Positions 1-64,000 of a stretch of DNA of 64,000 nt are shown here, one piece after another. The notes under the pieces are model-generated. The model was not told the origin of the DNA. It saw nothing but the letters and a program-made list of their open reading frames with translations, and did no database searches. Numbering within the stretch: the first letter of the stretch is position 1; the number at the start of each line of letters is the position of its first letter. Made by a program: the position numbers and the translations under genes. The stretch is from Escherichia coli (GTDB lineage: Bacteria > Pseudomonadota > Gammaproteobacteria > Enterobacterales > Enterobacteriaceae), in NCBI RefSeq assembly GCF_009931435.1, contig NZ_CP043414.1; one strand, written 5' to 3'.

Positions 1-136
1 AGCACAGGCGATCAAAAACACCGATATTGCTGAAGAACTTGAACTGCCGCCGGTGAAAATTCACTGTTCTATTCTGGCAGAAGACGCGATCAAAGCCGCC
101 ATTGCGGACTATAAAAGCAAACGTGAAGCAAAATAA
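1..136 (+). CDS. iscU: Fe-S cluster scaffold protein IscU, 3' end only (5' part outside window)
   Basis: Frame 1 translates to ...EELELPPVKIHCSILAEDAIKAAIADYKSKREAK then TAA at 134-136; matches the conserved IscU C-terminus; followed 16 nt later by iscA. Confidence 0.85.
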   Translation, partial: AQAIKNTDIAEELELPPVKIHCSILAEDAIKAAIADYKSKREAK

Positions 137-152
137 GAGTTGAGGTTTGGTT

Positions 153-476
153 ATGTCGATTACACTGAGCGACAGTGCAGCAGCGCGAGTAAATACCTTT
201 CTGGCTAACCGCGGCAAAGGGTTTGGCCTGCGTCTGGGTGTGAGAACCTCCGGATGTTCAGGTATGGCTTATGTACTGGAATTTGTTGACGAACCGACGC
301 CGGAAGACATCGTGTTTGAAGACAAAGGCGTGAAAGTCGTGGTCGATGGCAAAAGCCTGCAATTTCTGGACGGTACGCAACTGGATTTCGTAAAAGAAGG
401 CCTGAACGAAGGGTTTAAATTTACCAACCCGAACGTCAAAGATGAGTGTGGTTGCGGCGAAAGCTTCCACGTTTGA
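153..476 (+). CDS. iscA: Iron-sulfur cluster assembly protein IscA (A-type carrier)
   Basis: ORF 147-476 (TTG at 147, ATG at 153 giving [13 protein letters not shown]...); C-terminal CGCGESF cysteine motif; position between iscU and hscB. Confidence 0.93.
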
Positions 477-571
477 TGCGCATACCGATAACCCCACCGT
501 GGTCAGCTGCGCGTGGGGTTTGTTTTACCTGATTCGTCGTTATTGCGGCGGATCGCAGCCCTGAGAATGTT

Positions 572-1087
572 ATGGATTACTTCACCCTCTTTGGCTTGCC
601 TGCCCGTTATCAACTCGATACCCAGGCACTGAGCCTGCGTTTTCAGGATCTACAACGTCAGTATCATCCTGATAAATTCGCCAGCGGAAGCCAGGCGGAA
701 CAACTCGCCGCCGTACAGCAATCTGCAACCATTAACCAGGCCTGGCAAACGCTGCGTCATCCGTTAATGCGCGCGGAATATTTACTTTCTTTGCACGGTT
801 TTGATCTCGCCAGCGAGCAGCATACTGTGCGCGACACCGCGTTCCTGATGGAACAGCTGGAGCTTCGCGAAGAACTGGACGAGATCGAACAGGCGAAAGA
901 TGAAGCACGGCTGGAAAGCTTTATCAAACGTGTGAAAAAGATGTTTGATACCCGCCATCAGTTGATGGTTGAACAGTTAGACAACGAGACGTGGGACGCG
1001 GCGGCGGATACCGTGCGTAAGCTGCGTTTTCTCGATAAACTGCGAAGCAGTGCCGAACAACTCGAAGAAAAACTGCTCGATTTTTAA
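572..1087 (+). CDS. hscB: Co-chaperone HscB (J-domain protein for Fe-S cluster biogenesis)
   Basis: 171-aa ORF with J-domain HPD motif (QYHPDKF); sits upstream of hscA. Confidence 0.93.
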
Positions 1088-1103
1088 TTTCTGGAAGCTA
1101 AAC

Positions 1104-2954
1104 ATGGCCTTATTACAAATTAGTGAACCTGGTTTGAGTGCTGCGCCGCATCAGCGTCGTCTGGCGGCCGGTATTGACCTGGGCACAACCAACTCGCTGG
1201 TGGCGACAGTACGCAGCGGTCAGGCCGAAACGTTAGCCGACCATGAAGGCCGTCACCTGCTGCCCTCTGTTGTTCACTATCAACAGCAGGGGCATTCGGT
1301 GGGTTATGACGCGCGCACTAACGCAGCGCTTGACACCGCCAACACCATTAGTTCTGTTAAACGCCTGATGGGGCGCTCGCTGGCTGATATCCAGCAACGC
1401 TACCCGCATTTGCCTTATCAATTCCAGGCCAGCGAAAACGGCTTGCCGATGATTGAAACAGCAGCGGGATTGCTGAATCCGGTGCGCGTTTCTGCGGACA
1501 TCCTCAAAGCACTGGCGGCGCGGGCAACTGAAGCCCTGGCAGGCGACTTGGATGGTGTCGTTATCACCGTTCCGGCGTACTTTGACGATGCCCAGCGTCA
1601 GGGCACCAAAGACGCGGCGCGTTTGGCTGGGCTGCATGTTCTGCGCTTGCTTAACGAACCGACCGCTGCGGCTATCGCCTACGGACTGGACTCCGGTCAG
1701 GAAGGCGTGATCGCTGTTTATGACCTCGGTGGCGGGACGTTTGATATTTCCATTCTTCGCTTAAGTCGCGGCGTGTTCGAAGTGCTGGCGACCGGCGGTG
1801 ATTCCGCGCTCGGCGGCGATGACTTTGACCATCTGTTAGCAGATTACATTCGCGAACAGGCGGGCATTCCTGACCGTAGCGATAACCGCGTTCAGCGTGA
1901 ACTGCTGGATGCCGCCATTGCGGCCAAAATCGCGCTGAGCGATGCGGACTCTGTGACCGTGAATGTTGCGGGCTGGCAGGGTGAAATCAGCCGTGAACAA
2001 TTCAATGAACTGATCGCGCCATTGGTAAAACGAACCTTACTGGCTTGTCGTCGTGCGCTGAAAGACGCGGGCGTTGAGGCTGACGACGTACTGGAAGTGG
2101 TGATGGTTGGTGGTTCTACCCGCGTGCCGCTGGTGCGTGAACGGGTGGGTGAATTTTTCGGTCGTCCACCGCTGACTTCCATCGACCCGGATAAAGTCGT
2201 CGCTATTGGCGCGGCGATTCAGGCGGATATTCTGGTGGGTAATAAGCCGGACAGCGAAATGCTGTTGCTTGATGTGATCCCGCTGTCGCTGGGCCTGGAA
2301 ACCATGGGCGGCCTGGTGGAGAAAGTGATCCCGCGTAACACCACAATTCCGGTGGCGCGCGCCCAGGATTTCACCACCTTTAAAGATGGTCAGACGGCGA
2401 TGTCTATCCATGTAATGCAGGGTGAGCGTGAGCTGGTGCAGGACTGCCGCTCGCTGGCGCGTTTTGCGCTGCGTGGTATTCCGGCGCTACCGGCTGGCGG
2501 CGCGCATATTCGCGTAACGTTTCAGGTCGATGCTGATGGTCTTTTGAGCGTGACGGCGATGGAGAAATCCACCGGCGTTGAGGCGTCTATTCAGGTTAAA
2601 CCGTCTTATGGTCTGACCGACAGTGAAATCGCTTCGATGATCAAAGACTCAATGAGCTATGCCGAGCAGGACGTAAAAGCCCGTATGCTGGCTGAACAAA
2701 AAGTAGAAGCAGCGCGTGTACTGGAAAGTTTGCACGGCGCGCTGGCTGCTGATGCCGCGCTGTTAAGCGCCGCAGAACGTCAGGTCATTGACGATGCTGC
2801 CGCTCACCTGAGTGAAGTGGCGCAGGGCGATGATGTTGACGCCATCGAACAAGCGATTAAAAACGTAGACAAACAAACCCAGGATTTCGCCGCTCGCCGC
2901 ATGGACCAGTCGGTTCGTCGTGCGCTGAAGGGCCATTCCGTGGACGAGGTTTAA
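1104..2954 (+). CDS. hscA: Hsp70-type chaperone HscA
   Basis: ORF 1050-2954; ATG at 1104 gives [10 protein letters not shown]... (616 aa); Hsp70 motifs IDLGTTNS and DLGGGTFD. Confidence 0.95.
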
Positions 2955-2955
2955 T

Positions 2956-3291
2956 ATGCCAAAGATTGTTATTTTACCTCATCAGGATCTCTGTCCTGAT
3001 GGCGCTGTTCTGGAAGCGAATAGCGGTGAAACCATTCTCGACGTTGCGCTGCGTAACGGCATCGAGATTGAACACGCCTGTGAAAAATCCTGTGCTTGCA
3101 CCACCTGCCACTGCATCGTTCGTGAAGGTTTTGATTCGCTGCCGGAAAGCTCAGAGCAGGAAGACGACATGCTGGACAAAGCCTGGGGGCTGGAGCCGGA
3201 AAGCCGTTTAAGCTGCCAGGCGCGCGTTACCGACGAAGATTTAGTGGTCGAAATTCCGCGTTACACTATCAACCATGCGCGTGAGCATTAA
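2956..3291 (+). CDS. fdx: [2Fe-2S] ferredoxin Fdx (isc operon)
   Basis: 111-aa ORF with cysteine cluster [12 protein letters not shown]; start 2 nt after hscA stop. Confidence 0.93.
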
Positions 3292-3302
3292 CAGAGGTTA
3301 GT

Positions 3303-3503
3303 ATGGGACTTAAGTGGACCGATAGCCGCGAAATTGGCGAAGCACTGTACGATGCATATCCCGATCTTGATCCGAAAACGGTTCGATTCACTGATATGCA
3401 TCAGTGGATTTGCGATCTGGAAGATTTCGACGACGACCCGCAGGCGTCCAACGAGAAAATCCTCGAAGCGATTTTATTAGTCTGGCTGGACGAAGCCGAG
3501 TGA
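3303..3503 (+). CDS. iscX: Fe-S assembly accessory protein IscX (YfhJ)
   Basis: 66-aa acidic ORF directly after fdx, typical isc operon position. Confidence 0.88.
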
Positions 3504-3680
3504 TTTCCGCGTCATGCTTCACGCCGCAGATGCGTTGGCTGCGCTCGTTCACCCCAGTCACATAGTTATCTATGTTCCTGAGGCTTCACTCACTTGCCGC
3601 CTTCCTGCAACGCGAATCATTTAGCGGAAAAATCCTGGGGCTGCCAACTGGTGGCCCTTTTACAAATAAGGATAACTAAA

Positions 3681-4964
3681 ATGACAGAAGCGATGAAGAT
3701 TACCCTCTCGACCCAACCTGCCGACGCGCGCTGGGGAGAAAAAGCAACTTACAGCATTAATAATGACGGCATTACCCTGCATTTGAACGGGGCAGACGAT
3801 CTGGGGCTGATCCAGCGTGCGGCGCGCAAGATTGATGGTCTGGGCATCAAGCATGTTCAGTTAAGCGGTGAAGGCTGGGATGCGGATCGTTGCTGGGCAT
3901 TCTGGCAAGGTTACAAAGCCCCGAAAGGCACGCGTAAAGTGGAGTGGCCGGATCTGGACGATGCCCAGCGTCAGGAACTGGATAACCGCCTGATGATCAT
4001 CGACTGGGTGCGTGACACCATCAACGCACCAGCAGAAGAACTGGGGCCATCGCAACTGGCACAGCGTGCTGTTGATCTGATCAGCAACGTCGCAGGCGAT
4101 CGTGTGACTTACCGGATCACCAAAGGTGAAGATCTGCGCGATCAAGATTATATGGGGCTGCACACTGTCGGGCGTGGTTCAGAACGTTCCCCGGTATTGC
4201 TGGCGCTGGATTACAACCCAACTGGCGATAAAGAAGCGCCGGTGTACGCGTGCCTGGTAGGTAAAGGCATCACCTTTGATTCCGGCGGCTACAGCATCAA
4301 ACAGACCGCGTTTATGGACTCAATGAAGTCTGACATGGGCGGTGCGGCAACGGTTACCGGGGCGCTGGCATTTGCCATTACGCGCGGTCTGAACAAGCGT
4401 GTGAAGCTGTTCCTCTGCTGTGCGGATAACCTGATTAGCGGCAACGCGTTCAAACTGGGCGATATCATTACCTATCGCAACGGTAAAAAAGTCGAAGTCA
4501 TGAACACCGATGCGGAAGGGCGTCTGGTTCTGGCAGATGGCCTGATTGACGCCAGTGCGCAGAAACCGGAACTGATTATCGATGCCGCGACACTCACCGG
4601 GGCGGCGAAAACCGCGCTGGGTAATGATTATCACGCATTGTTCAGTTTTGACGATGCGCTTGCCGGTCGCTTGCTGGCGAGTGCTACACAAGAGAACGAA
4701 CCGTTCTGGCGTCTGCCGCTGGCTGAATTCCACCGCAGCCAGCTGCCATCTAACTTTGCGGAACTGAACAATACCGGAAGCGCGGCGTATCCGGCGGGTG
4801 CAAGTACGGCGGCGGGCTTCCTGTCGCACTTTGTTGAGAACTATAAACAAGGTTGGCTGCATATCGACTGTTCGGCGACTTACCGTAAAGCACCAGTTGA
4901 ACAGTGGTCTGCGGGTGCGACCGGGCTGGGTGTGCGCACGATTGCTAATCTGTTAACGGCGTAA
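3681..4964 (+). CDS. pepB: Aminopeptidase B (M17 family peptidase)
   Basis: ORF 3594-4964; ATG at 3681 gives [10 protein letters not shown]... (427 aa); M17 active-site region NTDAEGRL. Confidence 0.93.
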
Positions 4965-4971
4965 ACTAATA

Positions 4972-5071
<100 letters not shown>

Positions 5072-5106
5072 CTTGTGCCCCGAACGTTGAATGAATTGTG
5101 GTTCTT

Positions 5107-5883
5107 ATGTCCGAAACAAAAAACGAACTTGAAGACCTGCTGGAAAAAGCAGCAACCGAACCGGCGCACCGCCCGGCCTTTTTCCGTACTCTACTGGAAT
5201 CCACTGTCTGGGTACCAGGTACGGCGGCGCAGGGCGAGGCAGTGGCTGAAGATAGCGCGCTTGATTTACAGCACTGGGAAAAAGAAGATGGCACCAGCGT
5301 TATTCCTTTTTTTACCTCGTTAGAAGCACTTCAACAGGCGGTTGAAGACGAACAGGCATTTGTCGTAATGCCCGTTCGCACATTGTTTGAGATGACCCTT
5401 GGCGAAACGCTCTTCCTTAATGCCAAACTGCCAACCGGTAAAGAATTTATGCCGCGTGAAATCAGTTTGCTGATTGGTGAAGAAGGGAATCCGCTGAGCA
5501 GTCAGGAAGTACTGGAAGGCGGTGAATCGCTGATATTATCGGAGGTCGCAGAGCCGCCAGCACAAATGATTGATTCACTTACCACCTTATTTAAAACCAT
5601 TAAGCCGGTGAAGCGTGCTTTTATTTGTTCAATTAAAGAGAACGAAGAGGCACAGCCTAATTTACTTATTGGCATTGAAGCTGATGGCGATATCGAAGAA
5701 ATTATTCAGGCGGCGGGAAGTGTAGCGACCGATACATTACCTGGTGATGAACCAATCGATATTTGCCAGGTGAAAAAAGGGGAAAAAGGAATTAGCCACT
5801 TTATTACCGAACATATTGCGCCATTCTATGAACGTCGCTGGGGTGGATTCCTGCGTGATTTTAAACAAAATCGGATAATTTAA
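5107..5883 (+). CDS. sseB: SseB (enhanced serine sensitivity protein B)
   Basis: ORF 5098-5883 (GTG at 5098); ATG at 5107 gives MSETKNELEDLLEKA... (258 aa); position between pepB and sseA. Confidence 0.85.
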   Translation: MSETKNELEDLLEKAATEPAHRPAFFRTLLESTVWVPGTAAQGEAVAEDSALDLQHWEKEDGTSVIPFFTSLEALQQAVEDEQAFVVMPVRTLFEMTLGETLFLNAKLPTGKEFMPREISLLIGEEGNPLSSQEVLEGGESLILSEVAEPPAQMIDSLTTLFKTIKPVKRAFICSIKENEEAQPNLLIGIEADGDIEEIIQAAGSVATDTLPGDEPIDICQVKKGEKGISHFITEHIAPFYERRWGGFLRDFKQNRII

Positions 5884-5887
5884 AATA

Positions 5888-5912
5888 TGCCGCCCAAAGG
5901 GCGGCATTCGGG
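5888..5912 (+). terminator. Possible sseB terminator hairpin (gccgcccaaagggcggc), weak T-tract
   Basis: Perfect GC-rich stem 5 nt after sseB stop; downstream T-run is poor. Confidence 0.4.
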
Positions 5913-5914
5913 CT

Positions 5915-6345
5915 TACTTGCTGTTCTGAAGGTTGTTAACCATCAGTAAATTGTTGCCGGAGGGACTCCGGTTATTATTTACCTCGGTTAACAGCGCACC
6001 AGAAACAATAAGTACGATACAGAAGTACCGTATCTTCATTGTGCGGTCCATGCGAAGACCGCATCACGACAGCACCACTGGCGATATTGCCGCGATAGCA
6101 AGCGCTGTGGGGTGCCTGCATTTACGGTCATGGAACATCCTTTCCTAAAGCCAGCGCCCGTTTGCGAGACGGCGAAAAGGGCCGTCACGAATAATACTCT
6201 CATATTTGAATAATTACTCTATTTATTATCTTGACTTGGCCAGGCATAAAAGAGAGTATTTCAACACTGTGGGGTGCCTGCGTTGCTCCGGCAACACAAG
6301 TCAACCTGCTGGAAAGGCCGCGAACCAGACCAGCAATAAAAAACC
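5915..6345. ncRNA. ryfA: ryfA small-RNA locus (approximate bounds, strand not resolved)
   Basis: Non-coding ~0.45 kb gap between sseB and sseA where I recall ryfA lying in E. coli; bounded by hairpins at 5888-5912 and 6347-6372; exact ends not determinable from sequence alone. Confidence 0.3.
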
Positions 6346-6346
6346 G

Positions 6347-6372
6347 CCAAATTCGGCGGTTTTTTATTGCCT
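6347..6372. terminator. Bidirectional rho-independent terminator (aaaaaaccgccaaattcggcggttttttatt)
   Basis: GC stem flanked by A-run and T-run, 10 nt downstream of the sseA stop on the minus strand. Confidence 0.65.
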
Positions 6373-6381
6373 GTAAAAAGC

Positions 6382-7227
6382 TTATTTCAATGGCTCAACC
6401 GGTAAATCTGCCCGTGCGCCCCATTCACTCCATGCGCCGTCGTACAGTTTCACGTTTGGCACATCCAGCGTCGCGAGTGCCAACAAAACCACGGCTGCCG
6501 TTACACCAGAACCGCAGCTGACGATAATTGGTTTGTCGTAGCTGACACCGCGACCAAAAAATATCGCATCCAGTTCATCGGTCGTTTTTAGTTCGCCTTC
6601 ACGGACCAGTTCCGTCCACGGAACGTTCAATGCACCGGGAATATGTCCGCGACGTAAACCTGGGCGAGGTTCATCAACTTCTGCGTTAAAACGTGTAGCC
6701 GGGCGGGCATCAATAATTTGCGCCGTATTTTCATGGCTTGCCAATAATACATCGGTTACTTTCACCACGGCTTCAGGATTAAACGCGGCGTTAAACTCTC
6801 CTTCCGGCAGCTCTACTGCGCCTTCTTCTAATAGCAGATCATCACGCTGCCAGCCTGCAAGTCCACCACCCAGAATCGACACTTTCTCTACACCAAAGGT
6901 GCGCAGCATCCACCATGCGCGTGGGGCTGAGAAAAGATTACCTTCGTCATAGACAATCAGGTGCTTATCCTGGTTAACGCCTAACTCACGCATCGCCACG
7001 GCGAACGTTTCCGGGCGCGGCAGCATGTGCGGAAGCGGGGAAGTGTGATCAGAAAGCGCTTCGATATCGAAAAACACTGCGCCGGGAATATGTCCATTCA
7101 GATACTCCTGGGCAACGTTACGATCTTCCTGTCCAGGCGGTGCCATGCGGGCATCGATAATCTGAATTTCCGGGTCATCAATATGTTCGGCGAGCCAGTC
7201 GGCTCCTACAAACCATGTCGTGGACAT
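6382..7227 (-). CDS. sseA: 3-mercaptopyruvate sulfurtransferase (tandem rhodanese)
   Basis: ORF 6382-7239; internal ATG gives MSTTWFVGADW... (281 aa); rhodanese active-site loop CGSGVTA. Confidence 0.9.
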   Translation of the reverse strand: MSTTWFVGADWLAEHIDDPEIQIIDARMAPPGQEDRNVAQEYLNGHIPGAVFFDIEALSDHTSPLPHMLPRPETFAVAMRELGVNQDKHLIVYDEGNLFSAPRAWWMLRTFGVEKVSILGGGLAGWQRDDLLLEEGAVELPEGEFNAAFNPEAVVKVTDVLLASHENTAQIIDARPATRFNAEVDEPRPGLRRGHIPGALNVPWTELVREGELKTTDELDAIFFGRGVSYDKPIIVSCGSGVTAAVVLLALATLDVPNVKLYDGAWSEWGARADLPVEPLK

Positions 7228-7432
7228 AGGCATCTCCATTTTTGCCGGGTTAGGCTAAATTGTCGGATGTTTAGTGAAAAGCGACAAGCAAAAGAGGCTG
7301 ATTTGGCTGTCTGAGCCACAATTCTCACTAAAATTCGGATTCCATGGGCGCGATACTGAATTACATAACGTAAATTCTCACGCATAATAATTATTCGACG
7401 TTGCTAACGGGCCATTGTGGCAGGGATGAAAA

Positions 7433-10400
7433 ATGAAAAAGTTACGCGTAGCCGCCTGCATGCTAATGCTGGCGCTGGCAGGGTGCGACAACGACAACAA
7501 CGATAACGCGCCAACAGCGGTGAAAAAAGATGCACCTTCTGAAGTTACTAAAGCGGCATCTTCAGAAAACGCGAGTTCAGCAAAACTCTCTGCACCGGAG
7601 CGACAAAAACTGGCACAACAGAGTGCCGGTAAGGCGCTGACATTGCTGGATCTCTCTGAAGTCCAACTCGATGGCGCAGCCACGCTGGTGCTGACCTTCT
7701 CTATCCCTCTCGACCCGGATCAGGATTTCTCGCGCGTTATTCACGTCGTTGATAAAAAAAGCGGCAAAGTGGATGGGGCCTGGGAGCTGTCAGATAATCT
7801 TAAAGAGCTGCGTTTACGCCACCTCGAGCCGAAACGTGATTTGATCGTTACTATTGGCAAGGAGGTCAAGGCACTCAACAACGCAACCTTCAGTAAAGAT
7901 TACGAAAAAACTATAACTACCCGCGATATCCAGCCCAGCGTCGGTTTTGCCAGCCGTGGTTCGCTGCTGCCTGGAAAAGTCATTGAAGGGCTGCCGGTAA
8001 TGGCGCTCAATGTTAACAATGTCGATGTTAACTTCTTCCGTGTTAAGCCAGAATCTCTGCCAGCATTTATTAGCCAATGGGAATACCGAAATTCGCTGGC
8101 GAACTGGCAGTCAGACAAACTGCTGCAAATGGCGGATCTGGTTTATACCGGACGTTTTGATCTCAATCCTGCGCGTAACACCCGTGAAAAATTATTGCTG
8201 CCGCTGGGTGATATCAAACCGCTTCAGCAGGCGGGTGTGTATCTGGCTGTGATGAATCAGGCTGGACGTTACGATTACAGTAATCCCGCGACGCTGTTTA
8301 CATTAAGTGATATCGGCGTATCGGCCCACCGTTATCACAATCGTCTGGATATCTTTACCCAAAGCCTGGAAAACGGCGCGGCCCAGCAAGGAGTTGAAGT
8401 CTCATTATTAAATGAGAAAGGGCAGACTCTGACTCAGGCAACCAGTGATGCCCAGGGGCATGTGCAGCTGGAAAATGATAAAAACGCGGCATTACTGTTG
8501 GCGCGTAAAGACGGTCAGACAACGCTACTCGATTTAAAACTTCCGGCGCTGGACTTAGCAGAATTTAACATTGCTGGCGCGCCAGGCTATAACAAACAGT
8601 TTTTCATGTTTGGCCCGCGCGATCTTTATCGCCCGGGTGAAACAGTCATCCTTAATGGTTTATTGCGTGATGCAGACGGTAAAGCGTTGCCCGATCAACC
8701 CATCAAGCTGGACGTAATTAAACCCGACGGGCAGGTACTCAGGAGCGTCGTTAGTCAGCCGGAGAATGGCCTCTATCACTTTACGTGGCCACTCGATAGT
8801 AATGCGGCCACCGGCATGTGGCATATCCGAGCCAATACGGGCGATAACCAGTATCGGATGTGGGATTTCCACGTCGAAGATTTTATGCCAGAGCGTATGG
8901 CGCTGAATCTGACCGGTGAGAAAACCCCGCTAACGCCGAAAGATGAAGTGAAATTCTCCGTGGTGGGTTACTACCTGTACGGGGCGCCTGCTAATGGTAA
9001 TACTTTGCAAGGGCAACTTTTCCTGCGCCCACTGCGTGAAGCTGTGTCAGCCTTACCTGGTTTCGAATTCGGCGATATAGCTGCTGAAAACCTTTCGCGC
9101 ACGCTGGATGAAGTTCAGTTGACGCTGGATGATAAAGGGCGCGGCGAAGTTTCTACAGAAAGCCAGTGGAAGGAAACGCATTCCCCATTACAGGTTATTT
9201 TCCAGGGCAGTTTGCTGGAGTCTGGCGGTCGCCCGGTGACGCGCCGTGCTGAGCAGGCTATCTGGCCTGCCGATGCATTGCCGGGGATCCGTCCGCAATT
9301 CGCCTCGAAATCGGTTTACGATTATCGCACTGACAGTACGGTAAAACAGCCCATTGTTGATGAAGGCAGTAACGCCGCTTTCGACATCGTTTATAGCGAT
9401 GCACAGGGCGTCAAAAAAGCTGTGTCTGGCTTACAAGTGCGCCTGATTCGCGAACGCCGCGATTACTACTGGAACTGGTCAGAAGATGAAGGCTGGCAGT
9501 CACAGTTTGATCAAAAAGATCTGATCGAAAATGAACAAACACTGGATCTTCAGGCTGATGAAACCGGTAAAGTCAGTTTCCCGGTAGAGTGGGGCGCTTA
9601 TCGTCTGGAAGTCAAAGCGCCGAATGAAGCGGTCAGTAGTGTGCGTTTCTGGGCTGGCTATAGCTGGCAGGACAATAGCGACGGTAGCGGTGCTGTGCGA
9701 CCAGACCGTGTCACGCTGAAACTGGATAAAGCCAGTTATCGCCCTGGTGATACCATTAAGTTGCACATTGCCGCACCAACGGCGGGTAAAGGCTATGCGA
9801 TGGTCGAGTCCAGTGAAGGGCCGCTGTGGTGGCAGGAGATTGATGTTCCGGCACAAGGGCTGGATCTGACGATTCCGGTCGATAAAACCTGGAATCGTCA
9901 TGATCTTTATTTAAGTACGCTGGTGGTACGTCCTGGCGATAAATCTCGCTCCGCGACGCCAAAACGCGCAGTTGGCGTGTTGCATTTGCCGCTTGGCGAT
10001 GAAAACCGTCGTCTCGATCTGGCGCTGGAAACTCCAGCGAAAATACGCCCCAATCAGCCATTAACCGTGAAAATTAAAGCCAGCAATAAAAATGGTGAGA
10101 TGCCAAAACAGGTGAATGTGCTGGTGTCTGCGGTTGATAGCGGTGTGTTGAATATTACTGATTATGTCACGCCAGATCCGTGGCAGGCATTCTTTGGTCA
10201 GAAACGCTATGGCGCAGATATTTACGATATTTACGGTCAGGTCATTGAAGGTCAGGGGCGTCTGGCAGCTCTGCGTTTTGGTGGCGATGGTGATGAACTG
10301 AAACGCGGTGGTAAACCGCCAGTAAATCACGTCAATATTGTTGCGCAACAGGCGCTACCGGTAACACTCAACGAACAGGGCGAAGGCACGGTTACATTGC

Positions 10401-12400
10401 CGATTGGTGATTTTAACGGTGAATTGCGCGTCATGGCACAAGCATGGACGGCAGATGATTTCGGTAGCAACGAAAGCAAAGTGGTTGTTGCCGCACCGGT
10501 GATAGCAGAACTGAATATGCCGCGCTTTATGGCCAGCGGTGACACCTCACGTCTGACGCTGGATATCACTAATCTTACCGATAAACCGCAAAAACTGAAC
10601 GTTGCTCTGACCGCCAGTGGCTTGCTTGAACTGGTTAGCGATTCACCCGCAGCCGTTGAATTAGCGCCGGGCGTGCGAACCACGCTGTTTATCCCGGTGC
10701 GAGCATTGCCGGGTTATGGTGATGGTGAAATTCAGGCCACTATTAGCGGGTTAGCGTTACCGGGCGAAACCGCTGCCGATCAGCATAAGCAGTGGAAAAT
10801 GGGTGTCCGTCCGGCATTTCCGGCACAAACCGTCAATTACGGTACGGCGTTGCAGCCTGGTGAGACATGGGCGATTCCAGCTGATGGATTGCAAAACTTC
10901 TCGCCTGTTACGCTGGAAGGGCAATTGTTGTTGAGCGGCAAACCACCGTTGAATATTGCACGTTATATCAAAGAGTTAAAAGCGTATCCGTACGGTTGTC
11001 TGGAGCAAACCGCCAGCGGCCTGTTCCCGTCACTTTACACCAACGCAGCCCAACTGCAGGCGTTGGGAATCAAAGGCGACAGTGATGAGAAGCGCCGTAC
11101 GGCAGTCGATATCGGCATTTCTCGTTTACTGCAAATGCAACGTGATAACGGTGGCTTTGCGCTGTGGGATAAAAACGGTGATGAAGAGTACTGGCTGACG
11201 GCTTACGTGATGGATTTTCTGGTCCGCGCAGGTGAGCAGGGTTACAGCGTGCCGACAGAAGCCATTAACCGGGGGAATGAGCGTCTACTGCGCTATTTAC
11301 AAGATCCGGGCATGATGTCGATTCCGTATGCGGATAATCTCAAAGCCAGTAAATTCGCCGTACAGTCTTACGCTGCGCTGGTGCTGGCCCGTCAGCAAAA
11401 GGCACCGCTGGGTGCGCTGCGTGAAATCTGGGAGCATCGTGCCGATGCTGCGTCTGGATTACCGCTGCTGCAACTTGGCGTTGCGCTGAAAACCATGGGC
11501 GATGCAACGCGTGGTGAAGAAGCGATTGTGCTGGCGCTGAAAACGCCGCGCAATAGTGATGAGCGGATATGGCTGGGTGATTACGGAAGTCCACTGCGCG
11601 ACAACGCATTGATGCTCTCCTTGCTGGAAGAGAACAAATTGCTACCCGATGAGCAGTACCCTCTGCTGAACACACTTTCGCAGCAGGCGTTCGGTGAACG
11701 CTGGTTATCAACTCAGGAAAGTAACGCGCTGTTCCTGGCTGCCCGTACGATTCAGGATTTACCGGGCAAATGGCAGGCGCAAACGTCTTTCTCTGCTGAG
11801 CTGCTGACAGGTGAGAAAGCGCAAACCAGCAATCTGAATAGCGATCAACTTGCCACCTTACAGGTGACCAACAGTGGCGATCAGCCGTTATGGCTGCGTG
11901 TGGATGCCAGCGGATATCCGCAATCCGCCCCTTTACCGGCGAGCAATGTGCTGCAAATCGAGCGCCATATTCTTGGCACTGACGGTAAGAGCAAATCGCT
12001 GGATTCGTTACGTAGCGGCGATCTGGTACTGGTCTGGTTGCAGGTCAAAGCCAGTAACAGCGTGCCGGATGCTTTGGTCGTTGATTTACTGCCTGCTGGC
12101 CTGGAACTGGAAAACCAGAACCTGGCTAACGGCAGCGCCAGCCTGGAGCAAAGTGGTAGCGAAGTGCAAAACCTACTCAGTCAAATGCAACAAGCGAACA
12201 TTAAGCATATTGAGTTTCGTGACGATCGCTTTGTGGCGGCGGTTGCCGTTGATGAATATCAACCAGTCACGCTGGTGTATCTGGCGCGGGCGGTAACGCC
12301 GGGAACATACAATGTTCCGCAACCAATGGTGGAATCGATGTATGTTCCCCACTGGCGGGCGACTGGCGCGGCTGAAGATCTGTTGATTGTCAGACCGTAA
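7433..12400 (+). CDS. yfhM: Alpha-2-macroglobulin family lipoprotein YfhM (ECAM)
   Basis: 1655-aa ORF; lipoprotein signal with lipobox LAGC; intact thioester motif CLEQ (YPYGCLEQTASG, ~10997-11008); stop directly abuts pbpC start. Confidence 0.9.
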   Translation: MKKLRVAACMLMLALAGCDNDNNDNAPTAVKKDAPSEVTKAASSENASSAKLSAPERQKLAQQSAGKALTLLDLSEVQLDGAATLVLTFSIPLDPDQDFSRVIHVVDKKSGKVDGAWELSDNLKELRLRHLEPKRDLIVTIGKEVKALNNATFSKDYEKTITTRDIQPSVGFASRGSLLPGKVIEGLPVMALNVNNVDVNFFRVKPESLPAFISQWEYRNSLANWQSDKLLQMADLVYTGRFDLNPARNTREKLLLPLGDIKPLQQAGVYLAVMNQAGRYDYSNPATLFTLSDIGVSAHRYHNRLDIFTQSLENGAAQQGVEVSLLNEKGQTLTQATSDAQGHVQLENDKNAALLLARKDGQTTLLDLKLPALDLAEFNIAGAPGYNKQFFMFGPRDLYRPGETVILNGLLRDADGKALPDQPIKLDVIKPDGQVLRSVVSQPENGLYHFTWPLDSNAATGMWHIRANTGDNQYRMWDFHVEDFMPERMALNLTGEKTPLTPKDEVKFSVVGYYLYGAPANGNTLQGQLFLRPLREAVSALPGFEFGDIAAENLSRTLDEVQLTLDDKGRGEVSTESQWKETHSPLQVIFQGSLLESGGRPVTRRAEQAIWPADALPGIRPQFASKSVYDYRTDSTVKQPIVDEGSNAAFDIVYSDAQGVKKAVSGLQVRLIRERRDYYWNWSEDEGWQSQFDQKDLIENEQTLDLQADETGKVSFPVEWGAYRLEVKAPNEAVSSVRFWAGYSWQDNSDGSGAVRPDRVTLKLDKASYRPGDTIKLHIAAPTAGKGYAMVESSEGPLWWQEIDVPAQGLDLTIPVDKTWNRHDLYLSTLVVRPGDKSRSATPKRAVGVLHLPLGDENRRLDLALETPAKIRPNQPLTVKIKASNKNGEMPKQVNVLVSAVDSGVLNITDYVTPDPWQAFFGQKRYGADIYDIYGQVIEGQGRLAALRFGGDGDELKRGGKPPVNHVNIVAQQALPVTLNEQGEGTVTLPIGDFNGELRVMAQAWTADDFGSNESKVVVAAPVIAELNMPRFMASGDTSRLTLDITNLTDKPQKLNVALTASGLLELVSDSPAAVELAPGVRTTLFIPVRALPGYGDGEIQATISGLALPGETAADQHKQWKMGVRPAFPAQTVNYGTALQPGETWAIPADGLQNFSPVTLEGQLLLSGKPPLNIARYIKELKAYPYGCLEQTASGLFPSLYTNAAQLQALGIKGDSDEKRRTAVDIGISRLLQMQRDNGGFALWDKNGDEEYWLTAYVMDFLVRAGEQGYSVPTEAINRGNERLLRYLQDPGMMSIPYADNLKASKFAVQSYAALVLARQQKAPLGALREIWEHRADAASGLPLLQLGVALKTMGDATRGEEAIVLALKTPRNSDERIWLGDYGSPLRDNALMLSLLEENKLLPDEQYPLLNTLSQQAFGERWLSTQESNALFLAARTIQDLPGKWQAQTSFSAELLTGEKAQTSNLNSDQLATLQVTNSGDQPLWLRVDASGYPQSAPLPASNVLQIERHILGTDGKSKSLDSLRSGDLVLVWLQVKASNSVPDALVVDLLPAGLELENQNLANGSASLEQSGSEVQNLLSQMQQANIKHIEFRDDRFVAAVAVDEYQPVTLVYLARAVTPGTYNVPQPMVESMYVPHWRATGAAEDLLIVRP

Positions 12401-14713
12401 ATGCCTCGCCTGTTAACCAAACGCGGCTGCTGGATAGCGCTGGCAGCTGCGCCTTTTCTCCTTTTTTTTGCCGCGTGGGGAGCAGATAAACTCTGGCCCC
12501 TGCCATTGCATGAAGTCAATCCCGCACGCGTAGTCGTGGCGCAGGATGGTACGCCACTCTGGCGTTTCGCCGATGCTGAGGGCATCTGGCGCTATCCGGT
12601 AACCATCGAAGATGTCTCTCCGCGTTACCTTGAAGCACTGATCAATTATGAAGATCGCTGGTTCTGGAAGCATCCGGGGGTGAATCCATTCTCGGTGGCG
12701 CGCGCAGCATGGCAAGATCTCACTTCGGGACGGGTTATTTCCGGCGGCAGCACACTCACCATGCAGGTTGCTCGTCTGCTTGATCCTCACCCCAAAACTT
12801 TTGGCGGCAAAATTCGCCAGCTCTGGCGCGCGTTTCAACTGGAATGGCACTTGTCTAAACGTGACATTCTGACCTTGTATCTTAATCGCGCTCCGTTTGG
12901 TGGTACGTTGCAGGGGATCGGTGCGGCAAGTTGGGCATATCTCGGAAAATCGCCTGCGAATTTAAGCTATTCCGAGGCGGCAATGCTGGCGGTGTTACCA
13001 CAAGCGCCCAGCCGACTGCGTCCGGATCGCTGGCCGGAACGTGCCGAGGCCGCACGTAATAAAGTGCTCAATCGGATGGCTGCGCAAGGTGTGTGGTCCC
13101 GTGAGCAGGTAAAAGAATCTAGTGAAGAGCCCATCTGGTTGGCACCCAGACAAATGCCGCAACTGGCACCGCTGTTTTCGCGCATGATGCTCGGTAAAAG
13201 CAAAAGCGACAAAATCGTTACTACGCTGGATGCTGGTTTACAGCGTCGTCTGGAAGAACTGGCGCAAAACTGGAAAGGACGATTGCCACCGCGCAGTTCG
13301 TTGGCAATGATCGTTGTTGATCATACTGATATGAGTGTGCGCGGCTGGATAGGATCGGTTGATCTTAATGATGATTCCCGCTTTGGGCATGTCGATATGG
13401 TCAATGCGATCCGATCGCCGGGATCGGTACTCAAACCGTTTGTTTATGGTCTGGCGCTGGATGAAGGCTTGATCCACCCTGCATCGCTGTTGCAAGACGT
13501 TCCCCGGCGCACTGGTGATTATCGACCAGGCAACTTTGACAGCGGTTTTCATGGCCCGATCAGCATGAGTGAGGCGCTGGTGCGCTCGCTGAATTTACCT
13601 GCTGTGCAGGTGCTGGAAGCCTATGGACCGAAACGGTTTGCGGCAAAGTTACGCAATGTTGGATTGCCGTTATATTTGCCCAACGGTGCTGCACCGAATC
13701 TTTCGCTCATTCTCGGCGGCGCAGGTGCAAAACTGGAGGATATGGCTGCAGCGTATACCGCATTTGCTCGCCACGGTAAGGCGGGTAAGTTGCGCTTACA
13801 GCCGGGGGACCCATTACTTGAGCGACCGTTAATGTCGCCGGGGGCCGCGTGGATTATCCGCCGTATTATGGCAGATGAAGCGCAGCCGCTTCCGGATGGC
13901 GCTTTGCCACGCGTCGTACCACTGGCGTGGAAAACAGGAACCAGTTATGGCTATCGCGATGCATGGGCTATTGGCGTTAACGCTCGTTACGTAATTGGGA
14001 TCTGGACTGGCAGACCGGACGGTACGCCCGTTGTCGGTCAGTTTGGCTTTGCCAGCGCCGTACCGCTGTTGAATCAGGTCAATAATATCTTACTGTCGCG
14101 CAGTGCGAATCTGCCGGAAGACCCGCGTCCTGATTCTGTAAGCCGTGGCGTTATCTGCTGGCCTGGTGGGCAATCATTGCCAGAAGGCGATAGCAATTGC
14201 CGCCGTCGTCTTGCCACCTGGCTGCTCGAAGATAGCCAGCCACCAACATTACTTTTACCGGAGCAAGAAGGAATAAGTGGGATTCGTTTCCCCATCTGGC
14301 TTGATGAGCAAGGCAAACGTGTTGCCGCTGATTGTCCTCAGGCTCGACAAGAAATGATTAATGTCTGGCCATTACCACTTGAACCCTGGCTACCTGCTGC
14401 TGAACGACGAGCAGCGCGCTTACCTGGGGCATCAACAAATTGCCCGCCGTATGGTCGTGATGCTCAGGTACCTTTACAGTTGATTGGTGTGCGTGATGGC
14501 GTAATTATCAAACGTCTGCCAGGAGCTACTGATGCGTCATTACCAGTACAATTAAGCGGAGGAACAGGCGAACGCTGGTGGTTTCTTAATGGTGAACCGT
14601 TAGCTGAACGCGGGCGTAACGTGACTCTGCATTTGACAGAGAAAGGCGATTATCAATTGCTGGTAATGGACGAAATGGGGCAGGTGGCGACAGTGAGATT
14701 TGTCATGCAGTAG
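12401..14713 (+). CDS. pbpC: Penicillin-binding protein 1C (bifunctional glycosyltransferase/transpeptidase)
   Basis: 770-aa ORF starting immediately after the yfhM stop; N-terminal TM segment; glycosyltransferase region RFWKHPGVNP and SXXK-type transpeptidase region. Confidence 0.9.
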   Translation: MPRLLTKRGCWIALAAAPFLLFFAAWGADKLWPLPLHEVNPARVVVAQDGTPLWRFADAEGIWRYPVTIEDVSPRYLEALINYEDRWFWKHPGVNPFSVARAAWQDLTSGRVISGGSTLTMQVARLLDPHPKTFGGKIRQLWRAFQLEWHLSKRDILTLYLNRAPFGGTLQGIGAASWAYLGKSPANLSYSEAAMLAVLPQAPSRLRPDRWPERAEAARNKVLNRMAAQGVWSREQVKESSEEPIWLAPRQMPQLAPLFSRMMLGKSKSDKIVTTLDAGLQRRLEELAQNWKGRLPPRSSLAMIVVDHTDMSVRGWIGSVDLNDDSRFGHVDMVNAIRSPGSVLKPFVYGLALDEGLIHPASLLQDVPRRTGDYRPGNFDSGFHGPISMSEALVRSLNLPAVQVLEAYGPKRFAAKLRNVGLPLYLPNGAAPNLSLILGGAGAKLEDMAAAYTAFARHGKAGKLRLQPGDPLLERPLMSPGAAWIIRRIMADEAQPLPDGALPRVVPLAWKTGTSYGYRDAWAIGVNARYVIGIWTGRPDGTPVVGQFGFASAVPLLNQVNNILLSRSANLPEDPRPDSVSRGVICWPGGQSLPEGDSNCRRRLATWLLEDSQPPTLLLPEQEGISGIRFPIWLDEQGKRVAADCPQARQEMINVWPLPLEPWLPAAERRAARLPGASTNCPPYGRDAQVPLQLIGVRDGVIIKRLPGATDASLPVQLSGGTGERWWFLNGEPLAERGRNVTLHLTEKGDYQLLVMDEMGQVATVRFVMQ

Positions 14714-14861
14714 TCTGTTTTGCTCATATTTGTTGCTTAAACTCGTTTTATTTTAAAAAAATGTTACCTTCATCAATAGTCAACGGCCCTGTTGCTCATT
14801 ATAATCCGCGCCATCTCGTACGCTGGTACAGACAACAACAGAATAATTTACAGAGGTAAAA

Positions 14862-15293
14862 ATGGCTATTGAACGTACTTTTTCCATCATCAAACCGAAC
14901 GCGGTAGCAAAAAACGTCATTGGCAATATCTTTGCGCGCTTTGAAGCTGCAGGGTTCAAAATTGTCGGCACCAAAATGCTGCACCTGACCGTTGAACAGG
15001 CTCGTGGCTTTTATGCTGAACACGATGGAAAACCGTTCTTTGATGGTCTGGTTGAATTCATGACCTCTGGCCCGATCGTGGTTTCCGTGCTGGAGGGTGA
15101 AAACGCCGTTCAGCGTCACCGCGATCTGCTGGGCGCGACCAATCCGGCAAACGCACTGGCCGGTACTCTGCGTGCTGATTACGCTGACAGCCTGACCGAA
15201 AATGGTACCCACGGTTCTGATTCCGTCGAATCTGCCGCTCGCGAAATCGCTTATTTCTTCGGCGAAGGCGAAGTGTGCCCGCGCACCCGTTAA
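14862..15293 (+). CDS. ndk: Nucleoside diphosphate kinase
   Basis: 143-aa [18 protein letters not shown]...; catalytic-histidine region NGTHGSDS. Confidence 0.95.
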
Positions 15294-15351
15294 TAATTTC
15301 GTAAATGCCGCGTGCAAACGTGGCATCCATGCGCCAGAATTTGTACAATGC

Positions 15352-15397
15352 AGCGCCCCCGGACGAGCAGCCGCTCACCGGGGCGTTTCTTTTTTCA
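15352..15397 (+). terminator. Probable ndk terminator (GC-rich hairpin then tttcttttttc)
   Basis: Stem-loop with T-tract about 60 nt after ndk stop. Confidence 0.5.
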
Positions 15398-15442
15398 ACC
15401 CTCCAGGGGCCATAACGTGTAATAACGAGGCCGGAATAGCAT

Positions 15443-16597
15443 ATGTCTGAACAATTAGTCACACCTGAAAACGTCACCACGAAAGATGGAAAAATCAACC
15501 TGCTGGATCTCAACCGTCAGCAGATGCGGGAGTTTTTTAAAGATTTAGGTGAAAAACCCTTCCGCGCCGATCAGGTGATGAAGTGGATGTATCACTATTG
15601 CTGCGACAACTTTGATGAGATGACCGACATCAACAAAGTGTTGCGCGGTAAACTAAAAGAGGTGGCGGAAATCCGCGCACCGGAAGTGGTTGAAGAACAG
15701 CGTTCATCTGACGGCACCATTAAATGGGCGATTGCCGTTGGCGATCAGCGCGTCGAAACGGTGTATATCCCGGAAGACGACCGTGCCACGCTTTGCGTTT
15801 CCTCGCAGGTGGGGTGTGCGCTGGAGTGTAAATTCTGTTCCACCGCCCAGCAGGGCTTTAACCGCAATCTGCGGGTGTCGGAAATTATCGGCCAGGTGTG
15901 GCGTGCAGCGAAAATCGTTGGCGCAGCAAAAGTCACCGGTCAGCGCCCAATCACTAACGTAGTGATGATGGGTATGGGCGAGCCGCTGCTCAACCTGAAC
16001 AACGTCGTTCCGGCGATGGAAATCATGCTCGATGATTTCGGTTTTGGTCTGTCTAAACGTCGCGTTACGCTCTCTACATCAGGCGTTGTTCCGGCGCTGG
16101 ATAAACTGGGCGATATGATCGACGTAGCGCTGGCAATTTCCCTGCATGCGCCGAACGACGAAATTCGTGACGAAATTGTGCCGATCAACAAAAAGTACAA
16201 TATCGAAACGTTCCTTGCTGCGGTGCGCCGCTATCTGGAGAAATCTAACGCCAATCAGGGCCGAGTCACTATTGAATACGTGATGCTTGATCACGTTAAC
16301 GACGGCACTGAACACGCGCACCAACTGGCGGAGCTGCTGAAAGATACGCCGTGTAAGATCAACCTGATCCCGTGGAACCCGTTCCCTGGCGCGCCGTATG
16401 GACGCAGCTCAAACAGTCGTATCGACCGTTTCTCTAAAGTGCTGATGAGCTACGGTTTCACCACTATTGTGCGTAAAACTCGTGGTGATGATATCGATGC
16501 TGCCTGTGGTCAGTTGGCGGGCGATGTTATCGACCGTACGAAACGTACCCTGCGTAAACGAATGCAGGGTGAGGCCATCGACATTAAAGCGGTCTGA
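15443..16597 (+). CDS. rlmN: Dual-specificity rRNA/tRNA adenosine C2 methyltransferase RlmN (radical SAM)
   Basis: 384-aa ORF; radical-SAM cysteine motif [14 protein letters not shown]. Confidence 0.95.
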
Positions 16598-16603
16598 TAG
16601 CCA

Positions 16604-16645
16604 TTACGCCACGGTTACTTTATGTACCGTGGCGTAATCTTTTAT
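16604..16645 (+). terminator. rlmN rho-independent terminator (ttacgccacggt ... accgtggcgtaa then tctttt)
   Basis: Perfect 12-bp inverted repeat 7 nt after rlmN stop followed by a T-run. Confidence 0.6.
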
Positions 16646-16881
16646 GAATGAAGTATTAAGTTGCAATTGTCTGGTCAATATTAACGGTGCGTTTTTGCTG
16701 ACTTTAAGGCAGTATGTAACGATGCAACAGTAAGTTAGCCTTAGTGAATGTGGGCTTTGTCACGAGCACACAGACGGTCTTATACTGTATGATAACGGTT
16801 AACTTAACGGATGTTTCGCGGTGTGGGTGAGCATGATGGTTCACCGGCATCTCAATTCTCATTTAAACGTACCTGCAGCGA

Positions 16882-17895
16882 ATGAATACTGAAGCCACGC
16901 ACGACCAAAATGAAGCACTTACTACCGGCGCTCGCCTGCGTAATGCTCGCGAACAACTAGGACTTAGTCAGCAGGCCGTTGCTGAGCGACTTTGCCTGAA
17001 GGTTTCCACGGTACGCGACATTGAAGAAGATAAGGCACCTGCCGATCTTGCTTCAACATTCCTGCGCGGATATATCCGCTCTTATGCGCGTCTGGTACAT
17101 ATTCCAGAAGAAGAACTGCTACCGGGGCTGGAAAAACAGGCTCCACTACGAGCTGCAAAAGTTGCGCCGATGCAGAGTTTTTCCCTCGGTAAACGCCGCA
17201 AAAAACGTGACGGCTGGCTGATGACCTTCACCTGGCTGGTGTTGTTTGTGGTTATTGGCCTGAGCGGTGCCTGGTGGTGGCAAGACCACAAAGCTCAGCA
17301 GGAAGAGATCACTACTATGGCCGATCAATCTTCTGCGGAACTGAGCAGTAATAACGAACAGGGGCAGAGTGTTCCGTTAGATACGTCGACAACCACAGAC
17401 CCGACTACGACGTCCACGCCGCCAGCGTCTGTGGATACTACCGCAACTAACACGCAAACACCTGCCATAACTTCGCCAGCACCAGCTGTTGATTCACAAC
17501 AGAATGCAGTTGTTTCACCTTCGCAGGCAAATGTTGATACCGCTGCGACCCCGGCACCAACGGCAACAACAACGCCAGATGGTGCTGCGCCGTTGCCAAC
17601 CGATCAGGCTGGCGTGACCACGCCGGCGGCTGACCCGAATGCGTTGGTGATGAACTTTACTGCCGATTGCTGGCTGGAAGTCACTGACGCTACCGGTAAA
17701 AAACTGTTTAGCGGTATGCAGCGTAAAGACGGTAATTTGAACTTAACCGGCCAGGCTCCGTACAAACTGAAAATTGGTGCGCCAGCCGCAGTACAGATCC
17801 AGTATCAAGGGAAACCTGTCGATCTGAGTCGTTTTATCAGAACTAACCAGGTTGCGCGTCTGACCCTAAATGCCGAACAATCACCGGCGCAGTAA
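16882..17895 (+). CDS. rodZ: Cytoskeleton protein RodZ (HTH-TM-periplasmic domain)
   Basis: 337-aa ORF; N-terminal HTH ([12 protein letters not shown]), single [24 protein letters not shown], Pro/Thr/Ala-rich linker. Confidence 0.9.
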
Positions 17896-17921
17896 CAGAC
17901 GGGTAACGCGGGAGATTTTTC

Positions 17922-19040
17922 ATGCATAACCAGGCTCCAATTCAACGTAGAAAATCAACACGTATTTACGTTGGGAATGTGCCGATTGGCGATGGTGCCC
18001 CCATCGCCGTACAGTCCATGACCAATACGCGTACGACAGACGTCGAAGCTACGGTCAATCAAATTAAGGCGCTGGAACGTGTTGGCGCTGATATCGTCCG
18101 TGTCTCCGTACCGACGATGGACGCGGCAGAAGCGTTCAAGCTCATCAAACAACAGGTTAACGTGCCGCTGGTGGCTGACATCCACTTCGACTATCGCATT
18201 GCGCTGAAAGTAGCGGAATACGGCGTCGATTGTCTGCGTATTAACCCTGGCAATATCGGCAATGAAGAACGCATCCGCATGGTGGTTGACTGTGCGCGCG
18301 ATAAAAACATTCCGATCCGTATTGGCGTTAACGCTGGATCGCTGGAAAAAGATCTGCAAGAAAAGTATGGCGAACCGACGCCGCAGGCGTTGCTGGAATC
18401 TGCCATGCGTCATGTTGATCATCTCGATCGCCTGAACTTCGATCAGTTCAAAGTCAGCGTGAAAGCGTCTGACGTCTTCCTCGCTGTTGAGTCTTATCGT
18501 TTGCTGGCAAAACAGATCGATCAACCGCTGCATCTTGGGATCACCGAAGCGGGTGGCGCACGTAGTGGGGCAGTAAAATCTGCCATTGGTTTAGGCCTGC
18601 TGCTGTCTGAAGGCATCGGCGACACGCTGCGCGTATCGCTGGCGGCCGATCCGGTCGAAGAGATCAAAGTCGGTTTCGATATTTTGAAATCGCTGCGTAT
18701 CCGTTCGCGCGGGATCAACTTCATCGCCTGCCCGACCTGTTCGCGTCAGGAGTTTGACGTTATCGGTACGGTTAACGCCCTGGAGCAACGCCTGGAAGAT
18801 ATCATCACCCCGATGGACGTTTCGATTATCGGCTGCGTGGTGAATGGACCAGGTGAGGCGCTGGTTTCTACACTCGGCGTCACCGGCGGCAACAAGAAAA
18901 GCGGCCTCTATGAAGATGGCGTGCGCAAAGACCGTCTGGACAACAACGATATGATCGACCAGCTGGAAGCGCGCATTCGTGCGAAAGCCAGCCAACTGGA
19001 TGAAGCGCGTCGAATTGACGTTCAGCAGGTTGAAAAATAA
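17922..19040 (+). CDS. ispG: 4-hydroxy-3-methylbut-2-enyl diphosphate synthase IspG (GcpE)
   Basis: 372-aa [31 protein letters not shown]...; conserved CPTCSR cysteine region. Confidence 0.95.
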
Positions 19041-19150
19041 TAACGTGATGGGAAGCGCCTCGCTTCCCGTGTATGATTGAACCCGCATGGCTCCCGAAAT
19101 ATTGAGGGGCGCGTTGAGGGTTCATTTTTATATTCAGAAAGAGAATAAAC

Positions 19151-20440
19151 GTGTCGAAGAAAATTCAGTCTGTACGCGGTATGAATGATTATTTGCCAGT
19201 GGAAACCGCTGTATGGCAACGCGTTGAGCGCATAATTAAAAGCGTTGTTGAGTCTTACGGATACAGTGAGATTCGCACACCTATTCTTGAGCAAACGCCA
19301 CTGTTTAAGCGCGCTATCGGTGAAGTTACCGATGTTGTTGAAAAGGAGATGTACACCTTCAACGATCGTGAGCGTGATGCAAAAGAGGTTGTCTCGTTAA
19401 CTCTTCGCCCTGAAGGTACAGCAGGATGTGTACGCGCCGGTATAGAGCATGGCCTTCTGTACAATCAGGAACAGCGTTTGTGGTATATGGGGCCGATGTT
19501 CCGTCACGAACGCCCGCAAAAAGGTCGTTATCGACAGTTCCACCAAATCGGTCTCGAAGTTTTTGGCCTACAGGGTCCAGATATCGACGCCGAACTCATT
19601 ATGCTTACTGCTCGTTGGTGGCGTGAACTGGGTATCTCTGAACACGTAACTCTTGAGCTGAACTCTATCGGTTCGCTGGAAGCACGCGCCAATTATCGCG
19701 ATGCGCTGGTTGCATTCCTTGAGCAGCATAAAGAAAAGCTGGACGAAGACTGCAAACGCCGCATGTACACTAACCCGCTGCGCGTGCTGGATTCCAAAAA
19801 TCCGGAAGTGCAGGCCCTTCTCAACGACGCCCCAGCATTAGGTGACTATCTTGACGAGGAATCTCGTGAGCACTTTGCTGGTCTGTGCAAACTGCTGGAG
19901 AGCGCGGGTATCGCTTACACCGTAAACCAGCGTCTGGTGCGTGGTCTGGATTACTATAACCGTACTGTTTTTGAGTGGGTGACTAACAGCCTCGGTTCCC
20001 AGGGCACCGTGTGCGCAGGCGGTCGTTATGACGGTCTGGTGGAACAACTGGGTGGTCGTGCAACACCGGCAGTCGGTTTCGCGATGGGCCTCGAACGTCT
20101 TGTATTGTTAGTTCAGGCCGTTAATCCGGAATTTAAAGCCGATCCTGTTGTCGATATATATCTGGTGGCTTCAGGTGCTGACACACAATCTGCGGCTATG
20201 GCATTAGCAGAGCGTCTGCGTGATGAATTACCGGGCGTGAAACTGATGACCAACCACGGCGGCGGCAACTTTAAGAAGCAGTTTGCCCGTGCTGATAAAT
20301 GGGGCGCCCGCGTTGCTGTGGTGCTGGGTGAGTCTGAAGTGGCTAACGGCACAGCAGTAGTGAAGGATTTGCGCTCTGGTGAGCAAACGGCAGTTGCGCA
20401 GGATAGCGTAGCCGCGCATTTGCGCACGTTACTGGGTTAA
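19151..20440 (+). CDS. hisS: Histidine--tRNA ligase
   Basis: 429-aa ORF with GTG start at 19151; class II aminoacyl-tRNA synthetase motifs. Confidence 0.95.
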
Positions 20441-20457
20441 GGAAGGAGAAGGACAGC

Positions 20458-21078
20458 GTGGAAATTTACGAGAACGAAAACGACCAGGTTGAAGCGGTTA
20501 AACGCTTTTTTGCTGAAAATGGCAAAGCACTGGCTGTTGGGGTGATTTTGGGCGTTGGCGCATTGATTGGCTGGCGCTACTGGAACAGCCATCAGGTTGA
20601 TTCTACACGCTCCGCTTCTCTTGCCTATCAAAATGCGGTTACCGCAGTGAGCGAAGGCAAACCGGATAGCATCCCGGCGGCGGAAAAATTTGCTGCTGAA
20701 AATAAAAATACCTATGGTGCGCTGGCTTCTTTGGAACTTGCGCAGCAATTTGTTGACAAAAATGAACTAGAGAAAGCTGCCACCCAGTTACAACAGGGAT
20801 TGGCAGACACGAGCGATGAAAATCTCAAAGCCGTGATAAATCTGCGTCTTGCCCGCGTTCAGGTACAGCTCAAGCAGGCTGATGCCGCGCTGAAAACCCT
20901 CGATACCATCAAAGGTGAAGGGTGGGCTGCCATTGTTGCCGACCTGCGTGGCGAAGCATTGCTGAGCAAAGGTGATAAGCAAGGTGCGCGTAGTGCATGG
21001 GAAGCTGGCGTGAAAAGCGATGTTACCCCGGCACTGAGCGAAATGATGCAGATGAAAATTAATAATTTGTCCATCTGA
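20458..21078 (+). CDS. yfgM: YfgM (membrane-anchored TPR-like ancillary protein)
   Basis: 206-aa ORF with GTG start at 20458; N-terminal TM (ALAVGVILGVGALIGW); conserved position between hisS and bamB. Confidence 0.85.
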   Translation: MEIYENENDQVEAVKRFFAENGKALAVGVILGVGALIGWRYWNSHQVDSTRSASLAYQNAVTAVSEGKPDSIPAAEKFAAENKNTYGALASLELAQQFVDKNELEKAATQLQQGLADTSDENLKAVINLRLARVQVQLKQADAALKTLDTIKGEGWAAIVADLRGEALLSKGDKQGARSAWEAGVKSDVTPALSEMMQMKINNLSI

Positions 21079-21088
21079 GAGGGACCCG

Positions 21089-22267
21089 ATGCAATTGCGT
21101 AAATTACTGCTGCCAGGACTGCTTTCCGTTACCCTTTTAAGCGGCTGTTCGCTGTTTAACAGCGAAGAAGATGTGGTAAAGATGTCCCCATTGCCGACCG
21201 TTGAAAACCAGTTTACGCCGACCACGGCGTGGAGCACTTCCGTGGGTAGCGGCATTGGCAACTTCTATTCCAATCTTCATCCGGCACTGGCGGACAACGT
21301 TGTCTATGCAGCAGACCGCGCTGGTTTAGTAAAAGCGCTGAATGCGGATGATGGCAAAGAAATCTGGTCTGTCAGTCTGGCCGAGAAAGATGGCTGGTTC
21401 TCTAAAGAGCCTGCATTACTTTCTGGCGGCGTGACCGTGTCTGGCGGACATGTCTACATTGGTAGCGAAAAGGCGCAGGTTTACGCGCTGAATACCAGTG
21501 ATGGTACTGTGGCATGGCAGACTAAAGTCGCGGGTGAAGCGCTTTCTCGCCCGGTGGTCAGCGACGGTCTGGTGTTAATCCACACCAGTAATGGTCAGTT
21601 GCAAGCCCTGAACGAAGCTGACGGCGCTGTCAAATGGACAGTTAACCTCGATATGCCTTCACTCTCTTTGCGTGGCGAGTCTGCGCCAGCAACGGCTTTT
21701 GGTGCGGCCGTCGTGGGTGGCGATAATGGTCGCGTCAGCGCAGTGCTAATGGAACAGGGCCAGATGATTTGGCAGCAGCGTATTTCCCAGGCGACCGGTT
21801 CTACCGAAATTGACCGCCTGAGCGATGTTGACACGACTCCCGTCATTGTTAACGGCGTTGTTTTCGCGCTGGCCTATAATGGTAACCTGACGGCGCTTGA
21901 TCTGCGCAGCGGTCAGATTATGTGGAAGCGCGAACTGGGTTCGGTGAATGATTTCATCGTCGACGGCAACCGCATCTATCTGGTCGATCAAAATGACCGG
22001 GTGATGGCGTTGACCATTGATGGCGGCGTTACGCTGTGGACACAAAGCGATCTGCTGCATCGCCTGTTGACTTCTCCGGTGCTGTATAATGGCAACCTGG
22101 TGGTAGGTGACAGTGAAGGTTATCTGCACTGGATCAACGTCGAAGATGGTCGTTTCGTTGCCCAGCAAAAAGTTGATAGCTCCGGTTTCCAGACTGAACC
22201 GGTTGCCGCTGACGGCAAACTGCTGATCCAGGCAAAAGACGGGACTGTGTACTCTATTACACGTTAA
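21089..22267 (+). CDS. bamB: Outer-membrane protein assembly factor BamB (beta-propeller lipoprotein)
   Basis: 392-aa ORF; lipoprotein signal with lipobox LLSGCS; repeated PQQ-like blades. Confidence 0.9.
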   Translation: MQLRKLLLPGLLSVTLLSGCSLFNSEEDVVKMSPLPTVENQFTPTTAWSTSVGSGIGNFYSNLHPALADNVVYAADRAGLVKALNADDGKEIWSVSLAEKDGWFSKEPALLSGGVTVSGGHVYIGSEKAQVYALNTSDGTVAWQTKVAGEALSRPVVSDGLVLIHTSNGQLQALNEADGAVKWTVNLDMPSLSLRGESAPATAFGAAVVGGDNGRVSAVLMEQGQMIWQQRISQATGSTEIDRLSDVDTTPVIVNGVVFALAYNGNLTALDLRSGQIMWKRELGSVNDFIVDGNRIYLVDQNDRVMALTIDGGVTLWTQSDLLHRLLTSPVLYNGNLVVGDSEGYLHWINVEDGRFVAQQKVDSSGFQTEPVAADGKLLIQAKDGTVYSITR

Positions 22268-22289
22268 TCGTCTCTGTCGTTCACTTTGA

Positions 22290-22330
22290 AAACGGCTCCT
22301 GGACAGGGGCCGTTTTCCTGTTTTTAACAA
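22290..22330 (+). terminator. Probable bamB terminator (aaacggc ... gccgttt then ttcctgttttt)
   Basis: Hairpin plus T-rich tract 23 nt after bamB stop. Confidence 0.5.
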
Positions 22331-22384
22331 CGACACGAATATAGCGTGCGTTGTCTGATGATTTATAAAAATGAGGCTTTAAAC

Positions 22385-23857
22385 ATGGTACCTGTGGTCG
22401 CGCTTGTCGGGCGCCCTAACGTAGGAAAATCCACGTTATTTAACCGTCTAACTCGCACCCGAGATGCGCTGGTTGCGGATTTCCCGGGTCTGACTCGTGA
22501 CCGTAAGTACGGTCGTGCGGAAATTGAAGGCCGCGAGTTTATCTGTATTGATACCGGCGGGATTGACGGAACAGAAGACGGTGTAGAAACCCGCATGGCG
22601 GAACAGTCGCTGCTGGCGATTGAAGAAGCGGACGTCGTACTGTTTATGGTGGATGCGCGCGCGGGCCTGATGCCTGCGGATGAAGCGATTGCTAAACATC
22701 TGCGCTCCCGCGAAAAACCGACCTTCCTGGTGGCAAACAAAACCGATGGTCTGGATCCGGATCAGGCCGTTGTTGATTTCTATTCGCTCGGTTTAGGTGA
22801 AATCTATCCTATCGCCGCGTCTCACGGTCGTGGCGTATTAAGTCTGCTGGAGCACGTGCTGTTGCCGTGGATGGAAGATATCGCACCACAAGAAGAAGTG
22901 GATGAAGACGCTGAATACTGGGCGCAATTTGAAGCAGAAGAAAACGGCGAAGAAGAAGAGGAAGATGACTTTGACCCGCAAAGTCTGCCAATCAAACTGG
23001 CGATAGTGGGTCGTCCTAACGTCGGTAAGTCGACACTCACTAACCGTATCCTTGGCGAAGAACGCGTCGTGGTTTACGACATGCCGGGCACTACGCGTGA
23101 CAGTATCTACATTCCAATGGAACGCGATGGGCGTGAGTATGTACTCATTGACACTGCGGGCGTACGTAAACGCGGCAAAATCACCGATGCGGTAGAGAAA
23201 TTCTCCGTAATCAAAACATTGCAGGCGATTGAAGATGCCAACGTGGTGATGTTGGTGATTGATGCTCGCGAGGGTATTTCCGATCAGGATCTCTCCTTAC
23301 TGGGCTTTATTCTCAATAGTGGGCGCTCACTTGTGATTGTAGTGAACAAGTGGGACGGCCTGAGCCAGGAAGTGAAAGAGCAAGTAAAAGAGACGCTGGA
23401 CTTCCGTCTGGGCTTTATCGACTTCGCCCGTGTGCATTTTATCTCTGCATTACACGGCAGCGGCGTTGGTAACCTGTTTGAGTCAGTACGTGAAGCGTAT
23501 GACAGCTCCACCCGTCGCGTGGGTACGTCAATGCTGACGCGTATCATGACCATGGCGGTTGAAGATCACCAGCCGCCGCTGGTTCGCGGGCGTCGTGTGA
23601 AGCTGAAATATGCCCACGCCGGGGGTTATAACCCGCCAATTGTGGTGATTCATGGCAACCAGGTGAAAGACCTGCCTGATTCCTATAAGCGTTATCTGAT
23701 GAACTACTTCCGCAAGTCTCTGGACGTGATGGGTACGCCGATTCGTATTCAGTTCAAAGAAGGGGAAAACCCATATGCGAACAAGCGTAACACCCTGACG
23801 CCGACCCAGATGCGCAAGCGTAAGCGTTTGATGAAGCATATTAAGAAAAGTAAGTAA
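22385..23857 (+). CDS. der: Ribosome-assembly GTPase Der (EngA), tandem GTPase domains
   Basis: ORF 22346-23857; ATG at 22385 gives [20 protein letters not shown]... (490 aa); two G-domains each with GRPNVGKST; acidic linker EEEEEDD. Confidence 0.95.
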
Positions 23858-23919
23858 TCACTTATCTGGTTTCCCTTTCCAAACGGAGAGGGAAACTGAA
23901 CAACAGGCGAGGAGTATTT

Positions 23920-24135
23920 ATGGAACTCAACTGCCCAACCTGCCATAACCCTCTCGAACGCAACGGTGAAACTGCCCACTGTGCAACTTGTGCCAAAGAT
24001 TTCACCATTCAGGCGCTTTGTCCTGACTGCCATCAGCCATTACAGGTGTTAAAAGCTTGTGGTGCAGTAGATTATTTCTGCCAGCATGGGCACGGTTTAA
24101 TATCCAAAAAGCGCGTTGAATTTATTGTTGCTTAA
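23920..24135 (+). CDS. yfgJ: Small zinc-ribbon protein YfgJ
   Basis: 71-aa ORF with paired CxxC motifs (CPTCH...CATC, CPDCH...); conserved position after der. Confidence 0.8.
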   Translation: MELNCPTCHNPLERNGETAHCATCAKDFTIQALCPDCHQPLQVLKACGAVDYFCQHGHGLISKKRVEFIVA

Positions 24136-24326
24136 TATTATTTAAATATATGGTGTAATCATTTGTATTCATAATATAAATGATTGCATCCTATTTTATT
24201 TGTTGAAACGCAAATGTAAGTGAGCGAAATCACTGTGTTATAAATTTAAGATTATATTTAGTTTTCCTGGCGTGCCTTTCTGAATAATCTGGAATAGAAT
24301 ATTAGAGCTAATTTTAAGCATTATTA
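24136..24326. promoter_or_regulatory. AT-rich leader/promoter region of the sinH-like island (left island boundary)
   Basis: About 190 nt of strongly AT-rich sequence (ttaatattatttaaatatatggtg...) directly upstream of the first island gene; contrasts with GC-rich flanking core genes. Confidence 0.4.
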
Positions 24327-26519
24327 ATGTCACAGGGGATGTGCATGCTGCGATGGAAACGCTGTATTATGCTAACATTTATCTCTGGAGCTGCTTTTGC
24401 GGCTCCAGAGATAAATGTTGAGCATAAAGAATCGTTACCTGATTTAGGTAGTCAGGCCGCACAACAGGAAGAGCAAACTAACAAGGGTAAATCGCTAAAA
24501 GAGCGTGGTGCCGATTACGTCATTAACTCTGCCACGCAAGGGTTTGAAAACCTCACACCCGAGGCGCTGGAGTCCCAGGCCAGAAGCTATCTGCAAAGTC
24601 AAATTACCTCTACGACACAATCTTATATTGAGGATACACTCTCCCCCTACGGTAAGGTCCGAACGAATCTTTCTCTTGGTCAGGGCGGCGATCTGGATGG
24701 CAGTTCCATCGACTATTTTGTTCCCTGGTATGATAATCAAACTACTGTTTATTTCAGCCAATTTTCTGCACAACGAAAAGAAGATCGTACGATCGGGAAT
24801 ATTGGGCTTGGTGTAAGACATAATTTTGATAGATGGTTATTGGGTGGAAATATATTTTATGATTATGATTTTACCCGTGGGCATCGCCGTTTAGGTTTAG
24901 GTGCCGAAGCCTGGACTGATTATTTAAAATTCTCTGGCAACTATTATCATCCGCTTTCTGACTGGAAAGACTCCGAAGATTTCGATTTTTATGAGGAGCG
25001 TCCTGCGCGCGGTTGGGATATTCGCGCCGAAGCCTGGCTACCTGCTTACCCGCAGCTTGGCGGTAAAATCGTTTTCGAACAGTATTACGGTGATGAAGTC
25101 GCGCTTTTTGGCACCGATAATCTGGAGAAAGATCCCTTCGCCGTCACGCTGGGTGTGAAATACCAGCCCGTACCGCTCATTGCCGTAGGAACGGATTTCA
25201 AAGCCGGCACTGGCGATAATACCGATCTTTCTGTTAACGCAACGCTGAACTACCAGTTTGGCGTCTCGCTCAAAGACCAGCTTGATCCTGACAAAGTAAG
25301 CGCGGCTCACTCGCTCATGGGCAGCCGTCACGACTTTGTTGAACGTAACAACTTTATTGTTCTGGAATACAAAGAGAAAGATCCCCTCGATGTCACTTTG
25401 TGGCTGAAAGCTGATGCGACGAATGAACATCCCGAGTGCGTGATTAAAGATACGCCAGAAGCAGCCATCGGGCTGGAAAAATGTAAGTGGACCATTAACG
25501 CGCTCATTAATCATCATTACAAAATCGTTGCTGCCTCCTGGCAGGCGAAAAACAATGCTGCACGTACGCTGGTGATGCCGGTTATCAAAGAAAATACGCT
25601 TACCGAAGGGAACAACAATCACTGGAATCTGGTGCTGCCTGCCTGGCAGTACAGCTCTGATAAAGCCGACCAGGAAAAACTCAATACCTGGCGGGTACGC
25701 CTGGCGCTGGAAGATGAAAAAGGCAATCGGCAGAACTCCGGCGTGGTGGAAATTACCGTTCAGCAGGACCGTAAAATTGAGCTCATTGTTAACAACATCG
25801 CCAATGTACCGGATGAGAACAATCACAGCCACGAAGCCAGCGCGCAAGCGGATGGTGTAGATGGTGTCGTCATGGATCTCGACGTTACCGATAGCTTTGG
25901 CGACAACACTGACCGTAACGGTAATGTCTTGCCGCAGGATAATCTCAGCCCGCAGCTGTTTGATGCCAACGATAAAAAAGTGACGCTGACGAATAAACCC
26001 TGCACCACCGAAGTGCCGTGCGTTTTTATCGTCAAACAAGATAAAGAAAAGGGGACCGTTACGCTCTCCAGTACGTTGCCCGGCACTTTCCGCTGGAAGG
26101 CGAAAGCCGCCCCTTATGATGACAGTAACTATGTTGACGTAACGTTCCTGGGTTCTGACATCGGCGGGCTGAATGCTTTTATCTACCGCGTTGGTGCAGC
26201 TAAGCCCGTCAATCTTATCGGCAACAAAGAACCGTTGCCTCTCAATAGCCGCTATCGCTTTGTGCTGTGGCGCGACGCTAACAAAGACGGCGTGTTCCAG
26301 CTTTCTGAGAAGCTCACTGACGATGAGATGAAACAGTATGACTATCAGTGGGAATTCACGGGGCATAGCGTAAATGGCAATACCGGTGCGCAAACCAATA
26401 CCACGAACGTCGATATAGAGATCCCGGCAACCAACAAGGAAGCGGCAGCAAAGTTTAGTGCCCAGGTAACCGATGGCGTGCAGGGATACGGTTTGCAGGT
26501 CAATTACAGCAAGAAATAG
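24327..26519 (+). CDS. sinH: Intimin/invasin-family outer-membrane protein (inverse autotransporter), SinH-like
   Basis: 730-aa ORF; signal-like N-terminus (alternative start at 24345, MLRWKRCIMLTFISGAAFA); central inverse-autotransporter-type beta-barrel region; located between yfgJ and xseA as in the Salmonella CS54-type island (from memory). Confidence 0.7.
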   Translation: MSQGMCMLRWKRCIMLTFISGAAFAAPEINVEHKESLPDLGSQAAQQEEQTNKGKSLKERGADYVINSATQGFENLTPEALESQARSYLQSQITSTTQSYIEDTLSPYGKVRTNLSLGQGGDLDGSSIDYFVPWYDNQTTVYFSQFSAQRKEDRTIGNIGLGVRHNFDRWLLGGNIFYDYDFTRGHRRLGLGAEAWTDYLKFSGNYYHPLSDWKDSEDFDFYEERPARGWDIRAEAWLPAYPQLGGKIVFEQYYGDEVALFGTDNLEKDPFAVTLGVKYQPVPLIAVGTDFKAGTGDNTDLSVNATLNYQFGVSLKDQLDPDKVSAAHSLMGSRHDFVERNNFIVLEYKEKDPLDVTLWLKADATNEHPECVIKDTPEAAIGLEKCKWTINALINHHYKIVAASWQAKNNAARTLVMPVIKENTLTEGNNNHWNLVLPAWQYSSDKADQEKLNTWRVRLALEDEKGNRQNSGVVEITVQQDRKIELIVNNIANVPDENNHSHEASAQADGVDGVVMDLDVTDSFGDNTDRNGNVLPQDNLSPQLFDANDKKVTLTNKPCTTEVPCVFIVKQDKEKGTVTLSSTLPGTFRWKAKAAPYDDSNYVDVTFLGSDIGGLNAFIYRVGAAKPVNLIGNKEPLPLNSRYRFVLWRDANKDGVFQLSEKLTDDEMKQYDYQWEFTGHSVNGNTGAQTNTTNVDIEIPATNKEAAAKFSAQVTDGVQGYGLQVNYSKK

Positions 26520-26574
26520 GGTCGGCGCCATGGCTGATCGGGCCACCGCTGAATATTAATCAAGGAGAGTGTTT

Positions 26575-27567
26575 ATGAAACCTGATATGAAACGTGGCCT
26601 GACAAAAGTCGCGCTCGCGTTGATGCTGGCTGGATACTGTGCCGTACCAGCCGCTATGGCGGAAGATGCCGCCTGGGTCGCCAGTGGAGCGACCGCTGAA
26701 TTCGAAGGGACTATACCCTGGCTCTATCGCGAAGGGGGGAATGCCACGATTAACTCGGAAGATGCGGATCACATTAAAGTGACGTCTGATGGTAAAGGGA
26801 CCCGCCCTGCAGGTAGCGAGACGGATAAACGCCTTTACTCAGGGGATACCATCACGCTGGGATGGGATATCGGCGATACCGAAGGGGATGTTGATGATGG
26901 TCCCGCAGGCATTGATGCGAAAACGACGGCCACTATCAAATGGTACAGCTACAGCAATAATGCGGGTGGCGATAAAACGGAGCTGACCGCAGCGGCAGGC
27001 AAGACGAGTTATAAACTCACTGATGACGATCGTGGGCGTTATATCGGTGTTGAAATCCAGCCCATCACCCAGACCGGTAATCCCTTCGAGGGAACGTCGC
27101 TGACTCTGCTGGATATTTCAACGGCCAGCGGTGGCGGCAGCGATACGGACAATGTCGATCCCGGCCCGGTTGTGAACCAGAATCTGAAAGTTGCCATCTT
27201 CGAGAAAGGCACCACTACCAACCTTATCGGTGGTAACACGGCCATTGCGCTTAATAAAACGTATGTGGCCAAACTGTACTCGGATGAAAACCAGAACGAT
27301 AAATACGACGCAGGTACGGATATGGACGTTACCGCTAACTATGACTTTGCATGGGTCTTTAACGGTAACAGTAAACAACTTGCTGCGGCGGGCGGTATTG
27401 CTAATGCCAGCTTCGATAACAATGACATTGTTATCCCGCAAACTAACGAAGAAGCAAGAACCAGCCTTAATGGTAGTGACCGTAATGGTAAGAGTGGTCT
27501 TGCGATCCCGGCAAACGGCGACGGCGTTCAGGGCTATACGCTGTCTATCATTTACAAACACCACTAA
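26575..27567 (+). CDS. sinI: Secreted SinI-like protein, homologous to the SinH C-terminal module
   Basis: ORF 26569-27567; ATG at 26575 preceded by aaggag RBS; signal peptide MKPDMKRGLTKVALALMLAGYCAVPAAMA; C-terminal DGVQGYTLSIIYKHH parallels SinH C-terminal DGVQGYGLQVNYSKK. Confidence 0.65.
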   Translation: MKPDMKRGLTKVALALMLAGYCAVPAAMAEDAAWVASGATAEFEGTIPWLYREGGNATINSEDADHIKVTSDGKGTRPAGSETDKRLYSGDTITLGWDIGDTEGDVDDGPAGIDAKTTATIKWYSYSNNAGGDKTELTAAAGKTSYKLTDDDRGRYIGVEIQPITQTGNPFEGTSLTLLDISTASGGGSDTDNVDPGPVVNQNLKVAIFEKGTTTNLIGGNTAIALNKTYVAKLYSDENQNDKYDAGTDMDVTANYDFAWVFNGNSKQLAAAGGIANASFDNNDIVIPQTNEEARTSLNGSDRNGKSGLAIPANGDGVQGYTLSIIYKHH

Positions 27568-27576
27568 TGCGCACAA

Positions 27577-27606
27577 CAGCATTCCCATATGGGAATGCTG
27601 TTTTCC
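27577..27606 (+). terminator. Hairpin plus T-tract after sinI (cagcattcccatatgggaatgctg then ttttcc)
   Basis: Perfect palindrome 10 nt after sinI stop, followed by a T-run; a second long palindrome follows at 27608-27642. Confidence 0.5.
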
Positions 27607-27676
27607 GCCTGTTTTGCTTAGCGACGCGTTAAGCAAAACAGGTTGATGTTTTGTTTATCATGCTGGAGTTTTCTAC

Positions 27677-30600
27677 ATGTCGGTATGTCTGAAACCAGGG
27701 AAAATCATTATGCTTCTGGGCATGTTGGCAGCTTTTATGCTGTCTGACTTTGCACGGGCAGGGGCGGAATGGCAGACATATCCTGATTCTACAGGCGAGT
27801 TTAACGGAACCGTTCCTTTTGCCGACAGCGCCAGCGTACCCGTCTATCAGGGCAGTGTTCAGCTTAATCCTGCTGAATCTCATGATGTCGGGTTTTCTGC
27901 TAAACCGAATGAATTTAGTGTTGACGATGACGCTGCTAACCTGATTGTTGCTAATCCTCAGGACAATGAAGGCGACCAGTTTTCCACACCACCTGCGCTG
28001 CGCTGGGAAAATCAAACACCCCCTACCGTCAGCCTGGTGTGGGCCGATGCCGCCACGCCCGATGTGCCCCTTAACCCACAACCCATTGCTAACCGTAGCT
28101 TTTGCGCTCAGGGGCTCGCCGGACGCTCGCTGGTGGCCTGGCCGCAGATTGATGCGCAGCAAACCCTCCCACTGCTCTACCTGCTGACCTCGACCGGGTA
28201 TCCCTATGCGGGGACGGTGGCGCTGGTGGACCAGAAAGTGACCCTGAACATCGCGCCCGCGCAGGGCGATTTAATCTCGGTGAGCGCCAGCGGTTATAAC
28301 GAAACGATCGCGGCGGCAAAAACCACCGTTGGCGACACCATCACGCTCACCGTCACCACTAAAGATTGTCAGGGCAACGTCGCGGGTAATATTCCGTTTA
28401 TTATCAAACGTAAAGATGCTGAAAATCGCCAGGGGGCAGTGAATAATAGTGCGCCAGTGGTACTGGATAGCACCGAGTTAACGACGACGGCTACCGAATA
28501 CCATGGCACCTCTGATTCCAACGGCACGGCCACCATCACGGTGAGCCAACCGAACGGCCCTGGTGTCAAAACGCCACTGGTGGTCAGCATTTCCGGCATT
28601 GCGCAAACCAGCGAAACCGCAGTGATTTTTACCGTACTCACCAGCCCGGACGTGGCGCAGGCTACGATGTGGGGCCATATGGCGGAGACGGTAGAAGCCC
28701 ACGGTTACACCTTCAGTCGACCAAAGCTGGCGGCAGAAGTCAGCAATGAAAGCGCCACGGTTGTCGATCATAACGAAACCTGGTCCACCTTCACCTGGAG
28801 CGGCGCAGATAGCCACTGCACCGTGCTGCCCGGCATGCGCCACTTCGGCGCGCTGGCGACCGTTATCCCCACGTCGGTGCAGACAGCCCTTGGCTGGCCG
28901 ATGCAGGGGGATTATTACTGGTCATCGCTGGCGGGCACCACCGGGCAGCACCATGCGGCGGATGTCTCTAACCGTAGTGAAACGCAAAAGCCGGATAGCA
29001 CCCCGTTTCTTGTGAGCTGCGTGGATAAACCCGCGCCTGATGTCGAACCGAAAATCGTCCTTACGCCCGAAAACTATGATGATACGGCACAGGCGATGAA
29101 ATCGCAGGTGGGCGAAGACGCCACGATGCGTCTGACGATCACCGACAATAAAAATAACGATCAACCACTGGCGTATTACTACTTCTCGCTGCATCTGGAT
29201 GACGGCGTTAACCGCAAAAATCAAACCGATTCCGCCTGGGAAGCCCATCCGGTGCAGATTACTGGTGGTTCGAATTTACAACAGGTTGATGCTCACACCT
29301 ATGAAGGCATGACCGATGTCAACGGTCAGGCTTCGCTAACCCTGAGTCAGCCCGACGGCGCAGGCGTGAAAACCCATATCACGGCGAAAATGCGCAGCAA
29401 TTTTACGGCTACAGATGCCAAAGACGTGATTTTTACTGTGATCACCAGCCCGGACAGCGACAAGGCGCGGATGTGGGGCCATATGCGCGGCATTGTTGTA
29501 TCTGGCAGTCTGTTCAAACGCCCAGTGCTGGCGGATGAAACTGAGCATGAACTGGGATCGGTGCGGGAAAATGACGAAGACTGGGCGCTGTTCGATCAAG
29601 ACACCAGTATGCAGGCTGAATGCGGCGTCGGCCATACGCCACGTCAGAGTGGGCTGGAAAGCCTGTTTTCAGCCCATCCCGGTAACGCGATTGGCACTGA
29701 GTATGGCTGGCCCACCGCCCAACAGAGCTACTTAAGCGCGGTGGAGCAAGCCACGCATTCATCGGTGAATCTGGGGAACGGAAACGTCGACAGCTACTCC
29801 GGCTTTAAGCAGAATTACCTCTCCTGTTCGGGCAATGAGATGGTAGCGAAGGTTGAAGTCAGCACCGATCACGATATCACCCCTGGCAGCAAAGCGCAGG
29901 CCAAAGTAGGTGACACCATCGTGATGACCGTGCGTACGATTAACGCGCTCAATAATACCCCGGTACCCTTTACTGCATTCACCATTACCAAAGGCATGGG
30001 GTATAACCGAGCGGGGCTGGTGAGCGGGTTTGATGACCCGAGCAGCGGCGCAATCTCGATGAATGGCACGCAATACGGCACATCACAGCCGTCGATGGTC
30101 TACACAGGTACGACAGATGCACAAGGCGTGGCAACGGTCGAAATAGAGCAACCCCAGGGGGTGGGGTTAAGAACCGTGCTGAGCATTACGCCGGTCAATT
30201 CCCATCTACCAAATGCCATTAATTACAATGTTATTTTTACCACCCCAACCAGCCCGGATGTTAGTGGGGCGCAGATGTGGGGCCATATGGATGAAACGAT
30301 TACCGTTGATTCATTAACCTTTACCCGGCCTAAGCTGGCAGCAGAAATCGCCAGTCCGGATGGCACACTAACGGAAAAAAACGAAGTCTGGGCGCGCGTT
30401 AGCCAGGCCAGTACGGCCATTACCAGTAAAGGCGGTTGCGGAACCAATATGCTGCCGCGCCGCTCCCAGCTCAGTGCGCTTTATGACGCTAATAACGGTA
30501 ATGCGGTGCAAGCCACACACGGCTGGCCGACGCAGCGTCAGCCCTACTGGAGCAGTTCCCCCGCGGATTTAACGCCGCACAATTACACCATTGCCCTGGA

Positions 30601-33600
30601 TAACGGCGCACAGGCCATCGGCGGCGATACGCCGGTTTACGTCAGTTGCCTGACGACGGCGAACAAACCTGCCAGCAGCATTACGCTGGATGTGGTTGAT
30701 AACGCACAGTGGGCTGCCGGAAATAACGCGGCGAAGCTGAAAAAAGGCGAAACGCTACGGGTTAAGGTAACGGTAAAAGATGCGCAGGGTAATCCGCTCA
30801 CGGATATGCCATTTAAACTGAGTCGCGGAGACGGTTATACCCGCACGGGCGAAAAACATATTGCCGGTAGTGGCGATGCGCTGGTGGCACCGGTGGTGAT
30901 TAACAGTGGGCTGGCGGATGAAACGACGTTGAACGACACCGCGGGATTTTATACTGCCATGACCGGTAGCGACGGCAGCAAAATCCTCAATATTACCCGC
31001 CCGGATACTCACGGCACCAAAACGGCGCTGACGGCGACGTTGTATTCCGATCCAACAAAAAAAGACAGCCTGGATACAATCTTTACTGTGGTCACCAGCC
31101 CGGATAGTAGCAAAGCGAAAATGTGGGGGCATATGCCGGAAACGGTGACGGCTGCGGACGGTACGGTATTTAAACGCCCGCTGTTGTTGAAGGAACTGGC
31201 CTATCAGACTGGGCGAACATCGACGTCTGAAGACAATGAAAACTGGGCGTTGTTTAACATTAATTATGCGAGTTCTTCCACGACGTATAGTGGCTGTGGA
31301 ACCAACTATATTCCGACTCAAGCCGGTCTGACGTCACTGTTTGCTAATAATGCGGGCAACACCATGAAAACCGTGCAGGGCTGGCCGGTGGCAACACGCT
31401 ATTTGTCCAACACGTCCGACAACGGCAGCATGGAGCAGCGTAACTACAAGGCGGTAGATCTCAGCAATGGCACGAGTGCGGCAGTGTCATCAACGGCGCT
31501 GCAACTGCTGACCTGCCAGACCACGCCGGTAACCACGGTGGGCCAAATTCTGCTGGAAGCGGCAGATCCGGCGACGCTGGATACCACCTATAACGTGGTA
31601 AAAGCGAAAAAAGGCGAAGAATCCGTGGTGCGCGTCACCACCAAAGATACGCAAGGCAACCTGGTGGGCAATACGGCATTTATCCTGACGCGTGCCAACA
31701 GCGTGAGTCGGGCTAACGCATCAGCAACCGCGAGCGTGGGCGCGCTGACGGTGACGGATGCTTGGGGAAATACGCGAAATAATTTCCAGTCGACGAGTGA
31801 AACGATTTACGGCGTGACTGGTGCAGACGGGTCAACGACATTTACCCTGAAACAGGATAACAGTACCGGGTTAAGAACCGATCTCACGGCAAAACTGGAT
31901 ACGTCCAGCAGCGTCAAGGCGACGCTACCGGTGGTCTTTACTGTCGTGACCAGCCCGGATTCGCCAAAAGCGAATTTTTGGGGACATATGGCCGAAACGG
32001 TGATGGCCTCCGACGGTACAATCTATAAACGACCACTGTTGTTGAAAGAGCTGAGTAACACCAGTGGTCGAAATTCTACGGCTGAAAACGGTGAAGATTG
32101 GGCAAGATTCACCTGGACTCAGTCGGCTGACACCAGCATGAATGGGTGTGGTACAGATTATATGCCGACGCTGGATGGACTGAAGTCTTTGTATGACGCC
32201 AATAGCGGTAATGTGATGAGTACGGTGCAGGGATGGCCGGTAAAAACGACCTATCTCACCAATACCCCGAGTGATACGCAAACAGGGAGCCGTTACTACA
32301 ATGTGGTGCAACTGAATACTGGTGCAGTCTCACAAATCTCGACGAACACAGTCGTGCAACAAACCTGCCGCACAACGCCGTTGACGGCTGCTAGCCAGAT
32401 TACGCTGGAGGCCTCAGACCCCTCGCAATTTGTCAGCATTGACAGTACGCTTAGCGCGATCAAAGTGCAGAAAGGCGATAGCGTGTCGATCCGCATTTCG
32501 ACTAAAGATGCACAGGGGAATTTAGTCGGCAATACGCCGTTTGCCCTGAAACACGCTAACCCGGTCAATCGCCAAAATGTGGCGTCAACATCGCAGAAAG
32601 TGTCGGTCACGACTGCGTCGGGTACGACGGTGGATACCACTGCATCGACCATTCTGTATGGCGTGACCGGGCCAGACGGAACCACCACGATGACACTCCG
32701 ACAGGATGTGTCTACTGGACTCAAAACCGACTTTTATGCTCTGTTGAACGATACCGGCGTGTCGTCGAACACCTTGCCAGTGATCTTCACCGTCGTCACC
32801 AGCCCGGATACACCGCTGGCGGCCAACTGGGGGCATATGGCGGAAACCTTTACCAGCAGCAAGGGCGTCACCTTCAAACGGCCTTTCCTCAAAGCTGAAC
32901 TTTCTGGTGGTACGGCGGTAACGACCAATAATGAAGTCTGGTCGCGCCTGACAGCAACGGAGAAAACGGATGCCAGCAAGGCTGGGTGTGATGAGAGTTA
33001 TCAACCGCTGATGACTGACATGCAGGGGTTGTATGCGGATTACCCTAACAACCAGTTGGGCACGGTGCTCGGCTTGCCGACTTCCGCCGGGTATATGTGG
33101 GCCTACGACATGATGACGGTTTCTGGCAGCAGCTGGAGCAACCAGGCATATTCGCTCGTTAATGGTCAGACAGTTCAGGCATCGTCCAGTTATACGGCGG
33201 TAGTGATGTGCCTGGTGGAACCGCATACCGTTCCGGCGATGATAGAGATCACTTCAACAGCACAGGATGCGGCAAAAACGGTCAGCAATGGTGGTCGACC
33301 GAGCGCCGTAGCGAAGAAAGGTGAGACGATTCCGCTGACGGTGACCGTACGTGATAGCACCGGGAATCCGGTACCCTACGCCGACTTTACCCTCACGCGT
33401 GGAACGACGCTGGATCGCTCGAAAGCAACCGTTAACTCGAGTGCGGACGATCTTACCGTGAAGTCATTGATACCCGCGAACAGCGACGCTGGGCTGACGG
33501 CAAATGGGGCAAAAGTGCTCAGAACAACGGGCAGTGATGGCACAGCCACCTTTGAAGTGAGCCAGAATGCCACGACAGGTCTGGCGACACCGATAACCGT

Positions 33601-35761
33601 CACGCTGGCGCGCGATACAACCAAAACCGCCACGCTGGATGTTATCTACACGGTGATAACCAGCCCGGACTCACCGAGCGCGAAATTCTGGGGATACATG
33701 CCGGACACCTTTACCAGTTCGGCAGGCGTCACCTTCAGACGACCGCTCCTGAAAGCCGAAGCGACTTCAGGGTCATCGATTAGCACTAACGGCAATGGTG
33801 AAGTGTGGTCGTATATGAGCAACGTTCAAAATTTAACATCGACAGATTGTCCGCTGGAGAATCAACCGCGCAGTAATGAATTGTTGGATTTGTATAATGA
33901 TCATCCCAACGGCGCGATAATGACTGACCTGGGGCTGCCGATATATGCAGGCAAGTGGTGGGCTTATGATATGGTCATGCCGGATTTATATACGTGGCAG
34001 TATCAGACTGTCAGCCTGAGCGCAGGAGATATCGCGAAGAGCTCGGCAAACAACGCGCTGATGCTTTGCCTGGCGAAGCCGCATCCGGCAGGCGTCAGCG
34101 TAATGTTGACGTCATCCGCAATGGATAACGCCAGAACCCTCAGTAATGGCGGGCGACCCAGCGCGTCAGTGAAAAAAGGTAACCCACTGCCAATTGTGGT
34201 GACGGTCAAAGATCGTGATGGCAACCCGCTGGCGGGAGAGGCCGTTACGCTCAGGCGTGGTTCAGCGATGAGCCGTTCAGGAGCAGGAGTGGGCACGCCG
34301 GCAAATGCAATGACGTTGACAGAGTTGACACCTGTGTCGGCGGAGTTTTCTCTGGCCGCACACGATACGCAATGGCAAGGTTTCACCGGCAGTGATGGTA
34401 CGGCCACTTTCAATGTTGAACAGCCTGAGACCATCGGCCTGGCCATTCCGTTCACCGCTATACTGGCGCGAGATGTCGCAACTACCAGCGTCCTTGATAC
34501 GATCTTTACCGTCGTCACCAGCCCGGATTCCGCAATGGCGACCTACTGGGGCCATATGCCGGATACGGTAACGGCGGAAAACGGCGTGGTCTTTGAACGG
34601 CCTAAATTGTTGAAAGAGCTGCCGTCGAGCGCCGGAGTCAGTCAGGTGACGGATAACAATGAAGTGTGGCCGTTGTTTAAGGCAACGCAAAGGGAAGATA
34701 GCAGCCTCAGTCCTTGTGAAGCGGCACGTCGGCCATTGAGCGATGATTTATTATCGCTCTACGCGCGCTATCCGGGGAACACGCTGACGACTCAAATCGG
34801 CTGGTCTACGAAGTATGCATGGTGGGCACTGGATAACAAGCAGGGGAATGCCCTGGTTGTCAGTCTGAATAATGGTTTTGAGTCGTCGACGGCGAGTACG
34901 GGGTATCAGGGATGTCTGGTCAATCCCCGCGCGACCGTCTCCAGCGTCACGCTGACATCGACGGTGATAGATGCCACTACGCAGGCGGCGAAGGTAAAAA
35001 AAGGTGAAGCCGCGCCCGTCGTTGTTACCGTAAAAGACAGCGCCGGGAAGCCGGTACCGAATGTCGCTTTCACCTTAAAACGTGGTGATGCCGTGCCGCG
35101 TAACAGCGGGGCGACGTTGTATGGTGATGTTGCGGCGATGGATGATATGACGGTACAACCTGCCAGCGGGACGGTGGTAACGCTGGCTGACAGTGGGAAT
35201 ACGATCGACGGTGTGACAGGGGCGGACGGTACGGCAAGTTTTGCCGTTCGTCAGGATAATACGCCAGGATATAAAACGCCGTTGACGGTGACGCTGACGG
35301 ATAACGCCACAATAACGGCGACGCTGGATACGATTTTCACCGTGCCGACCAGCCCGAATGTCGCCACGGCGTATTTCTGGGGGCATATGGCGGATACCGC
35401 CACCGTAAGTGGCAAGACGTTACATCGCCCGCTATTGCAATCAGAGTTGCCGTCAGGGGCTACAGCGGCAGTAGCGCCAACGGTGAATAATGAAATCTGG
35501 GCGCTGGCACATGTGATCGATGCTCAAAAATGGGATATTGCAAAGCAGTGCGGTGACTTTAGTAGAGCACCGAGCTATACCGATTTACAGTCGTTACATA
35601 GCAGCTTTAGCGCGCTGGGATGGCCATCATCGATAAGCTTCCCCTATTTCTCTACCGATCGGGCCGGTTCGTTCTATTGTGGCATGGATGAAGGGGCGGG
35701 GACACAAAACTGCGGTATTCAGGCATCCAGTACTGCGGGGTTTGCAACCTGTTTCCAGTAG
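27677..35761 (+). CDS. ratA: Giant RatA/RatB-like repetitive surface or secreted protein (Big_1-type Ig-like domains)
   Basis: 2694-aa uninterrupted ORF; N-terminal signal ([17 protein letters not shown]); nine tandem repeats each with a Big_1-like strand (e.g. [13 protein letters not shown]), a TSPD motif and a WGHM motif; last gene of island, convergent with xseA. Confidence 0.65.
28640..35400 (+). repeat. Nine tandem, divergent coding repeats (period 804-861 nt) inside the ratA-like gene
   Basis: The tgg-ggN-cat/tac-atg (WGHM/WGYM) motif recurs at 28670, 29474, 30278, 31124, 31979, 32828, 33689, 34547, 35378; each is preceded by accagcccgga (TSPD). Confidence 0.85.
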
Positions 35762-35816
35762 TCTTAACGGGTCTGTAAATGGGGGCCAAGATGTAAATAA
35801 GATTCGCAATACGTCA

Positions 35817-37214
<1,398 letters not shown>

Positions 37215-37261
37215 TTATTCAGTCGATAGTAACCCGCCCTCCGGGGATAGCAAGCATTTTT

Positions 37262-37310
37262 TGCAAAAAGGGGTAGATGCAATCGGTTACGCTCTGTATA
37301 ATGCCGCGGC
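37262..37310 (+). promoter_or_regulatory. Probable guaBA promoter (-10 tataat at 37297-37302, GC-rich discriminator gccgcggc)
   Basis: Consensus -10 hexamer about 45 nt upstream of guaB ATG with upstream A/T tract; the -35 element is not confidently placed. Confidence 0.45.
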
Positions 37311-37345
37311 AATATTTATTAACCACTCTGGTCGAGATATTGCCC

Positions 37346-38812
37346 ATGCTACGTATCGCTAAAGAAGCTCTGACGTTTGACGACGTTCTCCTCGTTCCTG
37401 CACATTCTACCGTTCTGCCGAATACCGCTGACCTCAGCACCCAGCTGACGAAAACTATTCGTCTGAATATCCCTATGCTCTCCGCAGCAATGGATACCGT
37501 AACGGAAGCGCGCCTGGCTATCGCCCTGGCTCAGGAAGGCGGTATCGGCTTTATCCACAAAAACATGTCCATTGAACGCCAGGCTGAAGAAGTTCGCCGC
37601 GTGAAAAAACACGAATCTGGCGTGGTAACCGATCCGCAGACTGTTCTGCCGACAACCACCCTGCGTGAAGTGAAAGAACTGACCGAGCGTAACGGCTTTG
37701 CAGGCTATCCGGTAGTTACCGAAGAAAACGAACTGGTCGGCATCATCACCGGTCGTGACGTGCGTTTTGTTACCGACCTGAACCAGCCGGTCAGCGTTTA
37801 CATGACGCCGAAAGAGCGTCTGGTAACCGTGCGTGAAGGCGAAGCCCGTGAAGTTGTGCTGGCAAAAATGCACGAAAAACGCGTTGAAAAAGCGCTGGTG
37901 GTTGATGATGAATTCCACCTGATCGGCATGATCACTGTGAAGGACTTCCAGAAAGCGGAGCGTAAACCGAACGCCTGTAAAGACGAGCAAGGCCGTCTGC
38001 GTGTTGGTGCAGCGGTTGGTGCAGGTGCGGGTAACGAAGAGCGTGTTGATGCGCTGGTTGCCGCAGGCGTTGACGTTCTGCTGATCGACTCCTCTCACGG
38101 TCACTCTGAAGGCGTTCTGCAGCGTATCCGTGAAACTCGCGCTAAATATCCTGATCTGCAAATCATCGGCGGCAACGTGGCAACAGCTGCAGGTGCCCGC
38201 GCGCTGGCAGAAGCCGGTTGCAGTGCCGTTAAAGTGGGTATCGGCCCTGGTTCTATTTGTACTACCCGCATTGTTACTGGCGTCGGTGTTCCGCAGATCA
38301 CCGCCGTTGCTGACGCAGTAGAAGCCCTGGAAGGCACCGGGATTCCGGTTATCGCAGACGGTGGTATTCGTTTCTCTGGCGATATCGCGAAAGCTATCGC
38401 TGCTGGTGCAAGCGCGGTGATGGTAGGCTCCATGCTGGCGGGTACTGAAGAATCCCCGGGTGAAATCGAACTCTACCAGGGCCGTTCTTACAAGTCTTAC
38501 CGTGGGATGGGCTCTCTGGGCGCGATGTCCAAAGGTTCTTCTGACCGTTACTTCCAGAGCGACAACGCTGCCGACAAACTGGTGCCGGAAGGTATCGAAG
38601 GCCGTGTAGCCTACAAAGGTCGTCTGAAAGAGATCATTCACCAGCAGATGGGCGGCCTGCGCTCCTGTATGGGCCTGACCGGCTGTGGTACTATCGACGA
38701 ACTGCGTACTAAAGCGGAGTTTGTACGTATCAGCGGTGCGGGCATTCAGGAAAGCCACGTTCACGACGTGACCATTACTAAAGAGTCCCCGAACTACCGT
38801 CTGGGCTCCTGA
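37346..38812 (+). CDS. guaB: IMP dehydrogenase
   Basis: ORF 37277-38812; ATG at 37346 gives [16 protein letters not shown]... (488 aa); catalytic Cys loop [11 protein letters not shown]. Confidence 0.97.
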
Positions 38813-38880
38813 TTCTCTTCGCCCGACTTCATGTCGGGCGATTTATATTATCTGTTTCACTTGCCTCGGAATAAGCGTCA

Positions 38881-40458
38881 ATGACGGAAAACATTCATAA
38901 GCATCGCATCCTCATTCTGGACTTCGGTTCTCAGTACACCCAACTGGTTGCGCGCCGCGTGCGTGAACTGGGTGTTTACTGCGAACTGTGGGCGTGGGAT
39001 GTGACAGAAGCACAAATTCGTGACTTCAATCCAAGCGGCATTATTCTTTCCGGCGGCCCGGAAAGCACCACCGAAGAAAACAGCCCGCGTGCGCCGCAGT
39101 ATGTCTTTGAAGCAGGCGTACCGGTATTCGGCGTTTGCTATGGTATGCAGACCATGGCAATGCAGTTGGGTGGTCATGTTGAAGCCTCTAACGAACGTGA
39201 ATTTGGCTATGCGCAGGTTGAAGTCGTAAACGACAGCGCACTGGTTCGCGGTATCGAAGATGCTCTGACAGCAGACGGTAAACCTCTGCTCGATGTCTGG
39301 ATGAGCCACGGCGATAAAGTTACCGCTATCCCGTCCGACTTCATCACCGTAGCCAGCACCGAAAGCTGCCCGTTCGCCATCATGGCAAATGAAGAAAAAC
39401 GCTTCTATGGCGTACAGTTCCACCCGGAAGTGACTCATACCCGCCAGGGGATGCGCATGCTGGAGCGTTTTGTGCGTGATATCTGCCAGTGTGAAGCCCT
39501 GTGGACGCCAGCGAAAATTATCGACGATGCAGTAGCCCGTATCCGCGAGCAGGTAGGCGACGATAAAGTGATCCTCGGCCTCTCTGGTGGCGTGGATTCC
39601 TCCGTGACTGCAATGCTGCTGCACCGCGCAATCGGCAAAAACCTGACTTGCGTATTCGTTGACAACGGCCTGCTGCGTCTCAACGAAGCAGAGCAGGTTC
39701 TGGATATGTTTGGCGATCACTTTGGTCTGAACATTGTTCACGTTCCGGCAGAAGATCGCTTCTTGTCAGCGCTGGCTGGTGAAAACGATCCGGAAGCAAA
39801 ACGTAAAATCATCGGTCGCGTTTTCGTTGAAGTATTCGATGAAGAAGCGCTGAAACTGGAAGATGTGAAGTGGCTGGCGCAGGGTACTATCTACCCTGAT
39901 GTTATCGAATCTGCCGCGTCTGCAACCGGTAAAGCTCACGTCATCAAATCTCACCACAACGTGGGCGGCCTGCCGAAAGAGATGAAGATGGGCCTGGTTG
40001 AACCGCTGAAAGAGCTGTTCAAAGACGAAGTGCGTAAAATTGGTCTGGAGCTGGGCCTGCCGTACGACATGCTGTACCGTCACCCGTTCCCGGGACCAGG
40101 GCTTGGCGTTCGTGTGCTGGGCGAAGTGAAGAAAGAGTACTGCGACCTGCTGCGCCGTGCTGATGCCATCTTCATTGAAGAACTGCGTAAAGCGGACCTG
40201 TACGACAAAGTTAGCCAGGCGTTTACCGTGTTCCTGCCGGTACGTTCTGTTGGCGTAATGGGCGATGGTCGTAAATACGACTGGGTTGTGTCTCTGCGTG
40301 CCGTCGAAACCATCGACTTTATGACCGCACACTGGGCACATCTGCCGTACGATTTCCTTGGTCGCGTTTCCAACCGCATTATCAATGAAGTGAACGGTAT
40401 TTCCCGCGTGGTGTATGACATCAGCGGCAAGCCGCCAGCGACTATTGAGTGGGAGTAG
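38881..40458 (+). CDS. guaA: GMP synthase (glutamine-hydrolysing)
   Basis: 525-aa ORF; GATase motif GVCYGMQ; PP-loop SGGVDSSV; C-terminal ...PPATIEWE. Confidence 0.97.
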
Positions 40459-40503
40459 GACTGGCTATAAATAGTAAATTAAGCCTTTCCAACTAACTTT
40501 AAT

Positions 40504-40536
40504 GCCAGTCAGTTTGCTGACTGGCATTTTTTATTG
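40504..40536 (+). terminator. guaA rho-independent terminator (gccagtcagtttgctgactggc then attttttatt)
   Basis: Perfect hairpin plus T-tract 45 nt after guaA stop. Confidence 0.7.
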
Positions 40537-40604
40537 GTTTTTCATTGAGTTTATGACTTCTATTTTTAAGGCCGTAACTCTATAACATCGGCTATGGCCT
40601 AAAG

Positions 40605-40632
40605 ATAAAAGCCATTACCAACAAAATGGCGG
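40605..40632 (-). terminator. Probable minus-strand terminator downstream of the membrane receiver-like gene
   Basis: Minus-strand reading gccattttgttggtaatggc followed by ttttatcttt; lies about 120 nt downstream of the ORF ending at 40753. Confidence 0.45.
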
Positions 40633-40752
40633 TATTCCAAAACAGTCTAGCCGGAAGTGCTTACAATGAGATCGATCAAATCGACAAATGAGATACTGGC
40701 CGTTGTGAGCGCCCGGCAACCGTAGCCGTAGGGGGCGAATTTAATGGCTTTG

Positions 40753-41529
40753 TTATGAGCCATTGGTAATCGCACCCATGACAATTTGAAAGAGTTCTTC
40801 TGCTCGATTAGTGGAGCCAATTGCACCTCTTTCTCTCGCCATTCTCTTGTGCTCTGGTAGATCTGAGGACGCATAGATCATAAAAGGAGTTTTGTCTCCC
40901 ATTGCGCGTAATCTTTCTAGTAAGACATAACCTTCTTGCGCCCCTTCTTTGCGATCCATATCCGAAATAATAGCTGCAAACTTATTTGTTTTTAACAATT
41001 CCAAGGCTTCGTCAGTTGAAAGAGCTAAAGCGAACTCTATTCCCTGTGCCTCAAATGCCTGTCTTTCGTAAACATTATTTTCTGGTCGATCATCCACCCA
41101 TAAAATACGATTTCGCCATTTTTCATGCTTACTCTGCCGTTTTGCATTGGATACAACGTTGACGATTTTTTGCAGTTGGCTTTCAGTGACCCCTGCACTA
41201 TTTTCAGGCTGTTTTGCTGTGGCGGCGGTCAATGATGCTGCTGTAGCTATTTGCGCTCTTAAAAAATTATTTTCATCTTTGAAATCTGACGGCCCGTAAA
41301 GCTTATTATGATGTTTCGCAACAAGCCAGAGAAAGCCAAGAAACACAATGACAGGAAAGAAAACCATGAAATAAATAAGGGGAGCTATATGCTCTGATAA
41401 GCCATTACCAAAGCCAACGACGAAAGAGGCAAATCCATAAACGAGAACAATAAAGAGTGCAATGATACCAAGAGGGCTTTTGGTAAATCCTATTGCAGTT
41501 TCAGCAAATTTCTCTGGTTCCATATCCAT
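40753..41529 (-). CDS. Hypothetical membrane protein: two N-terminal TM helices plus a C-terminal CheY-like receiver-like domain (accessory gene, not in K-12 layout)
   Basis: 258-aa ORF; TM segments GIIALFIVLVYGFASFVVGF and IAPLIYFMVFFPVIVFLGFLWLV; C-terminal REC-like pattern ILWVDDRPENN / AAIISDMDR / TPFMIYASSD / GAIGSTNRAEEL with N/R where the conserved REC Lys is expected; AT-rich codon usage. Confidence 0.7.
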   Translation of the reverse strand: MDMEPEKFAETAIGFTKSPLGIIALFIVLVYGFASFVVGFGNGLSEHIAPLIYFMVFFPVIVFLGFLWLVAKHHNKLYGPSDFKDENNFLRAQIATAASLTAATAKQPENSAGVTESQLQKIVNVVSNAKRQSKHEKWRNRILWVDDRPENNVYERQAFEAQGIEFALALSTDEALELLKTNKFAAIISDMDRKEGAQEGYVLLERLRAMGDKTPFMIYASSDLPEHKRMARERGAIGSTNRAEELFQIVMGAITNGS

Positions 41530-41616
41530 CCTCAGTATTGCTCATAACACAGTTAAGTTGTATTAGATCAGACCTGATCTGACAATTACCGGCTATTTAT
41601 AAAGGTATCTGTCAGA

Positions 41617-42012
41617 TTACATCTGGCTTAAGTTTTTCTCATCCCAGATGTGCTTTCCATCAAGTAACGTTTCCATCGGCGTTCGGCCACTGCACATTTT
41701 TCCCTGATGGGTTCGCTCATTATTATAGTGAACCCGCCATTCATCAAGAACCGATTGTAATGCTTCAAGATCATCATATAACTTTTTGCGGAACGTCACC
41801 TGATAAAACTCGTTCAGTATCGTTTTATGGAACTGCTCGCAGATACTATTGGTCTTAGATGACATTGCTTTCGTTTTCGTATGCTCAATATCATTTATCG
41901 CCAGATAAAGCTGGTAATCATGCTGCTCCACTTTACCGCAATCTCTTGGTGTATTGAGAGGCGGGTTATAAAATAAATACTGATACCATGAGGGCGGATC
42001 AATCGTGGTCAT
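41617..42012 (-). pseudogene. Truncated DDE (rve-type) transposase, C-terminal fragment only: IS remnant
   Basis: 131-aa ORF with integrase-core C-terminal signatures NSICEQFHKTILNEF and WRVHYNNERTHQG...GRTP; upstream DD catalytic region and DNA-binding N-terminus are absent. Confidence 0.6.
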
Positions 42013-42027
42013 AGTATCAGGTCATTC

Positions 42028-43542
42028 TCATGGGTTTATTGCGTCCCTGAAGATGACGTCGCTGACCATCTCTCCTCCAAGAAAATCGATCAACATATTC
42101 GAGTTTTCAAGGTCTTCTCTGGTCAATGCCCCGATTGCTTGTCCAACTACTACCTCCCAAGGTTTTTTACACTCAACAATAGCACAGACGAGTTGGCGGA
42201 TTTTCTTGATCTTCTTGTGACGCAATCGGTCGTTCGATTCCATTAGTTCTGCAATCAACGCTATGTCGGAGTGTGTTTGATTATCCTCAACCCATTTTTT
42301 GGCTGCGTCTACAAATTCCACCCATGTAACATTCATTACTGCAAGGCATGAATCAGTCAAAAGAACATTTTCGATAGCGTAGCATCGTAAGCGATAGCGT
42401 TTAAGAGGTAGGCGATGTTCAAGCGACTTGTTGATTACACCATCGCCATCACGAAGGGAAAAGGCGATTGGATTGTCATAGAGTGTACTAAGGAGGTCTA
42501 CGCAAAAATCCTCAAGTTGACTCTGTTGATCTACGCTACCTGCTAGTACGGGAAAGATTTTTATTCGACCCTGTGATGTTCTGGCCGCTTGTTGCCAGAC
42601 TCGTTCGTCGTCCTCTCCTTCCAAAATTAATGCAGCGTCTTCGCTAAGAGAAAGCGATAGGGGGTGCCCGAAGAATGGTGCAATCTTTCGAAGTTCATCG
42701 CTGGCCGGTATCAATGAGATTTCATTTACTGCAAAGCTCTTCGTGCCGATTGATACATATGGGGAGGCGGCAAGAGAACAGACGAGCGGGGAACTATGGG
42801 TGGATAAGCATATGGCAATACTGTTCGCGTGTGTTCTAAATTCGTCGAGCATACTGATTATCAGCTTGCCCAGTCTAGCTTGGAGGTCGGGGTGCAGATG
42901 TACATCAGGCTCATCGAGGAGGAGTACGTTGAATTTCTCCGGATCTATTGTGTCGAAGAAATAGATGATTTCCGCGGCTAATGCAACCGCTTCCGATTCA
43001 CCGCTACTGATTTGGGCCGGATCAATAATCTGACCATCTACAAGTGATCGAAACTCATAATCGACATTACCCATCTCGAGCGAAATGTTAGTGAGAAGCT
43101 GATTAATTTTACTTAATCGGTCTGTCTGAAAGTTTCGCGTTAGATCAGTTCGAATTTCCGGAGTATTGGCAAGTCGACGTAAGTAAAGCGTCTCGGCCTC
43201 GCGAAATAGCATAGCCGATGCAGCTTTGAAGTTGCTTGCCTGATTAACTGCCCGAGTGTGCCTCAGCCATTCGGGGTTGTCGCTCATATTTGTGAGGACG
43301 GTGCCATCACGCTTGAACGATCCTGCTCGCTCTGGACTTACATACCGGACATAAAATTGCTGCTTGTTCTGGCTGATTGTTTGTTCGATATCGCGAAGGA
43401 AACGACTTTTTCCCGCACCGTTTCGGCCCATAATTATGTTGATGTTGTTTAAGCCGTAAAGTCGGCCAATTTGGCTAGATAACTCGCTTACTTTCAAGAT
43501 TGTAACTCCATTTCTTGTTGCCACATACGGTAACAAATACAC
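42028..43542 (-). CDS. OLD-family-like ATPase-nuclease (ABC-type ATPase fused to TOPRIM-like domain); accessory gene
   Basis: 504-aa ORF with GTG start at 43542; Walker A GRNGAGKS (43405-43428), ABC-signature-like ISSGES, Walker B/D-loop VLLLDEPDVHLHP, H-loop STHS; C-terminal TOPRIM-like LILEGEDDE (~42610-42630) and RDGDG (~42440-42454). Confidence 0.75.
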   Translation of the reverse strand: MYLLPYVATRNGVTILKVSELSSQIGRLYGLNNINIIMGRNGAGKSRFLRDIEQTISQNKQQFYVRYVSPERAGSFKRDGTVLTNMSDNPEWLRHTRAVNQASNFKAASAMLFREAETLYLRRLANTPEIRTDLTRNFQTDRLSKINQLLTNISLEMGNVDYEFRSLVDGQIIDPAQISSGESEAVALAAEIIYFFDTIDPEKFNVLLLDEPDVHLHPDLQARLGKLIISMLDEFRTHANSIAICLSTHSSPLVCSLAASPYVSIGTKSFAVNEISLIPASDELRKIAPFFGHPLSLSLSEDAALILEGEDDERVWQQAARTSQGRIKIFPVLAGSVDQQSQLEDFCVDLLSTLYDNPIAFSLRDGDGVINKSLEHRLPLKRYRLRCYAIENVLLTDSCLAVMNVTWVEFVDAAKKWVEDNQTHSDIALIAELMESNDRLRHKKIKKIRQLVCAIVECKKPWEVVVGQAIGALTREDLENSNMLIDFLGGEMVSDVIFRDAINP

Positions 43543-43573
43543 TAACTGAATAGGTGCGTTGATGCCTCATTTT

Positions 43574-43606
43574 GTTCACATCTATGTTGAAATTAGTGAT
43601 GTGAAC
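43574..43606. promoter_or_regulatory. 9-bp perfect inverted repeat (gttcacatc N15 gatgtgaac) upstream of the ATPase gene: candidate operator
   Basis: Read directly: gttcacatc at 43574-43582 and gatgtgaac at 43598-43606, 32-64 nt upstream of the GTG start at 43542. Confidence 0.35.
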
Positions 43607-43802
43607 GAGCTAAGGACTCTATTAGGAGTAGAGCGGCCATATTGTTCGTCTGAACAGCCTGTAGACAGCTCTATTATTGAGACATGGTATTTTTCGTGGT
43701 ATCTGCTAAGTAGTTTGTTTCAAGGCATTGATTTATTTATATTTTATTTTCTCATTGATAGCTGAGTGGGAATGATTTGATCCCTGCACTATGAATTAGC
43801 AA

Positions 43803-43835
43803 AACCCTCTGTTACTACAGAGGGTTTTTTATACT
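43803..43835. terminator. Hairpin (aaaccctctgttactacagagggtttttt) downstream of yfgI at the right edge of the insertion
   Basis: 10-bp stem with T-run on the plus strand and TTTTGC on the minus strand; 34 nt beyond the yfgI stop. Confidence 0.5.
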
Positions 43836-43868
43836 CACGAATCATAGGATTGAAGTTACTGACATCGC

Positions 43869-44408
43869 TTAGTTAAACCAGCTGTCCGATTTGTTCTCTT
43901 CTGCTTTGCCCACGCTTTTCATCAGATCGCGACCGCCTTCAGTCATATTCCTGTTTGCGTCAGCTTCAGATTGCACCACATCGGTTTGCGCAGCTTTGTG
44001 CTTCAGTTCCTGATCGATAAATTCGTTTTCTCGCTTAACGCGGGCTTCTTCTTTCGCCAGCGCCAGTTTTTGTTTCTGAATCTCTAAGCTGCGTAGCTCA
44101 TCTTCATAACTTTGATCGCGTTTCTTGTCCGCAGTGGCTTCGGCGTCCAGTTTATCCTGACGAGCTTTCTTATTTGCCGCTGCCGTTGCCGCTCTTTTGT
44201 TAGCGGCGGCCTGGGCGTTTGCGCGACGTTGCTTCTCTTGCTGGATTTCCCTGTTGCGCTCCGCGACCCATTCGTCATGCTGCCTTTGCTCTTCATTTTT
44301 ACCTTGCTGTTCCGCTTCTGCGACAGCAGAGAGTTGATCCTGCAATGATGAGGCGATAGCCGGATAGCTTAAGGAGGCTAAGATGGCGCAAAGAAAAACT
44401 TTCTTCAT
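43869..44408 (-). CDS. yfgI: YfgI (secreted/periplasmic coiled-coil protein)
   Basis: 179-aa ORF with signal peptide MKKVFLCAILASLSYPAIA and charged low-complexity body; conserved position relative to yfgH. Confidence 0.8.
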   Translation of the reverse strand: MKKVFLCAILASLSYPAIASSLQDQLSAVAEAEQQGKNEEQRQHDEWVAERNREIQQEKQRRANAQAAANKRAATAAANKKARQDKLDAEATADKKRDQSYEDELRSLEIQKQKLALAKEEARVKRENEFIDQELKHKAAQTDVVQSEADANRNMTEGGRDLMKSVGKAEENKSDSWFN

Positions 44409-44423
44409 GACTCCTCCTGATTA

Positions 44424-44942
44424 TTAGCTCTTTTCAGGACATTTGGTATTTGGCTGAATACGCGTTTCGTTATACGTCGTGGTAATAACAACGGCTAAAC
44501 CTGTCGTAAACTGGCACTCTTTACCCACCTGGGTGGAGGTATACACTTTGGTGCCTTCCTTATACGTTAGAGAAACACCTTCCACTAAGGTTTTATCATT
44601 CACCATAGAACCTGCTGCCGCGCCAACAGCTCCGCCGCCAACTGCACCTGCCGTCGTTCCGGAATTGCTGCCAGACCCCACGTTGTGGCCGATAACACCG
44701 CCAGCGACTGCACCAATAAGCGCGCCGAAGGCTTGTGCGTTTCGTTTATTTTGGGAGTTGTCTACGGCAACTTTTGCGGGAAGAATGGAAATAATATTAA
44801 CGGTTTTAGTTTCTTGTTTGGTATTCAGTTGATCGGTTTGATAAACATCGGCGGCATGATCATCAGCATTTGACTGGCATCCTGCCAGAGTGAATGACGC
44901 TAACATTGCCACAGGCAGAAGACATTTTTTAAATTTCATCAC
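44424..44942 (-). CDS. yfgH: YfgH outer-membrane lipoprotein (glycine-zipper family)
   Basis: 172-aa ORF; lipobox LAGC; glycine-zipper GALIGAVAGGVIGHNVGSG...GAVGGGAVGAAAG. Confidence 0.8.
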   Translation of the reverse strand: MMKFKKCLLPVAMLASFTLAGCQSNADDHAADVYQTDQLNTKQETKTVNIISILPAKVAVDNSQNKRNAQAFGALIGAVAGGVIGHNVGSGSNSGTTAGAVGGGAVGAAAGSMVNDKTLVEGVSLTYKEGTKVYTSTQVGKECQFTTGLAVVITTTYNETRIQPNTKCPEKS

Positions 44943-45252
44943 TATTCCTTGTTATACACATTACGAAAAATAAGACATTTAAGATCATCAAAAGAGGAAA
45001 GTAAATGTATTGCGTATAAAGGAATAGATTAAATTTATTAAAATTCATGTGGAAAATAATTTATAAAAATACATCATTAAAACATATGTATTAATTTTAT
45101 ATTTATTTCGCAGCCAAACAGGATAAACATCAGTCAGGACAAAGACGTAAAATTTAAGATGAAAGAATATCTGCCGCTTTGATAATCTCAAAGAGCAACT
45201 GCATCCGACAGCGAGGTGCCGTTATGTTCAGTGAAGGTGGAGAAGGTAACCG

Positions 45253-45444
45253 CTAACGTTGTACCGGTGATTCGACGGAGAGTGTGGATTGTTGAGCTTC
45301 TTTTTTGCTCTGATGGTGCTGCCAGGCACCGACGGACGAGTAGATAAAGCGGCCAAAGAAGAAGATAAAGCTGATGAGCAGTACGATACGGGTCATGCGA
45401 CTGTTAAATCGGTGTCGTTTTCGCATACTGGTTGCCTGACTCAC
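45253..45444 (-). CDS. yfgG: YfgG small membrane protein
   Basis: 63-aa ORF with one hydrophobic helix (IVLLISFIFFFGRFIY); conserved position between yfgH and pdeF. Confidence 0.65.
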   Translation of the reverse strand: MSQATSMRKRHRFNSRMTRIVLLISFIFFFGRFIYSSVGAWQHHQSKKEAQQSTLSVESPVQR

Positions 45445-45795
45445 AAAAGGTTCCTTGAAGTATGTCCCACGCCGTGGACGGTACTTACATTAAGGCACAA
45501 CAGGACAAAATGGTCAATTCTTCGTTATGTAAAAAAGCGTCAGTGGATACATATTTTAATGTTATGGAAGTTAATTTAATTATTTACAATGATGATGTAA
45601 TAATGATGAATTAACATGATAAACGTAATAATTCATTAATCAGGGTTATTTTGTTTGATATATATCAATTGGAACTTTCATATGACACTTAGAATCAATG
45701 CTCTCTATAGTGATGAATAATCATCATTCGAAGTCAGGTGGGATGCCTGTCTGAATACACCTCCTTCACGATGTGGGGGATTCTGCTGAGCATCT

Positions 45796-48039
45796 ATGAA
45801 ACTGAATGCAACCTATATAAAAATACGTGATAAATGGTGGGGGCTTCCGCTGTTCCTGCCTTCTTTCATCTTGCCCATTTTCGCCCATATTAATACTTTC
45901 GCGCATATTTCTTCCGGTGAGGTTTTTCTCTTTTACCTGCCTTTGGCACTGATGATCAGCATGATGATGTTTTTCAGCTGGGCGGCATTGCCAGGGATCG
46001 CCTTAGGGATTTTTGTCCGCAAATATGCAGAGCTGGGTATTTACGAAACGCTCTCATTAACAGCTAATTTTATTATCATTATCATTCTCTGTTGGGGCGG
46101 TTACAGGGTCTTTACTCCCCGGCGTAACAACGTTTCACATGGTGATACCCGTTTAATTGCCCAGCGTATATTCTGGCAGATTGTATTTCCTGCAACGCTG
46201 TTTCTAATACTTTTCCAATTTGCTGCGTTTGTTGGATTACTGGCGAGCAGAGAAAATCTGGTCGGCGTCATGCCTTTTAACCTCGGGACCTTAATCAATT
46301 ATCAGGCCTTACTGGTGGGCAATCTGATTGGTGTTCCGCTGTGCTACTTCATCATTCGGGTGGTGCGAAATCCGTTTTATTTACGCAGCTATTATTCGCA
46401 ATTAAAACAGCAAGTTGATGTCAAAGTCACCAAAAAAGAGTTCGCGCTCTGGCTACTGGCATTAGGTGCGTTGTTGTTGCTGTTATGCATGCCGTTAAAT
46501 GAAAAAAGCACGATTTTCAGCACCAATTATACCTTGTCATTATTGCTACCCCTGATGATGTGGGGAGCCATGCGCTATGGTTATAAGTTGATTTCGCTGC
46601 TCTGGGCGGTCGTGCTGATGATCAGCATCCACAGCTATCAAAATTACATTCCCATTTATCCTGGCTATACCACGCAACTGACCATAACCTCCTCCAGTTA
46701 TCTGGTATTCTCTTTTATTGTCAATTATATGGTTGTACTGGCAACCCGTCAGCGAGCGGTAGTCAGACGCATTCAGCGGCTTGCGTATGTGGACCCGGTG
46801 GTTCATCTGCCAAATGTTCGCGCCCTGAATCGCGCGTTGCGTGATGCCCCCTGGTCTGCGCTTTGTTATTTACGCATCCCCGGCATGGAAATGCTGGTTA
46901 AGAACTATGGCATCATGCTACGGATTCAATACAAGCAAAAACTTTCTCACTGGCTGTCACCATTGCTGGAACCGGGTGAAGATGTTTATCAGCTTTCGGG
47001 TAACGATCTCGCGCTGCGACTGAATACAGAATCGCACCAGGAGCGCATTACCGCACTGGATAGCCATCTCAAGCAATTTCGTTTCTTTTGGGATGGAATG
47101 CCGATGCAACCGCAGATTGGCGTCAGTTACTGCTATGTGCGCTCGCCAGTGAATCATATCTACTTACTGCTGGGAGAGCTAAATACGGTCGCCGAACTTT
47201 CCATCGTGACCAACGCCCCGGAAAATATGCAGCGTCGCGGGGCAATGTATTTGCAACGCGAATTGAAAGATAAAGTCGCGATGATGAATCGGCTACAGCA
47301 GGCGCTGGAACACAACCATTTTTTCCTGATGGCCCAGCCGATTACCGGTATGCGTGGTGATGTCTACCATGAGATCCTTCTGCGCATGAAAGGTGATAAT
47401 GATGAACTGATCAGCCCCGACAGCTTCTTGCCGGTCGCGCACGAATTTGGTTTATCGTCGAGTATCGACATGTGGGTCATTGAGCATACGCTGCAATTTA
47501 TGGCTGAAAACAGAGCGAAGATGCCCGCTCACCGTTTTGCGATTAATCTGTCGCCAACCTCGGTATGTCAGGCTCGTTTTCCCGTTGAAGTCAGTCAGCT
47601 GCTGGCTAAATACCAGATTGAAGCGTGGCAACTTATTTTTGAAGTCACCGAAAGTAATGCGCTGACCAATGTTAAGCAGGCGCAAATCACCTTGCAGCAT
47701 CTTCAGGAATTAGGCTGCCAGATTGCGATTGATGATTTCGGCACCGGCTACGCCAGCTATGCGCGGCTTAAAAATGTGAATGCCGATCTCCTTAAAATTG
47801 ACGGCAGTTTTATCCGCAATATTGTGTCAAATAGTCTGGATTACCAGATAGTGGCGTCGATTTGTCACCTGGCGCGAATGAAGAAAATGCTGGTAGTGGC
47901 AGAGTACGTTGAAAACGAAGAGATCCGCGAGGCGGTGCTTTCTTTAGGGATAGATTATATGCAGGGTTATCTTATTGGTAAGCCGCAACCGTTAATTGAT
48001 ACGCTGAATGAAATCGAACCCATTCGCGAAAGTGCCTGA
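45796..48039 (+). CDS. pdeF: Cyclic-di-GMP phosphodiesterase PdeF (YfgF): MASE1 membrane domain, degenerate GGDEF, EAL
   Basis: 747-aa ORF; multi-TM N-terminus; no intact GG(D/E)EF (SGNDL at expected place); EAL-domain motifs EVTES and DDFGTGYAS. Confidence 0.85.
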   Translation: MKLNATYIKIRDKWWGLPLFLPSFILPIFAHINTFAHISSGEVFLFYLPLALMISMMMFFSWAALPGIALGIFVRKYAELGIYETLSLTANFIIIIILCWGGYRVFTPRRNNVSHGDTRLIAQRIFWQIVFPATLFLILFQFAAFVGLLASRENLVGVMPFNLGTLINYQALLVGNLIGVPLCYFIIRVVRNPFYLRSYYSQLKQQVDVKVTKKEFALWLLALGALLLLLCMPLNEKSTIFSTNYTLSLLLPLMMWGAMRYGYKLISLLWAVVLMISIHSYQNYIPIYPGYTTQLTITSSSYLVFSFIVNYMVVLATRQRAVVRRIQRLAYVDPVVHLPNVRALNRALRDAPWSALCYLRIPGMEMLVKNYGIMLRIQYKQKLSHWLSPLLEPGEDVYQLSGNDLALRLNTESHQERITALDSHLKQFRFFWDGMPMQPQIGVSYCYVRSPVNHIYLLLGELNTVAELSIVTNAPENMQRRGAMYLQRELKDKVAMMNRLQQALEHNHFFLMAQPITGMRGDVYHEILLRMKGDNDELISPDSFLPVAHEFGLSSSIDMWVIEHTLQFMAENRAKMPAHRFAINLSPTSVCQARFPVEVSQLLAKYQIEAWQLIFEVTESNALTNVKQAQITLQHLQELGCQIAIDDFGTGYASYARLKNVNADLLKIDGSFIRNIVSNSLDYQIVASICHLARMKKMLVVAEYVENEEIREAVLSLGIDYMQGYLIGKPQPLIDTLNEIEPIRESA

Positions 48040-48046
48040 ACAGCGA

Positions 48047-48069
48047 GGGCCGACATTTCTCGTCGGCCC
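48047..48069. terminator. Hairpin between convergent pdeF and ppx (gggccgac atttctc gtcggccc)
   Basis: 8-bp GC stem in the 38-nt gap between convergent stops; no strong T-run. Confidence 0.35.
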
Positions 48070-48077
48070 GCAAAGCA

Positions 48078-51690
<3,613 letters not shown>

Positions 51691-51819
51691 TACCACTTTT
51701 ACTCCGTTTTATTCACGGGACACTGCCTGGATATTATGGCGAGCAATATTGGCAGATGTCCAACTATGCCAGAAAAGGGGGAAAAAAACTGCTGGAGCTT
51801 GCGATTTACAGGTGAATTG

Positions 51820-51848
51820 AAAAACGCCAGCGGCAGAGCTGGCGCTTT
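51820..51848 (-). terminator. purN rho-independent terminator (minus strand: gcgccagctctgccgctggcg then tttttcaattc)
   Basis: Hairpin plus T-tract 15-40 nt downstream of purN stop. Confidence 0.55.
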
Positions 51849-51861
51849 AACTACGGGGGCA

Positions 51862-52499
51862 TTACTCGTCGGCAGCGTAGCCCTGCGGCGGCAGACGTTG
51901 ACCATCCAGCCACGCGGCGTTTTCGTGCATTTTCAGACGACCATCGGCAAACCAGCTAATCACCAGTGGATAAATAGCGTGTTCCTGGGTTTGCACGCGG
52001 GCGGTGATGTCATCCTCCGTATCACCAGCAAATACCGGGACTTTCGCCTGTAAAATAACCGGGCCACCGTCCAGTTCATCGGTGACGAAATGCACCGATG
52101 TACCGTGCTCTTCATCGCCATTTTCCAGCGCCTGACGATGGGTGTGTAATCCGGGATATTTCGGCAGCAGAGAAGGGTGAATGTTCAGCAAACGCCCGGC
52201 ATAGTGGGAGACAAACGCCGGGCTGAGAATGCGCATAAAACCAGCCAGCACGACCACATCGGGTGCGTACATGTCGATTTCATGAATCAACTCCCGGTCA
52301 TAGGCTTCACGACTGTCAAACGCGCTGGCGATGAGCGTATGCGTTGCAATACCCGCCTGGCGGGCGCGTTCAAGGCCGAACGCGTCGGCCTTATTGCTGA
52401 AAACTGCCCGTACGGTGCCTTTAATTTTATTGGTTTTGCAGGAGTCAATAATTGCCTGCAAATTACTTCCGTTGCCGGAAATAAGCACCACAATATTCA

Positions 52500-52500
<1 letters not shown>
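51862..52500 (-). CDS. purN: Phosphoribosylglycinamide formyltransferase
   Basis: 212-aa ORF MNIVVLISGNGSNLQAIIDSC...; start overlaps purM stop (TAATG). Confidence 0.95.
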
Positions 52501-53555
<1,055 letters not shown>

Positions 53556-53600
53556 TTACTTGCGGTAGAAAAATAAAATTCGGCGCAATTCTAACAGGGA

Positions 53601-53616
53601 AAGCAAACGTTTGCGA
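53601..53616. promoter_or_regulatory. PurR operator (pur box) aagcaaacgtttgcga in the purM control region
   Basis: Near-perfect match to the palindromic pur-box core GCAAACGTTTGC, about 65 nt upstream of the purM start. Confidence 0.7.
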
Positions 53617-53861
53617 GACTGCTTTACACAACCTTTTTGCACGTCTTTTCCCCAGGCGCGCGGCGAAAGAATACTTGTACCAGGGCAAAGGATCGTTTTC
53701 GGATGGAATAATCTTCTTCCATAACCATTTGAATACAAAATAACTTTATCTCAAACCGTTATCATTTTGACTAAAGTCAACGAAAATAATATTGCCGCCT
53801 TGAAGAAAGGAGGTATAATCCGTCGATTTTTTTTGTGGCTGCCCCTCAAAGGAGAAAGAGT

Positions 53862-54488
53862 ATGAAGATCGTGGAAGTCAAACACCCACTCGTCAAACAC
53901 AAGCTGGGACTGATGCGTGAGCAAGATATCAGCACCAAGCGCTTTCGCGAACTCGCTTCCGAAGTGGGTAGCCTGCTGACTTACGAAGCGACCGCCGACC
54001 TCGAAACGGAAAAAGTAACTATCGAAGGCTGGAACGGCCCGGTAGAAATCGACCAGATCAAAGGTAAGAAAATTACCGTGGTGCCAATTTTACGTGCCGG
54101 TCTGGGGATGATGGACGGTGTGCTGGAAAACGTTCCGAGCGCGCGCATCAGCGTCGTCGGTATGTACCGTAATGAAGAAACGCTGGAGCCGGTACCGTAC
54201 TTCCAGAAACTGGTTTCTAACATCGATGAGCGTATGGCGCTGATCGTTGACCCAATGCTGGCAACCGGTGGTTCCGTTATCGCGACCATCGACCTGCTGA
54301 AAAAAGCGGGCTGCAGCAGCATCAAAGTTCTGGTGCTGGTAGCTGCGCCAGAAGGTATCGCAGCGCTGGAAAAAGCGCACCCGGACGTCGAACTGTATAC
54401 TGCATCGATTGACCAGGGACTGAACGAGCACGGATACATTATTCCGGGCCTCGGCGATGCCGGTGACAAAATCTTTGGTACGAAATAA
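53862..54488 (+). CDS. upp: Uracil phosphoribosyltransferase
   Basis: ORF 53835-54488; ATG at 53862 gives [20 protein letters not shown]... (208 aa). Confidence 0.95.
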
Positions 54489-54504
54489 AGAATAAAAATT
54501 ATTA

Positions 54505-54534
54505 AAGCCGACTTTAAGAGTCGGCTTTTTTTTG
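54505..54534 (+). terminator. Hairpin plus T-tract after upp (gccgactttaagagtcggc then tttttttt), upp-uraA attenuator/terminator
   Basis: Perfect stem and 8-T run 17 nt after upp stop. Confidence 0.7.
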
Positions 54535-54573
54535 AGTAAAGCGCCTATAACACATAATACAGAGGAATATACT

Positions 54574-55863
54574 ATGACGCGCCGTGCTATCGGGGTGAGT
54601 GAAAGACCGCCACTTTTACAAACAATCCCGCTTAGTTTGCAACATTTGTTCGCCATGTTTGGTGCAACCGTCCTGGTGCCCGTCTTATTTCATATTAACC
54701 CGGCGACTGTACTGTTATTCAATGGTATCGGGACGCTGCTGTATCTCTTCATCTGTAAAGGGAAAATCCCGGCTTATCTTGGTTCCAGCTTTGCCTTTAT
54801 TTCACCGGTATTGTTACTGTTGCCGTTAGGGTATGAAGTCGCGCTGGGCGGCTTTATTATGTGCGGCGTGCTGTTCTGCCTGGTTTCTTTTATCGTGAAG
54901 AAAGCGGGGACCGGCTGGCTGGACGTGCTGTTTCCACCTGCGGCAATGGGCGCAATCGTTGCCGTCATCGGTCTGGAGTTGGCGGGCGTAGCTGCCGGTA
55001 TGGCAGGTTTACTCCCGGCTGAAGGGCAAACGCCAGACTCCAAAACCATCATCATCTCCATTACCACGCTGGCAGTCACGGTTTTAGGTTCCGTGCTGTT
55101 TCGTGGTTTCCTGGCAATTATCCCGATTTTAATTGGCGTGCTGGTGGGCTACGCGCTCTCTTTCGCAATGGGAATTGTCGATACTACGCCGATTATTAAT
55201 GCTCACTGGTTTGCGCTGCCAACTCTCTATACGCCGCGCTTCGAGTGGTTTGCCATTCTGACTATTCTGCCAGCGGCGTTAGTGGTTATTGCCGAACACG
55301 TAGGGCACCTGGTGGTAACGGCTAATATCGTCAAAAAAGATCTGCTGCGCGATCCAGGTCTGCACCGTTCGATGTTTGCTAACGGCTTGTCGACCGTGAT
55401 CTCCGGCTTCTTTGGCTCCACGCCAAATACTACCTACGGGGAAAACATTGGCGTGATGGCGATCACCCGTGTTTACAGTACCTGGGTTATCGGCGGGGCG
55501 GCGATTTTCGCTATCCTGCTTTCCTGCGTCGGTAAACTGGCTGCTGCTATCCAGATGATCCCATTGCCGGTGATGGGCGGCGTTTCGCTGCTGCTTTATG
55601 GTGTTATCGGTGCTTCCGGTATTCGTGTTTTGATCGAATCGAAAGTGGATTACAACAAAGCACAGAACCTGATCCTGACTTCTGTCATTTTGATCATCGG
55701 TGTCAGTGGCGCGAAGGTAAACATCGGCGCGGCGGAGCTGAAAGGTATGGCGCTGGCGACCATCGTCGGTATCGGCTTAAGTTTGATCTTCAAACTGATT
55801 AGTGTGCTGCGCCCTGAAGAAGTGGTGCTGGACGCAGAAGACGCGGATATAACAGACAAATAA
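54574..55863 (+). CDS. uraA: Uracil:proton symporter
   Basis: ORF 54532-55863; ATG at 54574 gives [20 protein letters not shown]... (429 aa); polytopic NCS2-family membrane protein. Confidence 0.95.
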
Positions 55864-55957
55864 TGTACCGACCGGGCAGTGTTGCTGCCCGGTTCAAACA
55901 TCATGGGATTCTGTGGTAAACTTCTCGCGATTTTGTGAAATCCTGGTTGAGGTATCT

Positions 55958-56659
55958 CTGAACACACCGGCACAGCTCTCTTTGCCACTTTATCTTCCTG
56001 ACGACGAAACCTTTGCAAGTTTCTGGCCGGGGGATAACTCCTCTTTACTGGCCGCGCTGCAAAACGTGCTGCGTCAGGAACATAGCGGTTACATCTATCT
56101 CTGGGCACGCGAAGGCGCGGGGCGCAGCCATCTGCTGCACGCGGCTTGCGCGGAATTGTCGCAGCGTGGCGATGCGGTGGGCTATGTCCCGCTGGATAAA
56201 CGCACCTGGTTTGTTCCGGAAGTGCTCGACGGTATGGAGCATTTGTCGCTGGTCTGTATCGACAACATTGAGTGTATTGCAGGCGATGAGTTGTGGGAGA
56301 TGGCGATTTTCGATCTCTACAATCGAATTCTGGAATCGGGTAAAACACGGTTGTTAATCACCGGCGATCGTCCACCGCGGCAGTTGAATCTGGGATTACC
56401 GGATCTCGCGTCGCGACTCGACTGGGGGCAGATCTACAAATTGCAGCCTCTTTCTGATGAAGATAAGTTGCAGGCGCTACAGTTACGCGCGCGTTTGCGT
56501 GGTTTTGAACTGCCGGAAGATGTGGGGCGTTTCTTGCTGAAGCGGCTCGACAGAGAGATGCGCACGTTATTTATGACGTTGGATCAGTTGGATCGTGCGT
56601 CGATTACCGCGCAACGTAAGCTGACCATTCCGTTTGTGAAAGAAATTCTGAAACTGTAG
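55958..56659 (+). CDS. hda: DnaA-inactivating protein Hda (RIDA); probable non-AUG (CTG) start
   Basis: ORF 55913-56659 (GTG at 55913); product ...[19 protein letters not shown]...; AAA+ core; CTG at 55958 would give the 233-aa form I recall. Confidence 0.85.
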
Positions 56660-56674
56660 ACAAGACGTTTATCG

Positions 56675-56736
56675 TCGGATGCGCGCCCATCGTATTCGTA
56701 GGCCGGATAAGACGCGGCAAGCGTCGTATCCGGCAA
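56675..56736. repeat. REP element(s) downstream of hda (gccggataagacgcggcaagcgtcgtatccggca)
   Basis: Canonical REP palindrome read directly in the hda-yfgD intergenic region. Confidence 0.75.
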
Positions 56737-56764
56737 CGTGACTTAACTCGCGAAAGGGCGCATA

Positions 56765-57124
56765 TTAACCCACGATTTCCAGTACCTGCTCCGGTGGACG
56801 ACCAATCCGCGCTTTGCCATTGGCGACCACAATTGGGCGCTCCATTAGCTTCGGATTATCCACCATTGCCTGAATCAGCGCCTCTTCGCTAAGCGAACTG
56901 TCAGTCAGGTTCAGCTCTTTATAAAGATCCTCTTTCTGGCGCATCAACTCACGGGCACTATTCATCCCAAGCATTTTAAGCAAATCGCGCAGCGTTGCCG
57001 CATCGGCGGGTGTCTCAAGGTAGAGCACCACTTCTGGCTCCACGCCGTTTTCTTTCAGCAGGTTCAGCGTTTCCCGGCTCTTTGAACAGCGTGGATTATG
57101 GTAGATTTTTACCTGTTTGGTCAT
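56765..57124 (-). CDS. yfgD: ArsC-family protein YfgD (Spx/ArsC-like thioredoxin fold)
   Basis: 119-aa ORF MTKQVKIYHNPRCSKSRETL...; conserved N-terminal Cys. Confidence 0.85.
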   Translation of the reverse strand: MTKQVKIYHNPRCSKSRETLNLLKENGVEPEVVLYLETPADAATLRDLLKMLGMNSARELMRQKEDLYKELNLTDSSLSEEALIQAMVDNPKLMERPIVVANGKARIGRPPEQVLEIVG

Positions 57125-57144
57125 GGTTCTTCCTTTAATGCGAA

Positions 57145-58608
57145 TTACATCTTGGTATAAGGCTTAAAGCGTTCCTGCAGCTGGCGCAACTGGTCGATGC
57201 GCGCATCGTAACGTGCTTGTTGCAGGCTGCCTAATTTCACCTGAGAACTGGCGCTACTCAACAAGGAAATGGCCTGATCGAGTCGCCCGGCGAGCGCATA
57301 ACCTTCTGCTCGCGCAGCCAGTTCCTGATCGCGGTTATTTAGTGCGGCTTCCGCCTGTGCCAGTAAATCCCAGCCGTTGCTGTCATCTTTATTGTTAAAA
57401 GTGTAGCGATTCAGAATATTGGCCGCTTCCTGTGGTTGCCCCCCTTGCAGATAAGCGTTCGCCAGGTTGAGCTGCAACACCGGATTGGTGCGCAAATCGC
57501 GGGCATTTTTCAGGCGATTGATAGCGTCATTGGCTTTGTTTTGCCCAAGGTCGATATCGGTAGCCAGATCGAGATACCATGCGTTGCCAGGTTCTGCCGC
57601 CAGTAACGGTTGCAGCGTTTTACGCGCTTCGTCGTATTTATTGGCTTCCATCGCCTGTAAAGCACGACCATATTGCGCCGCTCGTTGCTGACGAACGTTT
57701 CCTTTCGCCCATTCATCCAGCAAATCACTGGTGAGCTGATTACGTCCGGAATTATACATCCCCAGTGTGCGCGCTTTCGCCAGATAGAAATCCTCCGACG
57801 ACTGCACCACCATCGGGCGCATCTGATTAGCACGGTTGCGGGCATCTGCCAGACGACTTTCCGGCAACGGGTGAGTCAACAAAATTTCCGGTGGACGCGA
57901 GGAGTAACGTGCCTGATCGAGCAATTTTTCGAGGAAGGTCGGCATCGCCTGCGGATCGAATCCTGAGCGTTGCAGCACCTGAATACCAATGCGATCCGCT
58001 TCCTGTTCATTTTGCTGGGTGAAGCTGATCATCCCCTGGCGCGTTCCCGCCAGTGTACCGGTCAGCGCTGCCATCCCCGCCTGCGGACTGGCCATCGCCA
58101 GTAAAATAGAACCTAACGCGCCGACCCAGGTCAGCGGCGCGCTGCGCTGTTGATCTTCCATCGCTCGCGCCAGGTGACGTTGGGTGACGTGGGAGATTTC
58201 GTGCGCCATAACTGAAGCCAGTTGACTTTCGTTATCGGAATAACGGAACAGGGCAGAGTGCAGCACCACGTTGCCGCCAAAGAAAGCAAAGGCGTTAATT
58301 TCGTCGTTGTTGATCAGAAAAAAATGAAACGGTGTCTTAACCGAATTGGCATGCGAAACCAGACGCATTCCTAGTGAATTAATGTACTGCGTTAATAGTG
58401 GATCATTAATTAACGGCGCGCTACCGCGTAGCTGGCGGACATAATAGTCGCCCATCTGCATTTCCTGACCAATGGAAAGCGTGCTTCCTGCGGAGGTTCC
58501 CATATCCGGCAAGGTGTCTGCACTATCGGCAAACGCCGGGGCTACCTGACCAATGGTCATGGCAGCAATGAGGGTTGCAACCAGGTTTTTTTTCAACTGC
58601 CTGAACAT
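57145..58608 (-). CDS. bepA: Periplasmic beta-barrel assembly-enhancing protease BepA (M48 peptidase with TPR)
   Basis: 487-aa ORF; signal peptide; zinc-metalloprotease motif HEISHV; C-terminal TPR-like repeats. Confidence 0.9.
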
Positions 58609-58820
58609 AACCTCTGTCCTGTGTTTCTGGAGATAGTCATTTGACCGATACTGTGAAATATCGTTCCCACCGCGCCGCCTTTGAGTGTAACGGCGAAGAT
58701 TAGCCCACTCAAATGACTTTTCAGTTTCCTGAATTCGTCATAAAAAGCGAAGTCTTTTTTGTGACATTTCGATACAATTGCGGATCGCAATCCCGCTCTT
58801 GAGGTTCAGGGAAGGTCTTT

Positions 58821-59882
58821 ATGCTCGAAATGTTGATGCAATGGTATCGCCGCCGTTTTAGTGACCCGGAAGCGATTGCCTTGCTGGTTATTTTAGTTGC
58901 CGGATTTGGCATTATCTTTTTCTTTAGCGGCCTACTCGCACCGTTGCTGGTGGCGATTGTGCTGGCCTATTTACTGGAATGGCCAACCGTGCGCCTACAA
59001 TCAATAGGCTGCTCCCGACGTTGGGCGACATCGATTGTATTGGTCGTTTTCGTCGGTATTTTGCTGCTGATGGCGTTCGTGGTAATGCCTATCGCCTGGC
59101 AACAGGGCATCTACTTAATCCGTGATATGCCGGGGATGCTCAATAAGCTCTCTGATTTTGCCGCCACGTTGCCGCGCCGCTATCCGGCGTTAATGGATGC
59201 GGGGATTATTGATGCAATGGCCGAAAATATGCGCAGCCGAATGCTCACCATGGGCGATTCGGTGGTGAAAATTTCCCTCGCCTCGCTGGTCGGTTTGCTG
59301 ACCATTGCCGTCTATCTGGTGCTGGTGCCATTGATGGTCTTCTTCCTGCTGAAAGACAAAGAGCAAATGTTGAACGCCGTTCGCCGGGTGCTGCCGCGTA
59401 ACCGTGGTCTGGCAGGCCAGGTGTGGAAGGAGATGAATCAACAAATCACCAACTATATCCGTGGGAAAGTGCTGGAGATGATCGTGGTGGGGATTGCCAC
59501 CTGGCTGGGATTCTTACTCTTCGGGCTGAACTATTCGCTGCTGCTGGCGGTGCTGGTCGGCTTCTCGGTACTTATTCCGTACATTGGTGCATTTGTGGTG
59601 ACCATTCCGGTGGTTGGCGTGGCGCTATTCCAGTTTGGTGCTGGCACGGAATTCTGGAGCTGCTTCGCGGTGTATCTGATCATTCAGGCGCTGGACGGCA
59701 ACCTGTTAGTACCTGTGTTGTTCTCCGAAGCGGTTAACCTGCATCCGCTGGTCATTATTTTATCAGTAGTGATCTTCGGTGGTTTGTGGGGATTCTGGGG
59801 CGTATTCTTCGCCATTCCATTGGCGACGCTGATCAAAGCCGTGATTCACGCCTGGCCCGATGGGCAAATCGCGCAAGAATAA
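58821..59882 (+). CDS. perM: AI-2E-family transporter PerM (YfgO)
   Basis: 353-aa polytopic membrane ORF; conserved position between bepA and focB. Confidence 0.85.
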   Translation: MLEMLMQWYRRRFSDPEAIALLVILVAGFGIIFFFSGLLAPLLVAIVLAYLLEWPTVRLQSIGCSRRWATSIVLVVFVGILLLMAFVVMPIAWQQGIYLIRDMPGMLNKLSDFAATLPRRYPALMDAGIIDAMAENMRSRMLTMGDSVVKISLASLVGLLTIAVYLVLVPLMVFFLLKDKEQMLNAVRRVLPRNRGLAGQVWKEMNQQITNYIRGKVLEMIVVGIATWLGFLLFGLNYSLLLAVLVGFSVLIPYIGAFVVTIPVVGVALFQFGAGTEFWSCFAVYLIIQALDGNLLVPVLFSEAVNLHPLVIILSVVIFGGLWGFWGVFFAIPLATLIKAVIHAWPDGQIAQE

Positions 59883-59886
59883 TCTT

Positions 59887-59925
59887 CAGCCCGACGAACT
59901 GTTTCGCCGGGCTGATTTTTAGGGT
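59887..59925. terminator. Hairpin (cagcccg ... cgggctg then atttttagg) between perM and focB
   Basis: Inverted repeat with T-run in the 36-nt gap between convergent perM and focB. Confidence 0.55.
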
Positions 59926-60767
59926 TCCTGACGTAAATAAATAGCCCGATAACAAATACTCACCAGCACTGCACCGCCGATAATATTACCCAGCATCACC
60001 GGGAGCAGATTGGCGGTAATAAAATGGCTGACCGTCAGTGCCGGAAAATTGTCTGCGCTACTGTGCGCCAGTTGCCAGAAGGAGGTAGGGGCGAAATGGC
60101 GAATGGCAATGGCGAACGGAATCACAAACAAATTGGCGATACAGTGCTCAAAGCCACTGGCGACAAACAGGGTGATGGGCAAAATCATGGCGACGATTTT
60201 GTCGCATAATGAACGTCCGCAATAACTCATCCACAGCGCCAGACAAACCATCAGATTGCACATAATGCCGAGGCTGACTGATTCAGTAAATGTATGATGC
60301 ATTTTGCCCTCGGCGCAGTGTAAAACCGCGACTCCCCACATCGCGTTTTCACTCATCACCAGCCCGGAAAACCAGATTAACAAACTGAAACAGGCAATAC
60401 CTGCCAGATTACCGCAGGCCACCAGAAGTGCATTAATCAGCCATGTTCGCAAGCTAATAACGCCCCGACTTTTTGCCATCACCGTCATTACCGACGAGGT
60501 GAACAGGCTGGTGCCGCAAACCGCCAGCAAAATAAAGCCGAGTGTAAAGCAAAGGCCACCCACCAGATGGGTTAATGCCTGTGAAGACGGGGCATCGGCG
60601 ATAACGGTAAGGTAAAAAGTAAATCCGATCGCCATAAACACGCCTGCGGACATCGCCATTAAAAAGACCGACACTTTGCTGCGGGCAATTTTATGGGCGG
60701 CAATCCGTTCAGCGATTGCCGCTTTTCTGGCGCTCAACTGCAAGTCGAAAGAGAGTTTGTTTCTCAT
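59919..60767 (-). CDS. focB: Formate channel FocB (formate/nitrite transporter family)
   Basis: 282-aa polytopic ORF downstream of hyfR on the same strand. Confidence 0.85.
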   Translation of the reverse strand: MRNKLSFDLQLSARKAAIAERIAAHKIARSKVSVFLMAMSAGVFMAIGFTFYLTVIADAPSSQALTHLVGGLCFTLGFILLAVCGTSLFTSSVMTVMAKSRGVISLRTWLINALLVACGNLAGIACFSLLIWFSGLVMSENAMWGVAVLHCAEGKMHHTFTESVSLGIMCNLMVCLALWMSYCGRSLCDKIVAMILPITLFVASGFEHCIANLFVIPFAIAIRHFAPTSFWQLAHSSADNFPALTVSHFITANLLPVMLGNIIGGAVLVSICYRAIYLRQEP

Positions 60768-60788
60768 GCATACTCCTGCAAAAACAGA

Positions 60789-62804
60789 TTACAACACCTC
60801 GCGAACCGAGATCCCCAGCCGCTGCATTCGTGACAGCAGCGTGGTGCGCTTCATCCCTAATCGCGTCGCCGCGCCACGGGGCCCGGCAACAATGCCATTG
60901 GTTTCTCGCAATACCTGAACAATGCGCTGACGTTCTTCTTCGTCATTCTCTGGCGTCGTCGGGTGCAGTAACTGCGCCATTGAACTGCGAAGCGCCGAAT
61001 TTTCATTTAACGTCGGCAGTAAACGGCTTTGTCGGACATTAAGATGTAAATTCAGACTGTTACCGCGAGTCAGTAGTACCGCTCGCTCAATCACGTTTTC
61101 CAGCTCGCGCACGTTGCCCGGCCAGTCCCACGACATCAACTGGCGTAGCGCCTCGGTCGGGATGGCGTCAATTGCGCGATTCATATGGCGCGCCATTTTT
61201 TGCGTGAAATGCTTTGCTAAAAGAGGGATATCTTCCGGACGGTCGCGCAGTGGCGGCAGTTCCAGTGGGAAGACATTCAGGCGATAAAAGAGATCGCTGC
61301 GAAACTGGCGATCTTCAACCATTTGCCACAAATCACGGTTGGTGGCGGCAATGACTCTGACATTCACCGGGATCGTTCTACTCCCACCGAGACGCTCAAT
61401 TTCCCGCTCCTGTAATACGCGTAGCAGTTTGGGCTGAAGTTCTAACGGCAGATCGCCAATTTCATCGAGAAATAACGTGCCGCCATCGGCAATTTCAAAA
61501 CGACCACGATGAGTGTTAATCGCGCCAGTAAATGCCCCTTTGTCGTGACCGAATAACTCACTTTCCAGAAGACTGGCGGGGATAGCGGCGCAGTTGATTT
61601 TGACCAGCGGCTTGTCGCGTCGCGGGCTCAGTTGATGGATCGCCCTGGCGATCACCTCTTTGCCGGTTCCGGTTTCACCACAAATCAACACCGTACTGTC
61701 GCTCTTCGCCACAATATCTACCTGCTGGAGTAAATCTTCCATTGCCTGGCTTTGGTAGATAATGTCACCGACGCCCAGATTCGAAAGGAGCTGCTCGCTA
61801 AGCTGGTGGTTTTCTTGCTGCAAGCTTTCCTGCAAATCGGTCATGCTGCGCCAGGCATCGGCATTGCCAACGGCAATAGCGATGCGATCGGCAATATGTT
61901 GTAGTAGCTGGCAGTTTTCCTCACTAAAGAGAGTGGGAGAGGTATGCGCCAGCAACAATGCACCCGGTGTATGGTTGCCAAAGGTGAGCGGTATAAGGAG
62001 CGCAGATTCGCAGCCGTTAGATGCAAGTAAGTGTAATAACGGGTCGCGTTGCCAGAGAAACAGATCGTCTGCACGGTGCGTCAAGGTCGGTTGTCGGGTT
62101 TGTAGCGTTTGTGTCAGCAATACACTTTCGCCAGGCATACAGCGTGGCAGACACGCACAATGTGAGGCAGAAAGATCGCTGCACCACAGGCTGAACTTCT
62201 CGTTCTTTCGATGATCGCCCAGTACCATACTGACTGAAGCCAGACCGAAAAAATGATGGATCTCACGAGCGACGTCAGCGATCAGATCGTCGAGATCAAG
62301 ATGTGACAACACTGCATTAGTGATATCCACCAGTACCCGATGATGATCGCGATCTTTCTCCAGCAAACGCAGCGCCACCTGCTGTTCTTCATCATTGAGC
62401 CATGATTGCAGAACCGGAGTGATTATGTGTGCCAGCCAGTTAAACAGTGTGCAATCCTGGGGAGTAAAACGACTGCCGTGGGTGCGAATAAAGCGTAGCT
62501 CCGCCATTCCACTACTGCCGAGAAGGACGGCGTGGCGCGAATAATCGACCATCTCGCCCTGATACTCTGTTGTTGCCGTCACATCGCTGCCATCATCATG
62601 GTAGCGGTAATAGAAGTTGCTTTTGAGAACATGCAGTTCAATAAGTTGTACCGGGCTGAACGGCGGCGGCAGCGGGATGAAGGCGCGTAATAAAGACGCC
62701 TTGCCGTGTTTCTGCGCTAACCGCTCCGCGAGCATTCCGTTTACCGCTTCAATTGTTATTCCTTGTGGCGGGGCAAACATCGCCTCGTCTGACATAGCCA
62801 TCAA
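60789..62804 (-). CDS. hyfR: Sigma-54-dependent transcriptional activator HyfR (formate-sensing)
   Basis: 671-aa ORF (tandem Met start, MMAMSDEAMF...); AAA+ sigma-54 activator motifs GETGTGKE and GAFTGA; C-terminal HTH. Confidence 0.9.
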   Translation of the reverse strand: MMAMSDEAMFAPPQGITIEAVNGMLAERLAQKHGKASLLRAFIPLPPPFSPVQLIELHVLKSNFYYRYHDDGSDVTATTEYQGEMVDYSRHAVLLGSSGMAELRFIRTHGSRFTPQDCTLFNWLAHIITPVLQSWLNDEEQQVALRLLEKDRDHHRVLVDITNAVLSHLDLDDLIADVAREIHHFFGLASVSMVLGDHRKNEKFSLWCSDLSASHCACLPRCMPGESVLLTQTLQTRQPTLTHRADDLFLWQRDPLLHLLASNGCESALLIPLTFGNHTPGALLLAHTSPTLFSEENCQLLQHIADRIAIAVGNADAWRSMTDLQESLQQENHQLSEQLLSNLGVGDIIYQSQAMEDLLQQVDIVAKSDSTVLICGETGTGKEVIARAIHQLSPRRDKPLVKINCAAIPASLLESELFGHDKGAFTGAINTHRGRFEIADGGTLFLDEIGDLPLELQPKLLRVLQEREIERLGGSRTIPVNVRVIAATNRDLWQMVEDRQFRSDLFYRLNVFPLELPPLRDRPEDIPLLAKHFTQKMARHMNRAIDAIPTEALRQLMSWDWPGNVRELENVIERAVLLTRGNSLNLHLNVRQSRLLPTLNENSALRSSMAQLLHPTTPENDEEERQRIVQVLRETNGIVAGPRGAATRLGMKRTTLLSRMQRLGISVREVL

Positions 62805-62830
62805 CAGTCCTTATTAATGAGAAATCCTTC

Positions 62831-63244
62831 TCATGCAATTTTTCTGGCCATCATATAGATGGCCGGTTCCTGCACAATTTCATCCAACAGATGAATGAAT
62901 TGAATGCTACGCGCCTGCCACACAGACGTCGCGTCATCTGCCAGTGGCGCGAATGCCCGGGTCAACAGGGCGGTGTGGCTGGCGTCAATAACAATCTCAC
63001 CAAAGGTCATCACCCCCAGCATCTTACGTCGGGCTTGCTCCTCTTCGACCTGTGCAAGCCAATCTTCGTATTCCGTCTGTGGGCAGCGGAAGGCGACATT
63101 CAGACAATCAATCACGCCAACGTGATGACCGATAGCCAACGAGTAATACATTACCTGGGAGCTGTGTTCCGGCATCTCGTCGCTACTGGCGATAAATTTT
63201 TTTCGCAGCGTCCAGAAAACAATTTCCCCGCACTCCTCAGCCAT
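62831..63244 (-). CDS. hyfJ: Hydrogenase-4 component J (HycH-like maturation factor)
   Basis: 137-aa ORF; start overlaps hyfI stop by 8 nt; position in the hyf operon. Confidence 0.85.
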
Positions 63245-63995
63245 GTAACCCCCGGAGAACGCGAAAGAGTTGCTGAACGATACTATTGAGACGCGGATCG
63301 TCGGCTTCGCGCAACCAGGTGTTAACCCGATTTCCTGTAGGATCGTCGCTTAAATGGCGCAGGAGCCGATCGCAAATTTCTCGCCCCTGACGATAGCCCG
63401 CCAGCCGCCTCGCTTCTCGCTCAATGGCGATACGCTGTGATGGCGGGATCTGCGGCCACAGCGGTTGCATGGTCACCCCGGTGGGATCGCGATAATCCAC
63501 CGCGTGAATCTTCTGTTGTAGCAAACCGAGCGCCACGGCGAAACCGTGAATGGTGGCGGCCGGTGTTGGCGGGCAGCCGGGGATCCAAACATCAATGGGG
63601 ACAATGGTGTCGCTGCCGCCCCAGACGCTGTAGAGATCGTGGAAAATACCGCCGCCGACACCGCACGCGCCGTAGGAAACACAGATTTTATGATCGGGGG
63701 CAGACTCATATGCCCGAAGTGCAGGCATACGCATCGCCCGGGTGACTGCGCCAGTAAATAACAAAATATCGGCGTGACGCGGTGATGAAACAACCTTAAT
63801 GCCAAAACGTTCTGCGTCGAATACTGGTGTGATGGCGGCAAAAATTTCGATTTCGCAGGCGTTGCAGCCGCCGCAATCGACGCGATAAACGTAGGCCGAG
63901 CGACGGATATCCTGTAACAAATGCTGCTTCATCTTTTGCGTTTGTTCGTCCAGCGTGATGGGCTGGCTGACATGTTGCGTAAGCACTGGACTCAT
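63237..63995 (-). CDS. hyfI: Hydrogenase-4 small subunit I (NuoB-like Fe-S subunit)
   Basis: 252-aa ORF with cysteine ligand motifs CGGC...C and GCPP; remaining 5 nt of window belong to the upstream hyf gene. Confidence 0.85.
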
Positions 63996-64000
63996 AGCTG

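Follow-up and report, generated by a model that had tools for sequence, protein, structure and literature searches.

We analysed a 64-kb stretch of Escherichia coli chromosomal DNA (the window), in which two adjacent palindromes fill much of the spacer between two adhesin genes, from the stop codon of sinI (27565–27567) to the start codon of ratA (27677). Gene names follow the open reading frame (ORF) list and the RefSeq annotation of strain 2020CK-00188, which is 100% identical over the stretch tested. The gene order is rlmN-rodZ-ispG-hisS-yfgM-bamB-der and a zinc-ribbon gene, then sinH, sinI and a ratA-like gene, and then xseA (on the minus strand), guaB and guaA. This locus is the sinH-sinI-ratA (ila or CS54-like) adhesin cluster, which corresponds in E. 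coli to the CS54 island of Salmonella. The cluster is named ila in UPEC (PMC12928451), SinH is also known as IatB, and the sinH/iatB locus has been reported to be controlled by LeuO and H-NS (PMC6714894). RefSeq lists the ratA-like gene, downstream of sinH, as an 8-kb 'adhesion domain-containing protein', and it places the sinH start six codons further in than the ORF list does. The sequence upstream of the locus is AT-rich. The features of the cluster and of the junction, in which hp1 and hp2 denote the first and second hairpin, are as follows.

24327–26519, plus strand: sinH (iatB), an intimin-like inverse autotransporter gene, the first gene of the cluster (ORF list, RefSeq)
26575–27567, plus strand: sinI, RefSeq 'SinI family autotransporter-associated protein', with its TAA at 27565–27567, 9 nt before the hp1 core
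27575–27602, plus strand: hp1, including its outer A-U pairs (predicted folds, 17-junction alignment)
27601–27607, plus strand: U-run and linker, UUUUCCG, forming the hp1 tail and the putative 5′ strand of a clamp whose partner is 27643–27646 (alignment)
27608–27642, plus strand: hp2, CCTGTTTTGCTTAGCGACGCGTTAAGCAAAACAGG (predicted folds, alignment)
27643–27646, plus strand: (G)UUGA, invariant, directly 3′ of hp2, the putative 3′ strand of the clamp (alignment, predicted folds)
27665–27679, plus strand: ratA ribosome-binding site GGAG (27665–27668) and ATG (27677–27679), neither inside a hairpin (sequence)
27677–35761, plus strand: ratA-like giant gene, 2694 aa, with BIg21/InvE_AD repeats (ORF list, RefSeq)

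The core of hp1, CAGCATTCCCATATGGGAATGCTG (27577–27600), is a perfect 24-nt palindrome followed by TTTTCC (27601–27606). Its stem arms, CAGCAUUCCC (27577–27586) and GGGAAUGCUG (27591–27600), form six G-C pairs among others and enclose the loop AUAU (27587–27590). With two outer A-U pairs (27575–76 with 27601–02), the predicted fold is a 12-bp stem with a 4-nt loop at −23.6 kcal/mol (z −6.6), and none of 200 shuffles folded as well. In hp2, a 5′ arm (27608–27623) and a 3′ arm (27627–27642) flank the loop ACG (27624–27626); the predicted fold has a 17-bp stem (16–17), a 3-nt loop and one G·U pair at −26.1 kcal/mol (z −6.3), again matched by none of 200 shuffles. The ratA ATG begins 35 nt after the end of hp2, with 34 nt between them, and 22–23 nt separate hp2 from the Shine-Dalgarno (S-D) sequence. 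Both the S-D sequence and the start codon are unsequestered in the predicted folds, and the motifs GCTGGAG and ATGTC are kept within the Escherichia/Pseudocitrobacter clade. A first-pass annotation of the window had described two consecutive palindromes between the sinI-like and ratA-like genes and had suggested RNA folding as a check. The exact sequences and the 35-nt distance to the ATG were confirmed, and both hairpins fold far better than shuffled sequences (z about −6.5, range −6.3 to −6.8).

Intergenic DNA of E. coli is rich in palindromic repeats, and we asked whether the two hairpins might have arisen by chance or might belong to a dispersed repeat family (REP/BIME, ERIC or MITE), without local function. 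Perfect Watson-Crick hairpins of at least 10 bp number six in the 64-kb window, against 0.5 in shuffles, and hp1 is among them. The hp1 and hp2 sequences are each unique in the window at up to three mismatches, with 0 expected. When each hairpin was compared by BLAST with 5426 complete E. coli genomes, we found one site per genome, always the sinI-ratA junction (784 and 1691 matching genomes); the 'two places' that BLAST gives for each genome are the two strands of one palindrome. A REP/BIME element was also rejected as a candidate, with a single copy per genome, no REP consensus and no resemblance to the true REPs present in another of the loci (L017). We conclude that chance or repeat origin is refuted by the single site per genome together with the cross-genus covariation described below, and we give it practically no credence. 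A scan of positions 27000–28200 against Rfam 15 (E ≤10) gave best scores of 11–20 bits against gathering thresholds of 38–100, with E values of at least 0.58. The literature that we searched yielded no mention of these hairpins or of this junction, and the supplementary tables of Salmonella transcriptome studies had no entries for ratA or sinI.

We collected loci from other taxa through SinI homologues, which led to E. albertii, Pseudocitrobacter corydidari, faecalis and cyperus, the Enterobacteriaceae isolate G50 and a divergent E. coli allele, and also to Salmonella enterica, S. bongori, Citrobacter, Superficieibacter and Leminorella. Citrobacter sp. FP75, C. youngae, a Pseudocitrobacter metagenome-assembled genome (MAG) and further E. 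coli alleles came from a pattern scan. Synteny is uniform in all loci, with sinH, sinI and a giant gene with BIg21/InvE_AD repeats, and the sinI-ratA spacer is 91–128 nt long except in alleles with a BIME insertion. An element of 71–72 nt, consisting of hp1, UUU(U)CCGC, hp2 and GUUGA, is present in the Escherichia, Salmonella, Citrobacter, Pseudocitrobacter and Superficieibacter junctions. The two palindromes appear to be parts of one cis-acting RNA element of ~72 nt (27575–27646). A scan of 100,044 species genomes for the hp2 core gave at least 120 matches with a pattern too permissive to prove absence elsewhere. Among the matches listed, most were chance AT-rich palindromes in unrelated phyla and six were real (Citrobacter, Pseudocitrobacter and Escherichia); every Enterobacteriaceae match listed was a sinI-ratA junction.

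Salmonella and Citrobacter are the most distant of the taxa compared with the window, and their SinI proteins share only 43–45% identity with that of the window. Over the same comparison, nucleotide identity is 69–76% in the element, with length steady at 71 nt (±1), as against 57–60% in sinI, 58–63% in the first 600 nt of ratA and 42–53% in the remaining spacer. The least conserved part is the stretch between GUUGA and the S-D sequence. We conclude that the element is better conserved than the genes that flank it. A covariance model built from the 17-junction alignment gave 74.8 bits for the Superficieibacter junction, which was outside the training set, and in each searched locus, including the 64-kb window and a 21-kb Salmonella stretch, it matched this junction only. 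The Salmonella ratA-ratB junction had no match to the model, and neither the sinH-sinI junction nor the 3′ end of ratA had significant structure (z ~0.3). Beyond the Enterobacteriaceae, Leminorella (Budviciaceae) retains the layout of hp1, U-run and second hairpin, with UUUC:GAAG as the clamp; this hp2 differs in sequence, including the core, and has a 21-nt apical insert.

Covariation was assessed over 17 distinct junctions from four genera, giving 29 pairs and 492 cells. Standard pairs occupy 97.0% of the 492 cells, compared with 88.7 ± 0.9% in shuffles, and the covariation score is 0.305, compared with 0.147; for both measures, none of 500 shuffles was as high. Changes on both sides were seen in 12 of the 29 pairs, as against 0–4 in controls in which the partner was slid by 1–3 columns. 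Pairing in hp1 is kept in 100% of cells across the 17 junctions, with compensatory changes in 7 of its 10 pairs, so that its arms read CAGCAUUCCC/GGGAAUGCUG, UACCACUCCC/GGGAGUGGUA, GACCAUCCCU/AGGGAUGGUC, CGCCAUUCCC/GGGAAUGGCG and ACCGCUUCC/GGGAGCGGU in different taxa. The hp1 loop is variable (AUAU, GUAU, UGGC and CGCG, as well as the stable tetraloops GCAA and UUCG). In hp2, covariation involves the four basal pairs and pairs near the apex.

A G·U pair on the plus strand corresponds to a C·A mismatch on the minus strand, and the non-Watson-Crick cells therefore report on the strand that is under constraint. These cells comprise 49 G·U and 2 A·C. Because G·U far exceed A·C, it is only on the mRNA-sense strand that pairing has been kept. 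In 17 of 17 sequences, the plus-strand fold is more stable than the minus-strand fold, by 1–12 kcal/mol, and pairing is 97% on the plus strand versus 87% on the minus strand. For hp2 of the window, the minus-strand fold reaches −20.9 kcal/mol rather than −26.1 kcal/mol, since this hairpin contains one G·U. We conclude that the element is an adjacent pair of hairpins under selection on the mRNA-sense strand.

These data bear on the idea that the palindromes act as DNA, whether as the operator of a dimeric regulator (e.g. a LysR-type T-N11-A box for LeuO), a recombination site or a cruciform. The hp2 core, TTTGCTTAG...CTAAGCAAA, is indeed an invariant inverted repeat containing T-N11-A, LeuO is a reported regulator of sinH/iatB (PMC6714894), and a BIME has inserted into hp1 in one lineage. 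However, the excess of G·U over A·C means that pairing holds on the plus strand only, the compensatory changes in hp1 and in the base of hp2 keep pairing rather than sequence, and the spacing of the hp2 half-sites varies by 1–2 nt within the Enterobacteriaceae and by ~18 nt in Leminorella. We consider a DNA-level role very improbable. The first-pass annotation had named attenuation or a protein-binding site as ways in which the two structures could act; for a site in DNA, the strand asymmetry and the changing length of the hp2 apex speak against the latter. In RNA, hp2 may be recognised by a protein, given that its core sequence is invariant.

The sequence constraint on hp2 is distinct from that on hp1. 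The hp2 centre, UUUGCUUA/UAAGCAAA (8–9 bp), the linker and GUUGA are invariant in 18 Enterobacteriaceae junctions, and UUU(U)CCGC is near-invariant in the 17 aligned junctions. Eight straight invariant pairs in hp2 would be very unlikely if these pairs varied at the rate seen in hp1. Since the hp2 core is invariant while hp1 covaries freely over equal divergence, the core is seemingly read as sequence. A structure-only role leaves the invariance of the hp2 core, linker and GUUGA unaccounted for.

The linker UUCCGC is complementary to GUUGA, and hence the U-run is predicted to be drawn into a helix of ~20–23 bp once hp2 has been transcribed. The U-A, C-G and G·U pairs of this clamp, between the linker and GUUGA, can form in 17 of 17 junctions. 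The resulting duplex consists of the 16–17 bp of hp2 and 3–6 bp of clamp across one unpaired position, and the predicted fold with the clamp leaves hardly any of the spacer single-stranded. A search of the rest of the 64-kb window for sequences that could pair in cis with the hp2 arms gave none. Two antiterminator-type pairings, 27630–27640 with 27647–27657 and GGGAA with UUUCC, were rejected as they are not kept in other taxa.

We reasoned that the element might be a specifically recognised RNA, acting either as a put/EAR-like antiterminator across the 8-kb ratA or as the site for an RNA-binding regulator. In the first version, polymerase would be made resistant to Rho-dependent and intrinsic terminators over the long downstream unit, which in Salmonella would be ~20 kb of ratA-ratB-shdA. 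The put RNA of HK022 is a cis-acting RNA of ~70 nt with two stem-loops, whose stems are irregular, with bulges and a triplex, and contact the β′ zinc-binding domain (PMC9378689). Like put, EAR and canT, the element described here is ~70 nt long, has two adjacent stem-loops, would act in cis and precedes a long transcription unit, in this case a very long gene, which gives it a superficial likeness to put (PMC9378689, PMC11658703). The invariance of the hp2 centre, linker and GUUGA, set against the free covariation of hp1, also points to sequence-specific recognition. Unlike put, however, the element has regular, perfect helices that lack bulges and a triplex (PMC9378689), matches put in neither sequence nor structure, and is intercistronic where put is promoter-proximal; its first hairpin has the look of a terminator and not of an arm that binds polymerase. 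The covariance model did not match put in HK022, its sole match there (16.9 bits) being an ordinary terminator-like hairpin. There is no Rfam match, the hp2 core differs in Leminorella, and the island encodes no candidate binding partner. We conclude that the element is not put by structural definition, and that a recognised RNA of either type is quite unlikely. We attach the same low probability to a switch formed by the hp2 core, linker and GUUGA, which would license expression of a Rho- or H-NS-sensitive ratA or serve as a protein or RNase site for conditional read-through.

Several traits of hp1 are those of a terminator: a GC-rich stem, stable tetraloops in some taxa, an invariant U-run and closeness to the sinI stop codon, which hp1 follows by 8–13 nt across taxa. 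A U-run of 3–5 lies directly 3′ of hp1 in all 17 taxa, with 4 in the window, 3 in the B2-type E. coli allele and in C. youngae, and 5 in Citrobacter FP75. Both hairpins have stems and loops in the range of intrinsic terminators (~5–20 bp, 3–8 nt loop). We scanned for terminators with a rule of at least 5 T in the 8 nt after the stem. The hp1 tail, TTTTCCGC, has 4 T in 8, a borderline count, and hp1 was not called in the window or in three further loci (L011, L016 and L007). The scan called hp2 terminator-like in the window only, the U-rich tail of hp2 being unconserved, and it called neither hairpin in the B2-type E. coli and Pseudocitrobacter loci.

A search of four divergent alleles, restricted to the sigma-70 consensus and covering the last 500 nt of sinI and the spacer up to the ratA ATG, gave no promoter-like sequence, let alone a conserved one. 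For the invariant TTGA, no −10 partner lies 16–18 nt away, and nothing fitted when the sequence was compared by eye with the consensus motifs of sigma-54, sigma-32 and sigma-E. Because the spacer is too short to hold a promoter and shows no conserved one, we infer that ratA is transcribed by read-through from upstream; expression of ratA probably depends on it.

An alternative is that two efficient tandem terminators end the sinH-sinI operon, in which case ratA would either have a promoter that has escaped recognition or be all but silent. T-rich sequence follows both hairpins in the window, and hp2 is called terminator-like there; the AT-rich upstream sequence and the reported control by LeuO and H-NS (PMC6714894) also suit this alternative. 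On the other hand, the distance from hp2 is just 34 nt to the ATG and 22 nt to the S-D sequence, and neither this stretch, which is unconserved, nor the 3′ part of sinI has a sigma-70-like promoter in the four divergent alleles. Moreover, other taxa do not keep the T-rich tail of hp2, and most genomes keep ratA as an intact 8-kb ORF. We consider tandem termination improbable.

Because selected hairpins lie in a promoterless intercistronic spacer, the natural reading is an effect on the expression of ratA relative to sinH and sinI. We consider it likely, on the basis of the sequence comparisons, that a cis-acting RNA element here sets the relative expression of ratA. The first-pass annotation had proposed that a partial terminator plus a second structure could set differential expression of the giant downstream gene. 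Differential expression is favoured by the selected sense-strand hairpins and the promoterless spacer, whereas a 'partial terminator' is plausible only, with a U-run of 3–5 nt and a tail that failed the scan rule.

As to how this might be achieved, the reading that we prefer, to which we give an even chance, is that hp1 is a leaky intra-operon terminator and 3′-end stabiliser, and that, on RNA read through beyond it, hp2 pairs up the U-tract. Polymerases starting at the sinH promoter would reach hp1, with its stable stem of 10–12 bp, tetraloop and U3–5. Some of them would stop there, yielding a sinH-sinI mRNA with a protective 3′ hairpin. Polymerases that read through would transcribe hp2, and its UUCCGC and GUUGA flanks would pair up the U-run, making the spacer double-stranded. 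A fully paired spacer would present no single-stranded U-rich RNA to RNase E or Rho; alternatively, it might offer a duplex of ~20 bp for RNase III processing. ratA would be translated from its own ribosome-binding site. The net result would be a fixed ratio of high SinH/SinI to low RatA, with no need for a separate ratA promoter.

The covariation and the sense-strand G·U pattern would suit any RNA-level role, including one in processing or stability without termination. Here, the hairpins would punctuate one long sinH-sinI-ratA transcript: RNase III would cut hp2 plus the clamp (~20–23 bp), or RNase E would cut the linker, leaving a sinHI mRNA that ends in hp1 and is shielded from 3′ exonucleases, together with a ratA mRNA whose half-life differs. 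Consistent with this, a clamp lengthens the hp2 stem in every taxon, UUCCGC:GUUGA in the aligned junctions and UUUC:GAAG in Leminorella, and the U-run is weak for a terminator. However, the constant U-run right after hp1 is then explained only as the partner of the clamp. RNase III substrates have about two helical turns of nearly continuous double-stranded RNA, and the duplex here is at the lower length limit. As in the RNase III processing hairpins of the T7 early region and rpsO-pnp, a near-continuous duplex of ~20 bp or more would lie between cistrons; unlike in those systems, its length is borderline and hp1 is too short to be a substrate. We regard processing without termination as unlikely.

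Leaky termination at hp1, as proposed here, would have parallels in other operons. In pap fimbrial operons a hairpin of this kind follows papA, and another leaky intra-operon terminator separates hlyA from hlyB. As in these systems, a hairpin and U-run lie inside an operon, ahead of genes needed in smaller amounts and with no promoter downstream; the setting here is a surface-adhesin cluster. Unlike them, the element has a short U-run (3–5) and a second conserved hairpin that would pair with the U-run, and no RfaH/ops-type partner is seen. Intercistronic stabiliser hairpins, such as the REP sequence between malE and malF and the hairpins of the puf operon, offer a second parallel, since an intercistronic stem-loop could protect the upstream mRNA from 3′ exonucleases and lead to unequal expression. 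In contrast to the malE-malF REP, the element is single-copy, of other sequence and locus-specific, and is a two-hairpin unit with invariant blocks. By analogy, then, its function may come closest to that of the stabiliser hairpins and leaky intra-operon terminators known from adhesin and toxin operons. The sequence data support well the description of the element as a cis-RNA motif of a familiar general kind, with a second hairpin that is unusual and sequence-constrained.

The homologous CS54 island matters for gut colonisation by Salmonella. In E. coli, SinH is a vaccine candidate, and sinH-sinI-ratA (ila) contributes to urinary-tract infection by ExPEC (PMC9937491; PMC12928451). The analysis defines, within this cluster, a 72-nt RNA element that is constrained more strongly than the surrounding proteins, and its standing as a candidate new Rfam family is well supported. 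Were the hp2 core, linker and GUUGA to prove a recognised switch, the element would represent a new class of RNA controlling giant adhesin genes in Enterobacteriaceae. Since mutants that disrupt or restore the stems are easy to design, the element provides a concrete experimental handle.

Natural variants of hp1 also occur, one with a 28-nt deletion that removes the 5′ arm (L1PEag1-type strains) and one, in a single lineage, with the BIME insertion (23CRST027-type strains). Some natural alleles have no canonical hp1 tail: the B2-type allele has only U3, and in the BIME-insertion alleles hp1 is parted from the linker. In the latter, ratA is still intact, and termination at hp1 is therefore not indispensable. 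The 5′-arm deletion and BIME-insertion alleles are ready-made natural test cases.

In E. coli, the sinH-sinI-ratA island (window 24327-35761; in other genomes, loci L003, L016, L104 and L010) occurs in no fewer than four highly divergent allelic forms, all of which occupy one site, der/yfgJ-xseA. SinI protein identity between these alleles ranges from 43 to 97%, and their best-conserved piece is the hairpin element, in which hairpin 1, a U-run and linker, and hairpin 2 lie between sinI and ratA. By BLAST against 5426 complete E. coli genomes, one allele type was present in 752 genomes and the B2/ATCC 25922 type in about 939. Three variant junctions were noted:

L017:3795-3985, E. coli 23CRST027 (corresponding to window about 27600), BIME-like insert in hairpin 1
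L002:1668-1750, E. coli L1PEag1 (corresponding to window 27566-27593), deletion allele of hairpin 1
L015:3970-4060, Leminorella grimontii, two-hairpin junction

The BIME-like insert is also present in Escherichia sp. E1V33 (L132); in both strains it places ~180 nt, with two inverted REP sequences, inside hairpin 1, and is flanked by a ~20-nt partial duplication of the hairpin. Despite this insert, ratA is intact. E. coli E69 (L104) carries the same allele with an uninterrupted hairpin 1, and the allele group to which the insert strains belong comprises about 32 of the 5426 genomes searched by BLAST. In L1PEag1, a 28-nt deletion bounded by two AATGC direct repeats has removed the 5′ arm and loop of hairpin 1; ratA in this strain has an internal stop and is annotated as a pseudogene. 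The Leminorella grimontii junction retains two adjoining sense-strand hairpins together with the clamp, here a U-run:GAAG pairing. Its U-run is longer (GCUUUUUCUCGUUUUG), and its hairpin 2 differs in sequence and has an apical extension of 21 nt.

Downstream, ratA and xseA are convergent, separated by a 55-nt gap (window 35761-35817). We found no significant hairpin on either strand of this gap (z about 0.3), and no recognisable terminator belonging to ratA itself.

Three further hairpins were noted:

L140:28192-28229, (-) strand, phage HK022, hairpin CTTTTTTGCTTTT-agtcac-AAAAAGCAAAG followed by TTTTT
Window 27415-27435, perfect 10-bp palindrome GATAACAATGaCATTGTTATC within the sinI coding sequence
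Window 24152-24190, AT-rich 18-bp hairpin directly 3′ of the zinc-ribbon gene stop

The HK022 hairpin is similar to hairpin 2, scoring 16.9 bits against a covariance model built from 17 aligned junctions. It is not put, the antiterminator RNA of this phage, and looks like an ordinary terminator of the leftward early region. Only six hairpins in the window have a perfect stem of ≥10 bp, and the sinI palindrome forms one of these. Beyond the 24152-24190 hairpin, the DNA is very AT-rich as far as the sinH ATG, and this region (window 24136-24326) is probably an H-NS/LeuO-controlled promoter region (PMC6714894).

Follow-up and report, generated by a model that had tools for sequence, protein, structure and literature searches.

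The 64,000-nucleotide stretch of an Escherichia coli genome analyzed here (contig NZ_CP043414.1; hereafter, the window) carries a giant repetitive ORF, and raises the question of what the encoded protein is and how a polypeptide of this size, devoid of its own beta-barrel, could reach the cell surface. On balance, we favor the reading that the protein, RatA, is a multivalent surface adhesin, assisted by SinH via a SinI-like N-terminal module and diversified by gain or loss of whole units together with mosaic recombination.

Identification of the giant ORF as a ratA-like gene

The ORF at 27677..35761 (plus strand) starts with ATG and comprises 2694 codons plus a stop, and its translation revealed no internal stop. 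A Shine-Dalgarno-like GGAG (27665..27668, plus strand), read directly from the sequence, lies 8 nt upstream of the ATG. The product scored 5410 bits against NCBIfam NF011844 "RatA-like protein" (cut-off 3870), an equivalog model of which positions 1–2683 of 2683 were aligned to residues 3–2694, and was 100% identical to RefSeq WP_105288174.1. The equivalog cut-offs for Salmonella RatA (NF011843; 2015 vs 3700) and RatB (NF011842; 2238 vs 4079) were not reached, the single-stretch alignment of both models being limited to the N-terminal ~1450 residues. We identify the ORF as the gene for the E. coli RatA-like protein, which occupies third place in the sinH-sinI-ratA ("ila") cluster, a relative of the Salmonella CS54 island; since RefSeq already contains this gene with annotation and name, the giant ORF pointed out by the first-pass annotation was correct but not new.

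That annotation had described a single giant frame of nine tandem, diverged units, and one uninterrupted frame of 2694 aa with nine units was indeed observed. The WGHM-encoding word TGGGGNCATATG occurs eight times in the window, all within the ratA ORF, against a chance expectation of 0.02, and the motif copy that completes the nine, at 33689, is TGGGGATACATG (WGYM). The positions of the motif (28670, 29474, 30278, 31124, 31979, 32828, 33689, 34547, and 35378) and its spacings (804, 804, 846, 855, 849, 861, 858, and 831 nt, equivalent to 268–287 aa) were exactly reproduced. TSPD was likewise present upstream of each copy, but at 30 nt before TGG instead of the 33 nt given earlier; it is encoded by ACCAGCCCGGA in eight of the nine copies and replaced with TSPN (ACCAGCCCGAA) in the ninth. 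All the peptides quoted at that stage, including the Cys-containing CGTDYMPT, were found in the translation. The proposed divergence at the DNA level was also borne out, the units sharing 40–53% identity as codon-aligned DNA and 26–42% as protein, and the longest exact DNA word common to two units being 21 nt. Tandem Repeats Finder, whose longest period (500 nt) is shorter than a unit, reported no array of units. As for the concern that the repeat count might be an assembly artefact, 10 independent complete-genome records were shown to align to the 11.5-kb region with 89–100% identity, and nine of them span the full region in a single piece, so that the nine-unit count is not such an artefact.

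Domain architecture and fold of the repeat units

Pfam searches identified nine BIg21 (E 5.6e-203) and nine InvE_AD (E 2.4e-281) domains, equivalent to DUF824 and DUF823, with the InvE_AD (PF05689) score reaching 918.9 bits (cut-off 32), and no other Pfam family above threshold. The strand noted in each unit as Big_1-like is thus Ig-like as proposed, but belongs to BIg21, Big_1 being below threshold.

All the units lie on the plus strand. Unit 1 (aa 189–456; 28241..29044) consists of a BIg21 Ig-like domain (aa 219–321) and an InvE_AD lectin-like adhesion domain, and its alignment with PDB 5N40 (aa 167–427, E 2.7e-30) takes in the TSPD...WGxM motif. Units 2 (aa 457–724; 29045..29848), 3 (aa 725–1006; 29849..30694), and 4 (aa 1007–1291; 30695..31549) were delimited by Pfam, unit comparison, and positional orthology. 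Unit 5 (aa 1292–1574; 31550..32398), with the best InvE_AD stretch at aa 1427–1564, is the first of a middle block (units 5–8), and is followed by unit 6 (aa 1575–1861; 32399..33259), defined by Pfam as well as unit and allele comparison, and unit 7 (aa 1862–2147; 33260..34117), supported by unit and allele comparison, in which the motif scan revealed WGYM in place of WGHM. Unit 8 (aa 2148–2424; 34118..34948) and the terminal unit 9 (aa 2425–2694; 34949..35758) were modeled together; the latter is characterized, from translation, model, and orthologue comparison, by TSPN, additional cysteines, and a conserved C-terminal ...GFATCFQ.

The AlphaFold2 model of units 8–9 (aa 2140–2694, pLDDT 90.6) displayed the pair of an Ig-like and an accessory domain that had been anticipated. 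Its top Foldseek match was 5N40 (E 2e-18, TM 0.59 normalised to target), followed by invasin 1CWV (E 1.5e-7), and in the sequence and Foldseek searches the only solved relative was 5N40, InvE of Yersinia, whose identity and InvE_AD character were taken from its PDB title and from the Pfam description. In every unit, a BIg21 Ig-like domain is joined to an InvE_AD domain, which is lectin-like and contains two conserved cysteines. The terminal Ig-like and adhesion pair of Yersinia pseudotuberculosis InvE, which forms its receptor-binding tip, matches every RatA unit, including the TSPD...WGxM junction, and invasin (1CWV) and intimin are more distant relatives; InvE, however, has an N-terminal barrel and only one tip module, whereas RatA has no barrel and nine tandem tip modules. 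In other words, the Ig-like plus terminal lectin-like adhesion domain of an inverse-autotransporter passenger is present nine times in RatA, while Pfam detected no IAT_beta, that is, no inverse-autotransporter barrel, in RatA itself. Since every unit has its own lectin-like adhesion domain, RatA strings together nine invasin-type tip modules; what was first read as a long modular adhesin stalk is therefore a modular adhesin of Ig-like and accessory domains, but not a mere stalk.

Distribution and diversification of the ratA locus

Of 5426 complete E. coli genomes, 1739 contain the RatA-like gene, which in the window lies between der and xseA. The allele of the window is rare (nine of the 5426 genomes match its first 2 kb at 95% identity or more), and the commonest allele class shares about 65% protein identity with it. 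Nothing essential distinguishes it from the RatA-like protein of E. coli and E. albertii (NF011844; the "ila" cluster of extraintestinal pathogenic E. coli), which has the same nine-unit architecture and the same der-xseA site. RatA and RatB of Salmonella CS54 also share the N-terminal domain, the BIg21 and InvE_AD units, and the sinH/sinI and xseA neighborhood, but CS54 contains two rat genes plus shdA and other unit numbers, whereas E. coli contains one rat gene.

Across full-length homologues, the unit number ranged from 6 to 11, nine being the commonest. Units 1–4 kept positional orthology across genera and the terminal unit was retained in most orthologues whatever the unit number, while the middle block of units 5–8 was variable in number and the most divergent between alleles. 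These profiles suggest that gain or loss of whole units in the middle block and mosaic recombination between alleles diversify the length and surface of RatA.

The island that carries the gene is recognised as virulence-associated in extraintestinal pathogenic E. coli. Its SinH is being pursued as a vaccine antigen (PMC9937491), and a genome paper of 2026 states, with reference to earlier work, that urinary-tract infection is attenuated when genes of the cluster are deleted (PMC12928451). No other product of this island is as large as RatA, which has nine potential binding domains.

The RatA N-terminus and a module common to SinI

The first-pass annotation had seen neither a beta-barrel nor a secretion domain at either end of the protein. 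The former holds, but inspection of the translation revealed a Sec-type signal peptide (aa 1–28; 27677..27760, plus strand) with K6, K9, a 13-residue hydrophobic core, and A-R-A, after which cleavage is predicted, before GAEW; the same layout was observed in all orthologues. It is followed by a family-specific, conserved N-terminal beta-rich domain (aa 29–188; 27761..28240, plus strand), the first part of which (aa 29–104; 27761..27988, plus strand), with W-Q...T-G-E-F-N-G-T-V-P at the mature start and D-N-E-G-D at its end, is a module common to SinI. Although conserved, the first 14 residues of the mature protein were unstructured in the monomer model (pLDDT below 50).

Upstream of ratA, sinH (24345..26519, plus strand) encodes an intimin-like inverse autotransporter, composed of a beta-barrel at the N-terminus and an Ig-like passenger (Pfam IAT_beta E 1.2e-105; NCBIfam inverse_SinH 1474 bits vs cut-off 999; also RefSeq), and sinI (26575..27567, plus strand; NCBIfam partner_SinI 377 bits vs cut-off 165) an autotransporter-associated protein with a signal peptide. 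The first ~80 mature residues of SinI are homologous to the RatA N-terminus and the last ~115 to the SinH C-terminus, which matched SinI residues 213–331, and both SinH and SinI end in ...DGVQGYxLxxxY.

The module common to Rat and SinI proteins, ~75 aa in length, starts with (LKxG)xWQ-x5-T-x2-[IF]-x-GT-x-P and ends with DTEGD. A profile of 22 aa derived exclusively from Rat proteins matched 12 SinI proteins just after the signal peptide (E 2e-7 to 4e-3), with no other ORF below E 0.1 among 5022, and hhalign aligned 79 columns of the RatA and SinI N-termini (P 3.8e-5). When 1.84 billion representative proteins were searched with the module, matches with E below about 3e-9 were exclusively Rat-like or SinI-like, full-length or fragmentary, and the module started at about residue 25–40 in the full-length proteins; the 66 classified library matches were Rat-like, SinI-like, or fragments, the exceptions being a few weak matches at internal positions. 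A search with the N-terminal 218 aa of RatA returned short Rat fragments only and no new architecture. We found no description of the module in the literature examined, and it is possibly unreported. It is a candidate recognition or docking element.

Within a locus, SinI and Rat carry the same motif variant (the EF type or the LKxGxWQ...I type), although this concordance may reflect just one or a few evolutionary events. Gene conversion between the 5' regions of sinI and ratA was considered as the source of the common motif and rejected, because the two regions have only 11–20-nt patches of DNA in common, so that no recent conversion has taken place.

Covarying hairpins between sinI and ratA

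The sequence spanning 27565–27680 was predicted to fold with a dG of -50.9 kcal/mol (z -7.85). Hairpin 1 (27575..27602, plus strand), located after sinI, has a 12-bp stem followed by TTTTCC, is kept with compensatory changes in 14 loci, and looks like an intrinsic terminator. Hairpin 2 (27604..27646, plus strand), in the ratA leader, comprises the invariant core TTTGCTTAGC...GTTAAGCAAA, a covarying outer stem, and then GTTGA; 97.4% of its cells were paired as compared to 37–53% in slid controls, and compensatory double changes were observed in 11 of 27 pairs. Its candidate roles are as an attenuator, an RNA stabiliser, or a regulator site. Rfam returned only sub-threshold chance matches to microRNA families for the spacer, and a sigma-70-like promoter scan gave no excess over shuffled sequence and none in the spacer. 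As the terminator-like hairpin lies between sinI and ratA, ratA is perhaps not expressed in step with sinHI, and the conserved twin hairpin, possibly unreported, probably sets the ratA:sinHI expression ratio. Together with the signal peptide and the SinI-common module, and with the conserved core (units 1–4 and unit 9) as opposed to the variable middle, the covarying twin hairpin offers a handle for experiments.

Proposed route of RatA to the cell surface

RatA is made with a cleavable Sec signal peptide, followed by the family-specific beta-rich domain and the nine modules; in the mechanism that we propose, it would be a long, multivalent, beads-on-a-string surface adhesin. As RatA has no barrel of its own, the outer membrane would be crossed, or RatA held there, with the help of the co-encoded SinH, a candidate translocator or anchor, and the module common to RatA and SinI would be the element recognised by SinH or SinI. 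The suggestion of the first-pass annotation that export may depend on the SinH-like protein gained support as probable from the neighborhood: the SinH barrel gene and the SinI gene lie directly upstream of rat, on the same strand, in 18 of 18 other-species loci with enough upstream DNA. This set represents Escherichia, Citrobacter, Pseudocitrobacter, Superficieibacter, and Leminorella, and its N-terminal identity falls as low as 50%.

SinH-dependent export of RatA is inferred by analogy with ZirT/ZirS of Salmonella, in which secretion of ZirS was experimentally found to depend on the inverse autotransporter ZirT and Sec (PMC2270342). In the ZirT/ZirS/ZirU system, too, the barrel gene comes first and is followed by genes for barrel-less, Sec-dependent Ig-like proteins, and the partner is similar to the passenger that the barrel protein carries (PMC2270342, PMC4943183); RatA is likewise barrel-less, Sec-signal-bearing, Ig-like, and encoded downstream of an inverse autotransporter, but its 2694 aa compare with 276 aa for ZirS. 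Rat-like proteins have been proposed as inverse-autotransporter substrates (Heinz et al. 2016; PMC4943183), and SinH/IatB was reported on the cell surface (PMC6714894). In the literature examined, we found no report of RatA being secreted, surface-exposed, adhesive, or SinH-dependent. The 12-stranded inverse-autotransporter barrel is filled by its own linker, so that a 280-kDa partner containing nine disulfide-capable domains would be mechanically hard to pass, a problem already raised in PMC4943183.

The logic resembles that of type Vb two-partner secretion (TpsA/TpsB), with a large Sec-exported adhesin, a conserved N-terminal recognition domain, and an adjoining outer-membrane barrel gene. 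RatA nevertheless has neither a TPS domain nor a beta-helix, its partner is an inverse autotransporter instead of an Omp85/POTRA protein, and the genes are arranged in another order, so that it does not belong to TpsA. A type I-secreted giant adhesin of the SiiE/BapA/LapA type was also considered and rejected, given the N-terminal signal peptide and the flanking genes der, a small zinc-ribbon gene, sinH, sinI, xseA, and guaB. Tentatively, the Rat/SinI module could be a dedicated recognition or docking signal of an inverse-autotransporter two-partner system, the counterpart of the TPS domain, with SinI as an adaptor having a cargo-like N-terminus and a transporter-passenger-like C-terminus; we regard this specific role as possible but somewhat less than evenly likely. 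If true, it would become directly testable how Rat and ZirS-type partners reach the surface, a question of long standing.

A competing model, which we consider rather unlikely, is that RatA is not threaded through SinH but docks non-covalently, for example by strand complementation, through its N-terminal peptide on the surface-exposed C-terminal domain of SinH or SinI, the latter serving as an adaptor in a SinH-SinI-RatA fibre. Co-encoded proteins were suggested to extend the inverse-autotransporter passenger (Tsai et al. 2010; PMC3008723), and the literally hybrid SinI, the conserved but disordered RatA N-terminal peptide, and the RatA C-terminus, which lacks a SinH/SinI-type domain and would therefore cap the chain, are consistent with such an arrangement. 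However, it leaves unexplained how SinI and RatA first cross the outer membrane, and no class-specific column co-varying with the N-terminal motif type was found in the SinH/SinI C-terminal domains, the putative acceptor, leaving the donor/acceptor idea without support from co-variation and also counting against the reading that we favor.

SinH-independent export, by a type II system, vesicles, or lysis, for example, with the gene order reflecting only co-regulation or common ancestry of Ig-like adhesin genes, appears improbable. It would accord with the terminator-like hairpin that sets ratA apart from sinI, with a passage in a review citing Shea 2022 that reports co-transcription for sinH and sinI only (PMC12525524), and with biofilm formation by IatB/SinH in the absence of the downstream gene (PMC6714894); against it stand the strict sinH-sinI-rat adjacency in every informative locus of several genera, the sharing of the RatA N-terminal module with SinI only, and the lack of other secretion genes in the island between der and xseA.

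Finally, although many database homologues are truncated or frameshifted and, among the related loci, one rat gene is frameshifted and another locus has a split sinH, the readings of the ratA ORF as an artefact of assembly, a pseudogene in decay, or an RTX-like giant adhesin secreted by a type I system can be practically discarded in the face of its Sec signal peptide, its BIg21 and InvE_AD content, flanks devoid of annotated ABC transporter or membrane-fusion genes, the positional orthology of the units at 50–99% identity across alleles, and the intact nine-unit ORF in complete genomes of independent origin, among them that of an ST131 strain.

Repeat ORF and its identity

The giant ORF that the first-pass annotation had placed at 27677–35761 was found to be intact on the plus strand, encoding 2694 amino acids. 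Its recurring motif TGGGGNCATATG was detected eight times in the 64-kb window, always inside this ratA-like ORF and in a single frame, with a chance expectation of 0.02, and the ninth copy, at 33689, was shown to read WGYM. All nine copies (28670, 29474, 30278, 31124, 31979, 32828, 33689, 34547, and 35378) lay where they had been reported, and the spacings of 804, 804, 846, 855, 849, 861, 858, and 831 nt were reproduced exactly. The TSPD said to precede each copy by about 33 nt was indeed present, although it starts 30 nt upstream and is replaced by TSPN in the final copy. The nine-copy family was also recovered by an independent repeat search, and independent complete genomes agreed on nine units. 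As had been noted, the units are diverged, with 26–42% identity in protein and 40–53% in DNA, and the longest exact DNA word in common did not exceed 21 nt. The window itself belongs to the E. coli chromosome, 11.5 kb of it being 100% identical to strain 2020CK-00188. The original observation was thus exact, and its interpretation essentially right.

The protein gave a full-length match to the NCBIfam family NF011844, "RatA-like protein" (5410 bits vs. a cut-off of 3870), and did not reach the NCBIfam equivalog cut-offs for Salmonella RatA and RatB. In Pfam, the protein contains nine copies each of BIg21 (formerly DUF824) and of the InvE_AD "adhesion" domain (formerly DUF823). The Ig-like character proposed for the units was borne out by BIg21; the Big_1 assignment fell below the Pfam threshold. 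RefSeq labels the product "adhesion domain-containing protein" (WP_105288174.1). The gene sits 3′ of sinH (24345–26519, plus strand), encoding an inverse autotransporter, and of a SinI-family gene (26575–27567, plus strand), with der and xseA as flanks. In the literature, sinH, sinI, and ratA are named the "ila" cluster, which is related to the Salmonella CS54 island (PMC12928451, PMC12525524). The ratA-like gene is accordingly already known and annotated.

Fold of the repeat unit

The sole solved sequence relative was 5N40, the Yersinia pseudotuberculosis adhesin InvE, which matched RatA residues 167–427 with an E-value of 2.7e-30 over an aligned stretch containing TSPDSAQASMWGNM. In an AlphaFold2 model of units 8–9 (pLDDT 90.6), a beta-sandwich was followed by an alpha/beta domain, reached by the final long strand via TSPD, and the top Foldseek matches of this model were again 5N40 (E 2e-18) and invasin 1CWV (E 1.5e-7). 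The adhesion domain of each unit carries two conserved cysteines. Because the 5N40 sequence match, the model, and the structural matches all agree, each unit corresponds to the Ig plus adhesion-domain tip of an invasin-type protein, and RatA contains this tip nine times.

Distribution and mosaic alleles

Of 5426 complete E. coli genomes, 1739 carry a ratA-like gene, in every case on the chromosome, and it is intact in an ST131 genome. Most full-length homologues carry nine units, eight- and eleven-unit forms also occur naturally, and many copies are truncated. When a single genome of each species was scanned, 21 related loci were detected in Escherichia, Citrobacter, Pseudocitrobacter, Superficieibacter, and Leminorella, whose rat genes have 6–10 units. 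Across the genera, positional orthology was retained by units 1–4 and the terminal unit, and the middle units differ in number; whole-unit deletions and duplications likewise cluster there. RatA alleles were shown to be mosaics with segment-wise jumps in identity, as seen in units 5–8 (31550–34948) against the alleles P0004, P0002, P0041, P0059, and P0114; P0004, for instance, is 98–100% identical but drops to 78–88% in units 4–6. The greatest divergence among alleles was observed in the distal units.

Locus decay is exemplified by E. coli E69 (L017, 5874–8861), in which the sinH frame is split between two ORFs ~730 nt apart, possibly through an insertion, and by E. coli SCPM-O-B-8794 (L021, 10001–16425), in which the rat gene is frameshifted after ~250 aa. 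In Leminorella grimontii, the 10-unit rat gene is followed directly by another rat-like gene (L014, 19015–20982) whose N-terminal module is the same, the locus stopping before the gene end; this arrangement resembles the Salmonella ratA/ratB pair.

Export route of RatA

Neither end of the protein had been credited with a secretion feature. The C-terminus, a conserved ...GFATCFQ, indeed lacks a barrel, but the N-terminus carries a typical Sec signal peptide with K6, K9, a hydrophobic core, and A-R-A ahead of GAEW. Residues 29–188, which are 45–92% identical across the family, were predicted with good confidence (pLDDT 85.6) to fold into a beta-rich domain.

Every related locus with upstream DNA has a SinH barrel gene and a SinI gene immediately 5′ of the rat gene and in the same orientation. 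In Salmonella ZirT/ZirS, secretion of a Sec-dependent Ig-like partner requires an inverse autotransporter (PMC2270342), and Heinz et al. put forward a ZirT/ZirS-like route for Rat-like proteins (PMC4943183). On the basis of this strict gene order, the precedent, and that proposal, RatA would most likely depend on SinH for export or anchoring. The literature searched yielded no experiment on RatA, and the interest left in RatA lies in this unproven mechanism, for which the SinI/Rat N-terminal module and a conserved twin hairpin described below are new, testable leads.

A similar motif directly follows the signal peptide in SinI and Rat proteins, reading NLKxGxWQ-x5-TGxIxGTxP in most loci; in the class to which the window belongs, SinI has DAAWVASGATAEFEGTIPW and RatA its own counterpart. 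When a 22-aa profile was derived from Rat proteins alone, it hit 12 SinI proteins (E 2e-7 to 4e-3) in the corresponding place, and no other ORF among 5022 six-frame ORFs scored below E 0.1; the window's own SinI scored poorly. Profile–profile comparison of SinI and Rat aligned 79 columns, up to a common DTEGD (P 3.8e-5, probability 71%). Among 1.84 billion representative proteins, the joint profile had 66 matches. Those with E < ~3e-9 were all Rat-like, SinI-like, or fragments of these, and full-length proteins matched from about residue 25–40 onwards.

The mature N-terminal ~80 aa of SinI are similar to the RatA N-terminus (ratA 27761–27988), and its C-terminal ~115 residues are homologous to the C-terminus of SinH (26190–26519, the 3′ end of the gene), both proteins ending ...DGVQGYxLxxxY. 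SinI is thus a hybrid, Rat-like at its head and SinH-like at its tail. Of the two motif variants (EF type and LKxGxWQ type), SinI and Rat of any one locus carry the same one; the DNA of the loci bore no sign of recent gene conversion between sinI and ratA. These features point either to a recognition signal that SinI and Rat have in common or to a chain docked head to tail, and a search for co-variation in support of docking found none. In mature RatA, residues 1–14 are conserved yet lack structure in the model, as would be expected of a binding peptide.

sinI–ratA junction

The 109-nt spacer between sinI and ratA (27568–27676) was predicted to fold as a pair of strong hairpins (dG −50.9 kcal/mol, z −7.85). 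The first (27575–27602) is terminator-like, with a T-run after the stem, and the second (27604–27646) has the invariant palindromic core TTTGCTTAGC...GTTAAGCAAA; GGAG lies 8 nt before the ratA ATG. The twin hairpin was kept in 14 loci of several genera, with 97.4% of cells paired vs. 37–53% with slid partners, and compensatory double changes were observed in 11 of 27 pairs, a number that never exceeded three in the slid controls. The spacer hairpins had no match in Rfam.

Composition and neighbourhood

Within this one island, the G+C content of sinH (0.45, 24001–26000) is markedly lower than that of ratA (0.54–0.57, 28001–36000), and the AT skew of ratA is strongly positive (0.12–0.18). Two core genes at 20458–22267, yfgM (ancillary SecYEG subunit) and bamB (barrel assembly), lie a short way upstream of the island, a placement that probably reflects a chance insertion site and not a functional link. 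Downstream of guaA, the region 40001–48000 shows low G+C (0.43–0.47) and negative AT skew; in an annotated twin locus, its counterpart opens with yfgI, yfgH, yfgG, and pdeF, the annotation considered here reaching the equivalent of about 45500.

Follow-up and report, generated by a model that had tools for sequence, protein, structure and literature searches.

An insert at the 3' end of guaA in Escherichia coli probably comprises two independent single-gene units, encoding a PARIS-like ATPase-TOPRIM protein and a membrane receiver protein

In the 64-kb stretch of Escherichia coli DNA analyzed here (the window), guaA and yfgI are separated by an AT-rich insert of ~3.3 kb with three ORFs, all on the minus strand (Table 1). 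Our results indicate that the insert is probably made up of two independent, integrase-less, single-gene units stacked at the guaA attachment site, and that their adjacency arose by accretion, not function. The ATPase unit (41943-43762) encodes an ABC ATPase fused in one chain to a divergent DUF4435-type TOPRIM domain, an OLD-family protein that is closest, within that family, to merged PARIS (AriAB). In the receiver unit (40455-41942), a dead IS481 fragment accompanies a gene for a cytoplasmic receiver domain anchored to the membrane by a very conserved hairpin of two helices.

Table 1. Coordinates of the insert, its two units and the flanking genes within the window.
Feature	Position	Strand	Basis or remark
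guaA	38881-40458	+	ORF listing
Left att-like core, TGAGTGGGA	40446-40454	+	within final codons of guaA
Hairpin and T-run, now guaA terminator	40501-40536	+	12-pair stem, then T-run
2TM-receiver gene, 256 aa	40753-41523	-	ORF; alternative ATG at 41529 gives 258 aa
IS481-family transposase remnant, C-terminal part only	41617-41940	-	NCBIfam transpos_IS481
Unit junction (41942/41943), then possible decayed att-like TATTGAGAGGCGGG (41952-41965)	41942-41965	.	blastn
ATPase gene, 489 aa	42028-43497	-	likelier start TTG at 43497
ATPase upstream region and conserved outer end of ATPase unit	43498-43762	-	AT-rich, GC 0.38
Right att-like core, TGAGTGGGA	43763-43771	+	direct repeat of 40446-40454
Native guaA end (ATGA stop) and native terminator hairpin, displaced	43772-43831	+	empty-site alignment
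yfgI	43869-44408	-	ORF listing

The flanks were matched in 5425 of 5426 complete E. coli genomes and the insert was present in only 27, showing it to be accessory. GC content was 0.38-0.49 across 40400-43800 and 0.52-0.58 in guaBA. The ORFs, composition and genome survey thus bear out the initial annotation, which had described an AT-rich insertion with three co-oriented genes, and they support horizontal acquisition of a rare insert at a junction left unoccupied in K-12-like genomes. That annotation correctly placed the insert between guaA and yfgI, but the true borders are two 9-bp direct repeats. Both copies of TGAGTGGGA, the only two in the window (0.31 expected), coincide exactly with the breakpoints set by alignment to an empty-site genome. 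Since these repeats are the borders, the final bases and stop codon of guaA come from the insert, and the stop is now a TAG (40456-40458) downstream of the left core. Likewise, the hairpin previously read as the guaA terminator (40504-40536) is real but insert-borne, as the same alignment shows, and Klebsiella, Kluyvera and locus L098 retain it together with the receiver unit. The native terminator, in a segment 97% identical to the sequence directly 3' of guaA in the empty-site genome, is now 3.3 kb away from guaA; it also adjoins the receiver unit in Kluyvera and L098. Each integration would rebuild the end of guaA, which would explain why the native stop and terminator lie on the yfgI side.

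The repeat includes the 8-bp sequence GAGTGGGA, the att core used by GIsul2-family elements at the guaA 3' end; published accounts cover both the mobilization in trans of att-flanked units without an integrase and the re-creation of cores by tandem insertion (PMC9376610; PMC7775301). We observed tandem use of the site by an ICE in P. aeruginosa (L002) and, in IMG/VR contigs, by a P22-like prophage that meets the receiver unit at this core. The context is defense-like, in that the guaA site elsewhere also carries AbiEi with Fic, HipA and PADLOC candidates. The two units would sit head-to-tail at an attachment site in the final guaA codons that also serves GIsul2-family elements, ICEs and the P22-like prophage. 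Each probably arrived by site-specific recombination catalyzed in trans by the P4-type integrase of a co-resident element; alternatively, a unit may have been left behind beside such an integrase-bearing element. No integrase was found inside the insert, and neither integrase nor excisionase in or beside it within this window, so the mobility of the insert is one that we infer.

Comparison with other genera divides the insert at ~41942. Blastn homology to loci with only the receiver gene (Kluyvera L097, and L098) ends at 41942, and homology to loci with only the ATPase gene (Serratia L091, P. aeruginosa L003, Enterobacter L094) ends at 41942-41968. Between the units there is no intact att core, only the degenerate TATTGAGAGGCGGG, which matches ATTGAGTGGGA at 8 of 11 bases and may represent a decayed att site. 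The ATPase unit adjoins guaA without a receiver gene in four genera: in P. aeruginosa it stands alone (1.9 kb) between exact 12-bp GAGTGGGAGTGA repeats, in Vreelandella it is also alone, and in Serratia and Enterobacter it lies alongside other cargo. Conversely, the receiver unit and IS481 remnant occur beside guaA without an ATPase in Kluyvera; since the outer border there has no core, the receiver unit, whose end falls within a truncated IS481 gene, may be a deletion remnant, not a true cassette. In L098 this unit adjoins a relaxase/KAP-NTPase element, and in Vibrio the receiver gene is an integron cassette, with an attC-like repeat directly 3', beside toxin-antitoxin cassettes. Dickeya, Pseudomonas and Agarilytica, as well as metagenome contigs, also have the gene on its own; counting the integron cassette, it is solo in ~8 contexts.

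These observations weigh heavily against the proposal, made in the initial annotation, that the ATPase-TOPRIM protein and the membrane receiver form one two-gene defense system later interrupted by an IS (here, IS481). The genes are adjacent and co-oriented, neither occurs without the other in the 27 E. coli genomes or in K. pneumoniae, and both are mobile and under purifying selection; furthermore, membrane effectors paired with ATPase sensors are known from other systems. Yet the pair occurs only as one near-identical block (at least 98%) in E. coli and K. pneumoniae, and since nucleotide identity within this block is 98-99%, the pairing represents one event, depriving co-localization of its value as evidence. 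Each gene is found at the guaA site without the other, no receiver homolog lay within 10 kb of any of 65 loci with ATPase relatives, no recurrent neighbor of the ATPase gene emerged in 52 loci, and the receiver gene is solo in the contexts listed above; neither gene has a conserved neighbor. In K. pneumoniae the ATPase copy is disrupted by IS3 while the receiver gene is intact. Nor do the data support an IS481 insertion that split the pair. The remnant lies in a 131-aa ORF (41617-42012, minus strand), of which residues 32-115 match IS481-family transposases, and the NCBIfam transpos_IS481 hit (9.3e-23; 81 bits, cut-off 224) spans only profile positions 206-283 of 284. The truncated transposase gene noticed earlier is thus real, as the C-terminal end only, and RefSeq lists it as a pseudogene without N-terminus. 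It is truncated where the two units meet, and an 89.6% identical copy accompanies the receiver gene in the ATPase-less Kluyvera locus; the remnant belongs to the receiver unit. The two-gene reading is very improbable and, with no co-localization elsewhere, close to refuted, whereas the alternative offered alongside it, that of two independent cargo genes, is borne out by the comparative data.

Alternatively, the insert could be what is left, inert and decaying, of a larger element integrated at guaA (a prophage, ICE or GIsul2-like island), its ORFs being leftover cargo with no current function. The missing integrase, the truncated IS481 gene exactly at the internal junction, the P22-like prophage and ICEs sharing the site in tandem with these units, and the broken Klebsiella ATPase copy would all fit such decay. 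We consider this quite unlikely, as both ORFs are intact in 27 of 27 insert-bearing E. coli genomes and dN/dS across genera is 0.05-0.31 for the two genes, which indicates that both are maintained. Moreover, the units reappear with unchanged ends in different genera and beside differing neighbors, which points to moved or selected units and not to random debris.

The ATPase ORF (42028-43542, minus strand) would encode 504 aa if the in-frame GTG at 43542 were used, but the TTG at 43497 has a GGAG Shine-Dalgarno sequence, gives the 489-aa protein annotated in RefSeq, and is the likelier start. No convincing sigma-70 consensus was found in the upstream region (43498-43762). Beside the core, the outer end of the unit reads ...TTTTATTTTCTCATTGATAGC; E. 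coli, Klebsiella and P. aeruginosa share GCTATCAAT(G/A)AGA..ATAAAA as the end sequence directly adjoining the core. The protein matches Pfam AAA_15 (1.9e-10) and AAA_21 (1.7e-9), has no TOPRIM_OLD match, and scores 11-13.5 bits, sub-threshold for this protein, against Pfam TOPRIM/DUF4435. A profile of its C-terminal domain did not retrieve a solved AriB or OLD TOPRIM by sequence; it retrieved only ~350 clusters, nearly all ~485 aa, indicating that the family is a small, discrete clade. The domains, motifs and stand-alone genomic behavior established here agree with the earlier view of an OLD-type ABC ATPase with a TOPRIM-like C-terminus, akin to defense proteins. A reading of the ATPase as unassignable is not supported, as the family scores best against the merged-PARIS model. 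By analogy with PARIS, a trigger derived from the phage would be sensed by the ATPase heads; binding or hydrolysis of ATP would then free or activate the nuclease (TOPRIM), which could cleave a host nucleic acid (tRNA in the case of PARIS), halt translation and so abort infection. In a prophage-like contig, a defense-like setting, one homolog directly follows an S24 (CI/LexA-like) repressor. The IS3 disruption shows the ATPase to be dispensable in K. pneumoniae.

The product of the small gene, as first described, is a two-TM receiver-domain protein, in which a linker joins an N-terminal hairpin (hydrophobic segments at residues ~18-40 and ~44-70) to the receiver (REC) domain at the C-terminus. 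Pfam Response_reg matches residues 142-237 (2.9e-7), the AF2 model has a pLDDT of ~90 across residues 135-254, Foldseek aligns it to receiver domains with TM-scores up to 0.85, and RefSeq names it 'response regulator'. Homologs are 68-91% identical across Gammaproteobacteria and beyond, and dN/dS is 0.08-0.31. On a viral contig, a CI-like repressor is directly followed by a related 2TM module whose C-terminal domain is a different one. The protein could be a non-defense, accessory signaling protein, an orphan receiver tethered to the membrane that plugs into host phosphorelays, serving for example as an Hpt partner or phosphate sink, and adjusts host physiology on behalf of the mobile element. 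Its true receiver fold, the conservation of the acidic pocket (D144/D145), the residue at the phospho-acceptor position (D188) and S220, its best sequence matches (REC domains from hybrid kinases, among them RcsC and RpfC) and the lack of any PADLOC match agree with such a role, and since no kinase was near the gene in any context examined, host partners would be needed. Against this, the conserved receiver Lys aligns with Arg240, making phosphotransfer chemistry uncertain; such extreme sequence conservation would not be usual in a TM hairpin that served only as an anchor; carriage in an integron beside toxin-antitoxin cassettes, at the guaA hotspot and near defense candidates fits conflict genes; and there is the repressor-linked 2TM module. 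We regard the signaling role as rather unlikely, and it is context only that suggests a defense role. Under our preferred reading of independent units, the protein may act alone: phosphorylation of D188 by a host phosphodonor, or partner binding, might alter oligomerization of the hairpin and so perhaps affect membrane integrity or a membrane partner. Highly conserved, mobile and uncharacterized, it is the only potentially new element here.

With respect to known systems, the receiver protein resembles Detocs DtcC, including its transmembrane-effector variants, in joining REC to a non-DNA-binding, membrane-associated module in a mobile, defense-like context. However, Detocs requires the DtcA kinase and DtcB in one operon, and neither a kinase nor a second receiver adjoins the receiver gene in any context; the domain order is reversed (TM N-terminal, REC C-terminal), and PADLOC, which matched the ATPase family to AriAB and AriB, did not recognize it. 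The ATPase shares its single-chain ABC ATPase and TOPRIM plan with P2 Old and class 1 OLD nucleases, Gabija GajA and the retron Eco8 OLD effector, and in full-length Foldseek comparison the Eco8 OLD nuclease and GajA match it best; it differs from them in lacking a TOPRIM_OLD match and in size (489 aa versus ~580-750), and neither a GajB helicase nor a retron RT/msr-msd nor any other conserved partner is nearby. In common with merged PARIS (AriAB as a single gene, OLD-family class 4), its ABC ATPase (AAA_15/AAA_21) precedes a DUF4435-type TOPRIM with E and DxD motifs, and its gene stands alone on mobile elements and prophages. PADLOC's AriAB model is the top or near-top match for the family, and AriB the only match for the C-terminal domain. 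Nonetheless, the protein is ~200 residues shorter than the 694-position AriAB profile, its DUF4435 score is under the published detection threshold of 27 bits, and a short, partly disordered helical insert (model residues 57-132) replaces the coiled coil and insertion sequences of AriA. The insert as a whole resembles GIsul2-family elements and their integrase-less passengers (CR2-sul2 units) in its position at the guaA 3' end, core GAGTGGGA and direct repeats at both ends, regeneration of the guaA end and tandem stacking with other elements. It differs in having no int, alpA, replication or transfer genes, each unit, of presumed mobility, is only 1.5-1.8 kb, and the cargo is a defense-type gene where GIsul2 and CR2-sul2 carry a resistance gene.

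ORF calls bore out both the coordinates and the orientation of the three minus-strand genes that the initial annotation had placed between guaA and yfgI (table below), and its description of the region as AT-rich also held, the GC content being 0.38-0.49 over 40400-43800 as against 0.52-0.58 for guaBA. For the equivalent block of E. coli GW-AmxH19, RefSeq gives an 'AAA family ATPase' (489 aa), a partial 'integrase core domain' pseudogene and a 'response regulator' (256 aa). The 489-aa version of the ATPase starts at a TTG at 43497, with a suitably spaced GGAG ahead of it. The middle ORF, the one labeled a pseudogene by RefSeq, matches only the final ~80 profile positions of an IS481 transposase (81 bits vs. 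a cut-off of 224), and a complete DDE transposase is not present. An Rfam scan of the insert returned no RNA family match, and a promoter scan found sigma-70-like sites to be rarer than in shuffled sequences and was hence uninformative. Comparison of the junction across complete E. coli genomes agreed with the expectation that guaA and yfgI are usually direct neighbors: the flanks matched in 5425 of 5426 genomes, most of which have the two genes ~90 bp apart, and the insert was present in only 27. All 27 carry both the ATPase and the receiver gene, at ≥99% identity and on the chromosome.

Genes of the guaA-yfgI interval and its flanks (window coordinates)
Feature	Position	Strand	Remark
guaA	38881-40458	+	ORF call
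Receiver ORF, 258 aa	40753-41529	-	between guaA and yfgI
131-aa ORF (IS481 remnant)	41617-42012	-	between guaA and yfgI
ATPase ORF, 504 aa	42028-43542	-	between guaA and yfgI
yfgI	43869-44408	-	ORF call

Alignment of an empty-site genome to the window yielded two blocks with a 9-base overlap, TGAGTGGGA, which lies at 40446-40454 and 43763-43771 and occurs exactly twice in the 64-kb window (0.31 copies expected). In the window, guaA ends in ...GAGTGGGAGTAG, its stop codon being supplied by the insert. The hairpin initially taken for the guaA terminator does exist and stands in that position (40501-40536), but it is borne by the insert, the alignment placing the native ...GAGTGGGAATGA and the native terminator at 43763-43831, adjoining yfgI. 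The insert is an instance of an already known integration site. GIsul2-family elements likewise insert in the 3' end of guaA, with GAGTGGGA-containing direct repeats at both ends; an E. coli attB at this position has been used in experiments; CR2-sul2, an integrase-less unit between such att sites, is excised and integrated in trans; and tandem insertions at the site restore the core (PMC9376610). ICERspD18B has a 20-bp repeat, ACAATNGAGTGGGAATNNTT (PMC7775301). However, the P4-type integrase (with AlpA) that GIsul2-family elements carry is absent from the insert. Since it holds three ORFs only, none of them integrase-like, the insert resembles integrase-less, att-flanked passengers rather than an autonomous island.

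When the insert was compared by blastn with loci of other genera, it split cleanly into an ATPase unit and a receiver unit, which meet in the window at 41942/41943. Homology to the ATPase unit extends from the yfgI-side core to window 41942-41968 in loci of Serratia marcescens (92% identity), Enterobacter bugandensis (83%) and P. aeruginosa (74%), and the receiver gene is absent from all three. In each, the ATPase gene lies downstream of and convergent with guaA, either directly or beyond other cargo. The P. aeruginosa unit is 1.9 kb long, contains the ATPase gene alone and is flanked on both sides by an exact 12-bp repeat, GAGTGGGAGTGA; the outer end of the ATPase unit, GCTATCAAT(G/A)AGA..ATAAAA, is common to P. 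aeruginosa, E. coli and Klebsiella. The ATPase gene of Vreelandella glaciei also adjoins guaA convergently (74% nucleotide identity over the coding region) without a receiver gene. Homology to the receiver unit (89.6%) runs from the guaA-side core to window 41942 in Kluyvera sichuanensis, IS481 remnant included and ATPase absent, and a metagenome-derived contig has the receiver unit between the guaA terminator and a relaxase/KAP-NTPase element. A search between the units that tolerated at most one mismatch turned up no intact att core. Ten bases past the junction lies TATTGAGAGGCGGG, which the ATPase units of three genera share at their inner end and which, judging from the sequence, may be a degenerate copy of the end of guaA. 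The two-unit block is also carried by K. pneumoniae at 96-98% identity, with the ATPase interrupted by IS3. In K. pneumoniae GCA_051076125.1 (L011 2766-5496), the IS3-family insertion splits the ATPase gene while the adjoining receiver gene is intact, its protein being 99% identical to that of E. coli.

The central proposal of the initial annotation was that the ATPase and receiver genes form a two-gene defense module split by an IS, the alternative being two independent cargo genes. Relatives of the ATPase were sought in one genome per species (GTDB), giving 65 loci, and tblastn for the receiver protein within 10 kb on either side was negative in all of them (0/65). When all ORFs lying up to 4 kb from the ATPase gene were clustered for 52 loci, guaBA and local genes were the only recurrent neighbors. 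As a solo gene, the receiver gene occurs in two Dickeya contexts, in Pseudomonas cavernicola and Agarilytica, and on metagenome contigs, and it never has a histidine kinase adjacent. Because the only co-localization is in one block recently shared by E. coli and K. pneumoniae, the two-gene module fails by the refutation criterion that the initial annotation itself set, and we rejected it on the gene context of about 80 loci. What survives of the original interpretation is a mobile island with an OLD-like defense-type gene and a membrane receiver protein.

The N-terminal part of the ATPase matches Pfam AAA_15 (1.9e-10), AAA_21 (1.7e-9) and ABC_tran (9.6e-5). Across 42 close (65-94% identity) and 31 distant (31-60%) homologs, GRNGAGKS, SSGESE, LDEPDVHLHP and THS are invariant; as patterns, the motifs invariant in both sets are GxNGxGKS, PERxG, SSGESE, LDEPDVHLHPDLQ and THS, followed by PxFG(A)HPLS, EGEDDxR, RDxD, EN and KPWEV. 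OLD-family nucleases likewise have an N-terminal ABC ATPase with Walker A, signature motif, Walker B and H-loop, and the predicted fold of the ATPase resembles the AriA, PtuA, GajA and Rad50 heads. The AF2 model (mean pLDDT 79) has an ABC head with a short, partly disordered helical insert, followed at residues 288-369 by a beta-alpha-beta-alpha-beta-beta unit (pLDDT 68-97) with a Glu after strand 1 and a DxD after strand 3; E293 (EGEDD) and D350/D352 (RDxD) are invariant across the family. The C-terminal TOPRIM of OLD-family nucleases has a Glu and a DxD after the same strands, a likeness of motifs and predicted fold only; Pfam TOPRIM_OLD did not match the ATPase. With the full-length ATPase, the best Foldseek matches were the retron-Eco8 OLD nuclease and GajA, followed by PtuA and AriA.

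For DUF4435 (PF14491), the AriB-type TOPRIM, a detection threshold of 27 bits has been published (PMC9122126). The window ATPase scored below it, at 11.3-13.5 bits (E 0.29 and 0.061), and among 22 family members 15 matched at E ≤ 0.1 and 3 at E ≤ 0.001, the best at 1.3e-6. With PADLOC, AriB was the sole match of the C-terminal domain alone (23.6 bits, E 1.2e-5). The PADLOC AriAB profile scored 50.8 bits over residues 85-396 of the 504-aa ORF and 49-93 bits (rank 1-2) in four distant members, the match spanning only positions ~220-529 of the 694 in the profile. Among PDB sequences, no solved AriB or OLD TOPRIM was retrieved with a C-terminal-domain profile, whose sole matches, to the coat protein of MS2 and an outer surface protein of Borrelia, were weak and spurious. 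Searched against 1.84 billion representatives, the same profile matched 354 clusters, the best 150 of which were the ATPase family itself only, with no stand-alone AriB among the matches listed. Since there are only 354 clusters and nearly all are of 470-520 aa, the family is a small, discrete and compact clade. It is a clade within a known kind, OLD/PARIS-like, and current tools probably already label the ATPase PARIS-like.

Membership in Gabija, Septu or retron systems was rejected, since none of the obligatory partners of these systems (GajB helicase, PtuB HNH, and RT with ncRNA, respectively) recurs within 4 kb of the ATPase across 52 loci. NCBIfam PtuA and Eco8 scores were ~30 bits, compared with cut-offs of 500 and 250. 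The dN/dS of the ATPase was 0.05-0.14 against Serratia, Enterobacter and Pseudomonas. On an alphaproteobacterial prophage-like or viral contig (L088 9291-11464), a 75%-identical homolog lies directly downstream of an HTH/S24-peptidase (CI/LexA-like) repressor gene, a classic spot for prophage accessory (moron) or defense genes.

In the receiver protein, two hydrophobic helices (roughly residues 18-40 and 44-70) are joined by a low-confidence linker to a receiver domain at residues 135-254 (pLDDT ~90) whose predicted structure superposes on the receivers of KdpE, PhoP, CheY and RssB with TM-scores of up to 0.85. Homologs conserve the acidic pair D144/D145, the phospho-acceptor-position D188 and S220, and an HMM alignment to RcsC places a conserved Arg240 where receivers usually have Lys. 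The transmembrane hairpin and a juxtamembrane KLYGPSDF motif match the receiver domain in degree of conservation. Homologs 68-91% identical extend from Enterobacteriaceae to Vibrio, Pseudoalteromonas, Acidithiobacillus and Nitrosomonas, and dN/dS was 0.08-0.31; together, these sequence comparisons point to wide transfer under strong constraint. Canonical response regulators have an adjacent kinase gene and a DNA-binding or enzymatic output domain, whereas the receiver protein has neither, its other module being the 2TM hairpin. No adjacent kinase was found in the window, in the Klebsiella, Kluyvera, Vibrio, Pseudomonas, Agarilytica and metagenome contexts, or in one of the Dickeya loci (L007). 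The nearest, in the other Dickeya locus (L006), is of LytS type with a LytTR regulator, ~3.7 kb upstream on the opposite strand with three unrelated genes between. Our preferred guess for its role is a stand-alone membrane-acting conflict module, the main rival reading being an accessory signaling protein. The preferred guess can be extended to a single-gene conflict or anti-phage module of a new type, in which a kinase-less receiver gates a 2TM hairpin that kills or arrests the infected cell and the gene spreads as a minimal cassette, though we regard this full version as rather unlikely. The receiver would then tap a host phosphodonor or bind a phage product, and the gene would move by way of integrons, the guaA att site and plasmids.

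PADLOC gave no match to the receiver protein. Detocs is an operon of the DtcA histidine kinase, the DtcB receiver and the DtcC receiver-effector; since the receiver protein has no adjacent kinase or second receiver, both needed by Detocs, and its domain order is the opposite, we rejected membership. The N-terminal 2TM module matches a PHROG of unknown function (1.5e-7), and on a viral contig (L085 3451-4882) a related module with a different C-terminal domain is encoded directly downstream of an HTH-S24 repressor, the same classic spot as that of the ATPase homolog on L088. When the 98-residue N-terminal segment served as query, nothing but short proteins and fragments of 54-171 aa came back, and the search was uninformative on fusions. 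Many of these ~54-171-aa proteins (P0241-P0305) are made up of the 2TM/KLYGPSDF module and nothing else; part of them are fragments of genes, and others may be small membrane proteins of this family that stand alone. In Vibrio cyclitrophicus (L009, 6761-6901 and repeats at 530, 2635, 8389, 8963, 10622, 11191 and 12015), the receiver gene sits within an array of ~110-nt attC/VCR-like repeats, one of which directly follows it; because it lies in this array, with TacAT and ParE-type cassettes as neighbors, the gene is a cassette of an integron in that species. Upstream of the solo receiver gene of Pseudomonas cavernicola (L100 1-3922) are genes for a 958-aa and two small uncharacterized proteins, an adenosine-deaminase-family protein and a Ham1-like NTP pyrophosphatase, a run that may be another accessory island.

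Other cargo was observed at the guaA site. The guaA-yfgI junction of E. coli VTB97432v (L015 1031-5750) holds an AbiEi-like and Fic/DOC pair and a protein like the PADLOC candidate PDC-M40B, and that of some E. coli holds IS200C. At the guaA site, Serratia (L091 7780-11116) has a HipA-like kinase with two uncharacterized genes, and Enterobacter (L094 8309-9217) a 302-aa uncharacterized protein. The KAP NTPase adjoining the receiver unit matches PDC-S49 (4e-141). In IMG/VR UViG_2541047801_000004 (L082 3310-13010) and four further loci (L081, L084, L086 and L087), a P22-like prophage comes directly after the two-unit island at the core; its genes encode an Rz-like spanin, an endolysin, a tailspike, Ant and an ejection or virion structural protein, and the island/prophage boundary at the att core reads …CTCCCACTCA/ATTATTTACGG. 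Dismissal of the IMG/VR matches as false viral calls (core genome upstream of guaB) was rejected, since this prophage is real. Because it follows the island exactly at the core, the core at the guaA 3' end serves prophage attachment as well, and the two-unit island can have yfgI on one side and the end of a prophage on the other. In another strain of P. aeruginosa (Logan ERR2322253, L002 7640-13473), the ATPase unit stands in tandem with an ICE-like element that is inserted at the guaA core and has genes for a 1341-aa HTH/STAND-type NTPase, DUF2274 and TrbI. The end of this element by the core, ATCATCAATAGATCG, resembles the ATPase-unit end, GCTATCAATGAGA, which hints at arm or recognition sequences common to the two. 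Another probable accessory region near the insert lies upstream of xseA-guaBA in the related genome GW-AmxH19 (L090 30793-42174, corresponding to about 30800-36200 of the window), where it comprises sinH, a gene of the SinI family and a gene of ~8 kb for an adhesion-domain protein.

These results do not overturn current understanding, and the two-gene system behind the initial excitement is absent. The 3' end of guaA, known as the site of GIsul2 resistance islands, also gathers tiny, integrase-less, single-gene cassettes of defense type, which stack with ICEs and a prophage and offer a cheap route for the transfer of defense genes among Enterobacteriaceae, Pseudomonas and Halomonadaceae. The receiver protein, the only part of the insert with real novelty potential, is widely transferred and strongly conserved, and a concrete candidate for functional study. 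The ATPase defines a compact, ~485-aa clade of ATPase-DUF4435 fusions, and single-gene PARIS fusions are already known (PMC9122126; PMC11464382); compared with merged PARIS, it is ~200 positions shorter than the AriAB profile. PARIS is triggered by phage anti-restriction proteins (e.g., Ocr), and its released TOPRIM cleaves tRNA (PMC11464382). OLD-family nucleases have a metal-dependent activity that is under the control of ATP. By analogy with PARIS and OLD, the ATPase would act as sensor of a phage trigger, with ATP governing the release or activation of the TOPRIM nuclease, and the predicted outcome would be abortive infection. The clade could be a minimal model of the way in which proteins of PARIS/OLD type link sensing to a TOPRIM nuclease, here in one chain.

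Follow-up and report, generated by a model that had tools for sequence, protein, structure and literature searches.

The window, the whole 64,000-nucleotide stretch of Escherichia coli DNA that was analyzed, carries a 3.3 kb foreign islet at 40446..43771 that was delimited by an empty-site comparison with strain NCTC10537 and by its composition profile. The islet is bounded by the 9-bp direct repeat TGAGTGGGA at 40446-40454, within the last guaA codons, and at 43763-43771, and its GC content is 41–46% compared to ~53% in the flanks. Strain STEC309 has a different islet with a tyrosine integrase at the same guaA 3′-end site. The islet in the window is apparently a remnant that lacks an integrase, located at a guaA 3′-end integration hotspot. 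Its contents are limited to a pseudo-receiver gene, an IS481-family transposase fragment, and an ABC-type ATPase. Neither a histidine kinase nor an Hpt gene is encoded in the islet, as a sequence-only reading of this DNA had noted. The transposase fragment (41617..42012, minus strand) is a pseudogene that matches the NCBIfam model transpos_IS481 at 9.3e-23 over the C-terminal part only, and PGAP marks it as 'incomplete, missing N-terminus'. It lies between the receiver gene and the ATPase and is context, outside the system. The ABC-type (AAA_15/AAA_21) ATPase (42028..43542, minus strand) was characterized by PADLOC, Pfam, and tblastn across loci. It resembles PARIS/OLD proteins, its C-terminal half is weakly DUF4435/Toprim-like, and it matches the PADLOC models PDC-M01A (1e-17), AriA (3e-15), and AriAB (2.7e-14). 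It looks self-contained and is matched by fused AriAB/PARIS-like models.

On the minus strand, the mechanical open reading frame of the pseudo-receiver gene runs over 40753..41529; from an upstream ATG at 41529 it specifies 258 aa. The RefSeq/PGAP start is the second ATG at 41523, which gives a 256-aa protein annotated as WP_000433086 'response regulator'. A GAGGA ribosome-binding site is located at 41533-41529, 5 nt 5′ of this ATG, and almost all homologs are 256 aa long. The coding sequence was placed at 40753..41523 (minus strand) on the basis of the PGAP call, the ribosome-binding site, and the homolog length, and ATG 41523 is the likely start. The frame picked out by the sequence-only reading is a genuine gene. 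Residue numbers used here (D146, R242, and the others) follow the 258-aa numbering from ATG 41529. A consensus scan located a terminator-like hairpin followed by a T-run at 40611..40630 (minus strand), ~120 nt 3′ of the stop codon; this is a pattern match only, and it marks the probable end of the transcript. The promoter scan was uninformative because shuffled sequence gave more matches than the real sequence. Nucleotide comparison between loci showed that homology ends at the limits of the coding sequence, and it detected no conserved flanking nucleotide sequence, small open reading frame, or RNA alongside the gene.

The protein begins with a conserved 2TM module (residues 3-92; 41254..41523, minus strand) that was defined by near-invariant alignment columns, AF2 helices, hhalign, and a match to phrog_26238 at 1.5e-7. 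Two hydrophobic helices had been predicted in the first ~80 aa, and they were recovered: a Kyte-Doolittle scan finds two hydrophobic segments, and AF2 places helices at 19-40 and 45-78, with low confidence in the TM part (pLDDT 40-65). An amphipathic N terminus with a K-S-P-L-G motif is followed by TM1 (~20-40), a short loop, TM2 (~49-71), and the juxtamembrane motif KHHNKLYGPSDFKxExNF. No Pfam family exists for this 90-aa two-helix membrane module, which is unannotated and previously undescribed. Using hhalign, residues 3-92 were also matched to a nuclease-fused sibling family with a probability of 99.96 (E 3.5e-39). The siblings are at least 351 solitary proteins, including one Rhizobium phage protein, in which the 2TM module is joined to a PD-(D/E)xK nuclease-like cytoplasmic domain. 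The PD-(D/E)xK assignment was made with an AF2 model and Foldseek; sequence-only searches put no name on this C-terminal domain, and Pfam found no Mrr_cat domain in the family. The domain keeps a D...E-x-K motif, and the putative nuclease looks catalytically intact. These pairings show that the 2TM module is portable and can be combined with a receiver or with a PD-(D/E)xK nuclease-like domain. The sibling nuclease suits a polarity opposite to that of a membrane-acting effector, with the TM module as anchor or sensor and the C-terminal domain as output. Epona, an integron-cassette defense system of Vibrio cholerae, combines a 2TM 'holin' domain with an Mrr_cat nuclease (bioRxiv 10.1101/2024.07.02.601686). 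Compared by description only, it resembles both the 2TM + PD-(D/E)xK architecture of the siblings and the integron-cassette lifestyle described below.

A helical linker ('AxASLxAAxAKQP...QLxxIV'; residues 93-135; 41125..41253, minus strand) separates the 2TM module from the receiver. It is the most variable part of the protein, with a higher dN, and it includes a conserved helix that accompanies the receiver in fusions; 'AVASLT.A.AK' precedes the receiver in P0247, P0197, and P0210. Residues 136-258 (40756..41124, minus strand) form a CheY-fold pseudo-receiver that was identified by Pfam, PDB profile alignments, AF2 with Foldseek, and residue counts. The Pfam Response_reg model matches residues 142-237 at 2.9e-7, the cREC_REC match is weak (0.009) and falls below that of the generic receiver model, and NCBIfam returned only weak generic receiver matches far below the cut-offs. 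The family profile searched against the PDB matched the 6ont receiver (1.1e-7) and the RcsC receiver (7.5e-7). AF2 models the receiver part with a pLDDT of ~90 and (βα)5 topology. All 50 of the 50 Foldseek matches listed from the PDB are receiver domains, with target TM-scores up to 0.85. The sequence-only reading had named a fold assignment as the way to choose between receiver, TIR, and SLOG, and AF2 and Foldseek together identify a receiver. Neither a TIR nor a SLOG fold was among the top 50 Foldseek matches listed, and there was no TIR match in Pfam.

The key receiver positions were located in the alignments. The acidic pair of the β1 motif ILWVDD is D146/D147 in the PDB profile alignments, and the Asp of IISDM, D190, aligns to the phospho-acceptor position, both as originally read. 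The β4 Ser/Thr that had been seen in TPFMIYASSD does not hold up: the canonical Thr/Ser column is occupied by Ala220, and the serines in question are T+1 and T+2. Arg242 occupies the Lys position, which agrees with the replacement of this residue noted earlier. The receiver is degenerate, as had been suspected, and lacks both Lys and Thr. Compared to canonical receivers, the β3-α3 loop (SDMxRxEGxxEGY) has two extra residues, and R193 (D+3) and G200 (D+10) are invariant. Residue counts were obtained for 68 divergent TM+receiver representatives and 61 receiver-only relatives. The acidic triad at the D146/D147/D190 positions is present in 100% of the former and 95–100% of the latter, and the Arg at D+3 is found in 68/68 and 60/61, respectively. 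The Thr/Ser position is A, T, or S across the family, with T or S in 41 of the 68 TM+receiver proteins. The Lys position is D, N, R, or S and is never K in the 129 representatives; the family is thus a pseudo-receiver family.

Bourret et al. [quoted passage not shown] The DD2 residue is lost in ~80% of pseudo-receivers (PMC12632262), whereas the 2TM receiver family strictly keeps all three acidic residues. This retention suggests that metal or phosphate binding is preserved. The domain shares with canonical CheY-like receivers (PF00072) the (βα)5 fold and an acidic pair and acceptor Asp in the right places. It differs from PF00072 in having no Lys, Ala in place of Thr, no aromatic residue at K-3, and a longer β3-α3 loop with an invariant Arg. 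Unlike response regulators, the protein lacks a kinase as well as any DNA-binding or enzymatic output domain, and its receiver comes after the other module, at the C terminus.

The receiver module recurs at 44–64% identity (E 1e-32 to 1e-40) inside other proteins, namely P0202, P0214, P0218, P0224, P0236, P0247, P0266, and a Rhizobium vWA protein. Its fusion partners are caspase(+FGE-sulfatase), KGGVGR-ATPase+TPR or TIR, nSTAND1, STAND/AAA, and the SAV_2336-type vWA protein of a MoxR-vWA ternary system. These fusions show that the receiver module is portable across conflict-protein architectures. Kaur et al. interpreted such architectures as conflict-system receivers that act independently of kinases and that may be switches responsive to nucleotides (PMC7159879, PMC8195603). 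The 2TM + receiver architecture is not described in either their 2020 or 2021 work (PMC7159879, PMC8195603). The VMAP/MoxR-vWA ternary, iSTAND2, and TERNS3 systems contain the same receiver sub-clade and also have no histidine kinase (PMC7159879, PMC8195603). In contrast to these systems, the 2TM pseudo-receiver stands alone, without a multi-gene NTPase system.

More than 1900 full-length homologs of uniform length were found in at least 5 phyla. Most occurrences of the architecture are single mobile genes in Proteobacteria and Bacteroidota. The dN values are 0.07–0.36 with dS saturated, the computable ratios are 0.08–0.09, and the TM and receiver parts are both constrained. These data show that the gene is under strong purifying selection and is not decaying. 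Sequence conservation this high is unlike that of many fast-evolving immune sensors and counts against the conflict-system model presented below. The gene is carried by 27 of the 5426 complete E. coli genomes. It was solitary in every one of the ~35 loci examined, which fits the stand-alone option raised in the sequence-only reading, and no kinase recurred near the homologs in these loci. An all-versus-all comparison of open reading frames in 32 loci found no neighbor family recurring across genera beyond chance ones, of which guaA, response regulators, and LysR regulators were common. The protein is essentially absent from phage and plasmid collections; one full-length 'plasmid' match is a 4.9-Mb record, that is, chromosome-sized.

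The genomic contexts of the homologs are varied. Assignment as an integron cassette applies to the Vibrio cyclitrophicus homolog only: its stop codon and five other cassette ends coincide with an attC-like repeat, compared to 0.13 expected, and an integron integrase is found at the array edge. The attC fold energy was not significant relative to shuffles, so it is the recurrence and placement of the motif that support the cassette call. The copy in the window is no cassette and sits in the guaA att-site islet. In Dickeya and Pectobacterium, the gene adjoins AlpA/DUF927-primase satellite-type elements and ParE toxin-antitoxin pairs, and in Pseudoalteromonas it is located between group II introns near a KAP NTPase. 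About one-third of the contexts are plain housekeeping regions, such as rnt-grxD (Buttiauxella), Amj-GntR, and sulfatase-LysR (Dickeya). The gene is accessory and horizontally mobile.

A conflict or defense role is plausible from the genomic context and the domain swapping. The reading we prefer, at a probability of roughly 0.4, is that the gene encodes a self-sufficient inner-membrane protein that works as a one-protein conflict system of the phage-defense/abortive-infection type, or serves a related competition function, with the pseudo-receiver as the switch. The cytoplasmic CheY-fold domain would operate without a histidine kinase. An acidic pocket (D146, D147, and D190; predicted to bind Mg2+) together with the Arg193 loop would sense the trigger; candidates are a donor of phosphoryl groups, a ligand that bears phosphate or is a nucleotide, and an invader protein that binds. 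The trigger would alter receiver self-association, and the change would pass via the helical linker to the 2TM hairpins. These would then affect the inner membrane, whether through a pore, through depolarization, or through a conserved membrane target that they engage. We infer the defense role, the nature of the signal, the assignment of sensor and output, and the membrane effect in this model. A literature search that took in work on integron defense, DefensePredictor, and domain-centric discovery found no paper on the family and no report of defense, toxicity, or phosphorylation for any member, and none of the PADLOC models matched the protein at E≤1. The portion of the DefensePredictor supplement that was covered lists other 'response regulator receiver domain' proteins of 543–615 aa, and the protein was not seen there.

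Proteins with an N-terminal TM part followed by a Rossmann-like cytosolic sensing domain include Cam1 (TM+CARF), PycTM, the CBASS 2TM effectors, and TM-STING. They are thought to kill by membrane depolarization and rely on a signal-producing partner, either a cyclase or a CRISPR complex, that is encoded nearby. In contrast, the 2TM pseudo-receiver gene has no such partner, and its sensor would be a receiver fold. We consider it doubtful that the protein amounts to a complete, phage-sensing one-protein immune system, composed of a new portable immune 2TM/YGPSDF module (sensor or pore) and a new class of kinase-independent switch. Under that proposal, the Lys-less receiver, in which the acidic triad is preserved and the D+3 Arg is invariant, would respond directly to a phage protein or to a metabolite induced by phage, either a small phosphodonor or a nucleotide; in other bacteria, the same switch would control caspase, TIR, and STAND effectors.

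Receiver domains are among the commonest bacterial signaling modules, and their need for a kinase is assumed. Here, a receiver clade without the catalytic Lys keeps a putative metal/phosphate pocket under strong selection and travels alone between phyla. Finding what flips the switch is a testable route into the kinase-independent receivers of conflict systems, which so far are comparative-genomics predictions only, and a single small gene present in E. coli is easy to test. The membrane module, until now unannotated, is defined and is common to two solitary protein families, one of which is found in a phage. If the defense role is true, the protein adds a compact sensor-effector design and explains a recurrent cargo of integron arrays and satellite-adjacent regions.

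The polarity of the protein may instead be reversed, a reading we hold to be somewhat improbable. The 2TM module would then serve as anchor or as sensor, either reacting to a disturbed membrane or to incoming DNA or binding to a conserved machine in the membrane, and the C-terminal domain would supply the output. In the siblings this would be a nuclease tethered to the membrane, and here a catalytic or sequestering domain derived from a receiver. Such a domain might, for example, dephosphorylate small phosphodonors or phosphoproteins or act as a phosphate sink for them, or it might process nucleotides as the predicted cREC would. The sibling family supports this arrangement by joining the same TM module to a PD-(D/E)xK fold with D...E-x-K, and in the account of vWA ternary systems by Kaur et al. 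(PMC7159879), kinase-independent receivers count among the 'potential effectors'. The acidic triad and the invariant Arg193 could also make a catalytic phosphate site, and the weak cREC_REC match points the same way. However, that match is weaker than the generic receiver match, and no enzymatic receiver has been demonstrated. The caspase+REC and TIR+REC proteins already possess a dedicated effector, which argues that the receiver is regulatory there. A quite unlikely explanation is that the protein is an orphan membrane-tethered response regulator or phosphate sink in a host two-component or acetyl-phosphate network that tunes an envelope process and has no conflict role. The PGAP name 'response regulator' and the ordinary housekeeping neighborhoods of some loci are consistent with it, atypical orphan regulators are common (PMC12632262), and the full conservation of the DD and D residues makes phosphorylation chemistry conceivable. 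Against it, Lys is missing family-wide and Thr is missing in the E. coli protein. Because the gene travels by itself across at least 5 phyla, a specific partner kinase is implausible. It is also a rare accessory gene in E. coli, it is carried in integron cassette arrays and beside satellite-type elements, and receivers of the same clade occur in fusions with caspase, TIR, and STAND domains.

Two further explanations were raised in the sequence-only reading, and neither fared well. A decayed or orphaned component of a phosphorelay defense system such as Detocs is scarcely credible. The combination of a receiver with a membrane part is shared with some DtcC proteins that carry TM effectors (bioRxiv 10.1101/2023.01.24.525353), a functional analogy for an effector driven by a phospho-switch. 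Detocs requires dtcA, the kinase, and dtcB, and in DtcC a canonical receiver stands at the N terminus and an effector at the C terminus (bioRxiv 10.1101/2023.01.24.525353). The domain order of the 2TM pseudo-receiver is the opposite, no PADLOC Detocs model matches it at E≤1, and neither dtcA nor dtcB is present in the window or at any locus. No close homolog was seen within a dtcA-dtcB-dtcC-like operon, and purifying selection on the uniform, full-length homologs argues against a decayed remnant. The proposal that the protein is the effector arm of the adjacent ABC/OLD-like ATPase in a two-gene islet system is very improbable and close to refuted. The two genes are on the same strand and <500 bp apart in the window, and both also occur in Klebsiella. 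However, in tblastn across loci, the E. coli and Klebsiella islet was the only place where an ATPase homolog accompanied the gene, and ~35 other loci had none, which makes the ATPase a neighbor in this islet and not a conserved partner. The IS481 fragment stands between the two genes, and the fused AriAB/PARIS-type models matched by the ATPase have their own Toprim-like part. In the Klebsiella islet, an IS3 element splits the ATPase, whereas the receiver gene is intact and 99% identical.

The open reading frame at 40753..41529(-) is real and intact and encodes the 2TM-receiver protein, in which two N-terminal transmembrane helices (the 2TM module) precede a C-terminal CheY-fold receiver; residues are given in 258-aa numbering. 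Translation probably begins at the second ATG (41523), which lies 5 nt after a GAGGA ribosome-binding site, is the start chosen by PGAP, and gives the 256-aa length of nearly all homologs. The two hydrophobic helices described in the sequence-only reading are present, and the receiver-like domain is a genuine receiver. The C-terminal half matched Pfam Response_reg (2.9e-7), the family profile matched PDB receivers at 1e-7, and this part of the AF2 model (pLDDT ~90) has a (beta-alpha)5 topology. The fold was checked as REC versus TIR versus SLOG-like, and all 50 Foldseek PDB matches listed were receiver domains (TM-score up to 0.85), with no TIR or SLOG structure among them. HMM alignments identify D146/D147 as the acidic pair, D190 as the acceptor and R242 at the conserved Lys position, in agreement with the sequence-only reading. 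Because these alignments also place A220 at the conserved Thr/Ser position, the beta4 Ser/Thr proposed earlier is wrong in detail; the serines chosen were T+1 and T+2. The earlier observation is essentially correct with this one residue-level correction. The domain is a pseudo-receiver as defined by Bourret et al. (PMC12632262).

Searching a 90%-clustered collection gave 1957 matches to the protein. Nearly all of the 120 matches listed are 252–263 aa with 67–99% identity, and they come from Enterobacterales, Vibrio, Pseudoalteromonas, Pseudomonas, Nitrosomonas, and Acidithiobacillus. A genome scan added Chlorobium, Bacteroidota (Ancylomarina, Psychroserpens, Winogradskyella, and Kaistella), and Kiritimatiellae. 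The alignment shows conservation over the full protein length and a nearly invariant TM region, and nucleotide similarity between loci is limited to the coding sequence. The dN values are only 0.07–0.36 with saturated synonymous sites, and the ratio is 0.08–0.09 where computable; by dN, constraint acts on both the TM and receiver parts and is weaker in the linker. The gene is not decaying. Residues were counted in representatives sharing ≤50% identity (68 TM+receiver and 61 receiver-only). The acidic pair and the acceptor are 95–100% conserved. A, T, or S occupies the Thr position, and Lys never occurs at the Lys position, which is often followed by Pro as in canonical receivers. Arg193 (D+3) and Gly200 (D+10), located in a beta3-alpha3 loop two residues longer than usual, are kept in 68/68 TM+receiver and 60/61 receiver-only representatives. 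This pattern suggests that the metal and phosphate pocket is retained and that the basic residue has been relocated.

The gene lies in an E. coli chromosome segment ordered RatA-like adhesin, xseA, guaB, guaA, and yfgI-yfgH-yfgG-pdeF. The repetitive 2694-aa adhesin upstream of xseA (27677-35761, plus strand) matched NCBIfam NF011844 above cut-off (5410 bits). Between guaA and yfgI, the composition profile reveals a 3.3-kb islet of 41–46% GC against ~53% in the flanks. It holds three minus-strand genes: the 2TM-receiver gene, an IS481-family transposase C-terminal fragment (a pseudogene, 41617-42012), and an ABC-type AAA_15/AAA_21 ATPase (42028-43542; 504 aa by ORF, 489 aa by PGAP). A 9-bp direct repeat, TGAGTGGGA, flanks the islet (40446-40454 and 43763-43771), and its left copy overlaps the last guaA codons. 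Strain NCTC10537 has the empty site with a single copy of the repeat, and the islet occurs in only 27 of 5426 complete E. coli genomes. In strain STEC309 this site is occupied by another islet, one that encodes a tyrosine integrase, which makes the guaA 3' end an integration hotspot. On these data the islet appears to be an integrase-less remnant at this hotspot.

The earlier suggestion that the protein is the effector arm of the adjacent ATPase is unsupported. Among the loci compared, ATPase homologs are confined to the E. coli and Klebsiella islet, and in Klebsiella an IS3 element splits the ATPase and leaves the receiver gene intact. In the window, the IS481 fragment lies between the ATPase and receiver genes. 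Matches to PADLOC AriA, AriAB, PtuA, GajA, and PDC-M01A, together with a weak DUF4435 region in the C-terminal half, make the ATPase look like a self-contained PARIS/OLD-type protein, possibly one that works in defence as a single gene. The proposal of a decayed Detocs component was excluded: there is no profile match, the domain order is reversed, and neither dtcA nor dtcB is present. The third option, a stand-alone protein, holds, as neither a kinase nor any other recurring neighbour family lies beside the gene in ~35 loci from different genera. The earlier interpretation is therefore supported in part.

These loci are varied. In Vibrio cyclitrophicus the gene is in an integron cassette array that has an integron integrase at its edge, and its neighbours are ParE/Phd, GNAT/TacA, and HEPN cassettes. 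An attC-like repeat at the stop codon of the gene also marks the ends of five other cassettes (0.13 expected). A PARIS-like gene pair (AAA_15/AAA_21 + DUF4435; locus L006, 1-2149) occupies a separate cassette of the same array, ~6 kb from that of the receiver gene, and is missing from the arrays of sister strains. Agarilytica has an apparent cassette-like array around the gene. In Dickeya and Pectobacterium the gene adjoins AlpA/DUF927-primase satellite-type elements, beside RelB/ParE; we do not claim identity of these regions with the psu-int hotspot of Rousset et al. (PMC9122126). In Pseudoalteromonas the gene is flanked by two group II introns and has a KAP NTPase nearby, and in Dickeya, Buttiauxella, and one metagenomic bacterium it is a lone insertion surrounded by housekeeping genes. 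Phage and plasmid collections contain essentially no copies of it. The guaA location is shared by E. coli, Klebsiella, and Rosenbergiella. In Rosenbergiella nectarea (locus L028, ~7661-10911), nucleotide identity is 90% including the guaA-side flank, and the gene is apparently interrupted after ~residue 46 by a ~2.3-kb insertion.

An exhaustive representative search found the receiver module, with its preceding helix, at 44–64% identity inside large proteins. The hosts are caspases with or without FGE-sulfatase (P0202, P0266), KGGVGR ParA-like ATPases with TPR or a TIR-like region (P0214, P0236), nSTAND1 proteins (P0247, P0210), AAA/STAND giants (P0218, P0237), an FtsZ-like protein recognized by eye from sequence motifs (P0224), a TIR-like effector (P0197; PADLOC 'Effector TIR', 5e-8), and the vWA protein of a trypsin-VMAP-MoxR-vWA operon on a Rhizobium plasmid. 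On that plasmid (Rhizobium phaseoli pRphaN671d, locus L043), the operon is complete (trypsin-like peptidase, hypothetical protein, MoxR ATPase, SAV_2336-type vWA), and the copy in the 1509-aa vWA protein is 44% identical. Kaur et al. (PMC7159879, PMC8195603) described receivers without kinases in these same architectures and suggested nucleotide-responsive switching. Other anchors also tether the module, in ~230-aa 1TM-receiver proteins.

A second solitary family, with at least 351 members of ~255–307 aa, shares the 2TM module (residues 3–92; hhalign between the families over the TM module: probability 99.96, E 3.5e-39). This sibling family occurs in Firmicutes, Bacteroidota, and Proteobacteria (for example L031 9983-10891 and L032 8192-9085; alignment A4) and in one phage, the T7-like (Autographiviridae) Rhizobium phage RHEph21 (L042 3468-4385; phrog_26238). 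No Pfam family corresponds to it, and its neighbourhoods are likewise solitary. The domain replacing the receiver was modelled by AF2 (pLDDT 83) and matches the PD-(D/E)xK nuclease domains of Cdn1, Card1, Can2, R2 endonuclease, AF1548, and McrC.

Several findings together point to a stand-alone conflict protein: the gene is single, mobile, accessory, and strongly constrained; each of its two modules is reused independently of the other; its receiver clade is elsewhere coupled to cell-suicide effectors; and integron arrays carry it or satellite-type elements adjoin it. We tentatively favour, at a probability of roughly 0.4, a model in which the pseudo-receiver would act as the switch and the 2TM hairpin would provide a membrane-acting output, by analogy with the TM-plus-sensor layout of the effectors Cam1 and PycTM. 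Reversed polarity is the main rival and a less likely one; the apparently catalytic nuclease predicted in the sibling family would favour it, as does the naming of such receivers among 'potential effectors'. A role outside conflict, as an orphan regulator or phosphate sink, is less likely still. Our literature search found no paper on the 2TM-receiver family, a variation on kinase-independent receivers in conflict systems and single-protein TM effectors.

The window protein did not match PADLOC PD-T4-6 (PDLC04055), a single-gene E. coli defence protein. Two relatives, P0140 and the caspase P0266, matched it weakly (4e-4 and 1.5e-3; profile positions 320–416) over the linker and receiver start. 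P0140 (366 aa, metagenomic) has ~110 extra residues after the 2TM-receiver core, forming two tandem repeats that are YegP/DUF1508-like by eye.

What the first reader, a model, noticed from the sequence alone, without database searches (positions are those of the whole stretch)
41617..42012. Decayed DDE transposase fragment wedged between the two accessory genes
Seen in sequence: a 131-aa ORF that retains only the C-terminal part of an rve-type integrase core (NSICEQFHKTILNEF, WRVHYNNERTHQG...GRTP) and lacks the N-terminal DNA-binding and DD catalytic portions. It lies 15 nt downstream of the ATPase gene and 87 nt upstream of the membrane-protein gene on the same strand. Inference: it marks a past IS insertion and deletion, pointing to horizontal acquisition of the island and possibly to disruption of an original operon.
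Basis: partly seen in the sequence, partly recalled or inferred. Interest (0 to 1): 0.4.

Follow-up and report, generated by a model that had tools for sequence, protein, structure and literature searches.

The report
IS481 transposase remnant joining two islets
The feature is a dead, one-ended leftover of an IS481-family insertion sequence, already annotated as a pseudogene, and it marks the seam between two independently acquired single-gene units inserted at the end of guaA, not a broken operon.

Summary
ORF 41617..42012 (minus strand) carries the C-terminal 107 residues of a DDE transposase. It matches Pfam rve_3 (E 5.5e-10) and NCBIfam IS481 (E 9e-23). It is 88% identical at the amino-acid level and 87% at the nucleotide level to an intact 351-aa IS481-family transposase.

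Three refinements:
1. Only 41559..41940 is IS DNA, the last 382 bp of a ~1216-bp element. The right terminal inverted repeat is intact.
2. The first 24 codons are not IS. They come from a conserved non-coding hairpin tail of the ATPase unit, so the ORF is an accidental fusion.
3. RefSeq already annotates 41617..41940 as an N-terminally truncated pseudogene.

The same remnant is joined to the response-regulator-like (REC) gene by the identical 29-bp spacer in two other settings, with longer IS pieces and no ATPase gene in the DNA available: Kluyvera (398 bp) and an unidentified enterobacterium (482 bp). The ATPase gene occurs next to guaA without REC in Pseudomonas, Vreelandella and Serratia. 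The IS therefore belongs to the REC unit, and no ATPase–REC operon was disrupted.

The 3.3-kb island is flanked by TGAGTGGGA, which contains the published attachment core of GIsul2-type integrases at the guaA 3' end. Horizontal acquisition is confirmed. The finding is ordinary and of low interest.

The parts
41559..41940 (-). IS481-family remnant: the last 382 bp (positions 835-1216 of a ~1216-bp reference element). It covers transposase codons 245-351, the stop codon and the 58-bp non-coding right end.
   Evidence: blastn to the reference IS gives 87.2% over 382 bp, E 8e-134. The alignment with other E. coli copies ends exactly at ...CTAATACA. RefSeq annotates the equivalent of 41617..41940 as 'integrase core domain-containing protein, incomplete, missing N-terminus'.
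41559..41584 (+). Intact right terminal inverted repeat (IRR), TGTATTAGATCAGACCTGATCTGACA, read inward on the + strand.
   Evidence: It matches the IRL of the reference copy (TGTATTAGTCGCGACTTGATCTGACA) at 21 of 26 positions. Homology among three independent copies stops at this terminus. No IRL or any other IS481 piece is present elsewhere in the window.
41617..42012 (-). 131-aa chimeric ORF (the finding). Codons 1-24 come from the ATPase-unit tail and codons 25-131 from the transposase C-terminus.
   Evidence: The ORF is broken by an in-frame stop and a frameshift in K. aerogenes and by several stops and deletions in Kluyvera. The exact sequence is already in public databases under the names hypothetical protein, IS481 family transposase and integrase core domain protein.
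41941..42027 (-). Truncated conserved non-coding tail of the ATPase unit. It includes the hairpin CTGATACTATGA-N17-TCATGGTATCAG (41980-42020) followed by TATTTATTTTAT. The ORF's ATG (42010-42012) lies inside the stem.
   Evidence: The tail is conserved in K. aerogenes, Serratia, P. aeruginosa and Vreelandella. RNA fold: -27.9 kcal/mol, z = -5.1. In Serratia and Pseudomonas the tail continues about 100 bp further to a guaA-end copy. Here it breaks at ...CAAGAGA|TTGCGG.
41530..41558 (-). 29-bp spacer between the IS terminus and the longest REC ORF start. It holds the ribosome-binding region.
   Evidence: It is 100% identical in K. aerogenes and K. pneumoniae and 96.6% identical in Kluyvera. The same junction is present in L043.
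40753..41529 (-). Gene for a protein with a hydrophobic, probably membrane-spanning N-terminal region and a receiver domain (REC). The RefSeq start is 41523, giving 256 aa. This is the proximal unit of the island.
   Evidence: Pfam Response_reg, E 1.8e-7. Homologues at 70-99% identity occur in many Proteobacteria, mostly without the ATPase.
42028..43497 (-). ABC-type (AAA_15/AAA_21) ATPase gene, 489 aa. This is the distal unit of the island.
   Evidence: Pfam AAA_15 5.7e-14 and AAA_21 1.3e-11. PADLOC gives only weak partial hits: PDC-M01A, AriA, AriAB, PtuA, GajA. Homologues are about 80% identical across alpha- and gammaproteobacteria.
40446..40454 (+). TGAGTGGGA at the functional guaA 3' end: the proximal attachment-core copy.
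   Evidence: GAGTGGGA is the published core of GIsul2 att sites at the guaA 3' end (PMC9376610).
43763..43771 (+). TGAGTGGGA(ATGA): the displaced original guaA end, forming the distal attachment-core copy that bounds the island.
   Evidence: The same junction, CCCACTC|AGCTATCAAT, is found in K. aerogenes, K. pneumoniae and P. aeruginosa.

Best explanation
The feature is a non-functional, one-ended remnant of an IS481-family insertion sequence.

Proposed history:
- A complete element of about 1.2 kb inserted 29 bp upstream of the REC gene start, in the same orientation, in an ancestor of the REC unit.
- Its left part (left inverted repeat, promoter, HTH region and both catalytic Asp residues) was then lost. 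The 5' cut differs between lineages.
- In the lineage of this window (E. coli, K. pneumoniae/K. variicola, K. aerogenes), the cut end at IS position 835 is fused to the truncated non-coding tail of a neighbouring, separately acquired ATPase unit.
- That fusion removed about 100 bp of the tail and the internal guaA-end attachment copy that should separate the two units. I infer that an illegitimate deletion caused it.

The fusion accidentally placed an ATG from the tail's hairpin in frame with the transposase C-terminus, creating the 131-aa ORF. The ORF has no function of its own.

The two units now form a single 3.3-kb integrase-less island bounded by TGAGTGGGA at the guaA 3' end.

Shown by the data: the identity, extent and terminus of the IS, the nested truncations, the independence of the two genes, and the flanking attachment cores. 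Inferred: the order of events and the deletion mechanism.
For: IS identity:
- (rve_3; IS481 model E 9e-23; 94/107 aa to an intact transposase).
- for the extent (positions 835-1216) and the IRR.
- RefSeq marks a pseudogene at exactly these coordinates.

Chimeric start:
- Searches show that the sequence 41941-42027 is the conserved tail following ATPase homologues in five genera.
- One search shows the hairpin.
- The reading frame is not conserved: 5 codons in Vreelandella and 22 in P. aeruginosa (read from the sequences).

No selection on the ORF:
- There is a stop plus a frameshift in K. aerogenes, and there are deletions and stops in Kluyvera.
- The IS-coding part diverges faster (90.4% and 83.6% identity) than the REC coding sequence (96.5% and 93.4%) in the same genome pairs.

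IS belongs to REC:
- The IRR-REC junction is identical in all carriers, with nested 5' ends at IS positions 735 (L043), 819 (Kluyvera L038/L039/L040) and 835 (this lineage). No ATPase gene is seen in the available DNA of the first two.

Independent units:
- ATPase without REC at guaA.
- REC alone at guaA or in other contexts.
- In E. coli the three parts always co-occur, in the same count of 27 genomes.

Island boundaries and attachment cores. Published core: PMC9376610.
Against: No genome was found that carries the presumed intermediate: a full-length IS next to REC, or an ATPase unit and a REC unit still separated by an internal attachment copy. The order of events therefore remains a reconstruction.

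Two 5' break points lie only 16 bp apart (positions 819 and 835). That is unexpectedly close for independent deletions and may mean a two-step erosion from one ancestral truncation.

The E. coli copy has no stop or frameshift across 107 codons, so expression of a peptide cannot be excluded from sequence alone.

I could not assign an ISfinder name because the database is not available here.
Confidence: 0.88

Rival explanations
1. The IS inserted between two genes of a pre-existing ATPase-REC operon and partly deleted afterwards, uncoupling them.
For: The three ORFs are co-oriented and tightly spaced, with gaps of 15 and 87 nt. In E. coli, K. pneumoniae and K. aerogenes the two genes always occur together.
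Against: Every locus that has both genes also has the IS remnant; no pair without the IS was found. The ATPase is next to guaA without REC in P. aeruginosa, Vreelandella and Serratia, and none of the 19 genome loci of ATPase relatives encodes REC. REC with the same IS remnant occurs without the ATPase in Kluyvera. The ATPase gene has its own conserved hairpin tail ending in a guaA-end attachment copy in other genera.
Confidence: 0.04
2. The remnant is retained because it is useful. Its right end supplies the promoter or 5' leader for REC, or passes read-through transcription from the ATPase gene, because the IS displaced REC's own promoter.
For: The IS terminus lies only 29 bp (35 bp from the RefSeq start) upstream of the REC start, so any native -35/-10 further upstream is displaced. 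All three truncation variants keep at least 382 bp of the right end and the identical junction. The IRR contains TTGTCA 17 nt before TACAAC spanning the junction (read from the sequence). IS481 elements are documented to drive neighbouring genes by read-through and by hybrid promoters that use a -35 box in an inverted repeat (PMC6161684).
Against: The promoter scan found no more sites than the shuffled controls (4 against 8.0 expected) and none at the junction. The candidate -35 is not conserved: TTATCA in Kluyvera and TTGTTA in L043. The documented IS481 Pout and Pin promoters lie at the left end, which is deleted here. Retention is also explained trivially, because larger deletions would remove REC itself.
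Confidence: 0.25
3. ORF131 encodes a functional domesticated or chimeric small protein, for example a transposase-derived regulator.
For: The 131-codon frame is open and is preserved exactly on at least 1000 E. coli contigs, and nearly exactly in Klebsiella. The 107 IS-derived codons carry no stop or frameshift.
Against: All intact copies are more than 98% identical in DNA, so they say nothing about selection. The more diverged copies are broken. The N-terminus is encoded by a nucleotide-conserved hairpin whose reading frame is not conserved. The fragment has no DNA-binding domain and only one of the three catalytic residues. PADLOC gives no hit. RefSeq calls it a pseudogene.
Confidence: 0.03

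Closest known systems
IS481-family insertion sequences; the closest annotated relative is the 351-aa 'IS481 family transposase' QMM41258.1 on E. coli plasmid pRHB15-C23_2, CP057768.1
   Same: 87% nucleotide and 88% amino-acid identity over the C-terminal 107 codons. The transposase gene ends in the same way. The terminal inverted repeat begins TGTATTAG.
   Different: Only the last 31% of the element is present. It has no left inverted repeat, no promoter, no HTH region and no DD residues, so it cannot transpose or make transposase.
Other truncated IS481-family copies in E. coli genomes (annotated 'integrase core domain-containing protein' or 'IS481 family transposase', partial; also sequence under ylbG in K-12-like strains)
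   Same: They are 5'-truncated relics of the same kind and share the same right terminus. Matches to this fragment occur in 3387 of 5426 genomes.
   Different: This copy is at a different locus (the guaA island) and has a different break point. It is specifically linked to the REC gene.
GIsul2 and its integrase-less CR2-sul2 unit at the guaA 3' end (PMC9376610)
   Same: Insertion is at the guaA 3' end and is flanked by the GAGTGGGA core. Units lacking their own integrase are bounded by attachment copies. Several elements stack in tandem at the site.
   Different: This island has no integrase, ISCR or resistance genes. Mobilisation in trans is not tested here. The internal attachment copy between the two units is missing, replaced by the IS remnant.
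IS481 of Bordetella pertussis as a driver of neighbouring-gene transcription (PMC6161684)
   Same: Same IS family. The geometry, with the element immediately upstream of and co-oriented with a gene, allows read-through or a hybrid promoter.
   Different: The promoter-bearing left end is deleted here, and no transcription data are available.

Membership tests
IS481 family (insertion sequence) | A single DDE transposase with an rve-type core that matches the IS481 transposase model better than other families | tested here: met
   NF033577 transpos_IS481 scores E 9.3e-23 and 81 bits, against IS3 at 36 bits. The score is below the full-length cutoff of 224 only because 78 of 284 profile positions are present. 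A longer paralogous copy (L003) scores 207 bits, also below the 224-bit cutoff, and its best match is likewise IS481.
IS481 family (insertion sequence) | Complete catalytic D, D, E triad and N-terminal HTH region | tested here: not met
   Only residues equivalent to 245-351 of 351 remain, so E is present and both D residues and the HTH region are absent. It is therefore a relic of the family and not a functional member.
IS481 family (insertion sequence) | Two terminal inverted repeats | tested here: not met
   The IRR is intact at 41559-41584. No IRL is found anywhere in the window.
IS481 family (insertion sequence) | Target-site duplication flanking the element | not testable with these tools
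   Only one end survives, so there is no second flank to compare.
GIsul2-type attachment-flanked unit at guaA | Insertion at the guaA 3' end with the GAGTGGGA core repeated at both boundaries | tested here: met
   TGAGTGGGA is at 40446-40454 and 43763-43771. K-12 has a single copy and a 92-bp intergenic region. The core is as published.
GIsul2-type attachment-flanked unit at guaA | A GIsul2-family tyrosine integrase encoded in the element | tested here: not met
   The island holds only the ATPase gene, the IS remnant and the REC gene. No integrase domain was found.
GIsul2-type attachment-flanked unit at guaA | Excision and integration by site-specific recombination between the attachment copies | not testable with these tools
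   This needs PCR for the circular form or a trap-plasmid assay. Indirect support: the same island is bounded by the same cores in three species with different distal flanks.
Two-gene ATPase + effector defence operon (PARIS, Septu or Gabija-like) | Conserved adjacency of the ATPase with its partner gene across genomes | tested here: not met
   REC is absent from all 19 genome loci of ATPase relatives and from the Serratia and Pseudomonas loci. REC has no PADLOC hit, and the ATPase has only weak partial hits.

The most novel reading that the evidence does not exclude
The guaA 3' end behaves as a cassette-stacking site, where integrase-less single-gene units bounded by GAGTGGGA cores are captured and moved in trans by GIsul2-family integrases. 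On this reading, the deletion ending in the IS481 remnant removed the internal core and welded the ATPase and REC cassettes into one 3.3-kb unit. That unit has since spread between E. coli and Klebsiella, with the IS right end now serving as REC's promoter or leader.
Probability: 0.25. Interest if true: 0.4.

Novelty: already known. Interest (0 to 1): 0.15.

Why it matters
It matters little in itself. Truncated IS copies are common, and this one is already flagged as a pseudogene in RefSeq.

Its practical value is as a marker:
- It shows that the guaA-yfgI island is a composite of two unrelated, separately mobile single-gene units, so it should not be treated as a two-gene system.
- Its nested truncation series gives a relative chronology for the REC unit in Enterobacteriaceae.
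- The chimeric ORF illustrates how an open reading frame can be created by fusing a non-coding hairpin to a transposase tail.

Tried and rejected
- **IS3-family origin.** Rejected: the IS481 model scores 81 bits against 36 bits for IS3, and the DNA is 87% identical to an annotated IS481-family gene.
- **Displaced 5' half or left inverted repeat elsewhere in the window.** None was found by blastn or tblastn of the whole 64 kb.
- **An IS-free or full-IS variant of the island in E. coli.** None exists among 5426 complete genomes. All 27 carriers have the same structure. The plasmid collection gave only one mis-filed chromosome.
- **A conserved small peptide encoded by the tail (MT..PSWYQYLFY).** Rejected: conservation is at the nucleotide level within a hairpin, and the frame stops after 5 codons in Vreelandella.
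- **A known RNA family in the tail or island.** None. The only match is a sub-threshold Qrr hit elsewhere.
- **Promoter or terminator scan.** Promoter-like sites were not enriched over shuffles and none lies at the IS-REC junction. Terminator-like sites were somewhat above shuffles (7 against 3.0 ± 1.9), but none coincides with the tail hairpin.
- **Defence-system membership of ORF131 or REC.** No PADLOC hits.
- **Solved structures for the ATPase.** Only one marginal hit, a retron Ec83 ATPase at E 0.006.
- **ATPase unit inserted into the IS by site-specific recombination.** Rejected: the ATPase tail is itself truncated at the junction and no attachment core is there.
- **Attachment cores flanking alphaproteobacterial ATPase homologues.** None was found. 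Those copies sit in other contexts.

Full report
**Setting**

The window is Escherichia coli chromosome with the gene order xseA, guaB, guaA, a 3.3-kb insertion, then yfgI, yfgH, yfgG and pdeF.

In K-12 only 92 bp separate guaA from yfgI. Aligning that interval to the window places the insertion between 40455 and 43762. The 9-bp sequence TGAGTGGGA is present at both edges, at 40446-40454 and 43763-43771.

All three sizeable ORFs of the insertion lie on the minus strand:
- an AAA_15/AAA_21 ATPase at 42028..43497;
- the 131-aa ORF of the finding at 41617..42012;
- a 256/258-aa protein with a hydrophobic N-terminus and a receiver (REC) domain at 40753..41529.

**Check of the observation**

The ORF, the quoted motifs and the 15-nt and 87-nt gaps are exactly as described. 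The transposase similarity is real:
- Pfam rve_3, E 5.5e-10;
- NCBIfam transpos_IS481, E 9.3e-23, covering profile positions 206-283 of 284, against 36 bits for IS3;
- 94/107 identical residues, with no gap, to residues 245-351 of an intact 351-aa IS481-family transposase on E. coli plasmid pRHB15-C23_2.

The fragment starts directly after the LTDRGTEY motif that carries the second catalytic Asp. It retains the Glu (CEQFHKT) and lacks the HTH region and both Asp residues.

RefSeq annotates the equivalent of 41617..41940 in carrier genomes as 'integrase core domain-containing protein; incomplete; missing N-terminus'. The exact 131-aa sequence is already deposited on at least 1000 contigs under assorted names.

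**Exact anatomy**

Alignment to a reference element of about 1216 bp shows that IS DNA occupies only 41559..41940, which is IS positions 835-1216 at 87% identity. The reference was built from the plasmid copy, with its right tip taken from other E. coli copies.

The right terminus is intact. Three independent copies stop being alike exactly at ...CTAATACA. The terminal 26 bp, TGTATTAGATCAGACCTGATCTGACA at 41559-41584, match the left repeat of the reference at 21 of 26 positions. No other piece of the IS is present anywhere in the 64 kb.

**The first 24 codons are not transposase**

The stretch 41941..42027 aligns with the sequence that follows ATPase homologues in K. aerogenes, Serratia, P. 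aeruginosa and Vreelandella. It forms a stable hairpin, CTGATAC(C/T)ATGA, a loop of 15-19 nt, then TCATGGTATCAG, followed by TATTTATTTTAT. The fold energy is -27.9 kcal/mol with z = -5.1.

The ORF's ATG lies inside the stem. Conservation here is at the nucleotide level and the reading frame is not kept: it runs 22 codons in Pseudomonas and 5 in Vreelandella.

In Serratia and Pseudomonas this tail runs on for about 100 bp and ends in a copy of the guaA end (CTCA(C/T)T(C/T)CCACTC). In the window it breaks at ...CAAGAGA|TTGCGG, where the IS fragment begins. The 131-aa ORF is therefore an accidental in-frame fusion.

**Whose IS was it?**

REC homologues were traced into other genomes, with these results:
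- K. pneumoniae/K. variicola and K. aerogenes have the same ATPase, remnant, REC, guaA arrangement.
- Kluyvera sichuanensis has REC next to guaA without the ATPase gene. It has the same IS remnant joined to REC by the same 29-bp spacer, but with 16 more IS bases, starting at IS position 819.
- An unidentified enterobacterial contig (L043) has the same junction with 100 more bases, starting at position 735. That piece includes the TDRGTEY codons. The contig ends about 120 bp further upstream, so what lies beyond is unknown.

These three nested 5' ends share a common 3' junction. That shows one ancestral insertion upstream of REC, eroded differently in different lineages.

**Decay**

The K. aerogenes copy has an in-frame stop and a frameshift. 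The Kluyvera copy has deletions and several stops.

| Segment | Identity to K. aerogenes | Identity to Kluyvera |
|---|---|---|
| IS coding part | 90.4% | 83.6% |
| REC coding sequence | 96.5% | 93.4% |
| 29-bp spacer | 100% | 96.6% |

They fit a pseudogene lying next to a constrained gene.

**Operon or seam?**

ATPase homologues are about 80% identical across alpha- and gammaproteobacteria. They lie directly beside guaA without REC in P. aeruginosa (162-bp gap) and Vreelandella. In Serratia they lie near guaA with unrelated genes (hipA and others) in between. An ICE lies downstream of the ATPase unit, at its guaA-end copy, in other P. aeruginosa strains.

None of the 19 further genome loci encodes REC. 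REC occurs alone at guaA in Kluyvera and in unrelated contexts in Dickeya and in metagenomes. Every locus with both genes also has the IS remnant. The 'original operon' reading is therefore not supported, and the remnant marks the seam between two units.

**Nature of the island**

GAGTGGGA is the published core of the attachment sites used by the GIsul2 integrase at the guaA 3' end. The same study showed that an integrase-less unit bounded by such sites can be moved in trans (PMC9376610).

The ATPase unit's distal junction, CCCACTC|AGCTATCAAT, is conserved in E. coli, K. aerogenes, K. pneumoniae and P. aeruginosa. E. coli KC-Dl-1 has a prophage inserted at the same core between guaA and REC. 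Contig L039 has a relaxase-bearing element there. The site accumulates elements in tandem.

The K. pneumoniae island is 98.5-99.7% identical to the window while guaA is about 90% identical. The drop in identity falls at the island edge, and the distal flanks differ between species. The fused island has therefore moved recently as one piece. In E. coli it is present in 27 of 5426 complete genomes, always in the same form.

**Proposed history (inferred)**

1. The ATPase unit integrated at guaA.
2. The REC unit, already carrying an IS481-family element upstream of REC, integrated proximally.
3. A deletion from the ATPase tail into the IS interior removed the internal attachment copy and fused the two units.

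Short similarities at the joint (…AATAC…AGAG…) are compatible with illegitimate recombination, but this is not demonstrated. No intermediate genome was found.

**Possible residual role**

The IS end sits 29-35 bp from the REC start, so REC's own promoter must lie in, or be replaced by, IS sequence or read-through transcription. IS481 elements are known to drive neighbouring genes (PMC6161684).

Several points argue against a role here:
- The documented promoters are at the left end, which is deleted.
- The promoter scan shows nothing above chance.
- The candidate -35 in the IRR is not conserved.

I give this secondary reading about 25%.

**Verdict**

The feature is an ordinary IS481-family relic that is already annotated, so it is of low interest. 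The context is a modest side result: integrase-less single-gene units stacked at the guaA attachment site and welded together by the deletion that ends in the IS.

Noticed in passing
window 42028-43771; loci L007, L008-L013, L015, L034: The ATPase gene forms a discrete unit of about 1.9-2.2 kb with a conserved distal junction (CCCACTC|AGCTATCAAT) and a conserved hairpin tail ending in a guaA-end copy. It sits at the guaA 3' end in E. coli, Klebsiella, Serratia, P. aeruginosa and Vreelandella. The protein is about 80% identical even to alphaproteobacterial copies, which are not near guaA. It has only weak, partial matches to the ATPases of defence systems (AriA, PtuA, GajA).
   Followed up: partly
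window 40753-41529; loci L038-L047: The 256-aa REC protein with a hydrophobic N-terminus is a widely transferred stand-alone gene. Homologues are 70-99% identical in Klebsiella, Kluyvera, Acidithiobacillus, Pseudomonas, Pectobacterium, Dickeya, Vibrio and Nitrosomonas, in varied contexts. No cognate kinase gene is adjacent and it has no PADLOC hit. Its function is unknown.
   Followed up: partly
window 41980-42020 (minus strand): This is a 12-bp-stem hairpin with a 17-nt loop. The stem is invariant across five genera apart from one change: the window has a C-to-T substitution that keeps pairing only as G-U. That would favour an RNA role, such as a terminator of the ATPase gene, over a DNA role. 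It is a single observation.
   Followed up: partly
L001 (E. coli KC-Dl-1) 1-3000: A prophage, shown by tail-spike, holin, endolysin and DUF2514 genes, is inserted at the same GAGTGGGA core between guaA and the REC unit. This shows the site is re-used.
   Followed up: partly
L034 (K. pneumoniae) 1766-4496: The ATPase gene of the same island is split by an IS3-family element into 214-aa and 274-aa pieces in K. pneumoniae. The ATPase is therefore dispensable there while REC stays intact.
   Followed up: no
L010 (Serratia) about 6560-6610: There is a 26-bp tandem duplication (AATACGCAAAGAGAAAAGCTATTAAT) in the ATPase tail of one Serratia strain, compared with another (L008).
   Followed up: no
window 40465-40534 (+): This is a sub-threshold Rfam Qrr match (24 bits against a gathering score of 50, E 0.24). 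It overlaps a strong terminator-like hairpin (40501-40528) just downstream of the new guaA end. It is most likely only the island-borne guaA terminator.
   Followed up: no
L004 (E. coli AVS0068) 5001-5123: A further relic of an IS481-family right end, 75% identical, lies between a large 'response regulator receiver domain' protein gene and a phosphorothioate-dependent restriction gene. The surrounding region is ICE-like, with MobH and ArdC genes.
   Followed up: no
E. coli genomes in general: Short matches to this IS fragment occur in 3387 of 5426 complete E. coli genomes, including sequence under the K-12 ylbG pseudogene. All the closely related (>90% identity) E. coli chromosomal copies I inspected were truncated.
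   Followed up: partly
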